A stretch of 64,000 bases of DNA from Hypanus sabinus (Eukaryota), in the NCBI RefSeq assembly GCF_030144855.1, contig NC_082731.1:24986001-25050000 (forward strand). The letters run 5' to 3'. A program made the position numbers and the translations under genes. The notes under the pieces are model-generated. The model searched no databases, was not told the origin of the DNA, and saw only the letters and a program-made list of their open reading frames with translations. The stretch's first letter is position 1; each line of letters begins with the position of its first letter. Shown one piece after another: positions 1 through 64,000 of this stretch.

Positions 1-559
1 GATAGCGGTGCGTTGATATAAGGTCGTCACACTCAAATTTCTGTGTGTATGTTGTGATATCGTCATCGCTCCTGAATAATAGTTTATTTTTCTTAAGGTT
101 ATTCATCAAATCCAGCTCATGTCACAGACGCAAATAGCTGTTTGTAAGGCTTTGCCAACCGTCGCGAACGCTTTGACTGTAATTCACGTTTGGAAAATAC
201 GTCTGGTTACATTTAATTGACTTCCATACTTCTATCATAATATGCTCAGTCATTGACATAGGTTAATTTTCCTGAGGCTCCTTAATGAAATCTTGTTTCC
301 AAATACGAAGCCTGGAAAGAAAATAATGTTTCCCCCGAATCATTGATCTCAATATTTAAATGATACCAAAATGCTTTCTATTTCATTGACTAGGTGAGCA
401 CGTTCTCTGCACAGGTAACTACTGGCCGATTTGGGGTACTTGCAGCACGAGTGTTATTTCACGCCGCATCGATGTGTTCGAATAACAACATTGATAGAAG
501 GTAACTACCTCGGAAACCTGCTAATTTCCCAAACGACGCATGTCTGTTATTTACTTATT

Positions 560-1385
560 TACATAGAGATAAACGTGAAATAGGCCCTTCCTGCCATGTA
601 TGCCGCACTGCACCACAATCCACCATGAAATCATCAGACAGTGGATGGGAATTAGGATATTCAGCCTATTGAGTCTGCTGCGCCAACACATCATGGCTGA
701 TCCGACATCCCACTCAACTCCATACACCTGCCTTCTCTAGATATGCTTTGACACCCTGTAGGATCAGAAAATATCAACTTCTCCATTAAATGTACCCATG
801 CATTTGGCCTCCACACCAGTCTGTGGCATTAGCTTTGTTCTCAATGTTCGGCCATCAATGTTAGCTCCTTTTCTTTGTTCTAAATTTTCACCCTCATTTT
901 GGTGGCTGTGCTCCCTAGCTCCGAAATAACCCCAAAATAGGAAACATCCTCCCCTGTCCACACTATCTCGTGGTTTCAAAGAGGTCCCTCCACTTTCTTC
1001 TAAATTACTGTGAGTATAGGTCCAAAGCTGCCAAACGTTCCTCATATGTTCATTCGGGACCCTCTACTGGCCTCTATCCGAGGGCGACACCACTTTTCTA
1101 AGAAACGGGGCCCAAAACTGCTGACAATGCTCTAAGTGCAGCCTGACGTGTGTCTTACAAAGTTTCAGCATTTTCACCGAGCTTTTATAATTATTCCATT
1201 TAAAATAAATGTCAATATTACTTTCGCATTCTTTGCTACATACTCAAATTGCAAATTAAACTTCTGGGCATCTTACTCGAGGACTCCTCAGTCTCATGTA
1301 CTCCAGATCAACAGATTTATCTCTAGCCTAATTACGGGACAGATTACAATGTTCGGTAGTGACTGGTATGTATTTGGACTCTGTA
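560..1385 (-). mobile_element. CR1-type LINE 3' fragment (RT C-terminus and 3' UTR)
   Basis: Minus strand resembles the degenerate CR1 C-terminal region and 3' UTR also seen at 50150-50900 and 63085-63700. Boundaries approximate. Confidence 0.75.
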
Positions 1386-1669
1386 AGAAATGGAGAACCG
1401 GATGGAAACTTTCGCGTGCATGAAAAGGAGCAATCTTGTTTATGGTAGACGCCGGAATTTCCCTTTGAACTACGACGTGAGATGTAATGACGTCATGGTA
1501 CCTCTTCGCTCTAGTCTGTGAGTTCTGCATAGAAAGGATAAAAGCTAAGCAGTTGCTTGCAGGTGATTCAACAGCTTGTCTGTCCTCCAGTGCTTGGCAA
1601 TGTCTTTGCATGAAAGAAACATCGGAATGCAATCGACGATCTGACTTGTGGCAAAAGGCTCAAACTTGA

Positions 1670-2600
1670 AATTTGTGATTCATGGAAAGGCCCATTGTTC
1701 TGCGAGTCTCGGAGATGCTGACAAATATTCCCTGCTTGGTTTGTCGCTGTACATTTACAGTTTCACTGCTGCTGTCTGGCATAAAAATACACTGACATAA
1801 AAATATATAATTTTTTTGCGATTCCATAAAATCTCGCCTATGATTGGACTGTGCAATGCTTCCTTCCGGATCAACATTTGGACTTCCTGAATTTATTCAC
1901 CTGCATATTTAATTGATATTTGGTCACGAATGAAATCATGGATTATTCGTAATGTATAAAGAAACAATGTTCACAATGATATTCCCCACCTACATCACTT
2001 TCTATAAAGGAATAGATGTAACTCCATAGGTTTTCCTCTTCTATTTGCATTATCCATTGCACAAGTAGATTTCCTGGGGAAGTAGTCATCCGGATTTTTT
2101 TTGTATTTCAATGTGCTGGTCATTTTTCACGTCATGGTCCATTTGACTTTGTCAGAATATATAAACTTCATTGGTGACAGCAATGCAGAGTAACAGCACT
2201 CACAACATAGAAGAGACTGCAACCTTACCGCTACCTGTCATTTTAATTTTACTTCTACTCTCATTCTGTGCTGGTATCATGCACTATTACAACAGACTCC
2301 TAAGGAACAGCAACTCGTCGTCCATGTGTTGAAGTTGTTACTTAAAGAGGAAACGACGAATTCTCATCTTTAGCAAATTCACGCTTCTTTATTTATTTTT
2401 TTTGTTTTGGTTGATCCTGTCTTCCCTAATGGAACGACATCTCTAGTGCGGAATGTGCAGCAAATTATTTGCTGTTGATAGTTGTCCTGACAACCGTGCC
2501 GTAGGGTGTTGACCACCGTAAGGCTGTCGTTCGGAAAGGAATACTGCATAAAATATTATAAGCAATTCCGAATATGTGAAGCTAACATGGAGTGCCTTGT
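1670..2600 (+). pseudogene. Degenerate paralogue of the D-J-downstream part of the NAR-TCR-like cassette
   Basis: 2130-2490 aligns clearly with 54160-54530. Shorter colinear anchors: 1673-1698 vs 40236-40260, 1828-1853 (ending GACTGTG) vs 40408-40435 (ending TACTGTG), and 1912-1925 vs 47756-47769. Confidence 0.6.
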
Positions 2601-3029
2601 TGTGAAAATTAAATAAAAAAATAAAGTTTAATTTCCATCTGTCTCGCAATCAACCTGAAGTGTAAACCTCAGCACGAGACAAGCACCAACCCACACTGAA
2701 GTCTCATCCTTTCCTTCTCCATCGGTTGACCCGTTTATGTCAATGTTCATTTAAGACTTTTCCCCCACCTTAATTGCGAGTATGGCCAAGGAAATACATT
2801 TTGTTGTAATTTTCTTGGAAATTACAGAATATTCTCATGGAATTTAGCATTGCGGCTATCTGGAGATTTATGGAAATATTGCTGGGTTAGCATAATTGTT
2901 TAATGATATTGTCTTCCGTGCTCTTCATTTATTGATTTTTGTATGTCAGGTGTGTTTGAAAGGCTATAACTATGAAGTAAGTTGCTCTTGCTTGTTTATC
3001 CTTTAATACCATATCTGTACGTTTATTAT

Positions 3030-3127
3030 GGATTATCATATCATTAAGTGAGATACGGAACTCTAACGAAATGCTCTTTACTACTGCTAACATGCAGTTC
3101 ACAGTGCAGTACGGTATATCACATACT
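3030..3127 (+). pseudogene. V-segment relic (FR3 end) with RSS
   Basis: Reads YHIIK*DTEL*RNALYYC*HAV, resembling the V motif IxDTELSDSALYYC. Followed by perfect CACAGTG (3100-3106), a 12-nt spacer and TCACATACT (3119-3127). No convincing 5' part of the V. Confidence 0.5.
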
Positions 3128-5289
3128 TAGCCCTCTGCGCAGGGTCATGTGAAGCCATAGAAGCAGGAGTTTGATGGTCATAGGAGCAACTGCTGCATAT
3201 CATAATACTTGGATCAGCGACCACTAACGTCAGTCAGAAAATATATGAAGAATATTGATTATGGCTGATGTCAATTGCATTCCCAAACTACTTCTTCAGG
3301 AAATTTGCCAAGAACAATCATGATCATGAGACCATGATCATCTCAGTCATATGACACGACACATAATGCTGATTATTAATGTAACAATAGATTAGTCAGA
3401 GATAATTTTACAGAATTCTAACTCTAGAACTGGATCATGAGAAAGGTATGGTCTCTTTCATGAGATTGTATTTTCAGACAAAATTGAGATGAGCGATGCT
3501 TCTCACTCGAATGCCCCTTTTAAGCAAGCAGATAGTGAATAAACTTAATGCCAATGTCTTCTATGCTTTATCGGTTCTCGTAGCATTCTCTGCATTTATT
3601 ATTCTGAATTTCATTTGCTTTTCTCGTGAATTTTGATATATTTTGATTTAATCATCTGGTCAAGTATTGCAATAACGAACCATTTCGTATCTAGATAGAG
3701 GCCTCAAACGTTGGGACACTGTTTCGATGATTTCCTCCCGATAACAAGCCTGCTCAGTTCGACAATCGGACGGCAATTAACATTTTCTTGTGTAGTTATT
3801 AATTCTTCATTCTTCTTAGTTGAGCCTTCACCTGAGCTTTGTTGTGTTAACTTCTTATCAGAATTGCATATACTCACACGGTCTGCTGAACCGCATTTTT
3901 ATTGATGAGAGTATACCTTTAAAACTTTTATCACACTATTGCGTATATTATTACAAATTACTATTGGTTTAAATGCGTCAAATGTACATATTGTTTTCAT
4001 GGATTTTATTTGAATTTTTATTTTTGTTTGTAATTTTCTAAATCAATATCATACCAAATTATTATCGCAAAATACTACATTATTAGAGCTATAGAAGTGG
4101 TGTGATGTGTTTTGTTGCATGTGTAATGTGCAGCTCTCGTTGGTAGATTTTCTTAATGTATATTCTGTCGGAGGTTTTCCTTTTATTGCACCATGATCTT
4201 TTTCTTTGCCTGCTGATATTCCAGGTAAGATATTTGTCTGTTTCATGTTCATTGAGCAGTTCATTTGTATCCTGCTTTTCTGTATTACATTCTACTCTCC
4301 CTTCCTCACTTTTATTTTTAATATCCTGCTCTTATCTAATCCAACTTCCATGATTATATCTCTAAAATGTATCTTATATTTGAATTAATTGTTTTAGCTA
4401 AACTGAAGACGCAGCGTAAAATTTCAAATCATCAATGTTTTGTCGTGTTATTCGTATCACTCGTTTAGTTATTTCTGATTTGCTACACTATTTCCGTTCA
4501 GCTCTGTGTTTAAAGGTCGATAAAACGATAGTCAGCTTTGAGATTCGTTCTGGAAAAATACCTCGGATCTTTTCATTCTGTTGTTTTTATTTTCTCTTCT
4601 TTTTTGGTTGTTAATATTAATGAAGTGGAGGGTGCTAACTGTGTTGTTTTTTTTTCAAACGTTTCCAGTTTTCCTAAATATTGTCGTTATATAGTATTGT
4701 TGCGAGGATTAACATTTGTTATTTACGCACATATTCATCACATGCTTTCCTTGAACAGGAAGCGTCCTTATTTTGGGGCATTGTCTGTGTAGCATGAGAG
4801 TGTGGTGTTAAATGTTAGCATAATTTTGTCTGTAAACTGAAGTTCGTCATCAGCATTCTGTCAAAGCTCCACGTTTTTGTTCTTTTTTTTTTTGCAATTA
4901 TCATCAGGCTGTGGAGCAATTGCAGAAATAATTTAATTTCTGTCAACTCTGCACATGGTTCCACCTCATTACCAGTTTGAATACCATTATTGCATTCATT
5001 AGTTTGACTTCATTCTAGTTCTTGCGATAATTCATGATGTTTTGAGTAAAGTTTGCTGTAGACTGCAGCGAAGGATATTTAACGGGACGTTCCTAATTGT
5101 AATCAGTTTCAAGGGTTCAAATAAGTCGAATTTAATGCGAGAATTATCAGGAACATGAGCGATCAATAGAGATAATATTTCAGTTTATGGTATTATAACG
5201 TAGCGGCCATGATAAGACATGGCTTTCACAGAAGCTGAATATTTACTGGCTGGATCTTTTTTATGTATCCCTCAAAAGAAAAAAAAATA

Positions 5290-5480
5290 AAGAGAGAAGA
5301 AAATAAATGAGGTGGGAAAGTGGCAGTGCTGAACAGCGATCCTATCATAGCTGGAGAAATGGAACACATCCTGAAGAGATCATCTGCGAAGTAAGAATGG
5401 TTGAAGTAAGCAACAGTCAGGAAACAATCACACTTTTGCAATGAAGTAAAGAAAATTTCAGGAAAATAGAATAGTGAAAA
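5290..5480 (+). mobile_element. CR1 endonuclease fragment
   Basis: GGKVAVL...SSAK*EWLK resembles the CR1 APE segment GGGVALL...SSEAIWVEL. Heavily decayed. Confidence 0.4.
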
Positions 5481-6099
5481 TGCAATGTCCTTGTTAAGAC
5501 TACTATTGCTAAAACTGTCGCGTTTCTTGATAGTGTGTCCCAATGGTAACATTCGTTTTATTTCGGCTGACGTTAAGGTTATATGGTGTTCAATAGCAGT
5601 ATCCTGTGGCAGCTAATCAGAATGGTGGAATTTGGAGAAAGTTCTAAAGAGAATCTCTTGGAATGCAATTTGTGGCGGACATTAGTGTGGTTCGTGGTCT
5701 TTTTTCGGGAGATGCAGAGAAGAGAATATCTGAAAAGACCCCGTAGGATTCGATGATATGAAAAGACATAATTAGAAGGAGTGGTTTGCGATAAGAAGGA
5801 GTATAAAACAGGAAGCTCTACCTGTGATTGGTGATGAGAATTTAGCGCAGTGAGTAACGGTCACACCCAACTTTTGGAAGATACGAGCTCCAACGTTAGG
5901 TGAGTTTCGACTGGTTTAACTGAAATGTAGCCTTGACATTTATTCTTTAGCTTTATCTAAATATCGGTATGATAAGGCTGAAATTAGTAAATATACTTTT
6001 ATTATAATTTTATGTGGTGTACAATCTTTTACTTATTGCCGACTGATGCGGCTGAATGGATTTTATTAACTCATCATTCGGTCAAATTCTGTTTCGTCT

Positions 6100-6760
6100 T
6101 TGGTTGAAGGTCACATCATAACGGCCTTTCGCATATTGCTTATGAAAATGAGCCTGGTCTCCACTGATTCACTTGGTTGTTATCCGAGTCTGCCTTCGAA
6201 CCAGGTTTACATTCGAACCCAGTGACAGGGTTATATTTGCGGACTGCCCGTGCGAGTTTCGCTGAATTGCTATTAGGAACTGAGTACACTGTTTCTGTGT
6301 TTAAGCATGCGCTTAAATTGGTTTCGGGGAAACTGATGAAAGTAATTTATTATGGACGCCGCATGGGTTAAGGCTTGGTGCACTGAAAGAGATTACCTTT
6401 TAAATAATGGTTCTGTTCTTTGTGAGTTGGATCAAAAGACGTAAATTAAATATGTGTAAGATATGTGGGAAAAGCTTCATCATGCTTATGAGCCAGCAGC
6501 GTTTTGTGCTATCAAGCAAAATCAAGGATACAAGAGGAAATCTTCTCCACTTATGACTGGAGACAGAGTTTCAATAAGAGTTTTGCGGCGACTGTGCTGA
6601 CCGCTGAATTACTATGCCTTCGAGACTAACGGGACAGATGCAAAAGTGCAAGTTTCCCGGATGAAGACCGAAGATGGGAATAACCCTGGGGAAAAGATTC
6701 CAGAATCTTCCAGAAAGATTTCAAATATAACGTTGGAAACTACAAGTCGACAGATAGACG
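6100..6760 (+). mobile_element. Decayed LTR-retrotransposon integrase C-terminus
   Basis: RTARASFAELLLG and SPLMTGDRVSIR resemble Ty3/Gypsy integrase C-terminal motifs (SPAELLMG, LxxGDxV). Many stops. Confidence 0.45.
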
Positions 6761-7229
6761 TGACTTGACACAGAGACAAGTTACAGAGATAATTGGAGCT
6801 GGGGGCGAGTCTGATCTTTGTCAGATGATAGGAGGAGCTCAAATTGTGTAAGGCACTTCCGATGGATAAAGGGGCCGTCCCAAAGTAAACGTGAACAGTC
6901 GCACGGCGTACTTGAGGGCGATGAACATGTAGGTGAGGTAAGAAGGTTACAGAGAGTTTGGAAACTCACAGATAGGCTCACAAATGTCGCGCAGGGAAAA
7001 AGGCAGGAGAGGTCACTGAAGAGTGCTCTTCAGTGGGGATTTGTTCAGGAAGTGCTGCCATCTGAGAGGATTCTGAGGAATGACTTCGATGAAGAATTCA
7101 AATGGTGGTCCAGTGCGTTTGCCGATTAAATGTAGCTGGCTGGTGTTCTTGATAGTGCAACAGTTGTTTTGTAAGTTACAACGGGACAGTGACAGGATGC
7201 AGAACATAGCATAAAAGTGACAAACACAG

Positions 7230-7985
7230 TCGTGTGTAAAAGAAAGGTTGTGAATCACTATGGATTGCTGTACTTGAGGCAGATACAGACGATGCGCGTT
7301 TGTTCAGTTACAGACAAGGAAAACTTAATCGGCGGACAGTTGTTGGTTCTTGCGCAGGAGGACTTAAAACTAAAGTAAAAAAAAAAGAAAAAAAATGTAC
7401 TGGAGCGGATGGCAAAGGACAGGGCGTTCACGGATAGTATGACCCGGCTGACGATGAACATTGAAAAAATGACTAAACCTGTTGCATTAATAAAGCCCCT
7501 TGTTAAATGTATAAAACATGTCTGCATCAGTATTATCTTGTATATCCATATAATGTTACATTAGGTTGTTACACGTCTATTGTCAGAGAAGAACTTGCAT
7601 AAATAGGTTAACAACCTTCATAGGAGAAAGGACAGAAAACAGAGGAAAGTAAGTATGCTTATTTTCAGTACGTTGTGGGTCAAAGAATTAGGTGAGAACA
7701 TTTCTGACTCTTCTGGCTTCTGTCTATCATTTTCCAGAAAACAATAAAATGGCGTGCTGCCCTCACTAAATGTTCCGGCACATCATGACAACGTTTTTAA
7801 ATTTCCCCAATTACCCCGCCCACACCGCCCTGGTCAATCAGGCGTTTTCCAAATTACTCACTCTGAAGACTATTTCTGAAAGTCTTTGTTTTCAGGGGAC
7901 AAAAGCGCCGTTTCCGTGTGGACGGAGGGTAAAAAACCAGGAGCAAAAGTTGTGGTTACGGATTTATACGTCGTGGTGTGGAGGT
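7230..7985 (+). mobile_element. Possible PIF/Harbinger DNA-transposon relic
   Basis: LLVLAQEDLKLK...VLERMAKDRAFTDSMTRLTMNIEKMT resembles the C-terminus of Harbinger Myb/SANT-like accessory proteins. Subterminal-like CCGTTTCCGTGTGGACG near 7910-7925. Confidence 0.4.
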
Positions 7986-8329
7986 AAACAACAGTGTTCA
8001 TGCCGGATACTGAACAAAGCTCACGAGCAGAGGAATGTTGGGTTTCAGGTGCCTAGGTTCGTCAGCGTTTTCGCGAAAACGGACAGAGTTGTCAACTGGA
8101 CATTTGGCATGTCTGCTTTCATTTACCAAATCCGTTATTTCAATTGTCGAAACACAAACCTGGTTACACTACACATTTCGAGTTTTGTATTCGGTTCTGA
8201 TTGACTCCCCCTAGAAATTATGAGGAAGCTCTGGAGTGAGTGCCGTCGAAATAACGCAGATTCCGCCTAGTGTAGAGATGGTAAGTTAAGACGAAAAGAT
8301 GGGCGAGCTCGGCATTTTCTCTTCGGACA

Positions 8330-8630
8330 GAAAGAAAATCAAGAAGATCCTATTGACTGGCACCTGAGTGCAAGGGAGACAGATGGGACTGAATTTGTCA
8401 GGTGTGTTCAGGAAGGATTCCTGACACAGTATGTAGACGGGACGACGAGAGGAGAGGCTATACTGGATCAGGTCTGGGTAATGAACCTTGTTAGGTGACA
8501 GACCTCTTCGTGGGCGAGCATTGTGCTGAGAGTGACCACAACTCCCTTAGCTCCAGAATAGCTATGGAAACGGATAAAATTAGACGAAATGGTAAAGTGC
8601 TTAACTGGGGAAGGGCTAACTTTGAAGGTA
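8330..8630 (+). mobile_element. CR1 endonuclease fragment
   Basis: IDWHLSARETDGTEFVRCVQEGFLTQYVDGTTRGEAILD is a typical CR1 APE segment. Confidence 0.85.
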
Positions 8631-8634
8631 TGAT

Positions 8635-9578
8635 AGTTCATTTGGTTGTTACTACTGACTTTTTTGCATGTAGGGTTCTTAGATGTATGCTTCGCTATGT
8701 AGGTCTGGCTGCTGCTGCTACATTGTGTTGGGAACCGTCTCTCTGTCTGTGTTCTGTGTACGAGTCCCAGCCTTACGTCCTACTCACTCGTAGGGGTACT
8801 GACACTGTGTAGAACACCGGCCGCATGACCTGCTCCTAAGAAGGGTTCACGGTTCTGTGTTCCATGTCCCTGTTTTCCTGTTCACTCAGATCCACAGCTC
8901 CGTGTTCAGTTGTCCCAAGATCGAGTCAAGGCTTCGGTTTCTTGTCCTGTCTATGTGTTTCGTCTTCTGCCGGAGTTCCATGTCTAGTGCTGCAGCCAAG
9001 ACTCGAAGAACCCACGTCCCGCCTATACCTGCAGCCAAGCATCGAAGAACCCATGCCCCACATTGTCCTTCAGCCGACCCTCGTCTACTCCTGCAGCTAA
9101 GCGTCGAAGAACACAAGCCATGTCCAGGACTGTATCCATGTCATGTTTTGCCTAGTTCCGGAGTCCAAGCACAATTTAAGACCCAGGTTTTCTGTCCTTG
9201 TCCAGTCTCTGGCTCGGAGTCCAAGCCCTGGCTCCTACATCCAATTTCCTTGCCCTGGCCCCGCTTTCCTAGCTCCTAGTGTACCCTGCCCCGACCCTAA
9301 CTCTAGTTCAGTCTACTTCCTCGTACTTCAGCGTCTGTGTCTTTCATTTCGGTCCGCTCCCAGCGCCCCTTTTATGATAGTACAATCCAGGCAAGCATAA
9401 ACCCAGCGACACCAACACTGTCGGGTTATTCCCGACAGCCTGGGTACTCTCCTGTTGAAAGCAGCCCTCCCCGACCAGCCCGTGGCGTACATTGTCTGGG
9501 AAAGCCTTTTGGGTGGCCAGGAGGCTTCAGGGTCTGTGTCTTGAGTTTGGGTCCGCACGCAACGCCCACTTTTTGACA
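8635..9578 (+). mobile_element. Gypsy-type LTR with start of internal region and a partial second LTR end (internally deleted)
   Basis: GC-rich LTR-like sequence with three GCAGC(C/T)AAG..TCGAAGAAC units (about 8990-9120). The LTR end motif TGTGTCTT..ATTT(C/G)GGTCCGC occurs at about 9336 and again at about 9536. Reverse-complement homology to 17100-17200. Confidence 0.65.
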
Positions 9579-9579
9579 A

Positions 9580-12500
9580 TTTAACTCTGTAAAAGGCCTT
9601 TTCCGCATTCAATGATATCAAATATTCCGATATTTCCTTAGATAGAAAATTCATAATATTTAGCAAACGCTGTATATGAAAATGGGAATATCGATGTTTA
9701 ATAAATTCTGTCTGATCATTCGATAATATAGAAAATATAATATTTTGAAGTCTACGAGCAAACATTTTAGATAAAATTTTAGTTTGAAAATTTTGTAAAG
9801 AAATAGGTCTATTCGAAGAGCAGTCAGAAGGATTCATTTTTATTTTGCGAATAAGGGAAATGGAAGCTTTGAAAAACAATGCTGTAATCTTCGTACCTTG
9901 AAGGCATCTGTAAGGGTAGAACATAAATGTGGTGTAAGCAAAGATGAAAAAGCCTCCAGAGTATCTATCAGGTCCTGTGGAGTTCCCAGCATGCACTTTT
10001 CAAATAGCCTGAACAATTTCCTCCTGGTAAAAGGGTAGGCGCAATTGCCTAGGATCATCTATCGAAATATTAGAAAAATTACATTGATCTAAAAAAAATA
10101 TTGTAAGATTATCATCAGCAGAGTCAGAACTATAGAATTTGGAATACAATTTCCTCAAACTGTCATTAATTTCAAAGTGATCATTTGTCATATCACGATT
10201 CATTTTACGTATTTCTTTAATTCGCTGCTTGGCTATAAGTGGCTTCAATTGATTAGCCAGAAGCTTACCAGGTTTATCTCCAGGAATAGAAAATTGACTT
10301 CTATATTTTAATAGCTGACTTTCAATTGGATACGTCAAAAAGAAATCATATTTAGTTTCGTTTTCAATACGTCCCTCATAAGTTTCAGGGTCAGGTAGAG
10401 AAGCATATTTACAATCCAGTTGTTTTTGGTGATTAACTGATTCGTTTCCCACTTTGTTAGCTTCTTCTAATGATATTTCCAGTGTACGAAATAATTTGAC
10501 CACATATATGCTTTAAAAGTATTCCAATTAATAAGACTAGACGCTTCCTCCATCGTGTTTTCTTCAAAAAAAAGAGAATAATTTGATTCTTCATCCAAAT
10601 TTTACATCTCCTAATCGGATAACAGAGTTAAATTAAATCTCCAAAATTTACTCATAGGGATAGGACAAGGGAGATTTACAGATAGAAGTAAAAGGCAGTG
10701 GTCAGAAATAGCAATCCCTTTATATTCGATCGATCGAATCATTGGTATCATTCGACTGTCTATTGGAAAATAATAAATTCTAGTAGAAGAATGATGGACA
10801 TGAGAGAGAAAAAAATTATTCTAGTCCTCTGGATGAAGAACACGCCAAGTATCACTATACTATATTTTGTTAGAAAGGATTGGATAAACAATGCTGATTT
10901 ATTAAGGGCGGCTGGTTTGACAGTTGAGCGAATTAATACTGTATCTAACCAGCAGTTATAATCTCCACCTATTACAAGACAGTGAGTACACAAATCTGGC
11001 AAAAATTAAAATAGGCGTTCAGAAAATTCAGGAACGACTACGTTGAGGGCTTATGCATTAGCAAAAACAAACAATTTATTGTTTAAACTCCCCGATACGA
11101 TAACAAGTAACCATTACGATCCGAAACAACTTTTTGCTTAACAAAGGAAACTGTATTATCTACAACAATCGAAACTCCATATGATTTCGCAATAAATGAA
11201 GAATGGAATTGCAGACCCTTCCACCGAGTAAAAAAATGTGAAGTATCACAGCTGCGTATGGACGTTTTTTGTAAGGAAATATTCGTTGTTTTTATTTTTC
11301 TTTAATATAAGCAAACACTTGTTCTTCTTAATGGGGTGATTCAGCCCTGTCAAACTGAATAAGTCAGTATTTCGAACAATTTTAAATGCAAGTCATCATG
11401 TAATTAAAACATCTGGCCATAAGTTATTAAAACTAGAAAGCAAATCGTTGGGTAATGTAGTCAAACCGGCAATCTTATAATCAACCGAACTCGGCTCGCA
11501 GAAAAAAAATGGCGCTAGTCCTTCCCCAACCCAAATCCAGAAGGCTGACCAGCGTTCAGTCAGCGAGCTAATAACTAAGTTCACTCCCTTAAAAATACTG
11601 AGTCCTTCAGGGTCAATTATGTCCCTACCAAGACACAACATTAAAAGAAAAATAACTCAGTGCTCAATAATATAAAAAGGGCAATTTAAGCAAATTCAAA
11701 GAAAACTAAATTAAAAGTAAAGCCTCAAAACAGATATAATAAAACTGAATCAAAATACAAACAAAAGATAGTATATGAACAGCGAAAGCGTAAGCTGTTT
11801 GAGAACTTATGTCAATTTCATTTCAACAGAAGATAAATGATCAAATATGAAATTTTTAAAATTTAGACTTCAGGCTTTGAAAATCTTTTGCGGCCTCAAA
11901 TAAAAGAATTCTTCTATGCAATCCTTTCTTCAAAACAATACTCAGCCGAGCGGGACTCCAAAGTGATGTTTTAAATCCTTTATTGTAAAATTCTGACATA
12001 ACTTCTTTGTTATTTCCCATACGTACAGCAATAACTTCAGGCGAACACTCTTCCAAAAATCTGATTTCTTAACCATGGAGATAAATAATACCTACTCGAC
12101 GGGTATGGCGATTTAAAAGGTCCTTATTACGAAGTTCGTGAAAAATTAGAATTATCGACCTGGGCCTCTCTGCCGACGGCAATGGCTTTGATGGCGGGGA
12201 GGGATTTGCTCGATCGAGCTTCGGCACAGAAGTGAATAACATAGGGAATAATTGTTTCAGAACGTTTACAAAGATCTTTGTAAGGTCAGGGCCTTCAGCT
12301 GATTCTTGAAAACCCAGAATTCCCAAGTTACTTCTCCTGTTCCTATTTTTTTTAGAATCATAATCCTATACACCATTGTTTTCATTGGATAAGGATAACT
12401 CGTTGTAGAGTTTAATTGTATCTTTAACAGCCTCTTCAAGTATCACCACCTTTGCATTATTTTCCTTATTTCGGTTCTCATGTTCAGTTAGGGTTTCTAG

Positions 12501-12760
12501 GATTGTATTCAGTTTGTCATTAATTCGTTGAAAGTCCTCAGAAAATTCCGATTTTTGCCGTTTAAGAAAGTCAATGATTGAAATCAAAGTAAGTGGGGAT
12601 TAATCTCCTGTTTCTCTTTCTTTTGCAAAAGCATTTGTTCTTTTCCCAGCCATAGTAGAACAGTATTCAAGTAGTATAATATGGTAACATGGTTTAAAAA
12701 AAAATCTGTAGGAGACAATAAAGTAAGAGGAGCAATCTAAAATGATGTTACTCCATCGGC
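9580..12760 (-). mobile_element. LINE-1 (L1), decayed: ORF1, endonuclease and N-terminal RT; 3' end missing
   Basis: ORFs 12366-12587 and 12069-12326 (coiled coil, ILGFQES...PKLDRA...PRSIIL) match L1 ORF1. 10760-11002 has GGDYNCWLD (APE). 9328-9996 has SNRPISLQNFQTKILSKMFARRL...LNAEKAF (RT). Confidence 0.9.
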
Positions 12761-12769
12761 TGCCAACAG

Positions 12770-14450
12770 GGCTCTGGAAGGAAACTATCCAATAATATAA
12801 AACTTTCAGATATAGGAAAAACAAAATGGAGGCGAGAGTGGTTATCCCACTGCTTCAAAATGTGTTGGACAACTAGGAATGGGGAGAAGGAATTAGCGGA
12901 AGAACGCAGTAAATATCTGCTGACACAATTCACTAAGGAAAGCACTAGCACGATGCCAAAAATTCGAGCAGATCAAGGGGCAGAAGTAAGTGAGTTTGCG
13001 AATTCCAAAGGGAAAACTGAAAAATTCCAAGGTATATACATTACCTGGACGAAACGGACGGACCATCATGTGTTCTGCAATGGTTACATAAGGAGACTGT
13101 GGAGACCATTGCAGTGGGTTTTCAGGTATAATTCGATTATGGAATGGATCAGGTGCACTAGAGAGCTGCAGATATCTATCCACTCTGTAAGGAGGGAGAT
13201 GCGCACAATATAGGCTACTGAGCCTGATTTCCTTGGAAGGCAAGGTGTCGGAGTCTTTTTGGAATGACGTTTTGGAATATCCAGAGCCACGTAATAAATT
13301 AAGCCATATTCAGCCTGAATTCCTGTGTGAATCTTGATTGACAATTTATTGGAATTATTTCATGAAATAGACGGTTGGATAGGCAATTTGAGAGTCGGTG
13401 CTTTCCTTCACTCCATTTGTCAAAATGCCTCCCATGAGGATGCTGAACAAGATGGGAGTCCATTGTATTGCAGGCATGATTCCGCATGTATATACGATTC
13501 GCTGAATAGCTGATGACAAAGACTAGAAATAAGTGTTTTATTTTCTGGAAATCTGCTGGTGATTAGTGGTGTTTCGCCGGGAGCGGTGTTGGGACTTTTT
13601 GTTTGAAAATGATACATAAATAATTTGGTTGACGAAATTGGATGGCATTATAATCCCATTTGCTCGCGATACAAATATAGTTGGAGAGTGTTGTGAGTTT
13701 GAGTATGCAGAGAGTCTGCAGAAGGTCTTGCGAAGATTGAGATAATTTGAAAAGAATTGGCAGATTACATACGTTGTAGGCCAGTGTATGGTCATGAGTT
13801 TTGATAGAAGCAATAGAGGCGTGGTCCATTTTCTAAACGGGAAGAAATTTAAGACATCGGAGTTGGATAGTGACTTAGGAATGCACGATTCGGTAAAGAG
13901 CTATCTTCACGTTGATTCGACAGTAAGGTAGGCAAATACAACGCCAGCATACATTTCCAGAGGACTACAATATAAAAAGAAGAATGTGATACTGCACCTG
14001 GAATGCTGTGAGCAGTTATGGGTCCCCAAATCGCGGAACAACGAGCTGGCATTGAAGAAAGCCCAACAAGATGACTGCCTTTCACAGCTCTGGCCTGCAG
14101 CAGCTAAATTTCAGAAGAATTAAAAATATCTCATTAATATATAGAATATTTTGACCTCCCCTTAAAGAGTGGATTTGAAGAAGGTATTTCTTATAATAGG
14201 AGTGCTCAGTAAGAGTGGGTACGAGCCTTTGAATAGAGAGATATCAGCAATGAACAGAGGTAAGGCAGAATATCGAAAGAGTTAAGAGTCTGTGCAAGAC
14301 TTTGCCACAGAAGGCTACTGGGGTCAAGTGCTTACCACGTAAGTGACATATTCACGCGGAAGTTCAAATATTCTTAATAATTAAATGCGTCAAGTTTATC
14401 AGGAAGAAGAAAGGAGAATGTAAGCATGGAAATAAAACATGGAATGGCAG
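12770..14450 (+). mobile_element. CR1 RT region, highly decayed
   Basis: FARDTNIVG...LQKVLRRL...WQITYVVGQCMVMSF resembles CR1 FADDTKIGG...LQ.DL...WQM.YNV.KC.VMHF. Confidence 0.8.
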
Positions 14451-14559
14451 AGCAGAACTGATGGACCGCAGAACTAAATTATGCTCATATCTAACACAGT
14501 CGTATGCTCGTATATGCTGGTGAAGTCGGTAGTAGACCAATCCTAATTGCTAGCTCTTT

Positions 14560-14751
14560 GGAATGTGAAAAGAGACCGTTGCTACCAGAGAAAGACAGCC
14601 CGGTGGCAAGGAGTACTCACAAAACAATTACAGGTTTTAGCGAGCATGGGACCCCATATCTTGGAGCTGACGGTTTAGACAGTTCTGCTATCTTATATGC
14701 AAACATGCAGTTACAACATATTAAGCCAGACCGACTTTAAGTTCAAACTGC
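14560..14751 (+). pseudogene. V-segment relic, paralogous to 3030-3127
   Basis: LDSSAILYA resembles LxDSAIYYC. Shares TGC(A/T)AACATGCAGTT with 3085-3099. A degenerate heptamer is followed by 23 nt and TCAAACTGC (14743-14751). Upstream (W)YQR..QPGGKEY-like string is frameshifted. Confidence 0.4.
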
Positions 14752-14977
14752 TACACGGTCCTGTTTGGGATAAGAACCTATATTATGTTGTTCCTCTATT
14801 GATATTGTGCTATCGTGTCGCCTTGTTTACATGCCAATAGCTCTCATTTGTTTCCTGGCAGCTATGATGTATATACGATGATTGCAATCGGTAAAAAAAA
14901 ATATGTATTCCTTTTTACGAGAGCTTGCTCTAAAAGTTCCGAGTATTTATTTGATTATTTTGCTTGTTTTTTTTTTG

Positions 14978-15040
14978 TTTTCTGATTATCAGCGCATTTC
15001 AGACAATGCATAGCGACTCCGGAATGTACCACTCTGTGCA
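14978..15040 (+). pseudogene. Short V FR3 relic
   Basis: FLIISAFQTMHSDSGMYHSV resembles FLxISxLQxSDSGxYYCA. No RSS found. Confidence 0.3.
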
Positions 15041-15304
15041 GTTTGCTGAAGAGGCAACCCAATATTTTCTGCAATCCAATTGGTTGCAAATGATACCTTG
15101 CAATGATGTTTAATTAAAGGTTGGCGTTCATGCTCGCGAAGTCTGAGGTCATGTTGCACGAGCGATATCATGCATTTAATCCAACTCTTTTGTCAGTTGA
15201 AGGAAATTATCAATCAACATTGTTACTGTGCTTATATCTGCAATGATCTCAACAGACACAGGATAACATTATTCCTTCAAAGTACTAAAGACAAAGAGAG
15301 CGGT

Positions 15305-15347
15305 ATGTTATTCACGATCATTTGTGGCATTTTTCTAGTATTCGCTG
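15305..15347 (+). pseudogene. Leader-exon-like relic with non-functional donor
   Basis: ATG-MLFTIICGIFLVFA plus G (14 codons + 1 nt), then GAAAT where GT is expected. A W...PGK-spaced string (YIQWP*NQPGK) lies at about 15573-15606. Confidence 0.3.
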
Positions 15348-15899
15348 GAAATCAGAATATACGTATTGCCGAGGCAGAGCAGATCAATCGCTCTCTCTTC
15401 ACCTTCACTCTCTTTGGCCAAACTGTCATTTAACTGTCATTTATTTCAGAAAAATAATTTACACGTACATAAAACGCCAAGACCAAAAAAAATAATTATG
15501 CTCCTGAATTTCAGGCCTTCAACAGATTTTGTGGCAGTGCACGTCAGAGGTACTGCACTAATATGTAACATGTACATACAATGGCCATAGAATCAGCCAG
15601 GTAAAATGGCAACGAGTTCGATTGAAATGCCTTTCCTGCGGTGTAATTGATGAGATGAATGTTATTTTGCGACCGAAAGACACTGATGGACATGAATGAA
15701 AATACTGAAGGTTTACGCCATCAGCCTGTTGGCCCATAACAGAGGAACTGAAAGACCAGACGTTGCTGATGGTGCTGCTGCCTGTGTCAGAGAGGGGTCA
15801 AAGGAGTCAGAGCGCGATGGAGATGTATAGCCGAACGGCGAGTGATCACTTCACGCGTATTGCGTATTTCGTGTGAACGAAGACCTTGTTGGACTTTCT

Positions 15900-17060
15900 T
15901 AATATGGAATGCTGCTAATCCGATTCACTAATATATCAGTCTTAACATAATATGCTATATTCAGTCTTCAGATTTGACCTACCAAAATTAAACACTGCAC
16001 ACTTATCTGGTTTTAACTTCATCTGCCACCCTTCAACCCTGTTCTGGATGCTATCGATGTTCCTCTGAAATCACTGACAACATCCTCAAACAGCAAGCGT
16101 ACTGAGCCACCCATATAGTTCTTATCCAGGTCATTTATAAAATTGAAGAAGACGATATTTCCCTATACAGTCCTCTGCTGAAACCCATTGGACACAGATC
16201 TCTATAGAGAAAACAAATTATCTATAATCCCTTTCCCTTCTATGGGCAAGTTAATTCTGAATCCACAAAGCAAGATTTTCTTGGAACGAATACCACCTTA
16301 CTTTCTGAATAGGCGTTTCATGGGGAAACTTACTGAAAACTATATGCATTACATCCACTGATGTACCTTCTTCAATGTGTTTTGCTAAATTCTCAAAAAA
16401 AAAAACAATCAGGCTCATCAGGCATATCCAGTCTTTGGTAAAGCCATGCTGACTATCCCTAATCCGATTATGTCCCTGCAAAAGCTCTTAAATACCGCCA
16501 TTTATAATCTTCTCCAACAACTGGAACAGAACTGAAGTAAGACACCCTGGTCTATAATTTCTTGGGTCATCTTGACTATCTTTTTTGAACAAGGGAATAC
16601 ATCGGTAACCCTCCATTCTCCAGTACCTCTCGCGTCCACACTGATGAAGCAAAAACAATCGACAGAGTCTCAGATATATGCTCACTCGCTTTTCACGCCC
16701 TGTCCGGGCGACTTATCAAACTTAATTCTTCGCAAAATATCTATCACTTCCTCTCTCTTAATGTCTATATGGTCAAGCATTCCAGTCTGGTGCACTTCAG
16801 CAGCACAATTGCCAAGGCATTTTTTTTCCGGTCAGCAGCGTCTGGAAATAAGGCAACCCACGCATTTGCTTTTCATTTTTTATAATTTAGCTGGATCACA
16901 AACCTTAGAGATCCGAGGATGGATCGCTTTGGAACATTATTAATAGAATAGCTATAATAAATCATTAGACAACTGGACTATTTTTGACGTGTATGCCTGT
17001 TCTGAATAGAATTGGCTAAATGACTACTGATCCCATGCATCCTAATCTTATCGATGAACA
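15900..17060 (-). mobile_element. CR1 RT fragment
   Basis: DDPRNYRPGCLTSV..LLEKII (16488-16685) and SQHGFTK..ICL..LIVFF (16251-16481). Confidence 0.9.
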
Positions 17061-17099
17061 TCACGTGAAGGATACTGTCTTTTTTTTTACAAAAAAAAA

Positions 17100-18200
17100 T
17101 CTAGTGCTTAAGTTGGACGCGGTCCCAAATGCAAGACACAGACACTGAAGTACTAGGTACTGGACAAGGTGTGTCAAGAAAGCAAGAGAAGAGGGGAAGA
17201 AACAATGCTGGAAAAGACACTGGCCCTGGACGAGACTAGGATACAAGGCCTGGGCTAGGACGATACGAGGAATGCAGGACCTGGACAAGGAACTAGGGCC
17301 TTTGAACTGGGAACTTGGAACCTGGACAAGAACAGCGAACTAGAGACTGGAACAGGACCCGGATCCTGGGTCTTGTCTGGTGCTCGGAATCCGGATCTAG
17401 GCGAGTACATGACTTGGCAAGGCAGCAGGGCTGGACGTGGGTGCAGGACGCGGGACTCCTGGGCTGAATAAGGGCAGGAAGCTCATACTTGGACCAGGAG
17501 AATAATCTCAGACTGGAGCGAGGAGATGAAGCTGCTCAGACTTGGGCGAGGACATGAAGCTCAGACTTTGGCGAGGACATGAAACTTAGACTTGGTCTTA
17601 GGAGACAGGAAAGCAGAACAAAGAAACGGGACCCCTCTTTGGGAACAGGACACAGCGTCGGGATTCATGCACAGGAAGCTGAACACAGAGAGAAAGTTTC
17701 CAACACTTGTTTCCAAGGTGGCGGCAAATAGCTGGACCTACCTAGCGAAGATGAGGACACTACGAGTCAGTTCCAAATAACGAATGACCGTTCCATATAT
17801 GGACAGAGCAAGGCTCCAGTCTTGCTCCGGCGGTAGAGCTTAATGGCGAGAATAGGCGAGAAGGCAGGCAAGGCTCCAGTCGAAATATAGCAGGCGAGGC
17901 TCAGGTGAAACTTAACAAACGAAGCTCCTGGCAAAAGGTAGCAGGCAAGGCTTCATCCAAGGGGTACTGAAAGCAGGGAAAGAAACAGTCCAACCTCAGT
18001 GTAACGGCAAAGACGGCCTGGCTTACGCAACAGATCCATGGATAGGAAGGAACAGACCCGCCGCAGGGTAACGCCAAAGATGGCCTGACTTACCCCACGT
18101 TGTCGTGGATGGGTTCCTGACGATTCGAACCAGAACCTACACTGGAAACCAGAACAACTTATTTTCCCAGCCCCAAGACCAGCATCAGGTGCTATGATTA
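17100..18200 (-). mobile_element. Gypsy-type solo LTR-like sequence
   Basis: Reverse complement of 17100-17200 matches the LTR end at 9310-9365. Contains short degenerate tandem units such as CTCAGACTT(T)GGCGAGGACATGAA. Confidence 0.65.
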
Positions 18201-18424
18201 AGTCCAACTGAATATTGGGACGGCAGTTAACAGAAAAGATTCGAAACAGAATTCCGAGACAGCCGTTGCAGGGGCATTTCTGCACTCACTTTTTCACCTA
18301 TGTTTTCAAATTTTATCATGGGCGTCAGAAGTCCATTGTACCTGCTTCATGGTCCTGTGCCTGCTGCTATCGCTTGCCTCTGAATATAGCAGTTCGAATG
18401 AAGGTTGAACTGCTATCTCGAAAA

Positions 18425-18467
18425 TTGTGGCGGAGTTTGTATTTCAGTCTTTTACTTTACCTCACTG
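18425..18467 (+). pseudogene. Leader-exon-like relic
   Basis: TTG-WRSLYFSLLLYLT plus G, then GAAGT instead of GTAAGT. A CACAGCG lies about 355 nt downstream (18823-18829) without a good nonamer. Confidence 0.25.
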
Positions 18468-19500
18468 GAAGTAAACACACTTTAACTAAATCGTTAAAGA
18501 TTTTACAAAAAACGTTTATCTCTATGGCAGCTGTGCTCATGACAATATACAGACCGGTGTACTGTAAAGTGAACAATACAGGAATATGTTAAGATCTCTC
18601 TCCGTGGCCTGACAAAATCAGCGGATTGTTTTTTAAGCCCAGATCGACTTTGTACCATGCAACAATGTAGCGAATTTAGCAGAAAACAGTGTACGCTGGG
18701 ACTACTGTTGGAGCTTTGCATATCGTTGACAAGTTGTTGTACGTAGCGCTAAATGTCACCGAACTTATATGAAACCTGTTTTTACTGGTCTTCTCTAGCG
18801 TCGCGGTACGTTAGCCACTGGTCACAGCGGATGTAAATCCACCTGTCATGTTCCGTAGATCGAGCGTGGATATGATTTTTGTCCAACAACAACAGAGAAG
18901 TTTGGAAAGGCTCGCGCATCCGAACAAAGAACTGTGTGAATGCTGCGTGAAAACTAGACCGTTGCATTTGCCTGTCAGTAAGAAATTACACTTCGTACAC
19001 TGCACACAATTATAAAGAACGTATATTTATAAACGTTAACAGAGAGAATAAAAAACAGTTATTAAGGTAGAAAGAATAAGAGACAAACTGGACCAATTAA
19101 AACAGCCCAATATACATAGGTTGAAGCTCAAATCTTCAAAAAGCTGATGTTTTATTTGCACTCACGGCGCCAACACTTACTCATGGATCACCAATAGGAA
19201 TTACCTCTTGAATCATCTGGAATAGACGACACGACATTCGTACGTATGAGCACGTCAACACTTTATCTTTAACGATAGCGCAAAGGCGATCGGCACAGCA
19301 GACTGTTTCAATCTAAAACCATGAAAGGAAAAACCCTACAATATTAGCAGTATAGTCTTAACCAGTGCGTTAAACATGTCTTTCCGAAACACTGGTGAAG
19401 TTTGTACCCCTTGCGGTGCCACGCTTTTCCAGATTTGCATGCTCCCAATGTACATAAACCGTATCATACAACAGCAAATATGATGCAATAATATCCCAAT

Positions 19501-19825
19501 GGCTGTGATGCATAACCGCAATCCAAGATACAGAGGTCATATCGCTTTCCTGGAGCAGCATCAGTTTTTCCAACGGGTGTTATTAACTTGTGATAAAGTT
19601 CAACTTCTACTTATCATTCCTTGTTGTGGTTCTCGTTGCAAACAAGGGAATGCATTTATTCCGTAAGAGAAATTGCAAGCAAAATAAATCTGAGGTACAA
19701 CCACTCTTTGCGAAAAAATAACACCGCCGACAGGATAGGCTTCTTGTCCACAGCTGAAATTGACGGCACAAGTGCAATGGCTTGCAAAGTAACGTGACCA
19801 TGGAACTCTCTTCTCATCAGAAGCT
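19501..19825 (-). pseudogene. Inverted TCR V-like relic
   Basis: Minus strand reads EESSMVTLLC...LQFLLRNK...LQESDMTSVSWIAV, then CACAGCC. Landmarks are spaced roughly like a V exon. Stops present and no nonamer. Confidence 0.35.
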
Positions 19826-20328
19826 TGACCTAACGCATATTAGTTATGTTACAAAAATAATAATGTACTTCTGGTCACTTCACATATCTACTTCCAAGGA
19901 TCATAAATGATGAGGTTAGTATTCTGGATATTTCCTATTTCTGTCATGTTGCCAAGTTTTGATTTAGAAAGAATTGTTTTCTGCTTCTCCCTACTTTGGA
20001 CCTAACCAATAATTTACATTATATGCCGTATGAAGAAAATCTGGCTTTTACTATTTCAACAATATAATTACCATAATACTATACGACATTGGAACCGGAC
20101 TGCACCTAATCTAATCCTCTTAGAAATAAGACTGCAGAAACACCCGTGCAATGGATTCGTGTTTTCACCTGTTGGGTGAAGCTGCAGCTCCAACGGATGT
20201 ATCATCCCAACGATACTCAGATTTACATAAATGAGTGCGCTGACCCACCTTCCAGTTTCAGAATTCTAAGCGTAATTCTCATTTGTCACCATTCCGCAAC
20301 TGACAGAATGTGGCCACGGAGTATTTAC

Positions 20329-22510
20329 ACTGCATTTGCTGTTGGAATGCAGGTGTTTGTAGTTAGCGGAACCTGAAAATGATTGGAAACTAAACGAGAT
20401 GATTGAGACCCAATTCCTGAGGAAAATAGCCAGGTGGGCGATTGCCTGCAGGGACCAGAACAGTACCCCTCCCTCAACGGGAACCTCCAGGCTATTTTCA
20501 CATAATTGAAGAATGTCTTGCGGTTTTCCTTTACACTGCTCGCTAGGGTTTGTTCATGCCCGCTTCTTGCTCTCTTCAGCACCAACTTAAGCTCCTTTCC
20601 TGATACATTATATTCCTCAACAGTGTTACAAGGACGCAGCGGTGGACCGAATCAGATTGCTGAGCACGGCGCGGAATTGGTGCCAAGGTAGCCTTTACCC
20701 GTTGTCTTGGTTTTAGTAGTTAATTCAGGAACGATGATAGACTTATAACTGATAGACCTAAAAGCCATGGAATGAGGTTGCTCGTCCACGAGTTGACCAA
20801 CGAAATGGCAGCTCCTTGTTGTGGTCACAGGACTTTTATGCTGCATTTGCAGATGGAAAGCAGGTGTTTGTAGTTAGTGGAAACTAGGAATGATTGGGGA
20901 GAAAGCGAGGTGATTGAGGCCCAATTCCAGAGGAAAATAGCTAGGTGTCAGAAGGGATCATGACAGTTCCATCCCCTCACCCCCCGCCACAACGGGAGCC
21001 TACCGGTGATCCTCCAGGCCTGTCTGATGAAAGTCCTGGAAGAGGGAAGAGTGTAGGATGAAGGAGCTGTGAACCCAAGAACGCTCTTCTCACCCGTACC
21101 TTACCCAGTCCAGCAGGTATTGGAGAGGCCTGCCCGACGGCGCACCTCTAGTCGTCGGACGGTGTATGCTTGTTGGTTGTCGATGATACGAGCAGGTGGT
21201 GGAGTCTCAGCTGGGAAACACAAGGTGCTGATGGAAAATGGCTTTAACTGAGACACGTGAAGAGTTGGGTGAATGCGCATGGACCTTGGCAACTTTAGGC
21301 GGACCGCTGTTGGATTGATAACCCTTTCAACCTTGAATGGTGCGAGGAAGCGAGGGGCACGTATCCTATGTTCGTTTCTGAGCGGGATGTCCAAGGCGGA
21401 AAGCCACACCATCTGCCCAGGTTAGTACTCCGGTGCCAGAGTATGGTGTAGGTCGGCTGCCTTCTTATTTCGATTTGTTGATCTGAGTAAGGCCCTGCAT
21501 GTTTCCTCCGGAATCTTAAGGCAACAATCAATAAAGTTCCGAACCGATGGTACCGCAACCTCCTATTCTTGCACGCGGAACAAATGGGTTGGTACCCAAG
21601 GGAGCACTCGAACGGAGACAGCCCAATGGCAGAGCTCACCAGAGTCTTGTGGGAGTACTCAACCCACGGGGAGTTGTCGCTCCAGGTCGACTGGCTGTTT
21701 GCCCTTACAGAACGTAGCATCGCCTCCAGGTCTTGGATGACCCGTTCCGTCTGCCCGTTTGTATCGGGGTGGAAGCCGGATGACTGGCTGACCGATGCAC
21801 AGAAGGCTTGACAGAAGGCCTTTCATACCTGCGAGACGAAATGGGAACTCGATTGGAGACGATGTCCGCGAGGATTCGGAAGGCGGAAGACGTAGTGGAC
21901 GAGAAGTTCTGCGGTTTCTTGGGAGGAATGGAGTTTAGGGAGGGCCACAAAGTGCACGGCTTTGGAGAACCGGTCTACCACGGTGAGCAGTGTGGTGCTT
22001 CCGCGGGAAGGGGTTAGACTCGTGACGGAATCTTGGGCGATGCGTGACCAGGGACGACCAGGAACAGGGAGAGGACGAAGTAGACCCGCAGGTGGTCGAT
22101 GAGAGACCTTTCTTCGGGCATAGATGGAAGAAGCAGAGACATAAGAACGTGTGTCCGTCTACATGGACGGCCACTAAAAGTGCCTGCTCAGCAGAACCAG
22201 GGTCTATCACTCCCCGGGTGGCAGACAAATCTGGATATGTGCCACCACTTGAGAACCCGAGATCTGACAGAGACGGACACGTACAGGTGATGGCCGGGGC
22301 CATTGCCAGGGTCGAGGTCTTCCCGCCGGGCTTCTTTTATTTTAGCTTGGATCTCCTAAATGAGGGTGGCCACCACACAGGATGGTGGGACCATAGTCTT
22401 CCTGACAGCGGATGTCATCCTTGGAGTCATTCCGGCTTCCCGTTCTTGGATCCTAGAAGGTATGTGAGAGTAAACTTGAACCGTCCAAGAAATGAATGCA
22501 CAGCGTGCCT
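20329..22510 (-). mobile_element. Chromovirus-type Ty3/Gypsy relic: partial LTRs, chromodomain/integrase, gag-pro remnant
   Basis: [12 protein letters not shown]...[33 protein letters not shown] (21101-21412) and PWVEYSHKTLVSSAIGLSPFECSLGYQP (21295-21720). A PPT abuts the LTR near 20960-20985. An LTR piece of about 120 nt is repeated at 20329-20450 and 20842-20950, with a small CR1 piece at about 20470-20600. Confidence 0.85.
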
Positions 22511-22869
22511 GGCGGGAGTTCAATCGCTAACAGGTCTAACTGTAACCGCAGGAATTACCTCCAAGCATTATCAAGACTATTTGCCAGCTTCAAATGTAAA
22601 TCAACCCATGTAAAAAGCGCTATCTACTTCTTTTGTTGCTGTGTACGCGCTGATCAGAAGTAAAAAATGGTAAACTCGTCTTTCATACTTTCTGCAGGCC
22701 TTTCATGATGGTGACACCGTCAACGTCAGCATAGAATATACAAGGTATACTGGTATTGAGATTTTTTGTTTTACCCAGCAGCACAAGAGTACCGTCTCCA
22801 GAGAAATATCTATATCAGTTCAAATTTCAAAGGATGGTCAACTTTATTATCAAAGTACTTTTATACTCA

Positions 22870-23790
22870 GCAAAATCTATAGTATAGCACCACTCACAGA
22901 GACAATGAAATACAATCTAGAGTTCAGATAACAAACTGTGCAAACGTAGCATGAGATACCAAGTTCAAGGTCTTTACAGAACGTAATTGCTTGTTGCTGC
23001 CTCTCAATAGATGGGCAGGCGATTGTCGTCATCCCATATGTTGAACAGCCTGATGCCTGTAGGGTAGTAAGTACACTTGAACGTGGTGGTTCAAATCCTA
23101 AGGCTGACATCTTCTACCTGACGTCACAGAAGTTTTCCTCCACAACGATTAATATCGACGTGCTCAATACTTGGAAGGTCTTTACCCATGTTGTACTGGG
23201 ATGAATCCATTAGCTTTTGTAGGATTTTCCGTCCTATGGTCTTAATGTTTCCATACTAGCCCGTGATGCGTTTTGTCTGTACACCTTCCCCTCTACATCT
23301 GTAGTAGACATAATGTAAGCTATTTCAAAAGTCGGATTTCCTGTTCTATCTATCATGACAAAAACTACAATAGCCGGTAACGATCTATAAACAAGTCAGT
23401 GACAATGGTGTATATCATACTCCAAATATTTCGTCGATATACCGCGATACAGAGCAGGAGCAGAGTTGTACAAAGACCTCAGTGGGACGGATTGCAGGCA
23501 CAGTTTGTTTCAAAACCCGAGGACAGCAGCATAGAACAAAAATCAATAAACATAGAAGTGAAGTATGAGTCAGAGGGAGCTGGCGAGGCAGACTAAGAGA
23601 GCGAGGGAGTTCCGGCAACTCAGTCGATCTCCAGCTGAAGATTTCCATGGTAATTTCGTACATGCAGCCATTAGCCTCTGAAAGAAGTCGCTGCTCATGT
23701 GTGACTTCATGCCGCAATCTTCCCGCTTCCGAAATTTTGTCTGTCAGAAGCCGCTCCATCACGATGTTTCCGGTAGCCGGAGATTATAAA
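22870..23790 (-). mobile_element. Rex1/Babar-type LINE relic
   Basis: Minus strand has SVTSGRR...YRHQAVQH, resembling the Rex1 C-terminal LPSGRRYRS...FPQAIRLLN, plus decayed 5' sequence. Confidence 0.5.
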
Positions 23791-25539
23791 AAATAAACGC
23801 ACGTCCAGTGATCATACTGAAGCTCCATTGGCCACTCGGCAATAATTTGCACTAATCTGACACTAACTATGTTATACTGTCCAGAAAATACATAAACCTG
23901 CTGTCTGATAGTACAGCTCTCTTACGATGAAATGACTGAATAAACCTTAAACCTTTACGAATGATGCAGAAGCGCGAGTACACAGGGAAAACCCATTAGT
24001 AAAAGCACTTTATATATTGTTTTTAAAAAAAGTTTGCAGCTCTGAATTCCATGTCCTGAGGATCTGGCTGCTATTGGATTCGCAAATTACTCAATTAGGT
24101 TAATAAGCATAATAGATTTTTTTCCCCCACCTACTGGATACCAACATTTCGCCACCATCGTCCACTCTTCCGCGATGGAACACAGAAGCAGAGGACTTGA
24201 ACGTGAAAACACATTCAATCTGTTTTGAAATGATGTCGTGTTCATACACAGAGATATAAGATCACCATTTATTATCTAAATTTATTGACATGATTTCATT
24301 TTGGAAAGGAGTTAACGCGATGAATTTCAGGTTGACGAAGTAACCACATTTACTTTCTGGTTTGTGTACCTGAAGAGTTTAGAATCTAGAGAAACTTCTA
24401 CTTTGAAACACTGGTGAATAATACTTTGAATAGTTTCAATGCAATGTTATAAATAATCCTGAAATATAACGGCTGAATATTACCTGGGAATGGGAATGGA
24501 GAATTAAGATGTGGTTCAGATGGCACTAATGCCGAGAGGAGCGAATTGAAGAAACTTAATGCTCAAATCTCTTCCAGCATTTATTATAAGGAATTTCATC
24601 GTAATATGCAATGTGTAAGCCTGCGCCTATCGAGACCATGCGCACACAAAACTTTTTTGTGACATGTAGCACCAACATTCATTAAGGCGATATAGCAGTA
24701 CGACCGAGGCATAGGAGGTAATTGGTGTCAACGTCTATTTTGAAAGATTTTTTCTAAGTTTTGTGCATTGATGTGCAACTCAACATACTACTCCTCCATT
24801 CCCAACACTTCATTATGATGCTGTCGATTGAATCCGTCAAGTGTGCTCGCCCCGAATGACGAGGTACGAAATCATAGTTCCACCAATGTCGACCAAATGC
24901 GATGGTCTTCGTATTATATAATCGATTGTATCGATGTTTCAAGTTTATTCAGGAACTGTAACAGAAAGGGTAGTTTAATTGCCGCTTGAATCCGCTTCTA
25001 CGGTGCTCGTTAGTGATTTCCATATTCTTTAGATAGCTGCATCACCCTTTGGTTTCCCTGCTCGCTGTGGCATAGTGTGTTCGGTTCCTGGCGACACGTG
25101 GGATGCGAGTAGCACGTGCAAGAGAGTCGCTTGTTTTCTTTTCTCTCCACGAGCTCTTCATCACACAGACGTTGCGCATGGTGCTGAAGGACCATTACAA
25201 AGTTATGCTCAGGATATAGGAGGGCCCATGCGCATACTTAGATAAGTGTATGTTGAATGTTTAGCTTTTTAGTCGTGTACTCGAGGAGACTTAATGAAGA
25301 ACCTGTTGAGTTTGAAGTGCATCTGACTATTAAGTGTCGAAGTGTGTGCAACATAGTGTGATTTATATATTTGGTAGAATGTTTTACTCTTTGTCTAAAA
25401 TAAAAGCTCAATCTGCTTATACGAAACCCGTCTTTTCTTCGTTACTAAGCACACCCTTGGGCAGGTTTCTCATTGTAACTGAAACGTGTCACATCCTCTT
25501 AGTCATCCTCTAGTCTGGCCTGTCGTACAACTTTATCGT

Positions 25540-26060
25540 AGTTCAGGCAGAGGAAATAAACATCAACAAAGAATTGACTGTCAAAAGACCACAACAGATG
25601 TTTCATATTTTGGAATTCCAGAGGTACAAGAGAACTCTTACGTTAGGCGGCATCGATAGAGAAGAATAAACGTTTGACATTTTGTGCCGGCAACTTCCAC
25701 AAGGCACGGAAGGTAAAGACGAATACATGTAATTCAGAAAAGTAAGGTGTGTAAAGGAAGGCGTGCAAAGTGGTAGCTGAACTTTTAAACGCGGCAAAGG
25801 GGAACGTTAGATTGAGGTTAGGAAAATTAAGTGAACAGCTGTTAGGTGACAAGTCAAAAACGTAAAGAGCAGCAAACAAAGTCATCTGACAGGAGATAGT
25901 AGTGGATTTTGAGAGTAAGGCGACGTGCTGGGTCATCAGAGGGTGGCGATGAGCAAGTGAAGAGAAGAGAAGGTGTAAGACGGGAGTCAGACTGCTGAAA
26001 GGAATAAGGAAAGAAGTAGTAGGAAACATAAAAACCCATATTCATGCCAACAGCATAGAA
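25540..26060 (-). mobile_element. Penelope-like 3' end fragment
   Basis: GCGGCATCGATAGAGAAGAATAAAC resembles the terminal motif of the Penelope copies at 27030-27090 (opposite strand) and 47810-47870. Confidence 0.45.
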
Positions 26061-26559
26061 GCAACCTTGACATCATATGGGGCATTGCTGCTACAGGCTG
26101 GGAGTGGCCTAACTTTGATCACAGAGATGCTAATAACTGGAAAAAAATTGCGATTTTAAAAATGTCCGATAACTGCCCTTTCCAGATATCTCTGTCTCCA
26201 TCCCTGGAGAAATATTATTCACAGAGGTCTTTCGTAACACTACTGGATAGGCTGCTATCTTGCCTGTACATTTCCCACGCTGTCGTTGATAAAAATGATA
26301 CTCTCTTTACTGCGGTCATCGACATCTGTACCACAGATGAAACATTACATTACAGAACAGAACAGCTGTTCTGTTTCTTCAAATGGTGTGGTTCTGTACC
26401 TCTGACAAGGACTTTGCCAGAATTTCATCTCATCGATTTCCCAGATCCTCAACCACACATAACTGGGAGATCGCGGAAGGAGTGTTGATGCTCACTGAAG
26501 CCGTCTCCCAATCTTCGTCGGGAATCACCAGAAGATTATGAACTATACAGATTTACAGG

Positions 26560-27190
26560 CGGTATCGGCCTTTTTAATTCTACTTCTCATTCCCATTCCG
26601 ATATATACATACATGGCCTACACCACTGTCGTGATAAGGCCGCAATTTGGTTGGAGGAACAACACCTTATATTCGATTTTGCTACCCTCCAACCTGATAA
26701 CATATTCATCGGCCACTCAAACTTCCATTAATGCCTCCAACGCCCCAAGTAGTTCACCGTTTCCCGTCGTATTTCCTCGTTCACCTCTGATCTCCTTTCC
26801 CCCCATCACCTCCCTCTGGTTTTCCTCCCCCACACTCAACATTTTTTTTCTTTTTCCCAGTGTCTTCTGTCTCTTTCACCAAATAAGTTAAGAGCACTTT
26901 GGTTCATCCTTTCCCCTCAAAGTTCCACCTATTTCGCTCTGTTTCTTTCTCTCCACAGTTCACCATTACAGTCTACTCTCTGCCTTTGCTCTCTTCAGAA
27001 CGGTTTCTGTTCGAAATGTAGACGATATTTTCTGTTTGTTTCTCGTTGATGCTGCCTGGCCTGCTGAGTTCCTCCAGGATTTTGTGTGTCTAGTCTCATA
27101 GTCGCTCCAACTTGCATTCGAAACAAATAGATGCTGATGGACTTCTGCTTTCTTCGCTTGAACATGAGCTCGTTGTTGAGCCACTATTCA
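26560..27190 (+). mobile_element. Penelope-like element 3' end (GIY-YIG C-terminus and tail)
   Basis: HGLHHCRDKAAIWLEEQHLIFDFATLQPDN resembles the Uri-domain end. Pyrimidine-rich tail and GATGCTGCCTGGCCTGCTGAGTTCCTCCAG terminus. Confidence 0.8.
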
Positions 27191-27344
27191 ACCACAATTT
27201 CAACCATTCTCCCATAAGTGCAGATTCGTAAGCAGCTTTAATTTGACAACGTAAGTGGTTTCGACAGTGTCAGCATTTTCGAAACTCTTAGCAACGCAAC
27301 CATTACGGGCTATATAATTGGTAAAACAACGAGCAAAACGCACA

Positions 27345-27892
27345 GACTTGTGGTGCCCTGCTACTAATGGTGAGTGTGGAAGCGTTCCGGCTCCAAATCT
27401 CCAACTGAGTATATGGATATTTTAGATGCACAGAAATTTGTGGAGGTCCAGTACTTGGAGCTCAGTGACCAAGTTCGAGGAGATGATAAATCAGATGCGA
27501 CTCTGCTATTAAATTATGGCAAATACCATCAATGAGTTGAGAATTACTACTTATGGAAAGGTATTTTTGAGAGTGTCGGTACGGAGGGAACAGATAACCC
27601 ACTGCATACTGCATTTTTGACAACTTGAAACAAACGACACATCTCTAATGTAAGTCTGTATATATTCCCTGACATCATTGCACGTTCCATGCACATTCCA
27701 CTAGAGCGGAGTCCATTGTACGTAAGTCTGATCGGAGACATATATCAAGATAGTGTGAATCGTCAGTTCGGCATTCAAAGCACTTTTACGAAATATAGCA
27801 GAATGCCTATCATTGATGTTGTGTCTCTGATCGGGCTCTTTACAATAACGCGACTCAGATAGAGTAGAATGCGTCTGTCTCCATCAAAAGTC
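27345..27892 (+). pseudogene. V-segment relic with possible leader donor and degenerate 23-RSS
   Basis: G|GTGAGT at 27370. PIIDVV/VSDRALYNNA resembles LxIxDVxVSDSALYYCA with a 1-nt shift. CTCAGAT (27854-27860), a 23-nt spacer and TCAAAAGTC (27884-27892) follow. Confidence 0.4.
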
Positions 27893-29689
27893 AACTTGGT
27901 TTGCAGTGCTGGCTTTCAAAGTGCTAGCGTGATATGTTGTCACGCTTCAAAGAAGCATTTTAGGTCCCAAGTGCTCTGTATCTTAAAGGTTGATGCATGT
28001 TGTAAAATATATAAATTTTAACCATCGATATCACTTTCTCGAGGACATGATCCCGAAACCATCCTTATTCTTCTATCAGCTATCGGCCTTAAATAATTCA
28101 AGAAGGTATACTGCTATATTAAGTGGAATTCCTCAGCACAGGAGACATATCCAAGAGCAGTGCGTTATCCTGTTTCACATGCCATATTCTCACCATGCCA
28201 GTAACTTAGCATTCCACGCGCCGACCCCTACGTGAATAACTCGATGTACGGGGAAACCCTATGTAGACACTGACGCTCCTGCATCCTGAGTTTATTAGTC
28301 TGCTGCTGTCCAGACAATACAATCCAGGAACCAGCGAGGGCAGGTCACGTATGATCAACAACTTCAAAGTTGGGTGGAACGGCCACATGATTAAGCTGAT
28401 AAGAAATATTATGTGCATCGCAGGTCACTTTGAAGTATGGAAAGGAAATTACAACGGATTGCCAAAAAAAATAAAATATAAAAAGTAGCCACATCATACT
28501 ACGACTGTATAATTGACACCACAGAGTCGAGAAAACATGGAAGGAAAATGCATCGAATATATTAAAATAAAACTGTAGTCATCCTGCGCGGATGTAGACC
28601 GAGTGCAGAGTGAGAGACACTGAACCAGGTTTATAGATCACAAGCTGTAATGCGAAATGTTAAAGGGAAAGAAAACAATACACGCTCGGCCAAAGAGGGC
28701 CGTTAGTGAAAACTCTCAAAAGGAAAAAAGAAGCCTGCACTGCGGTAGAAAAGAACAACTAAGAATTAAACAAATGCTGTCAGTTTTCAGATTCAGTGGA
28801 CTACTCAGTCCAACTTCTCAGAAAAGGCGGAATGCAGGAAACGAAGTGTTGCCATCTCCTGAGTTCAAATGCCGACAAACATTACGTCATAATGAATGAA
28901 GTTAAATGCTATCAAAACGTAATTTTATTTGTCTGACACGTACATATTCATGAGTGCAATTGCCGTATCTTAGGCGCTGCGGAATCCGTGGTTGTGACAC
29001 TGCAAGCATAAAAGGATTATAATCGTAGTTGTATACAGACCTTCCGACAGGGAGTTGGTCCACAGATTTCAACAGGAATCAGAAAGAAGCGGTCAAAGAG
29101 CAATGTTATGTTATTCAAGGGAGATATTACCATGCAGGTCGATTCGGAAGTTCACGATAGCAATGGAGAGTGAGTTTGTTGGATGCCTGATATTTTTTTC
29201 TTTTCTTTTGTTAAACAGAACTTTGTCGTTCAGCTTACTATGGGAAAAATTATACAGGATTGGGTGTTTGTAAGGAACCGAGGGCGCTGGCGATTAGAGA
29301 GCTTAAGGTAAAAGAACCCTTAGGAAAAATTGATCACATTAGGTCAACGTGAAATTTGATGAGGAGCAAGTCATTTCTTGCGTCGCAGGATTTCAGTGGA
29401 TTAAGGGAAATTACAATGGTAAGGAAGAGATGTTGTGCAAAGTAAATTTGACGGAGCTTCTTGTAAGGTTGCCAGCAGAGCCGCAATGCTGTCCGATTCT
29501 GGAAAAACAAGGACGGACACGTGTACTCCAAAAATGAAGAAATACTCAAATAGCAAAATTGCATAATCGTGAATGACAATTGAAGTCAAAGGTAATCTAA
29601 AATAAAAGATACGTTTACAACAAAGTAACACATTGTGGAATTTTAGAGGATTGGGAAGGATTGGGCAACTGCAGAGAGCAACTAAAATA

Positions 29690-31500
29690 ATGATTAGAAA
29701 GGGAAAAAGACAAATGAAAATAATTGACAGATAATAACAAAGTGGATCGTACAGATTTTTTTCGAATTATGTAAAACATTACAAAAAAAACAAAATGGAG
29801 TGGATATAGCACCGGCAGCAAATGTGGCAAAGAAATAAAAATGTTGCACAAAGATATGGCAGACGAGCGAAATAAGTATTTTTCACCAGACTGTACTGTT
29901 GAAGACACGAACAGTGTTCTAGATTTTGAGTTTATGAAAGAATAGAACAGGGTGCAGTTAATATTACATGCAGGATCGAGCACAAAAAGCTGGAAGACCG
30001 ACAGATACAAAAGTCACCATAGGTGTCTGAAAGAGTTAGTTTTAGAGATCGCGGCGACATTAGCAATGATCATTCAAACATCATTCGACTCCAGCATGGT
30101 GCCATACTATTGGAAAATTTCAAATTCCACTCTTTAAGAGAGAAGGAAAGTAGAAGAAAGGACATTATATACAATTTTACCTGTCCTCAATGGTTGGGAA
30201 GATGATAGAGTGAATTGCTGAGGCTGAGGTGATGGAGAACTTTGTGACACGGGAGAAGATAGGACATACTCAGTATAGATATCTTAAGGGGAAATCTTGG
30301 CTGACAAACCGGTCGGAATTCCTTGAGGGGATGACAAGTAGGATAGATAAAGGGGATATATTAGATGTTGTGTGCTTCGACTTCCGGAAAGGCCGTTCAC
30401 AAGGTGTCCACATCAATCCGCTTATGTGTTAAGAGATTGTTGTATTACAGGAAAGTTTGAGCATTGGTTCATTGGAAGGAGGAAGAGAATGGGAATAATG
30501 GATTATTGTCTGTTTTGCTGCCAATTGTTATCCACATGGGTCGGTGTTGTGACAAGTTCAGTTTATGCTGTCTATAAATGATTTAGATGATCAAATACAT
30601 AACTGCTTGGGCAGGATTGCAAATATTACGAAAATTAGGAGAGAAGCAGGAAGTGTAGAGGATGCAGAAGGACAGGTGCAGAGAATGAACAAGATTGTGG
30701 CAAAATGGAATATGATGATGGGAAATGCATGGACATGAGGTTTGGTAGCAAAAATACACCTTCGTACTATTTTATAAACGAGGAGATAAACAAAACTCTA
30801 GGATTTACCAGGACTTGGAATTCCTTGTGTACAACCTAGGAAGATTAACTGACCGGTTGAGTCGGTGGCAAGGAAGACAACTTCAATATTAGCATTCATT
30901 TCAGATTTCAAGAATGCTAGAGTAGGATTATGATGCTGAGATTTTCTAGGCAATGGAGAGCTATCAACTTGCGTAATGTCAACTGTTTTAGGCCGCTCAT
31001 TTTAGAAAAGATGAGCTGGTATTGGAGACAACCCGGAGAAGGTTCACACGGATTACTCAAGGAATGAAAAGGATAACACAGGGGGATTGATTTGACGGTT
31101 GCGTGTCTTTACTCTCTGCAATCTTTCGAATGTTGAAGGTCTCAGAGAAAGTAAATGTGGAAAGGATGTTTCCATTGGTGCCAAAGACTAGGACAAGAGG
31201 GCAATGCTTCAGGATAGCGGGGCGCCTATTCAATTGACACTGATGCGCAGAAATTTCATTTGCCGGAGGGTTGTGAATTGTGAAAATTATTTCCACATGT
31301 AGCTTTGGTGGCCAGGTCGTTGCGTGCATTTAAGGGAGAGATTGACAGGTTCTGGGTTGGTCAGCTCATCAACGGGAAGAAAACCAGTAATGGGGTGTAG
31401 GTGTAGGAAAAATAGGGATTAAACTTGATTGAATGGCAAAGCAGAGTCAGTAGGCCTCAAACAATAATATTAGTTTAAATGGCTTATGGTTTTATGGTCT
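29690..31500 (+). mobile_element. CR1 RT to 3' UTR, decayed
   Basis: YLKGKSWLTNRSEFLEGMTSRIDKGDILDVVCFDFRK (30229-30432) with downstream CR1 C-terminal motifs. Confidence 0.9.
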
Positions 31501-31714
31501 TATCCGAATTAAATACCATGTATTCTATGACCTGTTATTTCTAACTTTACCTCTGATATGGCTAAAAATAATAGCCTTATCTGGTAACTACTGGCATAAT
31601 TCGAGCAACAGTGAACCTGCTTTAGAATTTCAGTGATCGCACAATCTTTTAACCATAAGCACGGTTTTAACATTTCAGTTTTTGTTAATCATAAAGAATT
31701 GTTATGCACCATCG

Positions 31715-31848
31715 NNNNNNNNNNNNNNNNNNNNNNNNNNNNNNNNNNNNNNNNNNNNNNNNNNNNNNNNNNNNNNNNNNNNNNNNNNNNNNNNNNNNNN
31801 NNNNNNNNNNNNNNNNNNNNNNNNNNNNNNNNNNNNNNNNNNNNNNNN
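31715..31848. other. Assembly gap (134 N)
   Basis: Run of N. Confidence 1.
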
Positions 31849-32739
31849 ACACTTAATTTCAAACGACAATTATTCCATAATATTTATGTTAATCCTTCGA
31901 AAATGAAGATTGTAAAATATTTTATGAAATTTTTCCGCATTAGGCCCCGGAAGGCATCTGATAGTCGTGATGTGCTGGAGCAAAACACTGTCCCACGTGC
32001 TCATGGAATGACTTATTCGTATCTAGATTAGGAAATGCAGACACCACGATAGCATAACAATCCATATCCCGACAATACCACGGCTGGCGTCGTTTACTTT
32101 CTGATGGTGTGCTTCTGTGACAGCCTTAAAGCTGTTACTTATTCCATTTCCATGATCCAATCAAGATAGTCGGTTATAGCAAGCCTGAGTGATAGTGATA
32201 TTATGAACGTGAGAGGAATATGTCAGAGAAAATGAGACAGACGGGTTGTTTCGCTTCATTTCGATAATACGCAGCTTGCCCTTCCTGAATGTCTCTTGAA
32301 ATAAATTAACACATTTATCCACGAAGACATTTATAATCTGCATTATCAAAATATAAAGAATAAAATTGGCTCACAGTCCATCAGCAATATTTGTAATTAA
32401 GTAGAACTGACGATGTTCTCGTACCGTTGCAGAAGTACATCGGGTAATTTGCATATTATTGCAGGCAGTGTTGATTCAGTTTTCTCGCAGCTAGCTTTGT
32501 TGATACTGCAAGTAATGTTATTAAGTGTATAGACAAAATGTTCTGTCGACATTAGCTAGACTGTAATCTGAGTTTTGTCGCACATATTATCTCATAAATA
32601 AACAGCAGGAAGTCGAAAAATATTGAAAAAATGTTTCAGATACACACATCAACTTTTCTTTCGGATCCTCCCATTTTCTCCCAACCCACGGTGTAGCCAC
32701 GTGTACGCCAATGCTGCACCCGTACCGCGCTATATTTGG

Positions 32740-34560
32740 AGAAGGAAGTCTGAGAATCAGAAAGAGAGTGCGTCGGGAGCAATTTTTATTTTTTTTTACT
32801 GCTGCACATCGGAGTTAAGAGAGGTGGGACGGCGCAGGATCCTGAGGTCGGGCAGTAAATAGCGGAATTTTAAAAAGAAGCACAGCCTTATTCAGCTGGC
32901 AGTGGAGTGAAGGCTTAAGGGTTTTGGCTCAACGGGCTTAGGGGGAAACTGGCGAGGCAAGGCAGGTATCGTATTCAAGTTTTCCTGTTAATGGAGGCAA
33001 GGGGGGATTATGAGCGTCAAGGCAGATTGCTGTTCTCGGTGCCGGATGTGGGAGGTAGAGGAGCCTCCCGAACTTTGAAACCTGCGCCAGGTGCGCCGAG
33101 CTGCATTTCCTGCGGGATCGTGACAGGGAAATGGAGCTGCAGTTCGATTAACTTCGTCTGGACAGGGAGAATGAGGAGTTGATGGAGAGGAGTTACAGGA
33201 GGTGGTCACAGCAGGGCCAGGGGCCCAGACAAGTGGGATACGGTTAGGAGAGCGAGGGGGAAGATTAAGGTACCAGAGACTACTCCAGTGGCTGTACCAG
33301 TGAACAATCAGTACTCCTGTTAGAGTACTGTTGGATGTACGGCCAACCTGGGGGAAGCAACAGTTGTCGTGCCTCCGGTACAGAGTCCGGACGAGTACTA
33401 CAGAAGGGTAGCGAAAGGAAGAGGAAAGCATTAAAAAGAGTGAACTCGATAGTTAGGGGGTCAGATAAGCGATTTTGTGGAAGCAGTCAAGAGACCCGAA
33501 TGGTAGTTTGCCTCCCTGGTGCCAGGGTCGGGGATGTTTCAAATGGTGCCCAAGATATCCTGAAGTGTGAGGGTGAGGAGCAAGTGGTCGTGTTACATAT
33601 ACGTACCAACGACATAGGTAGGAAAAGTGAAGAGTTCCTTAAAAGAGAATATAGGGAGTCAGGAAGGCAATTGAAAAGAAGGACCGCAAAGATAGTAATC
33701 TCGGGATTACTGCCTGTGCCACACGACAGTGAAAGTAGGAATGGAATGAGGTGGAGGATAACTGTGTGGTTGAGGGTTTGGAGCAGGGGGCAGGGAGTCA
33801 AGTTTCTGGATCATTGGGACCTCTTCTGGGACATGTGTGACCTGTACAAGTTGTTCGGCTTACGCTTGAAGCAATATACTGGCGGGGAGATTTGCAAAGG
33901 CTACAGGGGATACTTTAAACTAAAACGGTTGGCGGGTGGGAATCAATGTAAAGAGACTAGGGGAGAGGAGGTTAGTTCTCAAATAGAGAAAGCTAGTAGA
34001 TAGTGTGTGAGGGAGGATAGGAAGGTGATAGAGAAGGGGAGCGCTCAGACAGAAGATGTAGGGGAGAAGGAAGAAAAATATATTAAAGTTGATCGCATCG
34101 TTAGGGATAAACAGAGAGGAAGAGTTTATTAAATGCATCTATTTTAATGCAAGGAGCATTGCAAGAAACGTGGATGAGCTTAGAACATGGATTAATACCT
34201 GGAAATATGATTTTGCAGCTATTAGTGAAACATGCTTGCAGGAGAGGTTTGATTGCCAACTAAATATTCGTGGATACATTGCTACAGGTGTGATATAATC
34301 GGAAGGGCAAGAGGAGGATATGTTGCCTTGCTTGTCAGAGAAAATATTACAGCGGTGCTCTGGCAGGATAGATTAGAGGGTTCGTCTACGGAGGCTTTTT
34401 GGATGGAACTGAGTAATGGGAAATGTGAAGTAACACTTGTACGGTGTAATATAGACCGCCTAATCGGAAGCGAAAATTGGAGGAGTAATGTTTTAAGGAG
34501 CTGGCAGATACTTGTAGTAAGCACAAGGTTGTGATTGTGGGAGATTGAAATGTTTTCTTT
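32740..34560 (+). mobile_element. CR1 5' part: zinc-finger-like ORF1 start, SGNH-esterase domain, start of endonuclease
   Basis: ORF 33335-34003 has RMVVCLPGARVGDV...VVVLHIRTNDIGRK...IVISGLLPVP (esterase-like). CIYFNARSIARNVDEL is the APE start. Confidence 0.9.
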
Positions 34561-35030
34561 TTCCTCAAAACTACCTGCTCTTCCACCCATATTGATTCAT
34601 AAACAATCTTTGCAACAAAGCCAACATTACCATCACACGTCATTGACATTTTTCATTAAAAATGTCCCACCTTTCCACCGCTAGTCATCGGTAGCCAACC
34701 AGAAAAAGCTCCCTTTTTCCCCATTCCTTGCCTCGTAGCAAGCAGCCACTGTATCCATGCTAGTGCTTTTCTTGTAATACCATGGGCTGTTAACTTGTGA
34801 TGTAACCTCGTCAGCAGCGACTTGACAAATGCTTTTTGAAAATCCAAGTACACGATATCCACCAATTCAATTCTGCTTGGTAAGTCTTCAAATAATTCCA
34901 ACAAATTTTTCATGCAAGGTTTTCTTTGGCCTACTTCATGATGTGCCTCCAAGTACCCGGAAACTATAACCTTACCAATCGACTCCAAAATCTTCCCAAC
35001 AAGTAAGATCAGAATAACTGGCCAAGTAAT
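34560..35030 (-). mobile_element. Inverted CR1 RT fragment
   Basis: CMKNLLELFEDL...DIVYLDFQKAFVK (34656-34988, minus). Confidence 0.85.
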
Positions 35031-38000
35031 AGGGGACTCGATAGTTAGGGGGTCAGATAGGCGTTTCTGTGGACGCGATCAGGAGACGCGGATGGTAGTT
35101 TGCCTCCCTTGTGCCAGGGTCCATGATGTTTCTACTCACGTCCAAGCTGTCCTGAAGTGGGAGGGTGAGGAGGCAGAGATCGAGGTACATATAGGTACCA
35201 ATGACATTGGTAGTAAAAGGGAAATGGTCCTGAAAGTGAAATATACGGAGTTAGTAAGGGAGTTGAGAAGAAGGACCGCAATGCTAGTAATCTTGGTGTT
35301 ACTGCCTGTGCCATGCGACAGGAGAGCAGTTATTGAATGAGGTGAAAAATGAATGCATGACTGAGGGATTGGAGAAGGGGGCAAGTTTCTGAATTATCAG
35401 TACCTCCTGAGGCATGTGTGACCTGTACATAAAGGACGGGTTGGACTTTAATCCTAAGGGGACTAATATCCTGGCAGGGAGATTTGCGAAGGCTACTGGG
35501 GAGGCTTTAAACGAGAATGTTCGGGGAGTGGGAATCAAATTGAGGAGACTAATACTGAGGAGGTTATTTCATAAACAGAGAAAGCTTGTAGACAATGTAT
35601 GAGGGAGGATAGGCAGTTGATAGAGAAGGGGAGCATTCAGACCGAAGATGTAGGGGAGAATGAAGGAAAAGATAATAAATCTGTTTGCACCGTTAGGGAT
35701 CAAAACGAGTCTGTTGGAGAATTTCTTTATTGCATCTGTTTTAAAGCTGGGAGCAATATAAGAAAAGTAGATGAGTTTACAGCATGGATTGTCACCTGGA
35801 AATATGATGTTATAGCTAATAGTGAAACATGGTTGCAGGACGGGCGTGATTGGCAGCTAAATATTCCTGGATTTCGTTACTTCAGGTGTGACAGAATCGA
35901 AGGGTCAAGAGTGGGATTTGTTGCATTGCTTATCAGAGAAAATATTACAGTGGTGCATTGCCAGGATGGATTAGTCGTTTAGTCTAGGCAGGCTAGCTGC
36001 GTGGAACTGAGGAATGGGAAATCTGTAGTAACACTTATAGGGTGTAATATAGACCGCCTAATCGGAAGCAAGAATTGGAGGAGAAATGTTTTAAGGAGCT
36101 AGCAGATACTTCTAGTAATCACAAGGTTGTGATTGTAGGAGATTTAATTTTTCCACACAGTGATCGGGAAGCCGGTTCTGTAAATGGCTGCATGGTTTGG
36201 TGTTTGTAAAATATGTGCAGGATAGTTTTTTGCAGCAATACATAGAGGTACCAACTAGAGAACGGGCAATGCTGGATCCCCTGTTCGGGAATGAGATAGG
36301 TCAGGTGACGTAGTTATGTGTTGGTTAACGCTTCGGGTCCACTGATCACAATGCCGTTGGTTCAAAATAATGATAGAGAAGGATAGGACAGGACCCAGTT
36401 TAAGACATTTGATTGGAGAAAAGCTAACTGTAGGGAGATGCGAACGGATTTAGAAGGAGTAGATTGGGACAATTCTTTTAGGGGAAGGATGTAATAGGGA
36501 ATTGGAGGTCATTTAAAGGTAAAATATTGAGGATAAAGAATCTTAATGTTCCTGTTAGGTTGAAAGGAAAGGTTACATTTTGAGAGAACCATGAGAGACA
36601 AATCAAGGGATATTGTAAACTTGGTTCGATAAAAAATCGAGAGCGATCTACAATAAATATAGGCAGCAGGAAGAAAATTAGTTGCTCGAGGAATTTAAAA
36701 AACTGTAAAAATAATCTCAATGAAGAAATCAGAAAAGCTAAAAGAAGATGTGAGATTGCTTTGGCAAGTGAGGTGAAAATAAATCCAAAGGGTTTCTACA
36801 GTTATATTAACAGCAAAAGGATATTGAGAGGTAATATTGGTCCCTTAGAGAATCCGTGTGGACTGTTACGTGTGGAGCCGAAAGAGATGGGGGAGATTTT
36901 GAACAATTTATTTTCTTCGGTATTCACTAAGGAGAAGGATATTGACTTGTGGAAGGTAAGGGAATCAGGTACCGTAGTTCTTGAAACTGTGATGATTAAA
37001 GAAGCGGAAGTACTGGTGCTGTTAAAGAATATAAAAGTGGATATGTCTCCAGGTGCTGACAGGATCTTCCCTGGGACTTTGATTGAAGTTAGTGGAGAAA
37101 TAGCAGGGGCTCTGACAGAAATATCTCAAATGTTATTAGAAATGGTGATGGTGCCGGAAGATTGGCGTATTGCTCATATAGTTCCATTGTTTCAAAATGG
37201 TTCTAACAGTAAACCTACCAATTATCGGCCAGCAAGTTTAACGTCAGTCGTGGGTACATTAATGGAAAGTATTCTTAGAGAAGGTATATATAATTATCTC
37301 GAAAAACAAGGTCCGATTAGGAATAGTCAACATGGATTTCTGCGTGGAAGATCATGTTTGACAAATCTTATTGATTTTTTTTTTTCAAGAGGTTACTCGG
37401 AAGTTCGACGACGGTAAAGCAGTTAATGTTCTCTATATGGACTTCAGTAAGGCCTTTGACAAGATTCCACACGGAATGTTAGTTAGGAAACTTCAATCGT
37501 TAGGTATTAATATTGAAGTGGTAAAATGGATTCAACAGTGGCTGGACGGGATATACCAGAGTGTAGTGCTGGATAACTGTTTGTCAGGTTGGAGGCCGGT
37601 GACTAGTGGTGTGCCTCAGGGTTCTGTACTGTGTCCAATGTTGTTTGTCATGTAATGAATGATATGGATGATGGGATGATAAAGTGGATTAGTAAATATG
37701 AAGGATACTAAGATAGTTTGCGTTGTGGATAATGAAGTCGGTTTTAAAAGCTTGCAGAGAAATTTACGGCAGTCAGAATAGTAGGCTGAAAAATTGCGCA
37801 GGGAGTTTAATGCTGATAAGTGTGAGGTGCTACATTTTGGTAGGACTAATCAAAATAAGACATACATGTTAAATGGTAGGGCATTGAGGAATGCAGTAGG
37901 ACGGAATGATCTAGGAATAATAATGCACAGTTCATTGAAGGTGGAATCTCATTCAGATATGGTGGCGAAGAAAGCTTTTGGGATGCTGTCCTTTATAAAT

Positions 38001-38610
38001 CACAGCATTGAGTATAGGAGTTGGGATGTAATTTTAAATTTGTACAAGGCATTGGTGAGGCCAAATTTGGAGTATTACGTACATGTCTTCTCACCGGATC
38101 CTGGGAACGATGTCAACAAAATAAAGAGAGTTTATAGAGGATTTACTAGAATGTTACCTTGATTTCTGCACCTAAGTTACTTAGAATGATTGAACAAGTT
38201 TGGTCATTATTCTTCGGAGAGTAGAAGGTTGAGTGGGGACGATAGAAATATTTAAAAGTATGAGGGGGATATATAGAGTTGACGTGAATGGGCGTTTTTT
38301 CCACTAAGAGTAGGGGAGATTCACACGAGGCATGAGTTGGTAGTTAATGGCAAGAGTATATTTCTTAACTCGAGGGGGATCTTCTTTACTCAGAGATGGT
38401 AGCTGTGTGTAATGTGCTTCCAGTAGAACTGGTAGAGGCAGGTTCGTTGTTGTCATTTTAAAAAAAAAGAACAAAATGGGATAGGTATATGGACAGGAAA
38501 GCAATAGAGGGTTATGGGTTGAGTGCAGGTCGGTGGGACTAGGTGAGAGTAAGCGTTCGGCACGGACTATAACGGCTGAGATGGCCTCTTTCGGTGCTGT
38601 AATTGCTATA
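35030..38610 (+). mobile_element. CR1, second copy: esterase ORF1 part, endonuclease, RT and 3' UTR
   Basis: MVVCLPCARVHDV, then NYRPASLTSVVGTLMESIL...SQHGFLRGRSCLTNL, LYMDFSKAFDKIPH, VTSGVPQGSVL and KALVRPNLEYYV. Frameshifted. Confidence 0.95.
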
Positions 38611-38639
38611 TGTTTATATCTATTATTTTTCATCACCTG

Positions 38640-38960
38640 CGTAGAATGCTCCATGGCCTCCCTAAACCTACGCTGGCAATGTTCCAAAGTTCCCCAACTC
38701 CTTCTATTTGACACGGACGACCGCACTGGCGTTGATACATGTACCCTTTTTGACCATGCCAATTCCATCCACTTTGCCTCCAACTTCCACAGTGCAATTA
38801 AAATCATTTGTTCCATTTCGGACACTTTATCGGCTTTCTCTGTCACTTTGATTCCATTCCTGGAGTCATCAAGACATGGCTGATGATTCATTTATAAAAC
38901 TAGTGACACTCTCATTTATCTTGATGATACATCTTCTCATCCTGGCACGTGCCAATTTTG
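38640..38960 (+). mobile_element. Penelope RT fragment
   Basis: PQLLLFDTDDRTG...SNFHSAIKIICSISD resembles Penelope LFLRYIDDCIG...NFHPALKFTW.ISD. Confidence 0.75.
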
Positions 38961-39239
38961 TCATTTCATTTACGCAGCTGCCCTATCTTATCGCATTTAC
39001 TCATAAGACGTTGCATTACTCATATTGGCGTTAAACAGTCAGGGAGGACCTTTCTCAACATTTGTAAAGAGATTGAGTGGAAACAGAACAATGGCTATTG
39101 TAAACTAAACCAGACGCTTTCTCGCACAAAAGTAATTTGGAAATAGCGCACCAATTGCATAGATCTAGAATACCAACCGTCAGACGTGGCTCTGCCCAGT
39201 TCTGAGGAATAACATACCTCGACTGTCTAGCATCTGTCA

Positions 39240-39245
39240 TATAAA
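39240..39245 (+). promoter_or_regulatory. Candidate TATA box of the V gene
   Basis: TATAAA about 30 nt upstream of the leader ATG at 39271. Confidence 0.4.
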
Positions 39246-39270
39246 CCATCAAACACCCGGAAACAAAACA

Positions 39271-39313
39271 ATGAACTTCCTCTTGAGTGCCACGCTCTGC
39301 CTCTGCTTTCGCC
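39271..39313 (+). CDS. Leader (L) exon of NAR-type V gene
   Basis: ATG-MNFLLSATLCLCFR plus C, then phase-1 donor GTGAGT at 39314. Resembles the IgNAR-type leader MNIFLLS... Confidence 0.9.
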
Positions 39314-39454
39314 GTGAGTACCGTTTACAATTTTGCACTGTAAGCAAGTGAAATATAAAACTGAATAATTTTGAATTTCATGAAGGCATAGTATTTCATG
39401 AATGCGTGTTTTACATCTTATGCCGCTTCTTTTCTCCATATTATTAATTTCCAG

Positions 39455-39751
39455 TCTTCTTCAGTCAGTCCGTGACCCAGAACCCGACAGTAGTGACGAA
39501 AAACGAATGTCAGCCTTTCACCATCACATGCAGGTTCCATAAAAAATCGTCAAGCGATCAATTTATAACCGGACAGTTCTTCAAGAAGACGCAGCCAAGA
39601 ACGGGGAGAGAGCCGATCCACACCGTGGGAAGAATTACTATAATGGAAAATAAAGCAGAAATGACAATTACAATGAAAATTATGAATCTCGAAGTTAAGG
39701 ACAGCGCCACCTATTTCTGTAAAGTTAAATACCGATTTAAATCTTCCTCTG
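39455..39751 (+). CDS. NAR-type (CDR2-deleted) V exon, most likely NAR-TCR V
   Basis: Polypyrimidine/CCAG acceptor at 39453-54 is in frame with the leader. Open frame FFSQSVTQNPTVVTKNECQPFTITC...ITGQFFKKTQPRTGREPIHTVGRITIMENKAEMTITMKIMNLEVKDSATYFCKVKYRFKSSS. Only 85 aa from the presumed N-terminal Gln to the second Cys, as in IgNAR/NAR-TCR V. Confidence 0.88.
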
Positions 39752-39791
39752 CACAGAGGTTAGAAAGGGATTGTGTCCGTGCTCAAATACT
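39752..39791 (+). other. V 3' RSS (23-type)
   Basis: CACAGAG (39752-39758). The best nonamer, TCAAATACT (39783-39791, 6/9 match), gives a 24-nt spacer. Confidence 0.7.
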
Positions 39792-40100
39792 CGCTGTAAT
39801 TTATCGTATTAACAGCTTAAGGAGGAGGCTCAATCTGCCGGTAATTGAACGAAGCTCTTCCCATACGTTCCATCTAGTATTGTTTATAATGTGACAGGAA
39901 GATTACTGTTAATACTCCAGTTATTTTCTCCTTTCTGAATTTGCAGGTATAAAATAATCTTTCGCATTTTCTTTTTAACAACAGCAAATGAAATAGTTTT
40001 CCCACTTAACAGTCCCTTAATTCAGACTGGACCCTGACCCAAAGGCATGGATGCTGGAATAACAGTTGAAAAGCTGTTATCTCCCGTCCATCCGTGTTCC

Positions 40101-40170
40101 ACGTTATGAACTGACATGAAACACTGTGGATTTGGGGATATACACAACAGAGCATAATCGAACAAAAACT
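40101..40170 (+). other. D segment GATTTGGGGATATA (40129-40142) flanked by 12-RSS on both sides
   Basis: ACGTTATGA, 12 nt, CACTGTG (40122-40128), then 14 nt with a TGGGGATA core, then CACAACA (40143-40149), 12 nt, ACAAAAACT (40162-40170, 8/9 match). Confidence 0.88.
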
Positions 40171-40396
40171 TTCCGCCCTGAGAAAGAATATATTCCAGAG
40201 TCGAGAAAAAATTTACATGTTGAATTACGTTCGCGTTGTGATCCGATGAATACCATTGTGATTATCGACTTTCAGGATTTTTTCTTTGATTTTTCTGCAG
40301 TATGAGAAGGCGAATTTTGCAAAGTATGATGCTGCATTTTATAGTTGTCTTTGTCATAGGTAGCTTCACAGTGGTCTCTGAAACACTAAATGATAT

Positions 40397-40435
40397 TGTT
40401 AATGTTTTAAAAGTCTGGCACATTTGTATACTGTG
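40397..40435 (+). other. J-type 5' RSS with 23-nt spacer, abutting/overlapping the LTR
   Basis: TGTTAATGT (6/9 to GGTTTTTGT), exactly 23 nt, TACTGTG (40429-40435). It lies 227 nt after the D RSS, and the paralogous position (1847-1853) has GACTGTG. Confidence 0.6.
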
Positions 40436-41305
40436 TGACGAATTCAAGCAACAATAAATATATGAGTTAGGCAGGGATTTTTTATAACAAATAGGACGTT
40501 TATTAAACAATGAAAACACCCCCCCCCCCCCAAAAGTAAACAAATCACTAACGTAAACGGAAATCAACTGCTGTGCGGCAGCTTAAACAGTTCATAATGC
40601 AAGGGAGCTTAAACAGTTCTTAAAACGATGTTGCAAAAACAGTTCTTCAAAGTAGTATTGCAAAAGTTCAAAATGCCTGCAGTCCATTTAAAGGAGAGAT
40701 TATTTAAGACGATTTAAATTCTCTTTCACGTCGTGTTGTTTCGGTTCCCAAATCGAACTTTTCCCATGAAGAATTTTAAGAAGGTGAAATAAAACGGCTT
40801 AAAGGCACTGACCTTTCCTTTACAAAATTGTTCCCAATACTTTCTGCTATTATTCACAGGGATTTACACGAGAACAGTCAACGAATTCCTTCCGAATGAG
40901 GATCAAACAAGGTCGAACCTGTTTCACCATCGAAATCGATTTTCCTCGATCATTTAACTCACTAACTCCGATCTTCACTCTCCACTGATTCTCAACGAGC
41001 ATTATTATAAAGAAACTGCTGGCAATGAACCTTCAAAATTCAGGGATTAAATAAAACTTCATCTTCCAATTAAACTGCGTCATAACATTAAATCACGCAG
41101 TGGCATGAAGTCAACCAGCCACGAACTGCCGCTCTTCACAGGGAGGGGTCCTACTTTTATACCCTTTAAAAAAACTTTCACATGACCTCTACTGGCGGGA
41201 AAATTACGTCACTCCACCATCACAAGACCATTACCTCAAGTCCAGTATAGCTTCAACCCCAGTCTCGTAACAAGGGTACCACTGTCACGTCACGTGTACG
41301 AAACA
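40434..41305 (-). repeat. 3' LTR of the Gmr1-like element
   Basis: TGTGACG...CGAAACA termini; homologous to 46867-47745. Confidence 0.9.
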
Positions 41306-43774
41306 CCTCCCTCCAAAAAAATATTTTTCGTCTGACAAGAACAAAAATTTTAACAATTATTTACAAGAAAAACAAATGTATAACTTTTATACCCTACACA
41401 ATATACAATACATTATCATCATATAACATCTTACAACTCACAATACAGTAGGAGTGTTACAATTGTAAAAAAATCACTCCATAAAAGAAAAATTACATTG
41501 TACATTCAACATCGAGATAGACAATCAGCAACCACATTATCTTTACCTTTAATATGATTTATCACAATATTGTACTCTTGCAACATTAAACTCCAATTTA
41601 ATAATGATCTGTTTTTGTTTTTCATCTTACTCAGAAAAGCTAACGAATATGATCAGTGTAAACAATAAGTGTTTTTTGATTTGTACCAACATATACCTCA
41701 AAATATTCTAAAGCTAAAACAAGAGATAACAATTCCTTCTCTATTGTCGAATAGTTTCTTTGATGCTTATGAAATTTCTTAGAAAAGTAAGGTACTGGAT
41801 GGTCAACCTCATCACCCTAATTCCTTTGCATCAATACTGCTCCTGCAGCCTCATCACTAGCATCTACAGCTAATGAAAAAGGTTTTTCAAAGTCAGGTGC
41901 CTTAAGCACAGGTTGTTGACATATCATTGTTTTCAGTTTTTCAATGCTTCTTGACAAGGCACTGTCCACACAAACTTCACATTCTTCTTCAAGAGGTCAG
42001 TTAATGTAAGGGCAACATTAGCAATTTTTTTTCAAAATTTTCGATAATATCCTACCATTCCCAAGAATCTTCTGAGAGTTTATTTTCCCCGTTGGAGTGG
42101 GAATCTCTAAAATTGCCGGAAACGTTGCCTGAACAGGAGCAACCTTACCTTTACCCACAACATAACCAAGGTAATTCACAGTGGCATGTCCAATTTCGCT
42201 CTTAGCTAAATTAATAGTTAAGTTAGCTTTTGAAAGCCTTTCAAACAATTTCTCCTCCTAAATAATGTGTGCTTCCCAAGTATCAGTTGCTGGCACCAAA
42301 TCATCAATATAAGCTTCAGGATCTTTCAATCCCTGAATCACAGGGTTAATCATTCTCTGGAAAGTACATGGGGCATTCTTCATCCCAAATGGAAGAACAT
42401 TATATTCATATAGCCCAGCTGGAGTTAAAAATGCATAAATCTCCCTGCCTCTGTCCGTTAATGGAATACACCAATACCCTTTCAATAAATCAATCTTTGT
42501 AAGGAACTTTGCTTTCCAACTTTATCTACACAATCATCTACTCTAGGAATTGGATATGCATCTGATTTCGTTACAACATTCACCTTCCTATAGTCCGTAC
42601 AAAACCTAATACTGCCATCTGGTTTTGGCACCATAACACATGGTGAACTCCAATTCGAGTTAGAAAGTCTAATTATATTATTCTCTAACTTATATTCAAT
42701 TTCTTTCCAGCAAGTTCACATTTTTCTATGTTCATCCTATATTGATGTTGTTTAATAGGTTTGACATCTCCAACATCTACATCACGTGAAGCTACAGTAG
42801 TCCTTCTCGGAACATCTGGAAAGAACTTTTTTATATTTCAAAATTAATTCCTTCATCTGCTGTTTCTGCTCTGGCTGTAAATGCGCTCGTTTCTCATCAA
42901 TATTTCCCAGTATGTTTGAGTTTGGTAACATAACAGAAGCAATGTTGGATTTAGAAAGAAATTCAGATGAATCAACTATAATGATCCTAGTTAAATCAAA
43001 CTCATTCTCACTAACCACAACAGTCACAGTATAAGACTGTTTACCAAAATGTGTTTTAATCATATTTATATGGCAAAGTTGTGTTGACCTTCTACGGTCT
43101 GGAGTGTTTATCACGTAATCCGCATAATTGATTTTAGACACAATTTCACAAGGACCATGAAATCTAGCTTGTAAAGGATTCGTTTGCTCTGGGAAAAGAA
43201 CCAACACCTTGTCTCCAGGCTTAAACATCCTCATCCTAGTTTCTTTGTCATACCAAGTTTTCATTTGCTCCTGAGCCAATTTTAAATTTTCCTTGGCTAA
43301 TCTACAAGCTTTATGTAACCTGTCCTTAAATTTCAAAACATCGTCTAACAAATTAGTGTGTATTTACTTACTAATCCACTGTTCTTTTAAAGCTAGAGGT
43401 CCTCTAACTCGATGCCCAAATACAAGTTCAAATGGACTGAAACCTAAAGATTCTTGTACCGATTCCCTTACTGCAAATAAAATTGAGTTTTTACCCTCAT
43501 CCCAATCACTTTCATTTTCCACACAATATGTCCTAATCATATTCTTGAGGGTAGACTGAAACCTCTCCAAGGCACCTTGCGATTCTGGATGGTATGCAGA
43601 CAAAGTGATTTGCTTAGCTCCCAATTTATAAATTATCAGTTGAAACAATTCAGACATAAATTTACTGCCTTGATCAGTTTGTATTTCCCTAGGTAATGTA
43701 AAATAAGTAAAGAATTTTATAAGAGCCTTATTCATAAGTGGTACTGCATCTGGAAACCTAGATGAAGTAATGAT

Positions 43775-44510
43775 ATAATCATATAACAATCACAGCTCGG
43801 AAACAGGCCATCTCGGCCCTCCTTGTACGGACCGAACTCTTAATCTCACCTAGCCCCACCTACCCGCACTGAGTCCATAACCCTCCACTCCTTTCCTGTC
43901 CATATACCAATCTAATTTTACCTTAAGTGACACAACTGAACTGGCCTCTACTACTTCTTCAGGAAGCTCATTCCACACAGCTATCACTCTCTGAGTAAAG
44001 AAATACCCCTCGTGTTTCCCTTAAACTTCTGCCCCTTAACTCTCAAATCATGTCCTCTCGTTTGAATCTTCCCTACTCTCAATGGAAACAGCCTATTCAC
44101 GTCAACTCTATCTATCCCTTTCAAAATTTTAAATAACTCGATCAAAACCCCCCTCAACCTTCTACGCTCCAATGCATAGAGACCTAACTTGTTCTACCTT
44201 TCTCTGTAACTTAAGTGCTGAAACCCAGGTAACATCCTAGTAAATCGTCCCTGCACTCTCTCTAATTTATTGATATCTTTCCTATAATTCGGTGACCAGA
44301 ACTGTACACAATATTACTAATTTGGCCTTACCAATGCCTTGTACAATTTTAACATTACATCCCAACTTCTGTACTCAATGCTCTGATATATAAAGGCGAG
44401 CGTTCCAAAAGCCTTCTTCACTACCCTACCTACATGAGATTCCACGTTCAGGGAACTATGCACTGTTATTCCTAGATCTCTCTGTTCCACTGCATTCCTC
44501 AATCCCTACC
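43775..44510 (-). mobile_element. CR1 3' fragment inserted in the Gypsy integrase
   Basis: LKLYKALVRPN and ERRRLRGVLIELFKILKG ORFs interrupt the integrase between 44570 and 43789. Confidence 0.95.
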
Positions 44511-46841
44511 ATTGATCGTCAGCAAATACTGATAACCAGTTTTTGTCTTTGGAAAAGGACCAACGCAATCTACAATAACGATAGAAAACGGTTCACCAAA
44601 TGCTGGAACAGGTTGTAATGGAGCCACTGTAATGGAGTAACTTGATTTGGTTTACCCACAATTTGACAAGTATGGCACGTTTTACAAAACATCGCCACAT
44701 CTTTTCTTCGACCAGGCCAGTATTTTTTTTTAATCTTGTGCACAGTTTTCCTTACCCCTTGAAGTCCACCTAAAGGCACACTGTGAGCTAAAGACAAAAT
44801 CTCATTTCGATGATCTTTAGGGACATCTACCTGGTAAACAATATTCCATTCCTCACTTGCAGGAATTGTAGGTGATCTCCACTTCCTCGTCAACACTCTT
44901 TTCCAAGTAATATTCTATTGGCATCTTCTCAATTTCACTATCCAGTAGAGCGTGTTCCGTTAATTTTATAATTTCAGGGTCTCTATTCTGCTCTGCCTTC
45001 ATCTCCTTCCGAGACGGAGATAAATGTTCATAGACAGACGTACTGCAAGAATCTTGTTCAAAAAACGAAGGTAAGAAAGTCTCCGACACATCCTCAAAAC
45101 CCGAATCCAGAGTTGAACAGTCATGAGTAACAACCTCATTCTGCGGATCAAGCTTTTTAGCCATAGCTCCAGTCACATCACAGGAAGAATCTGAGTTAAA
45201 ATTCATCTCTGGTTCCTCTGACTCCATTGTCAAATGCACTTCAGGAAAACCTTGCCCACCTGCCAGTTCATTACCTAACAATAAAGAAATACCCTTCACA
45301 GGTAAGCTATGCTGTAATCCTACTTTAACAAATCCTGTAACTAACCCTGACTTTAAATTTACGTTATGCAAATATAGAGGCATAAAATCACTCCCAACAC
45401 CTCTTATATAATTTAACTCACCAGTATCAGACTCTTCATTAAACTTCAATACACTGTCTAACATCAGTGATTGAGAAGCTCCAGTATCCCTAAGGATTTT
45501 GATTGGCACCCAAGTAGATCCTTCTTTCAAGTATACAAGCCCTTCATTTATAAAATGATCATACCCCTTTCTAACTTGGTCAGACTCTAACAAAACCTCA
45601 TTTGTGTTTATCTAACCCTGTAATTTTACAGGTGCTTCAGTATGTTGCACTCAAGCATCTGGAACTGCTTCCTTTTTCTTTTTCAATCGGAAACTGTTAG
45701 CTATTACATGGCCAGGCTTCCTACAATAGTTACAAATAGGACCAAACTGTCTTTCCTTCACAGGTGTTCCATCCTCCATACATTTCTCATTAACTTCTGA
45801 TTTAATTTCTGATTTACCTTGAGTCTCCGTGTTATTTTTCTTCTTAAAAATTCTGCCCTGAGGAAATTTATTCTTATGGATTAAAACATACTCATCAGCT
45901 AATCTAGCACAGTCCTGCAATGTATCAGTATCCCTCCCATTTAACTAGGTCCATACTTCAACAGGAATGCTTCTTTAAAATTCCTCCATCAAAATCAGCT
46001 CTTTCATTGTATCATTGTCCCCATTTACATTTTTAGAAGAAACCCATCTCTCAAAACTCACAGCTTTTCCATACGCAATTTCCACATAAGTTTTTTCCAC
46101 AGACTTCTGAATCTTTCTCTATACACTTCTGTGACTAATTCATATGCTTTTAAAATATGCTTTTTCACAATATCATAAGCAAGTGCTTGCACAGCAGTTA
46201 AAGCTGTATAAACTCGTTGTCCTTTGTTTTTAATTACACTCTGTAACAACACTGACCATTTATCTTTTGGCAGCTATGAAATCTGAGCAATCGTTTCAAA
46301 ATGTTGGAAATATCTTTCCAATTCCATTCAACTAAATGGTGGGACCAATTTAATTTCTTGACTAGCAACAAACGGTTTTCTAGAACCAGAAGACTGATTC
46401 GCAGATCTTAATTCCGTCATCACGTTTTCAAATTCCTTTTTTTTTCTTATCAGCTTCTAACGTACAACGGTCCAATTCTGCATTACATTGTTCCAACTTC
46501 ATTTGTACGATTTGCAGCTGCATCTCTATATTACTTATTGGAAGCGACTCTAAAATCGATTCATCAAAATCACCAAAATCCACATACTGTGACGCGATTT
46601 TTCTCTGTATTAGAGCCATTGATGTAGTCTTCAAAATACATTTAATTTGCAACCTACTAGCGATCTCAGACAGTTCAGTTTTTTTCGCCTTCGCTAACAA
46701 CTCCGCATCTGGCGAAGCCAGAAACTCATCAATAATTGTTGCCGAATACCACTCACAAACCAATCAAACAAAAGAATCGAGTATTCCGCTTTTCCAAAAC
46801 ACCGATTCAAAATTTAACAATCATTTAAAATCAAATGATCC

Positions 46842-46860
46842 AATCTGGACGCAGCCCCCA
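46842..46860 (-). other. Primer-binding site, tRNA-Pro-like
   Basis: Minus strand TGGGGGCTGCGTCCAGATT resembles the tRNA-Pro PBS TGGGGGCTCGTCCGGGAT and lies 6 nt from the 5' LTR. Confidence 0.7.
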
Positions 46861-46866
46861 TATTTA

Positions 46867-47745
46867 TGTTAAGGATTCAAGCAACAACAAATATATGAGT
46901 GAGGCAGGGGTTTTTATAACAAATAACACTTTTATTAAACACTGAAAACAAACCTCCCAAAAGTAAACAAATCACTAACGTAACCGGAAATCAGCTGCTG
47001 TGCGACAGCTCGAACCGTTCCTAAAGCAATGAAGCTTAAACAGATCATAAAGCGATGTTGCAAAAACAATTCTTCAAAGTAGTATTGCAAAAGTTCAAAA
47101 TGCTTACAGTGCATTTAAAGGAGAGACTTTTTAGACGATTTAAATTTTCTTTCACGTCGTGCTGTTGCAGTTCCCAGTCGAACTACATTTTCCATGAAGA
47201 ATTTTCCGAAGGTGAAATGAAACGGCTTAAAGGCACTGACCATTCCTTTACAACACTGTACTCAATCCTTTCTGCTATTCACAGGGATTAACACGAGTAC
47301 AGTCAACGAATTCCATGCGAATGAGGATCAAACAAGCTCAAACACTTTTTACCGTCGAAATCGACTTTCCTCGATCTTGTAAGTCCCGAACTCCAATCTT
47401 CCCTCTCCTCTCATTCTCAACTAGCAGTATTATAAAGAAACTACTGGCAACGACCTTTTAAACTTTAGACATTAAAGGATATTTCATCTTCCAACTAAAC
47501 TGCGTCAAAACATTACATCTCGCAGTGGCATGAACTGAACGTGGCAAATCCAGCCACAAACTGCCCCTCCTCACAGGGAGGGGTCCTCCTTTTATACCCT
47601 TTAAAATAAAACCTGTCGCATGACCTCTACTGGCGGGAAAATGACGTCAGTTCACCATCACAAGATCAATACCTCAAGCCCAGTGTAGCTTCAACACCTG
47701 TCACGTGACAAGTACACCACTGACACGTGTCACGTGTACGTAACC
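46867..47745 (-). repeat. 5' LTR of the Gmr1-like element
   Basis: TGTTAAG...CGTAACC termini; homologous to 40434-41305. Confidence 0.9.
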
Positions 47746-47809
47746 CTTATACCTCATTGATATTCGGTCCTCCGTGACTCCTTTAAGTTGGATAGGTTTG
47801 CCCCAGCAT

Positions 47810-50100
47810 GCCAGGCAGAATCGACAGGCCGAAGAGATGTTGACTTTTCGGACTGAGGCCTTTCCTCAGGACTAACTGAAATGAAAGCTCGTAAGACATT
47901 TGAAAGTAAGAGGGGGAGCGGAAATGCGAAATGATAGGAGAACACCGGAGAGCTGAGAGCCAGAAAGGTGATTGGCAAAAGAGATAGAGAGCTATAGAAT
48001 GTTCAGGATCGTGGCAAGGGAGGCCTAGGGAGAAAGAAAGAGGGAAGGGAGCACCAGAGGAGATGGAGAACAGGCAGAATGATGGGCAGAGAGAGAAAAA
48101 ATGGGATGGGAAAATACAAAAAAACAAAAATATAAATATCGGGGATGGGGAAAGAGTCGGGGCATTAACGGAAGTTCGAGAAATCAATGTTCGTGCCATC
48201 AAGTTGGAGACTATCCTGCCGGTATATAAAGTGTTGTTCCTCCAACCTGATTGTGGCTTCATCTTGATAGTAGAGGAGACCATGGATAGACATATCAGAA
48301 CGGGAATGGGACGTGGAATTAATATGTGTGAAGATCATCCAATTGGAAGATCCTACTTTATCTGGCGGACCCCTCCTCCCGTCTGCAACCCTCCTCCTCT
48401 TTATGGACACCCCGTTCTGGTCTTCTGCCTGCTCTGGAACTCTTTATTGCTAATTGCTGACGGGACACCAACCGTCTCGATTTCACCACACCGTGTTCCA
48501 ATTCCAACCTCTCTGCTTCTGAACGCCTTGCTCTCCACTCGCTCTGCACCAATCCCAACATTATAATAAAACCCGCTGATAAGCGGGGAGCTGTTGACGT
48601 CTGATGTACTGATCTGTATCTGGCCAAGGCACAACGACAACTCTTCGACAATTCATCTTAATTACCCCTTGATCATGACACCACAGAGGAGCACCAAGCC
48701 ACTGTCTCCTTTACCATCACCAACATTATCAGCTCTGCAGATCTCTCTTCCACGGTTACCAACCTCATAGTTCCCAGACCACGCACTACGTTTCTCCCTC
48801 CTACCCAAGATCCACAGACCTGTCTGTCCAGGGAGACCCATTGTCTCAGCCTGCTCCTGCCGTACCAAACTCATTTCTGCATACCTTGAGAATATTTTAG
48901 TCCCTCTTGGTCAAACCCTTCGCACCAAAGTTCGTAAAACTTCTCACGCTTTGAATTTTTTAATGATTGTGATCCATGCCCCTCCCCCGCCTTATTTTCA
49001 CCATGGACGTCCAGTCCCTATATACTTCCATCCCCTAGCAGTAAGGTCTCAGAGTTCTTCGCTTCTTTATGGATTCCAGACATAACCAATTCCCCACTAG
49101 CACCTCTCTCCCCCGTCTAGCGGAATTATTTCTTTCACTCAATAATTTTCCTATGGCTCCTCCCACTTCCTGCAAACCAAAGTTTTAACCATGGGCACCC
49201 GTATGGGTCCCAGTTATGCCTGCTTTTTTGTTGGCTTTCTGGAACAGTCCATGTTCCAAGTCTATACGGGTGTCCATCACCCTCCTTTCCTTCGTTACAT
49301 CGACGACTGCATTGGCGCTGCAACCTGCATCATACTGATCTCGTTGACTTCATTAAATTTTACTCCAGGTTTCACCCTGCCTTCAAATTTACCTGGTCTA
49401 TTTCTGACACCTCACTCCCCTTTCTTAATCTTTCTGTCTCCATCCCTGGAGCCGTCCCATCTATTAATATGTAGGATAACCAGATAGACTCTCTCAGCTA
49501 CCTGGACTACTTCTCTTCCCACCCTGTCTCTTGCAAAGATGCAGTCCCCTTCTCACAATTCCTCCATCTCCGCCGCATCTGCTCGAAGAATGAGATATTT
49601 CATTCCACGACGGAGGAGGTGTCTTTCTTTTTTAAACATAGGGGCTTCCCTTCTTCCACCATCAACTCTGTTCTGAATCACATCACTTCCATTTCCCGCA
49701 CATCTGCCCTCACCCCATTCGCCCACTACCCCACTCGGAACAAGGTCCCACTTGGCCTCACCTACCACCCCATCATCCTCCTGATTCAACGTAAATTCTC
49801 CGTAACTTCCGGTTCCTCCAACGGGATCCCACTACCAAGCACATCCCCCCCCCCCCAACCTTTCTGCTTTCCGCAGGCATTGTTCCCTACGCTACTCCGT
49901 TGTCCATTCACCCCCCACCCCCATCCCTTCCCACCGATCTCCCTCCAGGCACTTAACCTTGCAAGCGGATCAAGTGTTAAACCTGCACTGACATTTCCTC
50001 ACTCACCACCATTCAGAGCCCCAGAAGGTCCTTCCAGGTGAGGCGGCAATTCACCTGTGAGTTGGCTGGTGAGCTATACTGCATCCTCTGCTCCCGGTCT
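47810..50100 (+). mobile_element. Penelope-like element: inverted 3'-end copy (47810-48330) followed by plus-strand RT and start of GIY-YIG
   Basis: Plus strand has KPADKRGAV, MDVQSLYTSIP and MGTRMGPSYAC..LRYIDDC. Minus-strand ORF 48165-48410 has RLEEQHFIYRQDSLQLDGTNIDFSNF. Confidence 0.9.
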
Positions 50101-50149
50101 GGATTTTCTGGAGTATGCAATTTCTCTACTTTCACATTCACGTCATTAG

Positions 50150-53100
50150 AACCACATAAACTTTAAAAAAAAAAAAACAAAGAAACCCTACAGCACAATA
50201 CAGGCCACACGTACAAAATGCTGGCGGAACGCAGCAGGCCAAGCAGCATCCTTAGGAAAAAACACAGTCGACGTGTCGAGCAAAGACCATCAGTCAGGAT
50301 TTACTGAAAGGAAAGATAGTAAGAGCATAACACACGAACTTCGGCCCACAAAGTTGCGCCGAACAAGTCTCTAACTTAGAAATTACTCGGGTCGCCATAG
50401 CACTCTTTTTTTCTGAGTTCCATGTACCTATCGAAAAGTCTCTTCAAAGACCCTATTGTATCCGCCTCTATCACACTAGCCGGCAATCTATTCCACGCAC
50501 TCATCGCTCTCCGAGTAAAACGGTTACCCCTGACGTCTCCTCTGTACATATTTCCAAGCATCATAAACCTGTGCCGACTTGTAACAGCGATTTCCGCACT
50601 GGGAAAAAGCCTCTGACTGTCCACAAGATCAATGCCTCTAATCATATTATACAGCGCTATCAGTTCACCTTTCATTCTCAATCGTTCCAAGGAGAAAACG
50701 CTGAGTTCACTCAACCTGTTTTCATAAGGCATGCTCCCCAATCCAGCAACATACTTATAAATCTCCCTTACACCCGTTCTGTGGGTTCAATATCCTTCCT
50801 GTATTGAGGCGGTCTGAAATGAGCACAGTACTCGAACTGGAGTCCGACCAGTGTCCCAAATAGCTGCAACATTAGCTCTCGGCTCGAAATTGAATTCACC
50901 GATTGATGAAGGCCAATACACCGTATGTCTTCTTAACCATGGAGTCAATATGCGCAGAGCGTTCTATAGACAGGTACCTCAAGATCCCTTTATTCCTCCA
51001 CACTGCCAAGAGTCTAACCATTAGTAATATATTCTGCCATCATATTTGACCTACCAAAATGAGCCACTACATAGTTATCAGGGTTGAGTTCCATCTGCCA
51101 CTTCTCAGCCCAGTTTTGCATCTATCCATGTCCCTTGTAACCTCTGACAGATACCACACTATCCACAATGCCCCAAACCTTGTGTCATTAGCAAATTTCC
51201 TAACCCATACATCCACTTCCTCATACAAGTTATTTATTAAAAATCACGAAGATTAGAGGTCGTTGAACAGATCCCTGTGCCTCACAACTGGTCACCGAAC
51301 CCAATGAGGAATATGACTCTTGTAGAACCACTTTTTTGCCTTTTGTGGGCCAGCCTGATCTGGATCTACAATACAATGTCCACTTGGATTACATGCCTCC
51401 CTATTATCTCAATAAACCTTGCATGAGGTACCATATCAAATATCTTGCTGAAATCCACGCACACTACATCTACTACTGTTCCGGCATCAATGTGTTTAGT
51501 CACATTCTGAAAAAAAAACAATAGGACTCATAAGGCATAAACTGCTGTTGACAACACTATACTGTCTATTCCTAAACATATTATACCTCTGGAAATGTTC
51601 ATAAATCCTGCATCTCAGGATCTTCTTCATCAACTTTCCAACAACTGAAGTAAGATTCTCTGGTCTACAATATTCTGCGGTATATGTACTCCCCATCCTG
51701 AATAAGGGAATAACTTCCGCAAACCGCCAATCCTCTGGAACCCCTCCTGTCCCAATTGATGATGCAAAGATTATCGTCTGAGTTGCAGCAAACAACTCTA
51801 TCGCATCCCAAAGTATCCTGGGGTCCAACCCATCCGATAACGTCGATTTATCCAATTTGATACGACCTAAAATCCCTGGTACATCTTGCTTCTTAATATC
51901 TATATGTTCAAACTTCTCAGTACGCTAGGTGTCAGCAATACAATGGCCAGTAATGCTTTTTCCATAGTGAATATTGAAGTAAAGTATTCATGAAGTACTT
52001 CAGCTATTTGGTCCAGTTGCATACATATTTTCCCACTTTCACAATTGATAGGTCCTCGACTTTCACTCCTTATCCTCTTGTTCATCACATATGTGTAGTG
52101 TGGCTTGGAGTTTTCCTTACTCCTCCCCTCCAAGGCCTTCTCATGGGCCCTTCTGGCTCTACTAATTTATTTCTTAAGCTCCTTTCTCTTAACCCTATAA
52201 TCTTCTAGATCTCTAAGATTACCTAGCTCTCGGAACCTTTTGTAAGATTTTCTTTTCTTCTTGATTAGATACACACCACGGTTCATTTAACCCGCCATAC
52301 CTTCCGTCTCAACTGAACGAACCTATGCAGAACTCGACACAAATATACTCTGAACTTTGCCACATTCCTTCCGTAACTTTCCTTGGGAACATTTGTTCTA
52401 AATTTAAGCTTCCAAGTTCCCGCCTGAAAGATTCATAATTCCTCTTACTCCAGCTAAACGTTTTTCTAACGTGTCTGTTCCAATCTCTCTCCAATGCTAT
52501 TGTAAAGGAGATAAAATTATGATCACTATCTCCAAAATGTTCTCCCCCTGAGAGATCTAACGCATGACCATGCTCATTTCCCAATACCAAACGAACTATT
52601 GTATCTACTCTTGTAGGCTTATCCATGTATTGCGTCAAGACACCATCCTGAACACACCTAACAAACAATACCACATCTCGCACCCTGGCTCCAGGGAGAT
52701 GCCAGTCGATATTTGGGAAGCTAAATTCTCCCATCACGACAATTCTAGTTTTTTTTTAATTATTACACCTTTAAGGATCTCTTTCCCTTTCTGCTTCTCG
52801 ATATTCTTGTTCCTCTTATATGGCCTATAAAAATAACCTAGTATGGCTATTACATCCTTCCTACTCCTAACTCACAACCACAGAGAGACGATAGACAATC
52901 TCCTTTTCTACAGCATTGACACTATCGCTGATCAACGGTGCCACGCCCCACCTCTTTAGCCTTCATCCCTTTCCTTACTAAAATATTTTAAACCCGGCAC
53001 ATAAAGTAACCATTCCTGTGCCTGATCCACTCAACCCTCTGTAATGGCCATCACATCGTAGCTCCAACAACTAAGCTACGGGCTAAGCTTTGCTCACAAT

Positions 53101-54100
53101 ACTCCGTGCGTTATCACAGACAAATCTCAAACCGTCGGTCTGAGCGCGTTCCCACTGCCTACCTTAATTCACCCACTGTATCGAAGCTTTCCTTATTTGT
53201 GAGCCAACTTCCTCATCCCCAGTCACTTCAGTTCGGTCCGCAACACCCAACAATTCTAGTTTAAGCACTCCCCAGTAGCCAAAGCAAACACCGCCGCCTG
53301 GCTATTGGTCTCCATGGGATTCAAGTGCAACCAGTCCTTTTTGTACTGATCATACCTGCTCCAAAACAAGTACCAATGGTCCAGACAGCTGAACCCTTGT
53401 CCCACGGGTCAAATCCCTCAGCCACGTATTTATTCTCCACCTCACTCTATTCCTATACTCACTGACACGTGGCTCAGGCAGTAATCCCGAGATTACTACT
53501 TTTGCGGTCCAACTTCTCAACTTCCTTCCTCACGCCCTGTAGACTGTTTTCATGACATTTTCCCTTTTCCTAACTCTGCCATTGGTACCAATATGCAACC
53601 CGACCTCGGTCTGTTCTTCCGCCCACTGCCGGATACCTTGGATCCGAACTGAAATACCCCGCACCCTCGCACCGCAAGGCAAACTAACATTCAAGTTTCT
53701 TTCTTGCGGCCACAGGATTGCCTCTCTGACCTCCTAACTATAGACTCCCCTATCATTACTGGATTTATCTTCTTACCCTACCTGTCTGAGCCGCATGGCC
53801 GGAGTCTGGCCTGAGGCAGAGGCACTGTTGTTTCACCCAGTTAGGCCGCCCCTCCCAACAGTACTCAAACAGGAGTACAGGGGTAGAGACACAGGGATAC
53901 TCTCTAGTACCTGACTCTTTCCTAGCACCTGACTCTAGCCATTCCCTCTACTGAATGTTACCCATTTGTCTGTTCCCTTTGGCGCCGGTGTGTCCACCTC
54001 TCTATGACTCCGTGCTATCATCACCTTGCTCTCCCTGACCAAACGAAGGTCATCGAGCTGCAACTCCAGTTTCCTAACGTGGTCGCTTAAGAGCTGCAGC
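50150..54100 (-). mobile_element. CR1, near full length, decayed
   Basis: APE (MGEFSFPNIDW...PTRVDTIV, 52309-52737), RT (YCRPENLTSVVGKLMKKIL, 51496-51855), C-terminus (50376-50741), and esterase-like ORF1 remnants at about 53300-53800. Confidence 0.92.
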
Positions 54101-54297
54101 TCTCTTTTGTTTTTCTTTTATTCTCTCTCTCTCTTACTCTCTCTAATTCAATGTACAGCGTCACTGTCCATTTGACTTTGCAAGAAAACGTAAAAAAAAA
54201 TAATTGTTGAGAACGAGGCAGAGTAACTGCACTCAAACCGTAGATGTGACTGCAAGCTTACAGCTACCTGTCATTTTAATTTTACTTCTTCTTTCAG

Positions 54298-54609
54298 CCT
54301 GTGCTGCTATCATGTACCATTACAATACTGTCCCACAGACGCCAAAGGAACAACGCCTCGTCATCCATGTGGGAACGTTGTTATTTACCAGTGGCACGAC
54401 GAATTCCAATCTTTAGCAAATTCACACTTTTTTTAGTTTTTTTTTTACTGAACTTGCCTTCCGTAATGGACATTTCCAGCGCGGGTTGTGCAGCAGCATA
54501 TTTTCTGTTGATAGTTGTCATGTGGAGATGCGTACTAGTTGTTGATAGAGTAAAAGCTTCTTGGAGCTGTTCCTATATTACATCCGAAGATGATTCCAAC
54601 CACTTTTGA
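54298..54609 (+). pseudogene. Possible leaderless (supporting V-delta-like) V relic
   Basis: Strong acceptor TTTTAATTTTACTTCTTCTTTCAG ends at 54297. NTVPQTP is FR1-like and YFLL...VDRVKAS...EDDSNHF* is FR3-like, over about one V-exon length. No clear WYRQ motif and no RSS. Confidence 0.3.
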
Positions 54610-56048
54610 AATCTTACTTTTAAAAGAAATATTGTTATTATGTGGATTACTAAACCTACGGAAAAAAAGAAGTGGGCTCTCCATGAGGAGGTGGAATCTA
54701 TTATGGAGGTGCTTTGGAAACATAAACGAGAATTTCCTGGGGAGTTCCAGAAATTGTTTCAGCAACAAAGCGCTGAGAGTAAATATATTAATGTAAAATT
54801 GGATTCGAATCAATAAAAAAAATGAATTGAGCATTATAAACCATTAAGTGACAATGAAGAAACGTTGACGATTTTGGACGCGAGAATTGAAGATCTATAA
54901 AAGCTTTGTGAGAAATAGTCATAGGCTAATGAAAAAGTAAGACAGAAGATTAACAGACAATAACAGCAGAAGAAACAATCTGCGAATTCTGGGTCCTGAA
55001 GAGTTAATAAAAGGTAAACAAACTAAGAAATTCTTTGCAAATTGTTGGCAAAATTGTTTCCTACAATTTTAAAATCTCCGCCTAAGATCGATTGAGCCAA
55101 GTGATCGTTCCGGCCCAGATCTGCCGTAGGAGTGAGACCTCGATCAATGTTCATCTGTTTGCATGATTTTAAAACATAGGAAATTATTCGTGAATCCGTC
55201 GAAGTGACATGATTGATTACAACGTGCAGAAGATCAGAATTGTCGAGGATTTTTCTCCTGAGATGATGAACGAATACTTCAGGGCATTATTTTTAAGGTT
55301 ATGCCAGTCCAAAGGTTTTAAACCGACTCTCCGTTATCCTGCTCTGCTCAGAATTATTTTGAGAAATGGCTCTCAGAAATGGCTCCGTTCGATATAGGGC
55401 GCTCAAGATTTCTTTAGGAAGAAGTGTATGGCTGTTTCACATTTTCTTACATTAATAATTGCTTCTTTTGCTTTTGACATACCTTTGCAGCTAACTCTCT
55501 TTTTGAAATCTTTAATGCTTTATTTAGATAATAAGATTTTAATGAGTTAATACTCTGTGTGTTACTCTGTAGACTTTCGATAGTTCTTCAATATTTTATA
55601 TTATACTTATTTTTCAGGTTTTATCAATACTGTTTTGTCCTGTTTAACATCTAGTTAACATTGAAAACGTATTTTGAGCGATAACAGTAGACTTTTTTGG
55701 ATGGTACTGCCTTTTGGTTTAGCTGTCGACTGTCCATTTGTCGACGTTCTTTCGGTGGTGTGTGGGTTGCTGGGGGTCTTTTTTTCTGCATGCTATTTTG
55801 GTATCATAGCCATATATGCTGTCTGTTTACCCTATCTCAAAGCTATTATTTGGATTTAATATACATTCCAGAACTTACAATTCAAACCTTTCTTTTTACG
55901 TGATATTAAAAATTGATTATGCTATTTATTTGCTTCGTTTTTGAGTGAAATGATTAAATAAGTCCGTGAAACGTAATAGGATGTTTACCTATATTAAGAT
56001 GTCTTAAGGTGCCAATTATTTTTTACATGTAACTCTCATGCTCCCTTC
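54610..56048 (+). mobile_element. L1 5' part (ORF1), decayed
   Basis: NNSRRNNLRILGPEE and IRIVEDFSPEMM..GFKPTLRYPALLRI are L1 ORF1 motifs. Confidence 0.85.
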
Positions 56049-59000
56049 TGTCACCTGGCTGACTTACTCAGGAATTGGGCCTTCAGCACCTCGTTTAGTT
56101 CCCAATCTATTCCCAGGTTCCAATAATTACGAACCCCTGCATTCCATCAAGCAGAATAGTATAAGGGTACTGTGACCACTACTGGTCGACAGGTGTAGGA
56201 GTCACCTCACTCCATGTTGTTTAGGACTATCGGTTCTAAGTCAAAACTTGTTCCTGAATTATCTACCAAGATCACGACTCCGGGAAAAAATAAAAACCCT
56301 GGAAACCTTTCCAGGCTAGCTACGACGGCAGCGTCTCCCTCCTCGGCCTCCGCGCCCGTGTTCAGCACTTGGGTTCGTTCCACCGTCATGTCCTTGCAAC
56401 AGAACGAACTGGCCAACATGAACCAGGCGGACTCAAATCCCTTGAAACAAGCCCTCGCCAGCCAGGGCTCCTTACTGGGCCTTCAAGGCCAACTTCTTCG
56501 GGAAGTCATGGATAACCTCCGCTCCCTTTCAGTGAAGGTCAGGGAACAGGCCGAGAGAGTATCCATCCATCTTACCCCGTCGACACAGGGAGCTCTGTCT
56601 GCATAATCCAGACAATATACAATAGATGCAGAAGTAGACCATTCGGCCCTTCAAGCCTGCATCGCCATTCTGAAATAATAGCTGATCATCTACTATCAAT
56701 ACCCGGTTCCTGCCTTGTCCCCATATCCCTTGATTCCTCTATCCATAAGATACCTATCTAGCTCCTTCTTGATAGCATCCACAGAATTGGCTTCCACTGC
56801 CTTCGGAGGCAGTGCATTCCAGATCCCCACAACTCGCTAGAAGAAGACGTTTTTTCCTTAACTTTGTCCTAAATGACCAACCCCTTATTCTCAAACCATG
56901 TCCTCTGGTAATGTACTCTCCCAGCATCTGGAACATATTTCCTGCCTCTATCTTTTCCAATCCCTTAATAATCTTATATGTTGCAATCAGATCCCCTCTC
57001 AATCTCCGTATTTCCAGCGTGTAGGAGCCCAGTCTCTCTAACCTCTCTGCGTAAGACAGTCCGGACATCCGAGGCATTAACCTCGTGAATCTACGCTGCA
57101 CTTCCTCTATAGCCAGGATGTCCTTCCTTAATCGTGGAGAGCAAAACTGTACACAATACACCAGGTGTGGTCTCACCAGGGTCCTGTCCAAATGCAAAAG
57201 AATTTCCTTGCTCTTTTACTCAATTCCTTTTGTAATAAACGACAACATTCTGTTAGCCTTCTTCACTGACTGCTGCCCTTGCTCATTCACCTTCAGTAAC
57301 TGATGAACCAGGACTCCGAGATCTCTTTGTATGTCTCCCTTACTGAACTCTACACCGTTCAGACAATAATTTGTCTTCCTGTTTTTACTCCCAAAGTGGA
57401 TAACCTCACACTTATTCACATTAACCGTCATCTGCCAAGTATCTGCCCACTCACTCAGCCTAACCAAGTTACCCTGAATTCTCCTAACATCCTCATCACA
57501 TGTCAAACTGCCACCCAACTTAGTATCATCAGCAAACTTGCTGATGTTATTCTCAATGCCTTCATCTAAATCGTCGATGTAAATTGTAAACAGCAGTAGT
57601 CCCAATACCTAGCCCTGTGGCACCCCACGAGACACCACCAGCCATTCCGAGAAACACCCATTCACCGTTACCCTTTGCTTTCTATCTACCAACCAGTTTT
57701 CTATCCATGTCAATATCTAACCCCCCAATGGCATGAGCTCTGATTTTGCCCACCAATCTCCTATGTGGGCCCTTATCAAATGCCCTCTGAAAATCGAGGT
57801 ACACTAGATCCACTGGATCTCCGTTGTCTAACTCTTCCTGGTCGCATCCTCGAAAAACTCCAATAGACTAGTCAAGACAGACCGTCAGACAGACAGACTT
57901 TATTGGCGAAGCCCAATGCGTCCATTACACGTCCGTCAAGACAGCTGCAGGTACCCGAATCAGAGTACTCCGGCGGATATCTGGGGAAGTGCCAGGCTTT
58001 TGTTCTGCAATGCTATTTGGTATTTGAGCAGCAGCCATCCACATGCGCCACCGATCGAGCAAAAGTAGCTTACGTTATGGGGTTGTTGCGAGGAAATGCC
58101 TTAGCTTGTGCCAACGCGATTTGGGACAATTAGCCAGAGACCTGCTCTTCCTTACCCACCTTCATTTCAGTGATAAGGGAGATTGTTGACCATAAAGTCC
58201 GCAGTATTTTTGCCGCCAAGCGTCTTTTCGCTCTCTGTCAAGGCTCAAGCAATGTTGCCGAATACTCCATGGAGTTCCGGACGCTAGTGGCTGAATCGGG
58301 TTGGAATGATGAGGCACTCCAGGCGGTATTCCGGCAAGGACTCTGTGACAAATTTAAGGACGAGTTAGCGACTAGGGATGATAATAACATCCTGGACTCA
58401 ATGATCTCCCTGGCCAATAGACTGGACAATCGAATCCGAGAACGGCAGAGGGAGAGAACCGGTCGCCCGGCTCTTTTGGCCATCACACGGCAGGCTTTAC
58501 CCTCTACTCCCAGTCCGAAACTGTCTCCTCCTCCCATTCCTAGAATAGCACCCGTCTTGGCCGTTTCCACCACACCAGGAGAGTAACCAATGCAGCTGGG
58601 ACGGAGCCGTCTTTCTCCCACAGAGCGACTCCGGAGATTCAGAGCCGGTAATTGTTTCTACTGCGGTCAGTCGGGTCATTTTTGCGCAACCTGCTTCCTT
58701 AGGCCAAAATGGGAGGGCTCACCAGTAGAAAGGGGGACCATGCTGAGTCAGAAAACATTCCCTTCAGTCCTCCAAACCCGGATGCAGATCGAAGCTACTG
58801 TAACCTACAACCAAAAGTCCCTGTCCTTTTCTGCATTGATAGACTCCGGTGTTGAGGGGAATCTGTTGGATGAATTCACAGCTGCCCAAGCCGAAATTCA
58901 TCGAAAGCCGTTGACTGCCCCTCGGGAAGCTCCGGCACTTGACGGAAGACTTCTGACACGAGTCACTCAACGTAATCCACTACTGCCTTTGATAATCTCT

Positions 59001-61165
59001 GGGAATCATCGGCAGAAGGTACAATATAAACTAATTTCCTTTCCTCAGGCTCCAATAGTAGTCGGGAAAACCTGGTTAAGCAGCCATAATATTTGCATTG
59101 ATTGCTCCACAGGGAAGATCGTCAGCTGGACTCGGTTACGTCACGGCACCTGTCTGCAGTCGACCTTTTCCCCTGTAAGAACTACCATGACAACGTCTAC
59201 TATAGAACCCTCCGACTTGTCCAGGGTTCCAGCCGAATACACGACCTGGGACAAGAGATTAGTAAAAAAAACTGCCCTGCCTTTCCCTGCCACCACATCG
59301 ACCATAAGATTGTGCTATCGACTTTCTCCCCAGAGCTCCTCCACCCAACATTCGGCTGTATAACATGTCTGTCCGGACTCCGAAACAATGAAAGGACACA
59401 TTAGTGAATCTCTCGCTGCGGGCATTATTCGACCCTCATCCACCACGGTGGGCGCAGGGTTTTTCTTTGTGGGGAAGAAGGATGGCTCCCTCCGTCCCTG
59501 CCTCGACTATCGAGGCCTAAATCATTTAAACATCAGGATGAAGTACCTACTGTCCCTTATAAGATCTGCGTTCGACCCAGCTGATGGAGCCAACATCTTC
59601 TCGAAGTTATTCCTCCGAAACGCTTACCAATTGTTCCGGGGGAGGGAGGGAGACGAGTGGAAGACGGTTTTCAATACGTCTTTAGGCCACTTCGAATACT
59701 TATTCTTTCCTTCCGGCCTCACTAATGACCCGCAGTTTTTCAAGCCTTCATCAGCGATGTACAAGGAGACTTCATTAACCGTTTTGTGTTTGTCTACCTA
59801 GATGACATTCTGATTTTTTTCCAACTGTCCCAAACAACACGTGCACCATGTCAGTGAAGTCCTGCAGAGGCTGGGGAGATGGAATTATTCGTACTGTCGG
59901 AGAAATGATAATTCCACGTCTCCTCGGTCAGCTCCTAGGTTATATCATCGAGAGGGAACAGGTGAGAGCTGATCTCGAGAAGATCCGGGCTGTGGCGGAG
60001 GGGCACAAACCCACGGAACGAAAAGAACTCTAACGTTGCGAACTTCTATCGCCGGTTCATCAGAATCTACAGCCAGGTGGCGGCTCCCCTTACCAGACTT
60101 ACCTCACTTGTCATACCTTTCCTTTGGTACTCCGAGGCTGACTCAGCATTCGCGGAACTGAAGAGGCGTTTCAGAACGCTCCCGTTCTGACTCAACCAGA
60201 ACCCTCCAATCAGTTCATTGTGGAGGCTGATGCCTCTGTCTCAGGGGTGGGATCGGTACTGTCACAACGTTCAGGCACGGATGAGAAACTGCATACCTGT
60301 GATTTCTTCTCTCGCCCGTTGTCTCAAGCTGAACGAAATTACGACGTGGGGAACTGAGAGCTACTAGCTGCTAAACTGATGTTGGAGGAGTGGAGCAACT
60401 GTTTGGAGGGGGCGTAACACCCGTTCATCGTCTGGAAAAATCACAAGATCGTTGAATATATCCAAACCGCCAAACATCGGAATTCCAACAAGGCCCGTTG
60501 GGCATTATTTTTTGGCCGGTTCAGGTTTTCCCTGACCTATCGTCCGGGGTAAAAGGACGGGAATATGTTTCGGAGAAGTTCCTTTTCAACCCCGAGACCA
60601 TTCCTCCACCATTCTGTATCGTGTCTGCCCTCACCTGGGAGATCGATTCAAAAGTCAAAGAGGCCCAAAGGACTCTTTGCACCGGATCTCCCAATTGCCT
60701 CTTTCTACCCGATGTTGTTCCATTACAGTTTCTACAGTGGTGGCACACGTCTCGTACTGCTTGCCATCCCAGAATCGATCGGAACCGGACTCTCCTGAAG
60801 AAGCATGTCTGTTTGCCCTCCATGGACGCTGACACCCTTTCCAATGTTTCTGTCTGTTCCGTCTGCGCCCGTGGAAACGCCTCCCGTCGGCTGGTTTTAA
60901 CTGAGGCTCATTAAAGTTTGGATGAATACGCCAGGAATTTGGCAGCGTGAGGCGAACCGCTTTAGGATTGATAAGCGTTTCCAAATTGAATGTTCCCAGG
61001 AAGCGTGGGTGGGGTGGCGAGTCTCCTGTGTTCGCATTTAAGCGGGATGAGCCGAGAGGAAAGCAACACCATCTGCCCCGGTTGGTACTCCGGTGCTGGA
61101 GTCCGGTGTCGATCGGCCTTTTTCTTATTCCGATCTGTTGATCGTAGACAAGTTTAACTTTGGGC
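56049..61165 (+). mobile_element. Chromovirus-type Ty3/Gypsy element, decayed: LTR, gag, PR, RT, RH, part of IN, and an inverted IN fragment at about 60915-61165
   Basis: Starts TGTCA at 56049, and the LTR matches the 20329-20961 family. Gag motifs SSNVAEYSMEFRTL and CFYCGQSGHFCATC; PR motif ALIDSG; RT motif [24 protein letters not shown]; RH motif IVEADAS. Confidence 0.92.
56610..57880 (-). mobile_element. CR1 3' fragment inserted in Gypsy gag
   Basis: TIYIDDLDEGIENNISKFADDTKLGG (57216-57605) and RTLVRPHLVYCVQFCSP (56754-57197). Confidence 0.95.
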
Positions 61166-61169
61166 CAGA

Positions 61170-63050
61170 TTATATTCAATTGATTAAATGACATTATGTA
61201 TCTACATCTGTCTCGGGTTCTTACAACTTCTCAGAATTCCAAACCACTTAAACTTCAACATGGATCTAGACAAGCTTGTTCTTTGAGCGCTTTGCTTTCT
61301 GATCTGGCCTTAGAACACTTTGCTATTGCTTTCCGATAATCTAATGATCTCACTAGTATTATAAGGAGAGATATTTTTCACAAAATTTTGCTTCATGCTG
61401 CTGTACTATTGCTTTACATTTCTAATGTTGAGATGTCACTACCTATAATTTCCTTACTCTCCTGTATTAGTCAGTTTTCAGGATATAAACTAAATACGAG
61501 TGTGTTTTTTTTTCCTTTGAATAATTTGGTATAGATTAATACTAACGTTCCTTTTAAAATTGAAAAGAATCAATTTACTTATTTGTGTGTAATAGTTACA
61601 CAGAATTATAAACACTTACTTAATGATTACTTTTTACCCCATTGAGTTATGTAAAAAGAACACTATCAAAATGCACGCACTTTTATTATCGTTCAATGTT
61701 CGAATTAATTCTATTAAAATGAATATCTTGCCTAAATTGTTATACCTTTTTCTTCCCCTACCCGTTATTCCTAAATCCTTTTTTGAATATCTTGATTTTA
61801 TCGTATCTTCATGTATATGGAAACAGAAACTTGCTCGAATATGTACAATTCATTTTCAAAAAGCTAAAAATAATGGTGGTTTAGCTTTAACAAATTTCAG
61901 GTTTTATTATTGGATTTCAATATACTGAACCTCATGTTAGGTTATATTATATTAACCTAGAGGACTGTCCGATTTGTGATTGTTTAGAGGCTTACTCTGT
62001 TAATAAATGTTCTATAATTTCTTTGTTCGGATCCTCAATTCCTTTATTTTTAAGTAAACTAATGCTTGTTCCGTAGTTACTTTGAGGATTTGGGTACAAT
62101 TTAGGCAATATTTACTTTATTGAGATTTTCTCTCTCCTGTCACTTTTTTTCTAAATATTTTAAAATTTCTATGACTGAGTTACTTTGTAAACATTGAGAT
62201 AGACAGAATATTTAATGCTTCCAGGATTTATTTGTTAGAGGAAATCTCTTTTCGTTTGAGCAGATGTCAAATAGATACAACTTACAAAAAAACCTTTTTC
62301 GATGTTTACAAATTAGAGACTTTCTGCGATTTACATACATTTCCTAAAAGTCCCGATAAGAATTAATTGGATGAGATTTCTAATTTGAAACCTCTTCATA
62401 ATGTATTTATATCTCATACTTATGCTGCGTCGTTGGGAATGATAAAGGTTCCTTCATAAAAAATTAAAAATCACTGGGAATAACTCTTACAGACGTGAAT
62501 TTCTGAGGAATCCTGGAATGAAATGTGTATGTTGATAATAACACATCGTGACCTGGCCGTCATTCCTTCCGACAATTTAAACTGGTCCATAGTTCCTACA
62601 TGTCTAAAGATAATTCGTCTCGCTTTTATTCGGGTATACGTCCTGAGTGTGACAGAATCTCTGGAGACGCTTCACTAATTCATATGATTTGAACATATCC
62701 GAGTCTGGAAAACTATTAGAGTGAAGTATTTCAAACTTCTGTTCTGTTGTTTTTAAAATAAATGTTACTACTAACACTTTGACTGCCTTATTCGGTATTG
62801 CTGGAAACAAAGATGTTGTTTTGGCGTTACCTGATTGTACATTTCGGTTTTATTTCTCTTATTGCTCAGAGGGCATTGCTGTTTAGGTGGATTAATGTTC
62901 CACCCCTTAATCATACTGAAAGTTTAAATGATATTATGTATATTTAAATTTAGAGAAGCTGCGTTGTTCAATTCCCGTATCAAGAGAAGACTTTCGAACC
63001 GTGATGGAAACATTTTTGAATTATTTACAAAATCTTTAACTGGTTATTAA
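61170..63050 (+). mobile_element. L1 ORF2 C-terminal half, decayed
   Basis: KLQHGSRQACSLSALL resembles RGTRQGCPLSPLL. RINSIKMNILPKLLYLF...GGLALTNFRFYYW and a C-terminal Cys/His region are also present. Confidence 0.9.
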
Positions 63051-63084
63051 AAACGGATTTTGGATATGTTTTACTATGTAGTAA

Positions 63085-64000
63085 GGAACATAGGACCATA
63101 GAGCATTACAGCATAAAACAGGCCTTATCGCCTTTCTTGGCTGTGCCGAACCACTTTACTGCTAGTCCCGCTGACCAGCACCTGGACGATATCGTTCCAT
63201 AGACTACTCATCCATGTAGAAGTCTTAAGATTTTTTTTTTGTTTATGTTAAAACTGATCCCGAATTTACTACTTCATTTGGCCGTTCATTCCACACTTCC
63301 AGCAGCCTCTGTGTGAAGAACCCCGCCCCCCAGCCCACCTCATGTTCACTTTAAACATTTTCCCCTTCACTCTTAAACAATGCACACTTTATTTTTCTTC
63401 ACTAGCCTCGGTGGGAAAAAAAAACGGCTTGCATTCACACTATCGATACCCGTCATGCCTTTATATACCTCTATCAAATCTCCCCTCATTTCTCTGTGCT
63501 ACACGGACGACATTCCTAACCTATTCAAACTCTCGCTGTAACTCAGTTTCTCAAGTCCCGACAGCATCCTTGTAAACATTCTCTGCAGTCTTTCAACCTT
63601 ATTAATAGCCATCTTGTAATTCGGTGACCAAAACTGCACACAATACTCCATGTTTGGTCTCACCAATGCCTTAAACAGCCACACCATAACATTCTAATAC
63701 ATATACTTAATACATTTATTTATAAAGGCCAATGCGCCAAAAACTCTCTTTAACACCCTATCAAACTGTGACGCCAATTTTATTGAATTTTGTATATGTA
63801 TTCCCAGATCCCCACCCCTCTGTTCTACTGCATTCCTCTGTGCACTACAATTTACCTTGTATGTTCCACCTTGGTTTGTCGTTCCAAAGTGCAATACTTC
63901 ACACTTGTCTGTATTAAACGCCATTTGCCATTTTTCACCCCATTATTCCAGCAGGTGCAAATTCCTCGGTTGTCATTGAAAACTTTCGTCACTCTCCTGT
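63085..64000 (-). mobile_element. CR1 3' fragment
   Basis: AFNTDKCEVLHFG and LFKALVRPNMEYCVQFWSP. Confidence 0.95.

What the first reader, a model, noticed from the sequence alone, without database searches (positions are those of the whole stretch)
40397..47770. LTR element starts exactly at the J heptamer and the J coding sequence is missing
Seen: the LTR's terminal TG coincides with the last two bases of TACTGTG, and no target-site duplication is evident (left ACTG, right CTTA). In the relic copy about 50 nt separate the heptamer (1853) from the ATTGATATT(T/C)GGTC anchor (1912). Here that anchor (47756) sits only about 10 nt past the far LTR. Inferred: insertion or a linked deletion removed the J coding region, leaving V and D orphaned. 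More speculatively, the site coincides with a RAG cleavage point (germline RAG activity is invoked for joined shark Ig genes), but the normal LTR termini argue for ordinary integrase insertion.
Basis: partly seen in the sequence, partly recalled or inferred. Interest (0 to 1): 0.7.

Follow-up and report, generated by a model that had tools for sequence, protein, structure and literature searches.

The report
Retrotransposon deletion in a NAR-TCR cassette
In a cartilaginous-fish T-cell receptor gene array, one gene unit has lost its J segment and its partner V segment, likely because two separate copies of one retrotransposon recombined and cut out the DNA between them; the apparent hit on the J recombination signal is a coincidence, so this is ordinary gene decay.

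Summary
The cassette is a NAR-TCR unit (NAR-type V, D, J, then a supporting TCR-delta V) in a tandem array of about 16. The LTR start at 40434, the missing TSD and the missing J are confirmed. The central claim is not: TACTGTG is not the J heptamer. None of 15 paralogous empty sites ends in GTG there (closest paralog TACTGTC); the last G is LTR DNA, and the real J signal begins 36 nt further on. The '1853/1912 relic J' is spacer DNA 6.8 kb behind the previous cassette's supporting V, and the anchor match is chance-level. J and the supporting V are both gone (at least 1.9 kb, about 6.9 kb to the first resumed homology). The element is a hybrid: its LTRs fall in different subfamilies (AU p=1.3e-4), whereas 20 of 20 other copies have sister LTRs; the family makes 4-bp TSDs. 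Host DNA on the two sides also comes from different cassette lineages. Best explanation: unequal recombination between two same-orientation insertions deleted what lay between. Nothing points to RAG. A known mechanism, a clean example, low interest.

The parts
39271..39313 (+). Leader exon of the NAR-TCR V gene, GT donor at 39314
   Evidence: Sequence; in frame with the V exon
39455..39751 (+). NAR-type V exon, open frame, Cys in the A-B loop, no canonical Trp
   Evidence: Pfam V-set E=2e-9; best PDB match a VNAR; features as in PMC1845163
39752..39790 (+). V recombination signal, heptamer CACAGAG with 23-nt spacer, weak nonamer
   Evidence: same place in paralogs
40122..40170 (+). D segment (40129-40142) between a 5' heptamer and an intact 3' 12-spacer signal with nonamer ACAAAAACT
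   Evidence: Conserved in the paralog alignment; coordinates
40397..40435 (-). Accidental 23-spacer signal look-alike, completed by the first two LTR bases; not the J signal
   Evidence: such look-alikes occur about 4 per 64 kb
40434..41305 (-). Left LTR (3' LTR of the minus-strand element); its left part is of subfamily S1
   Evidence: polypurine tract at 41306-41314
41306..46866 (-). Decayed Gypsy-type internal region with integrase domains; collinear with other copies at 88-90%
   Evidence: Pfam Integrase_H2C2, rve, Integrase_p58_C; primer-site-like motif 46851-46860
43776..44512 (.). Later repeat insertion inside the element (absent from three other copies; CR1-like by recall)
   Evidence: 92% match to another copy in the locus
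46867..47745 (-). Right LTR (5' LTR), subfamily S2; ends ACC where the family ends ACA
47746..47801 (.).
47802..54101 (.). Other interspersed repeats between the element and resumed cassette DNA
54148..54522 (+). First resumed cassette DNA: spacer that lies behind the supporting V; of another cassette lineage than the V-D side
1847..1925 (+).

Best explanation
This NAR-TCR cassette has lost its J and its supporting TCR-delta V, and the LTR element at the break is a hybrid of two subfamilies, likely made when two same-orientation insertions of one Gypsy family recombined and deleted the DNA between them. Inferred steps: (1) after this cassette duplicated from its sister, one copy integrated in the D-J spacer after TACTG, 36 nt upstream of the J signal, leaving ACTG as its left target copy; (2) a second copy sat further downstream, in repeat-filled spacer, with CTTA as its right target copy; (3) unequal crossover, possibly inside the left LTR near 40930-41000 (not pinned down), fused them and removed J, the supporting V, spacer and likely part of a further cassette. 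The heptamer look-alike is an accident of TACTG meeting the LTR's TG. V and D remain unrearranged and are likely a pseudogene remnant.
For: Empty sites in 15 paralogs. J and supporting V absent by blastn and tblastn. 4-bp TSDs: solo LTRs 15 exact and 3 with one mismatch of 18 readable; two-LTR copies 17 exact, 1 one mismatch, 2 none of 20 readable; window 1 of 4 bases. LTR-LTR distance 0.156 against 0.019-0.057 in 20 copies and 0.097 in one; shared stem -0.001 against 0.013 or more in all 21. Tree of 43 LTRs: 20 of 20 other pairs are starred sisters, the window's two are split by a 100/99 branch, AU p=1.3e-4. Subfamily sites: 8 of 8 S1 in 40741-40929, then 21 of 25 S2. Host DNA: V-D side sister to cassette c25247 (88.6%), downstream spacer 69% to c25247 and grouped with c24978/c24885; AU p=1.6e-55. 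Deletions between same-orientation LTRs are a described mechanism (PMC7156093, passages; PMC1779541, passages).
Against: With a first, smaller LTR set the AU test did not reject monophyly (p=0.098). Both window LTRs are long branches, and comparison copies were best hits, hence biased to little-decayed ones. 2 of 20 ordinary copies also lack a TSD. Six or seven of the eight S1 sites cluster in 40741-40756 and may be few events; segment identities along the interior are mixed; the right half of the left LTR is no closer to the right LTR (p-distance 0.15; AU 0.29 right half, 0.014 left half), so the crossover is not located. The right LTR's last base is altered, which also fits a one-ended or later break. 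The lineage switch in host DNA could predate the deletion. No orthologous pre-deletion allele was seen.
Confidence: 0.82

Rival explanations
1. One ordinary insertion, then an independent deletion that broke at the right LTR's edge; the discordant left LTR is due to ectopic gene conversion from another copy.
For: 2 of 20 other copies lack a TSD yet have sister LTRs; right LTR ends ACC; most of the element types as S2.
Against: Needs three separate events at one element (insertion, conversion, a break at the very last base); 0 of 20 other copies show discordant LTRs.
Confidence: 0.1
2. Uncoordinated (one-ended) integration of a single cDNA deleted host DNA at the time of insertion.
For: Altered terminal base of the right LTR; uncoordinated integration causes deletions and is tied to damaged CA ends (PMC2857682, passages).
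Against: A single cDNA has identical LTRs; these are from different subfamilies.
Confidence: 0.04
3. Germline RAG cut at a J heptamer and the element was captured there.
For: Germline RAG-like joining is reported for shark light-chain genes (PMC2193156, abstract); a CAC-bearing 23-spacer look-alike exists at 40397-40435.
Against: The look-alike did not exist before the insertion; the LTR starts 2 nt inside it, not at a heptamer border; the true J signal is 36-75 nt away and is deleted whole; V and D signals are unrearranged; normal TG end.
Confidence: 0.01
4. Assembly mis-join between two copies of the repeat.
For: No reads of this individual were available to check the junctions.
Against: The best other copies are only 90-91% identical to this one, too unlike for a collapse; the element is collinear and has no N; the missing J-V DNA of this lineage was not found elsewhere in about 700 kb of the locus.
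Confidence: 0.03

Closest known systems
NAR-TCR (doubly rearranging TCR-delta of cartilaginous fish)
   Same: Leader plus NAR-type V with A-B loop Cys and no Trp; D; in paralogs J and a supporting TCR-delta V with CDR1 Cys about 1.4 kb behind J; ordinary V-delta genes interspersed.
   Different: This unit lacks J and the supporting V; it is the only one of 16 aligned units without J-homologous DNA behind the site.
Inter-element (unequal) recombination between LTR retrotransposons
   Same: Two-LTR element without TSD, discordant LTRs, host deletion with the break at the element (PMC7156093, PMC1779541, passages).
   Different: Here it acts in an antigen-receptor array; the pre-deletion allele was not seen, only paralogs.
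Germline-joined shark Ig genes (Lee et al. 2000, PMC2193156)
   Same: Germline change in a cartilaginous-fish antigen-receptor cluster.
   Different: No V-D or D-J join, break not at a real signal, integrase-type end.

Membership tests
NAR-TCR cassette | V related to IgNAR V, with leader | tested here: met
   Best PDB match VNAR E=2e-9; leader in frame
NAR-TCR cassette | Cys in A-B loop, canonical Trp missing | tested here: met
   NECQ and GQFF in the translation; feature from PMC1845163
NAR-TCR cassette | D flanked by signals | tested here: met
   5' nonamer is weak
NAR-TCR cassette | Own J and supporting TCR-delta V downstream | tested here: not met
   Absent here, present in paralogs: a broken member
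NAR-TCR cassette | Supporting V lacks a leader; TCR-delta constant region downstream | not tested
   CDR1 Cys seen in paralogs; leader absence and C-delta not searched
NAR-TCR cassette | Rearranged and expressed | not testable with these tools
   No RNA holder listed
Intact LTR-retrotransposon insertion | TG...CA termini, primer site, polypurine tract, integrase | tested here: met
   right end reads ACC
Intact LTR-retrotransposon insertion | 4-bp TSD | tested here: not met
   ACTG versus CTTA
Intact LTR-retrotransposon insertion | Two LTRs are sisters | tested here: not met
   AU p=1.3e-4; p=0.098 with the first set
Inter-element recombinant | No TSD, discordant LTRs, host deletion at the element | tested here: met
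Inter-element recombinant | Crossover point located | tested here: inconclusive
Inter-element recombinant | Both parent insertions seen in an ortholog | not testable with these tools
   Only fragmented contigs of other organisms
RAG-mediated germline event | Break at the border of a genuine signal heptamer | tested here: not met

The most novel reading that the evidence does not exclude
The orphan V-D is still used: its leader, splice sites, open frame and D signal are intact, so D could be joined to the J of the next cassette about 82 kb downstream (cross-cassette NAR-TCR rearrangement), or to the 23-spacer look-alike that the LTR end created, putting retrotransposon DNA into a T-cell receptor joint. 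V dN/dS on this branch (9 nonsynonymous, 5 synonymous, 0.57) equals its intact sister's (7 and 4, 0.55), which neither shows nor excludes this.
Probability: 0.12. Interest if true: 0.55.

Novelty: new member of a known kind. Interest (0 to 1): 0.22.

Why it matters
It is a well-supported example of how NAR-TCR cassettes die: repeats in the array recombine and remove J plus the supporting V. It is useful for annotating this locus and as a caution that heptamer-like words at LTR edges are cheap (TG is both the LTR start and the end of a J-side heptamer). It gives no evidence for germline RAG activity.

Tried and rejected
Right flank as a displaced J: LIFG followed by stops looked J-like, but real Js here read ..GTGS.VTV and the stretch has no paralog match; rejected. 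39977-40366 as a second V relic (DAAFYSC word): the word is not kept across paralogs, which align as D-J spacer; rejected. Shifted boundaries: TATAC occurs at 40427-40431 and 47748-47752, but family termini and the empty site fix the left end at 40434 and the right flank does not continue as the empty site does; not a TSD. Window 2760-3100 as a supporting V: no open frame in paralogs, real ones lie elsewhere. Sequencing runs: best share 0.18, no RNA holder listed; contigs of four plus one further runs cover empty-site cassettes in pieces at about 85-95% identity but none spans this junction with the LTR; they cannot confirm or refute the junction. Rfam scan of 39000-56000 empty. Pfam gave no family for five repeat ORFs in 48771-52755. 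Crossover mapping inconclusive. Earlier findings: none. Papers: Criscitiello 2006 and Ott 2021 were not held, so signal spacer rules for NAR-TCR come from the paralogs here, not from print. Seen: passages of PMC1845163, PMC12227049, PMC6795676, PMC2857682, PMC1779541, PMC1940013, PMC7156093; abstract of PMC2193156; no supplements. Searches for NAR-TCR loci listed no paper on this deletion, but key papers are outside the library.

Full report
Setting. The window is G000:C76:24986001-25050000. The V exon at 39455-39751 is a V-set domain whose best solved match is a VNAR. It has a leader, a Cys in the A-B loop and no canonical Trp, the marks of NAR-TCR V given in PMC1845163 (passages). A DNA search of the genome returned 17 other matches, 16 of them within 24.75-25.32 Mb of the same contig. 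I fetched 24.74-25.45 Mb and mapped the units: V, D about 640 nt on, J about 380 nt further, a supporting TCR-delta V about 1.4 kb behind J, then spacer, with ordinary V-delta genes between groups.

Observation. The LTRs are 40434-41305 and 46867-47745, 87.7% identical; the element reads on the minus strand with integrase domains. The first TG of the left LTR does form the end of TACTGTG. The flanks are ACTG and CTTA.

The heptamer is not the J heptamer. In 15 aligned paralogs (two weak hits, L017 and L018, left out) none ends in GTG at this site; the closest reads TACTGTC. The real J signal is conserved further on: in the closest paralog the nonamer starts 36 nt and the J 75 nt past the insertion point; J is 55 nt, reads ..GTGS.VTV.. 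and ends at a GT donor in 7 of 7 units examined. The window's look-alike was completed by an LTR base, and look-alikes of that quality occur about 4 times per 64 kb (48 in 1.42 Mb of both strands). The 'relic' at 1847-1925 lies 6797 nt behind the supporting V of the preceding cassette and 8391 nt behind its real J. The anchor at 47756 scores 26 against it, p about 0.01 within that 390-nt piece but below at least 19 other places in the locus, and the longer conserved core of the paralogs does not continue.

What is missing. Real J DNA has no match in the window, nor has the supporting V (tblastn). Behind the right LTR come 56 unassigned bases and 6.3 kb of other repeats; cassette spacer resumes at 54148. 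Measured on the sister cassette, at least 1.9 kb (to the end of the supporting V) and about 6.9 kb (to the resumed spacer) are gone. The V-D side is sister to cassette c25247 (88.6%, 100/100), and that kinship runs at least 13 kb upstream; the resumed spacer is only 69% like c25247's and groups with c24978/c24885 (98/97; AU p=1.6e-55 against sisterhood with c25247, 0.025 against its clade). So two cassette lineages meet here; either more than one unit was lost (inferred) or the switch is older.

The element is a hybrid. The family has thousands of candidates. Of 29 best LTR hits, 18 were readable solo LTRs: 15 exact 4-bp TSDs, 3 with one mismatch. Of 30 fetched candidate elements, 21 held two LTRs and 20 had both ends readable: 17 exact, 1 one mismatch, 2 without. 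LTR-LTR distance is 0.156 here, 0.019-0.057 in 20 others and 0.097 in one; the shared stem is -0.001 here and 0.013 or more in all 21. In a tree of 43 LTRs (one cut-off LTR left out) 20 of 20 other pairs are starred sisters, while the window's two lie on either side of a 100/99 branch; AU p=1.3e-4. A first set of 33 mostly solo LTRs gave p=0.098. Diagnostic sites are S1 at 8 of 8 in 40741-40929 and S2 at 21 of 25 from 41004 on, which hints at a crossover inside the left LTR, but the sites cluster, interior identities are mixed, and the right half of that LTR is no closer to the right LTR.

Mechanism. Shown: insertion point, missing TSD, discordant LTRs, loss of J and supporting V, lineage switch in host DNA. 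Inferred: two same-orientation insertions, one in the D-J spacer after the cassette split from its sister (the sister's site is empty), one downstream, fused by unequal recombination. This is the mechanism described for deletions bounded by same-orientation LTRs (PMC7156093, passages) and invoked for over-diverged LTR pairs (PMC1779541, passages). Rivals are insertion plus independent deletion plus conversion (0.10), one-ended integration (PMC2857682, passages; 0.04), mis-assembly (0.03) and RAG (0.01). Germline RAG joining is reported in sharks (PMC2193156, abstract), but here no genuine signal borders the break and V and D are unrearranged.

Fate of V-D. Leader, splice sites, frame and D 3' signal are intact. 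The window branch has 9 nonsynonymous and 5 synonymous changes against 7 and 4 on the sister: too few to tell decay from constraint, though S17P and G54V hit residues kept in the four paralogs compared. Use with a downstream cassette's J is not excluded and is untested.

Verdict. A real deletion in a NAR-TCR array, likely by recombination between two retrotransposon copies; the 'exactly at the J heptamer' claim is a coincidence. Known kind, interest 0.22.

Noticed in passing
G000:C76:25315900-25320213 (L004, L005): Two NAR-type V-D-J units stand head to tail; the first has no supporting V of its own.
   Followed up: no
L018, G000:C76:23.70 Mb, minus strand: A divergent NAR-type V with an open frame and the A-B loop Cys, about 1.3 Mb from this array.
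   Followed up: no
G000:C76:24871807-24877706 (L133): Another copy of the same LTR family in the locus, with TSD TAAA, of a distinct subfamily, LTR distance 0.097; it sits in the same kind of repeat as the window's right flank.
   Followed up: partly
window LTRs and L133: Both elements in this locus have LTR end branches two to three times those of copies elsewhere; sampling bias towards best hits or a faster local rate.
   Followed up: no
G000:C76:25080367-25084424 (L022): An ordinary V-delta gene split by an insertion of about 3.8 kb of repeat DNA.
   Followed up: no
window 54523-64000 and L019:1-483: About 10 kb of retroelement DNA (gag, protease, RT hits) interrupts the resumed spacer.
   Followed up: no
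window 47802-50102: Repeat with a YIDD-type RT motif and a degenerate hammerhead-like word at 47846; Penelope-like by recall, no Pfam or Rfam hit.
   Followed up: partly
window 41306-46866: No RT or protease hit among the five element ORFs scanned, and most copies are 5.8-6.6 kb: possibly a non-autonomous family.
   Followed up: no
L012, L013, L014, L015, L016: Several other cassettes of the array carry stops, frameshifts or damaged J signals: decay is common here.
   Followed up: partly
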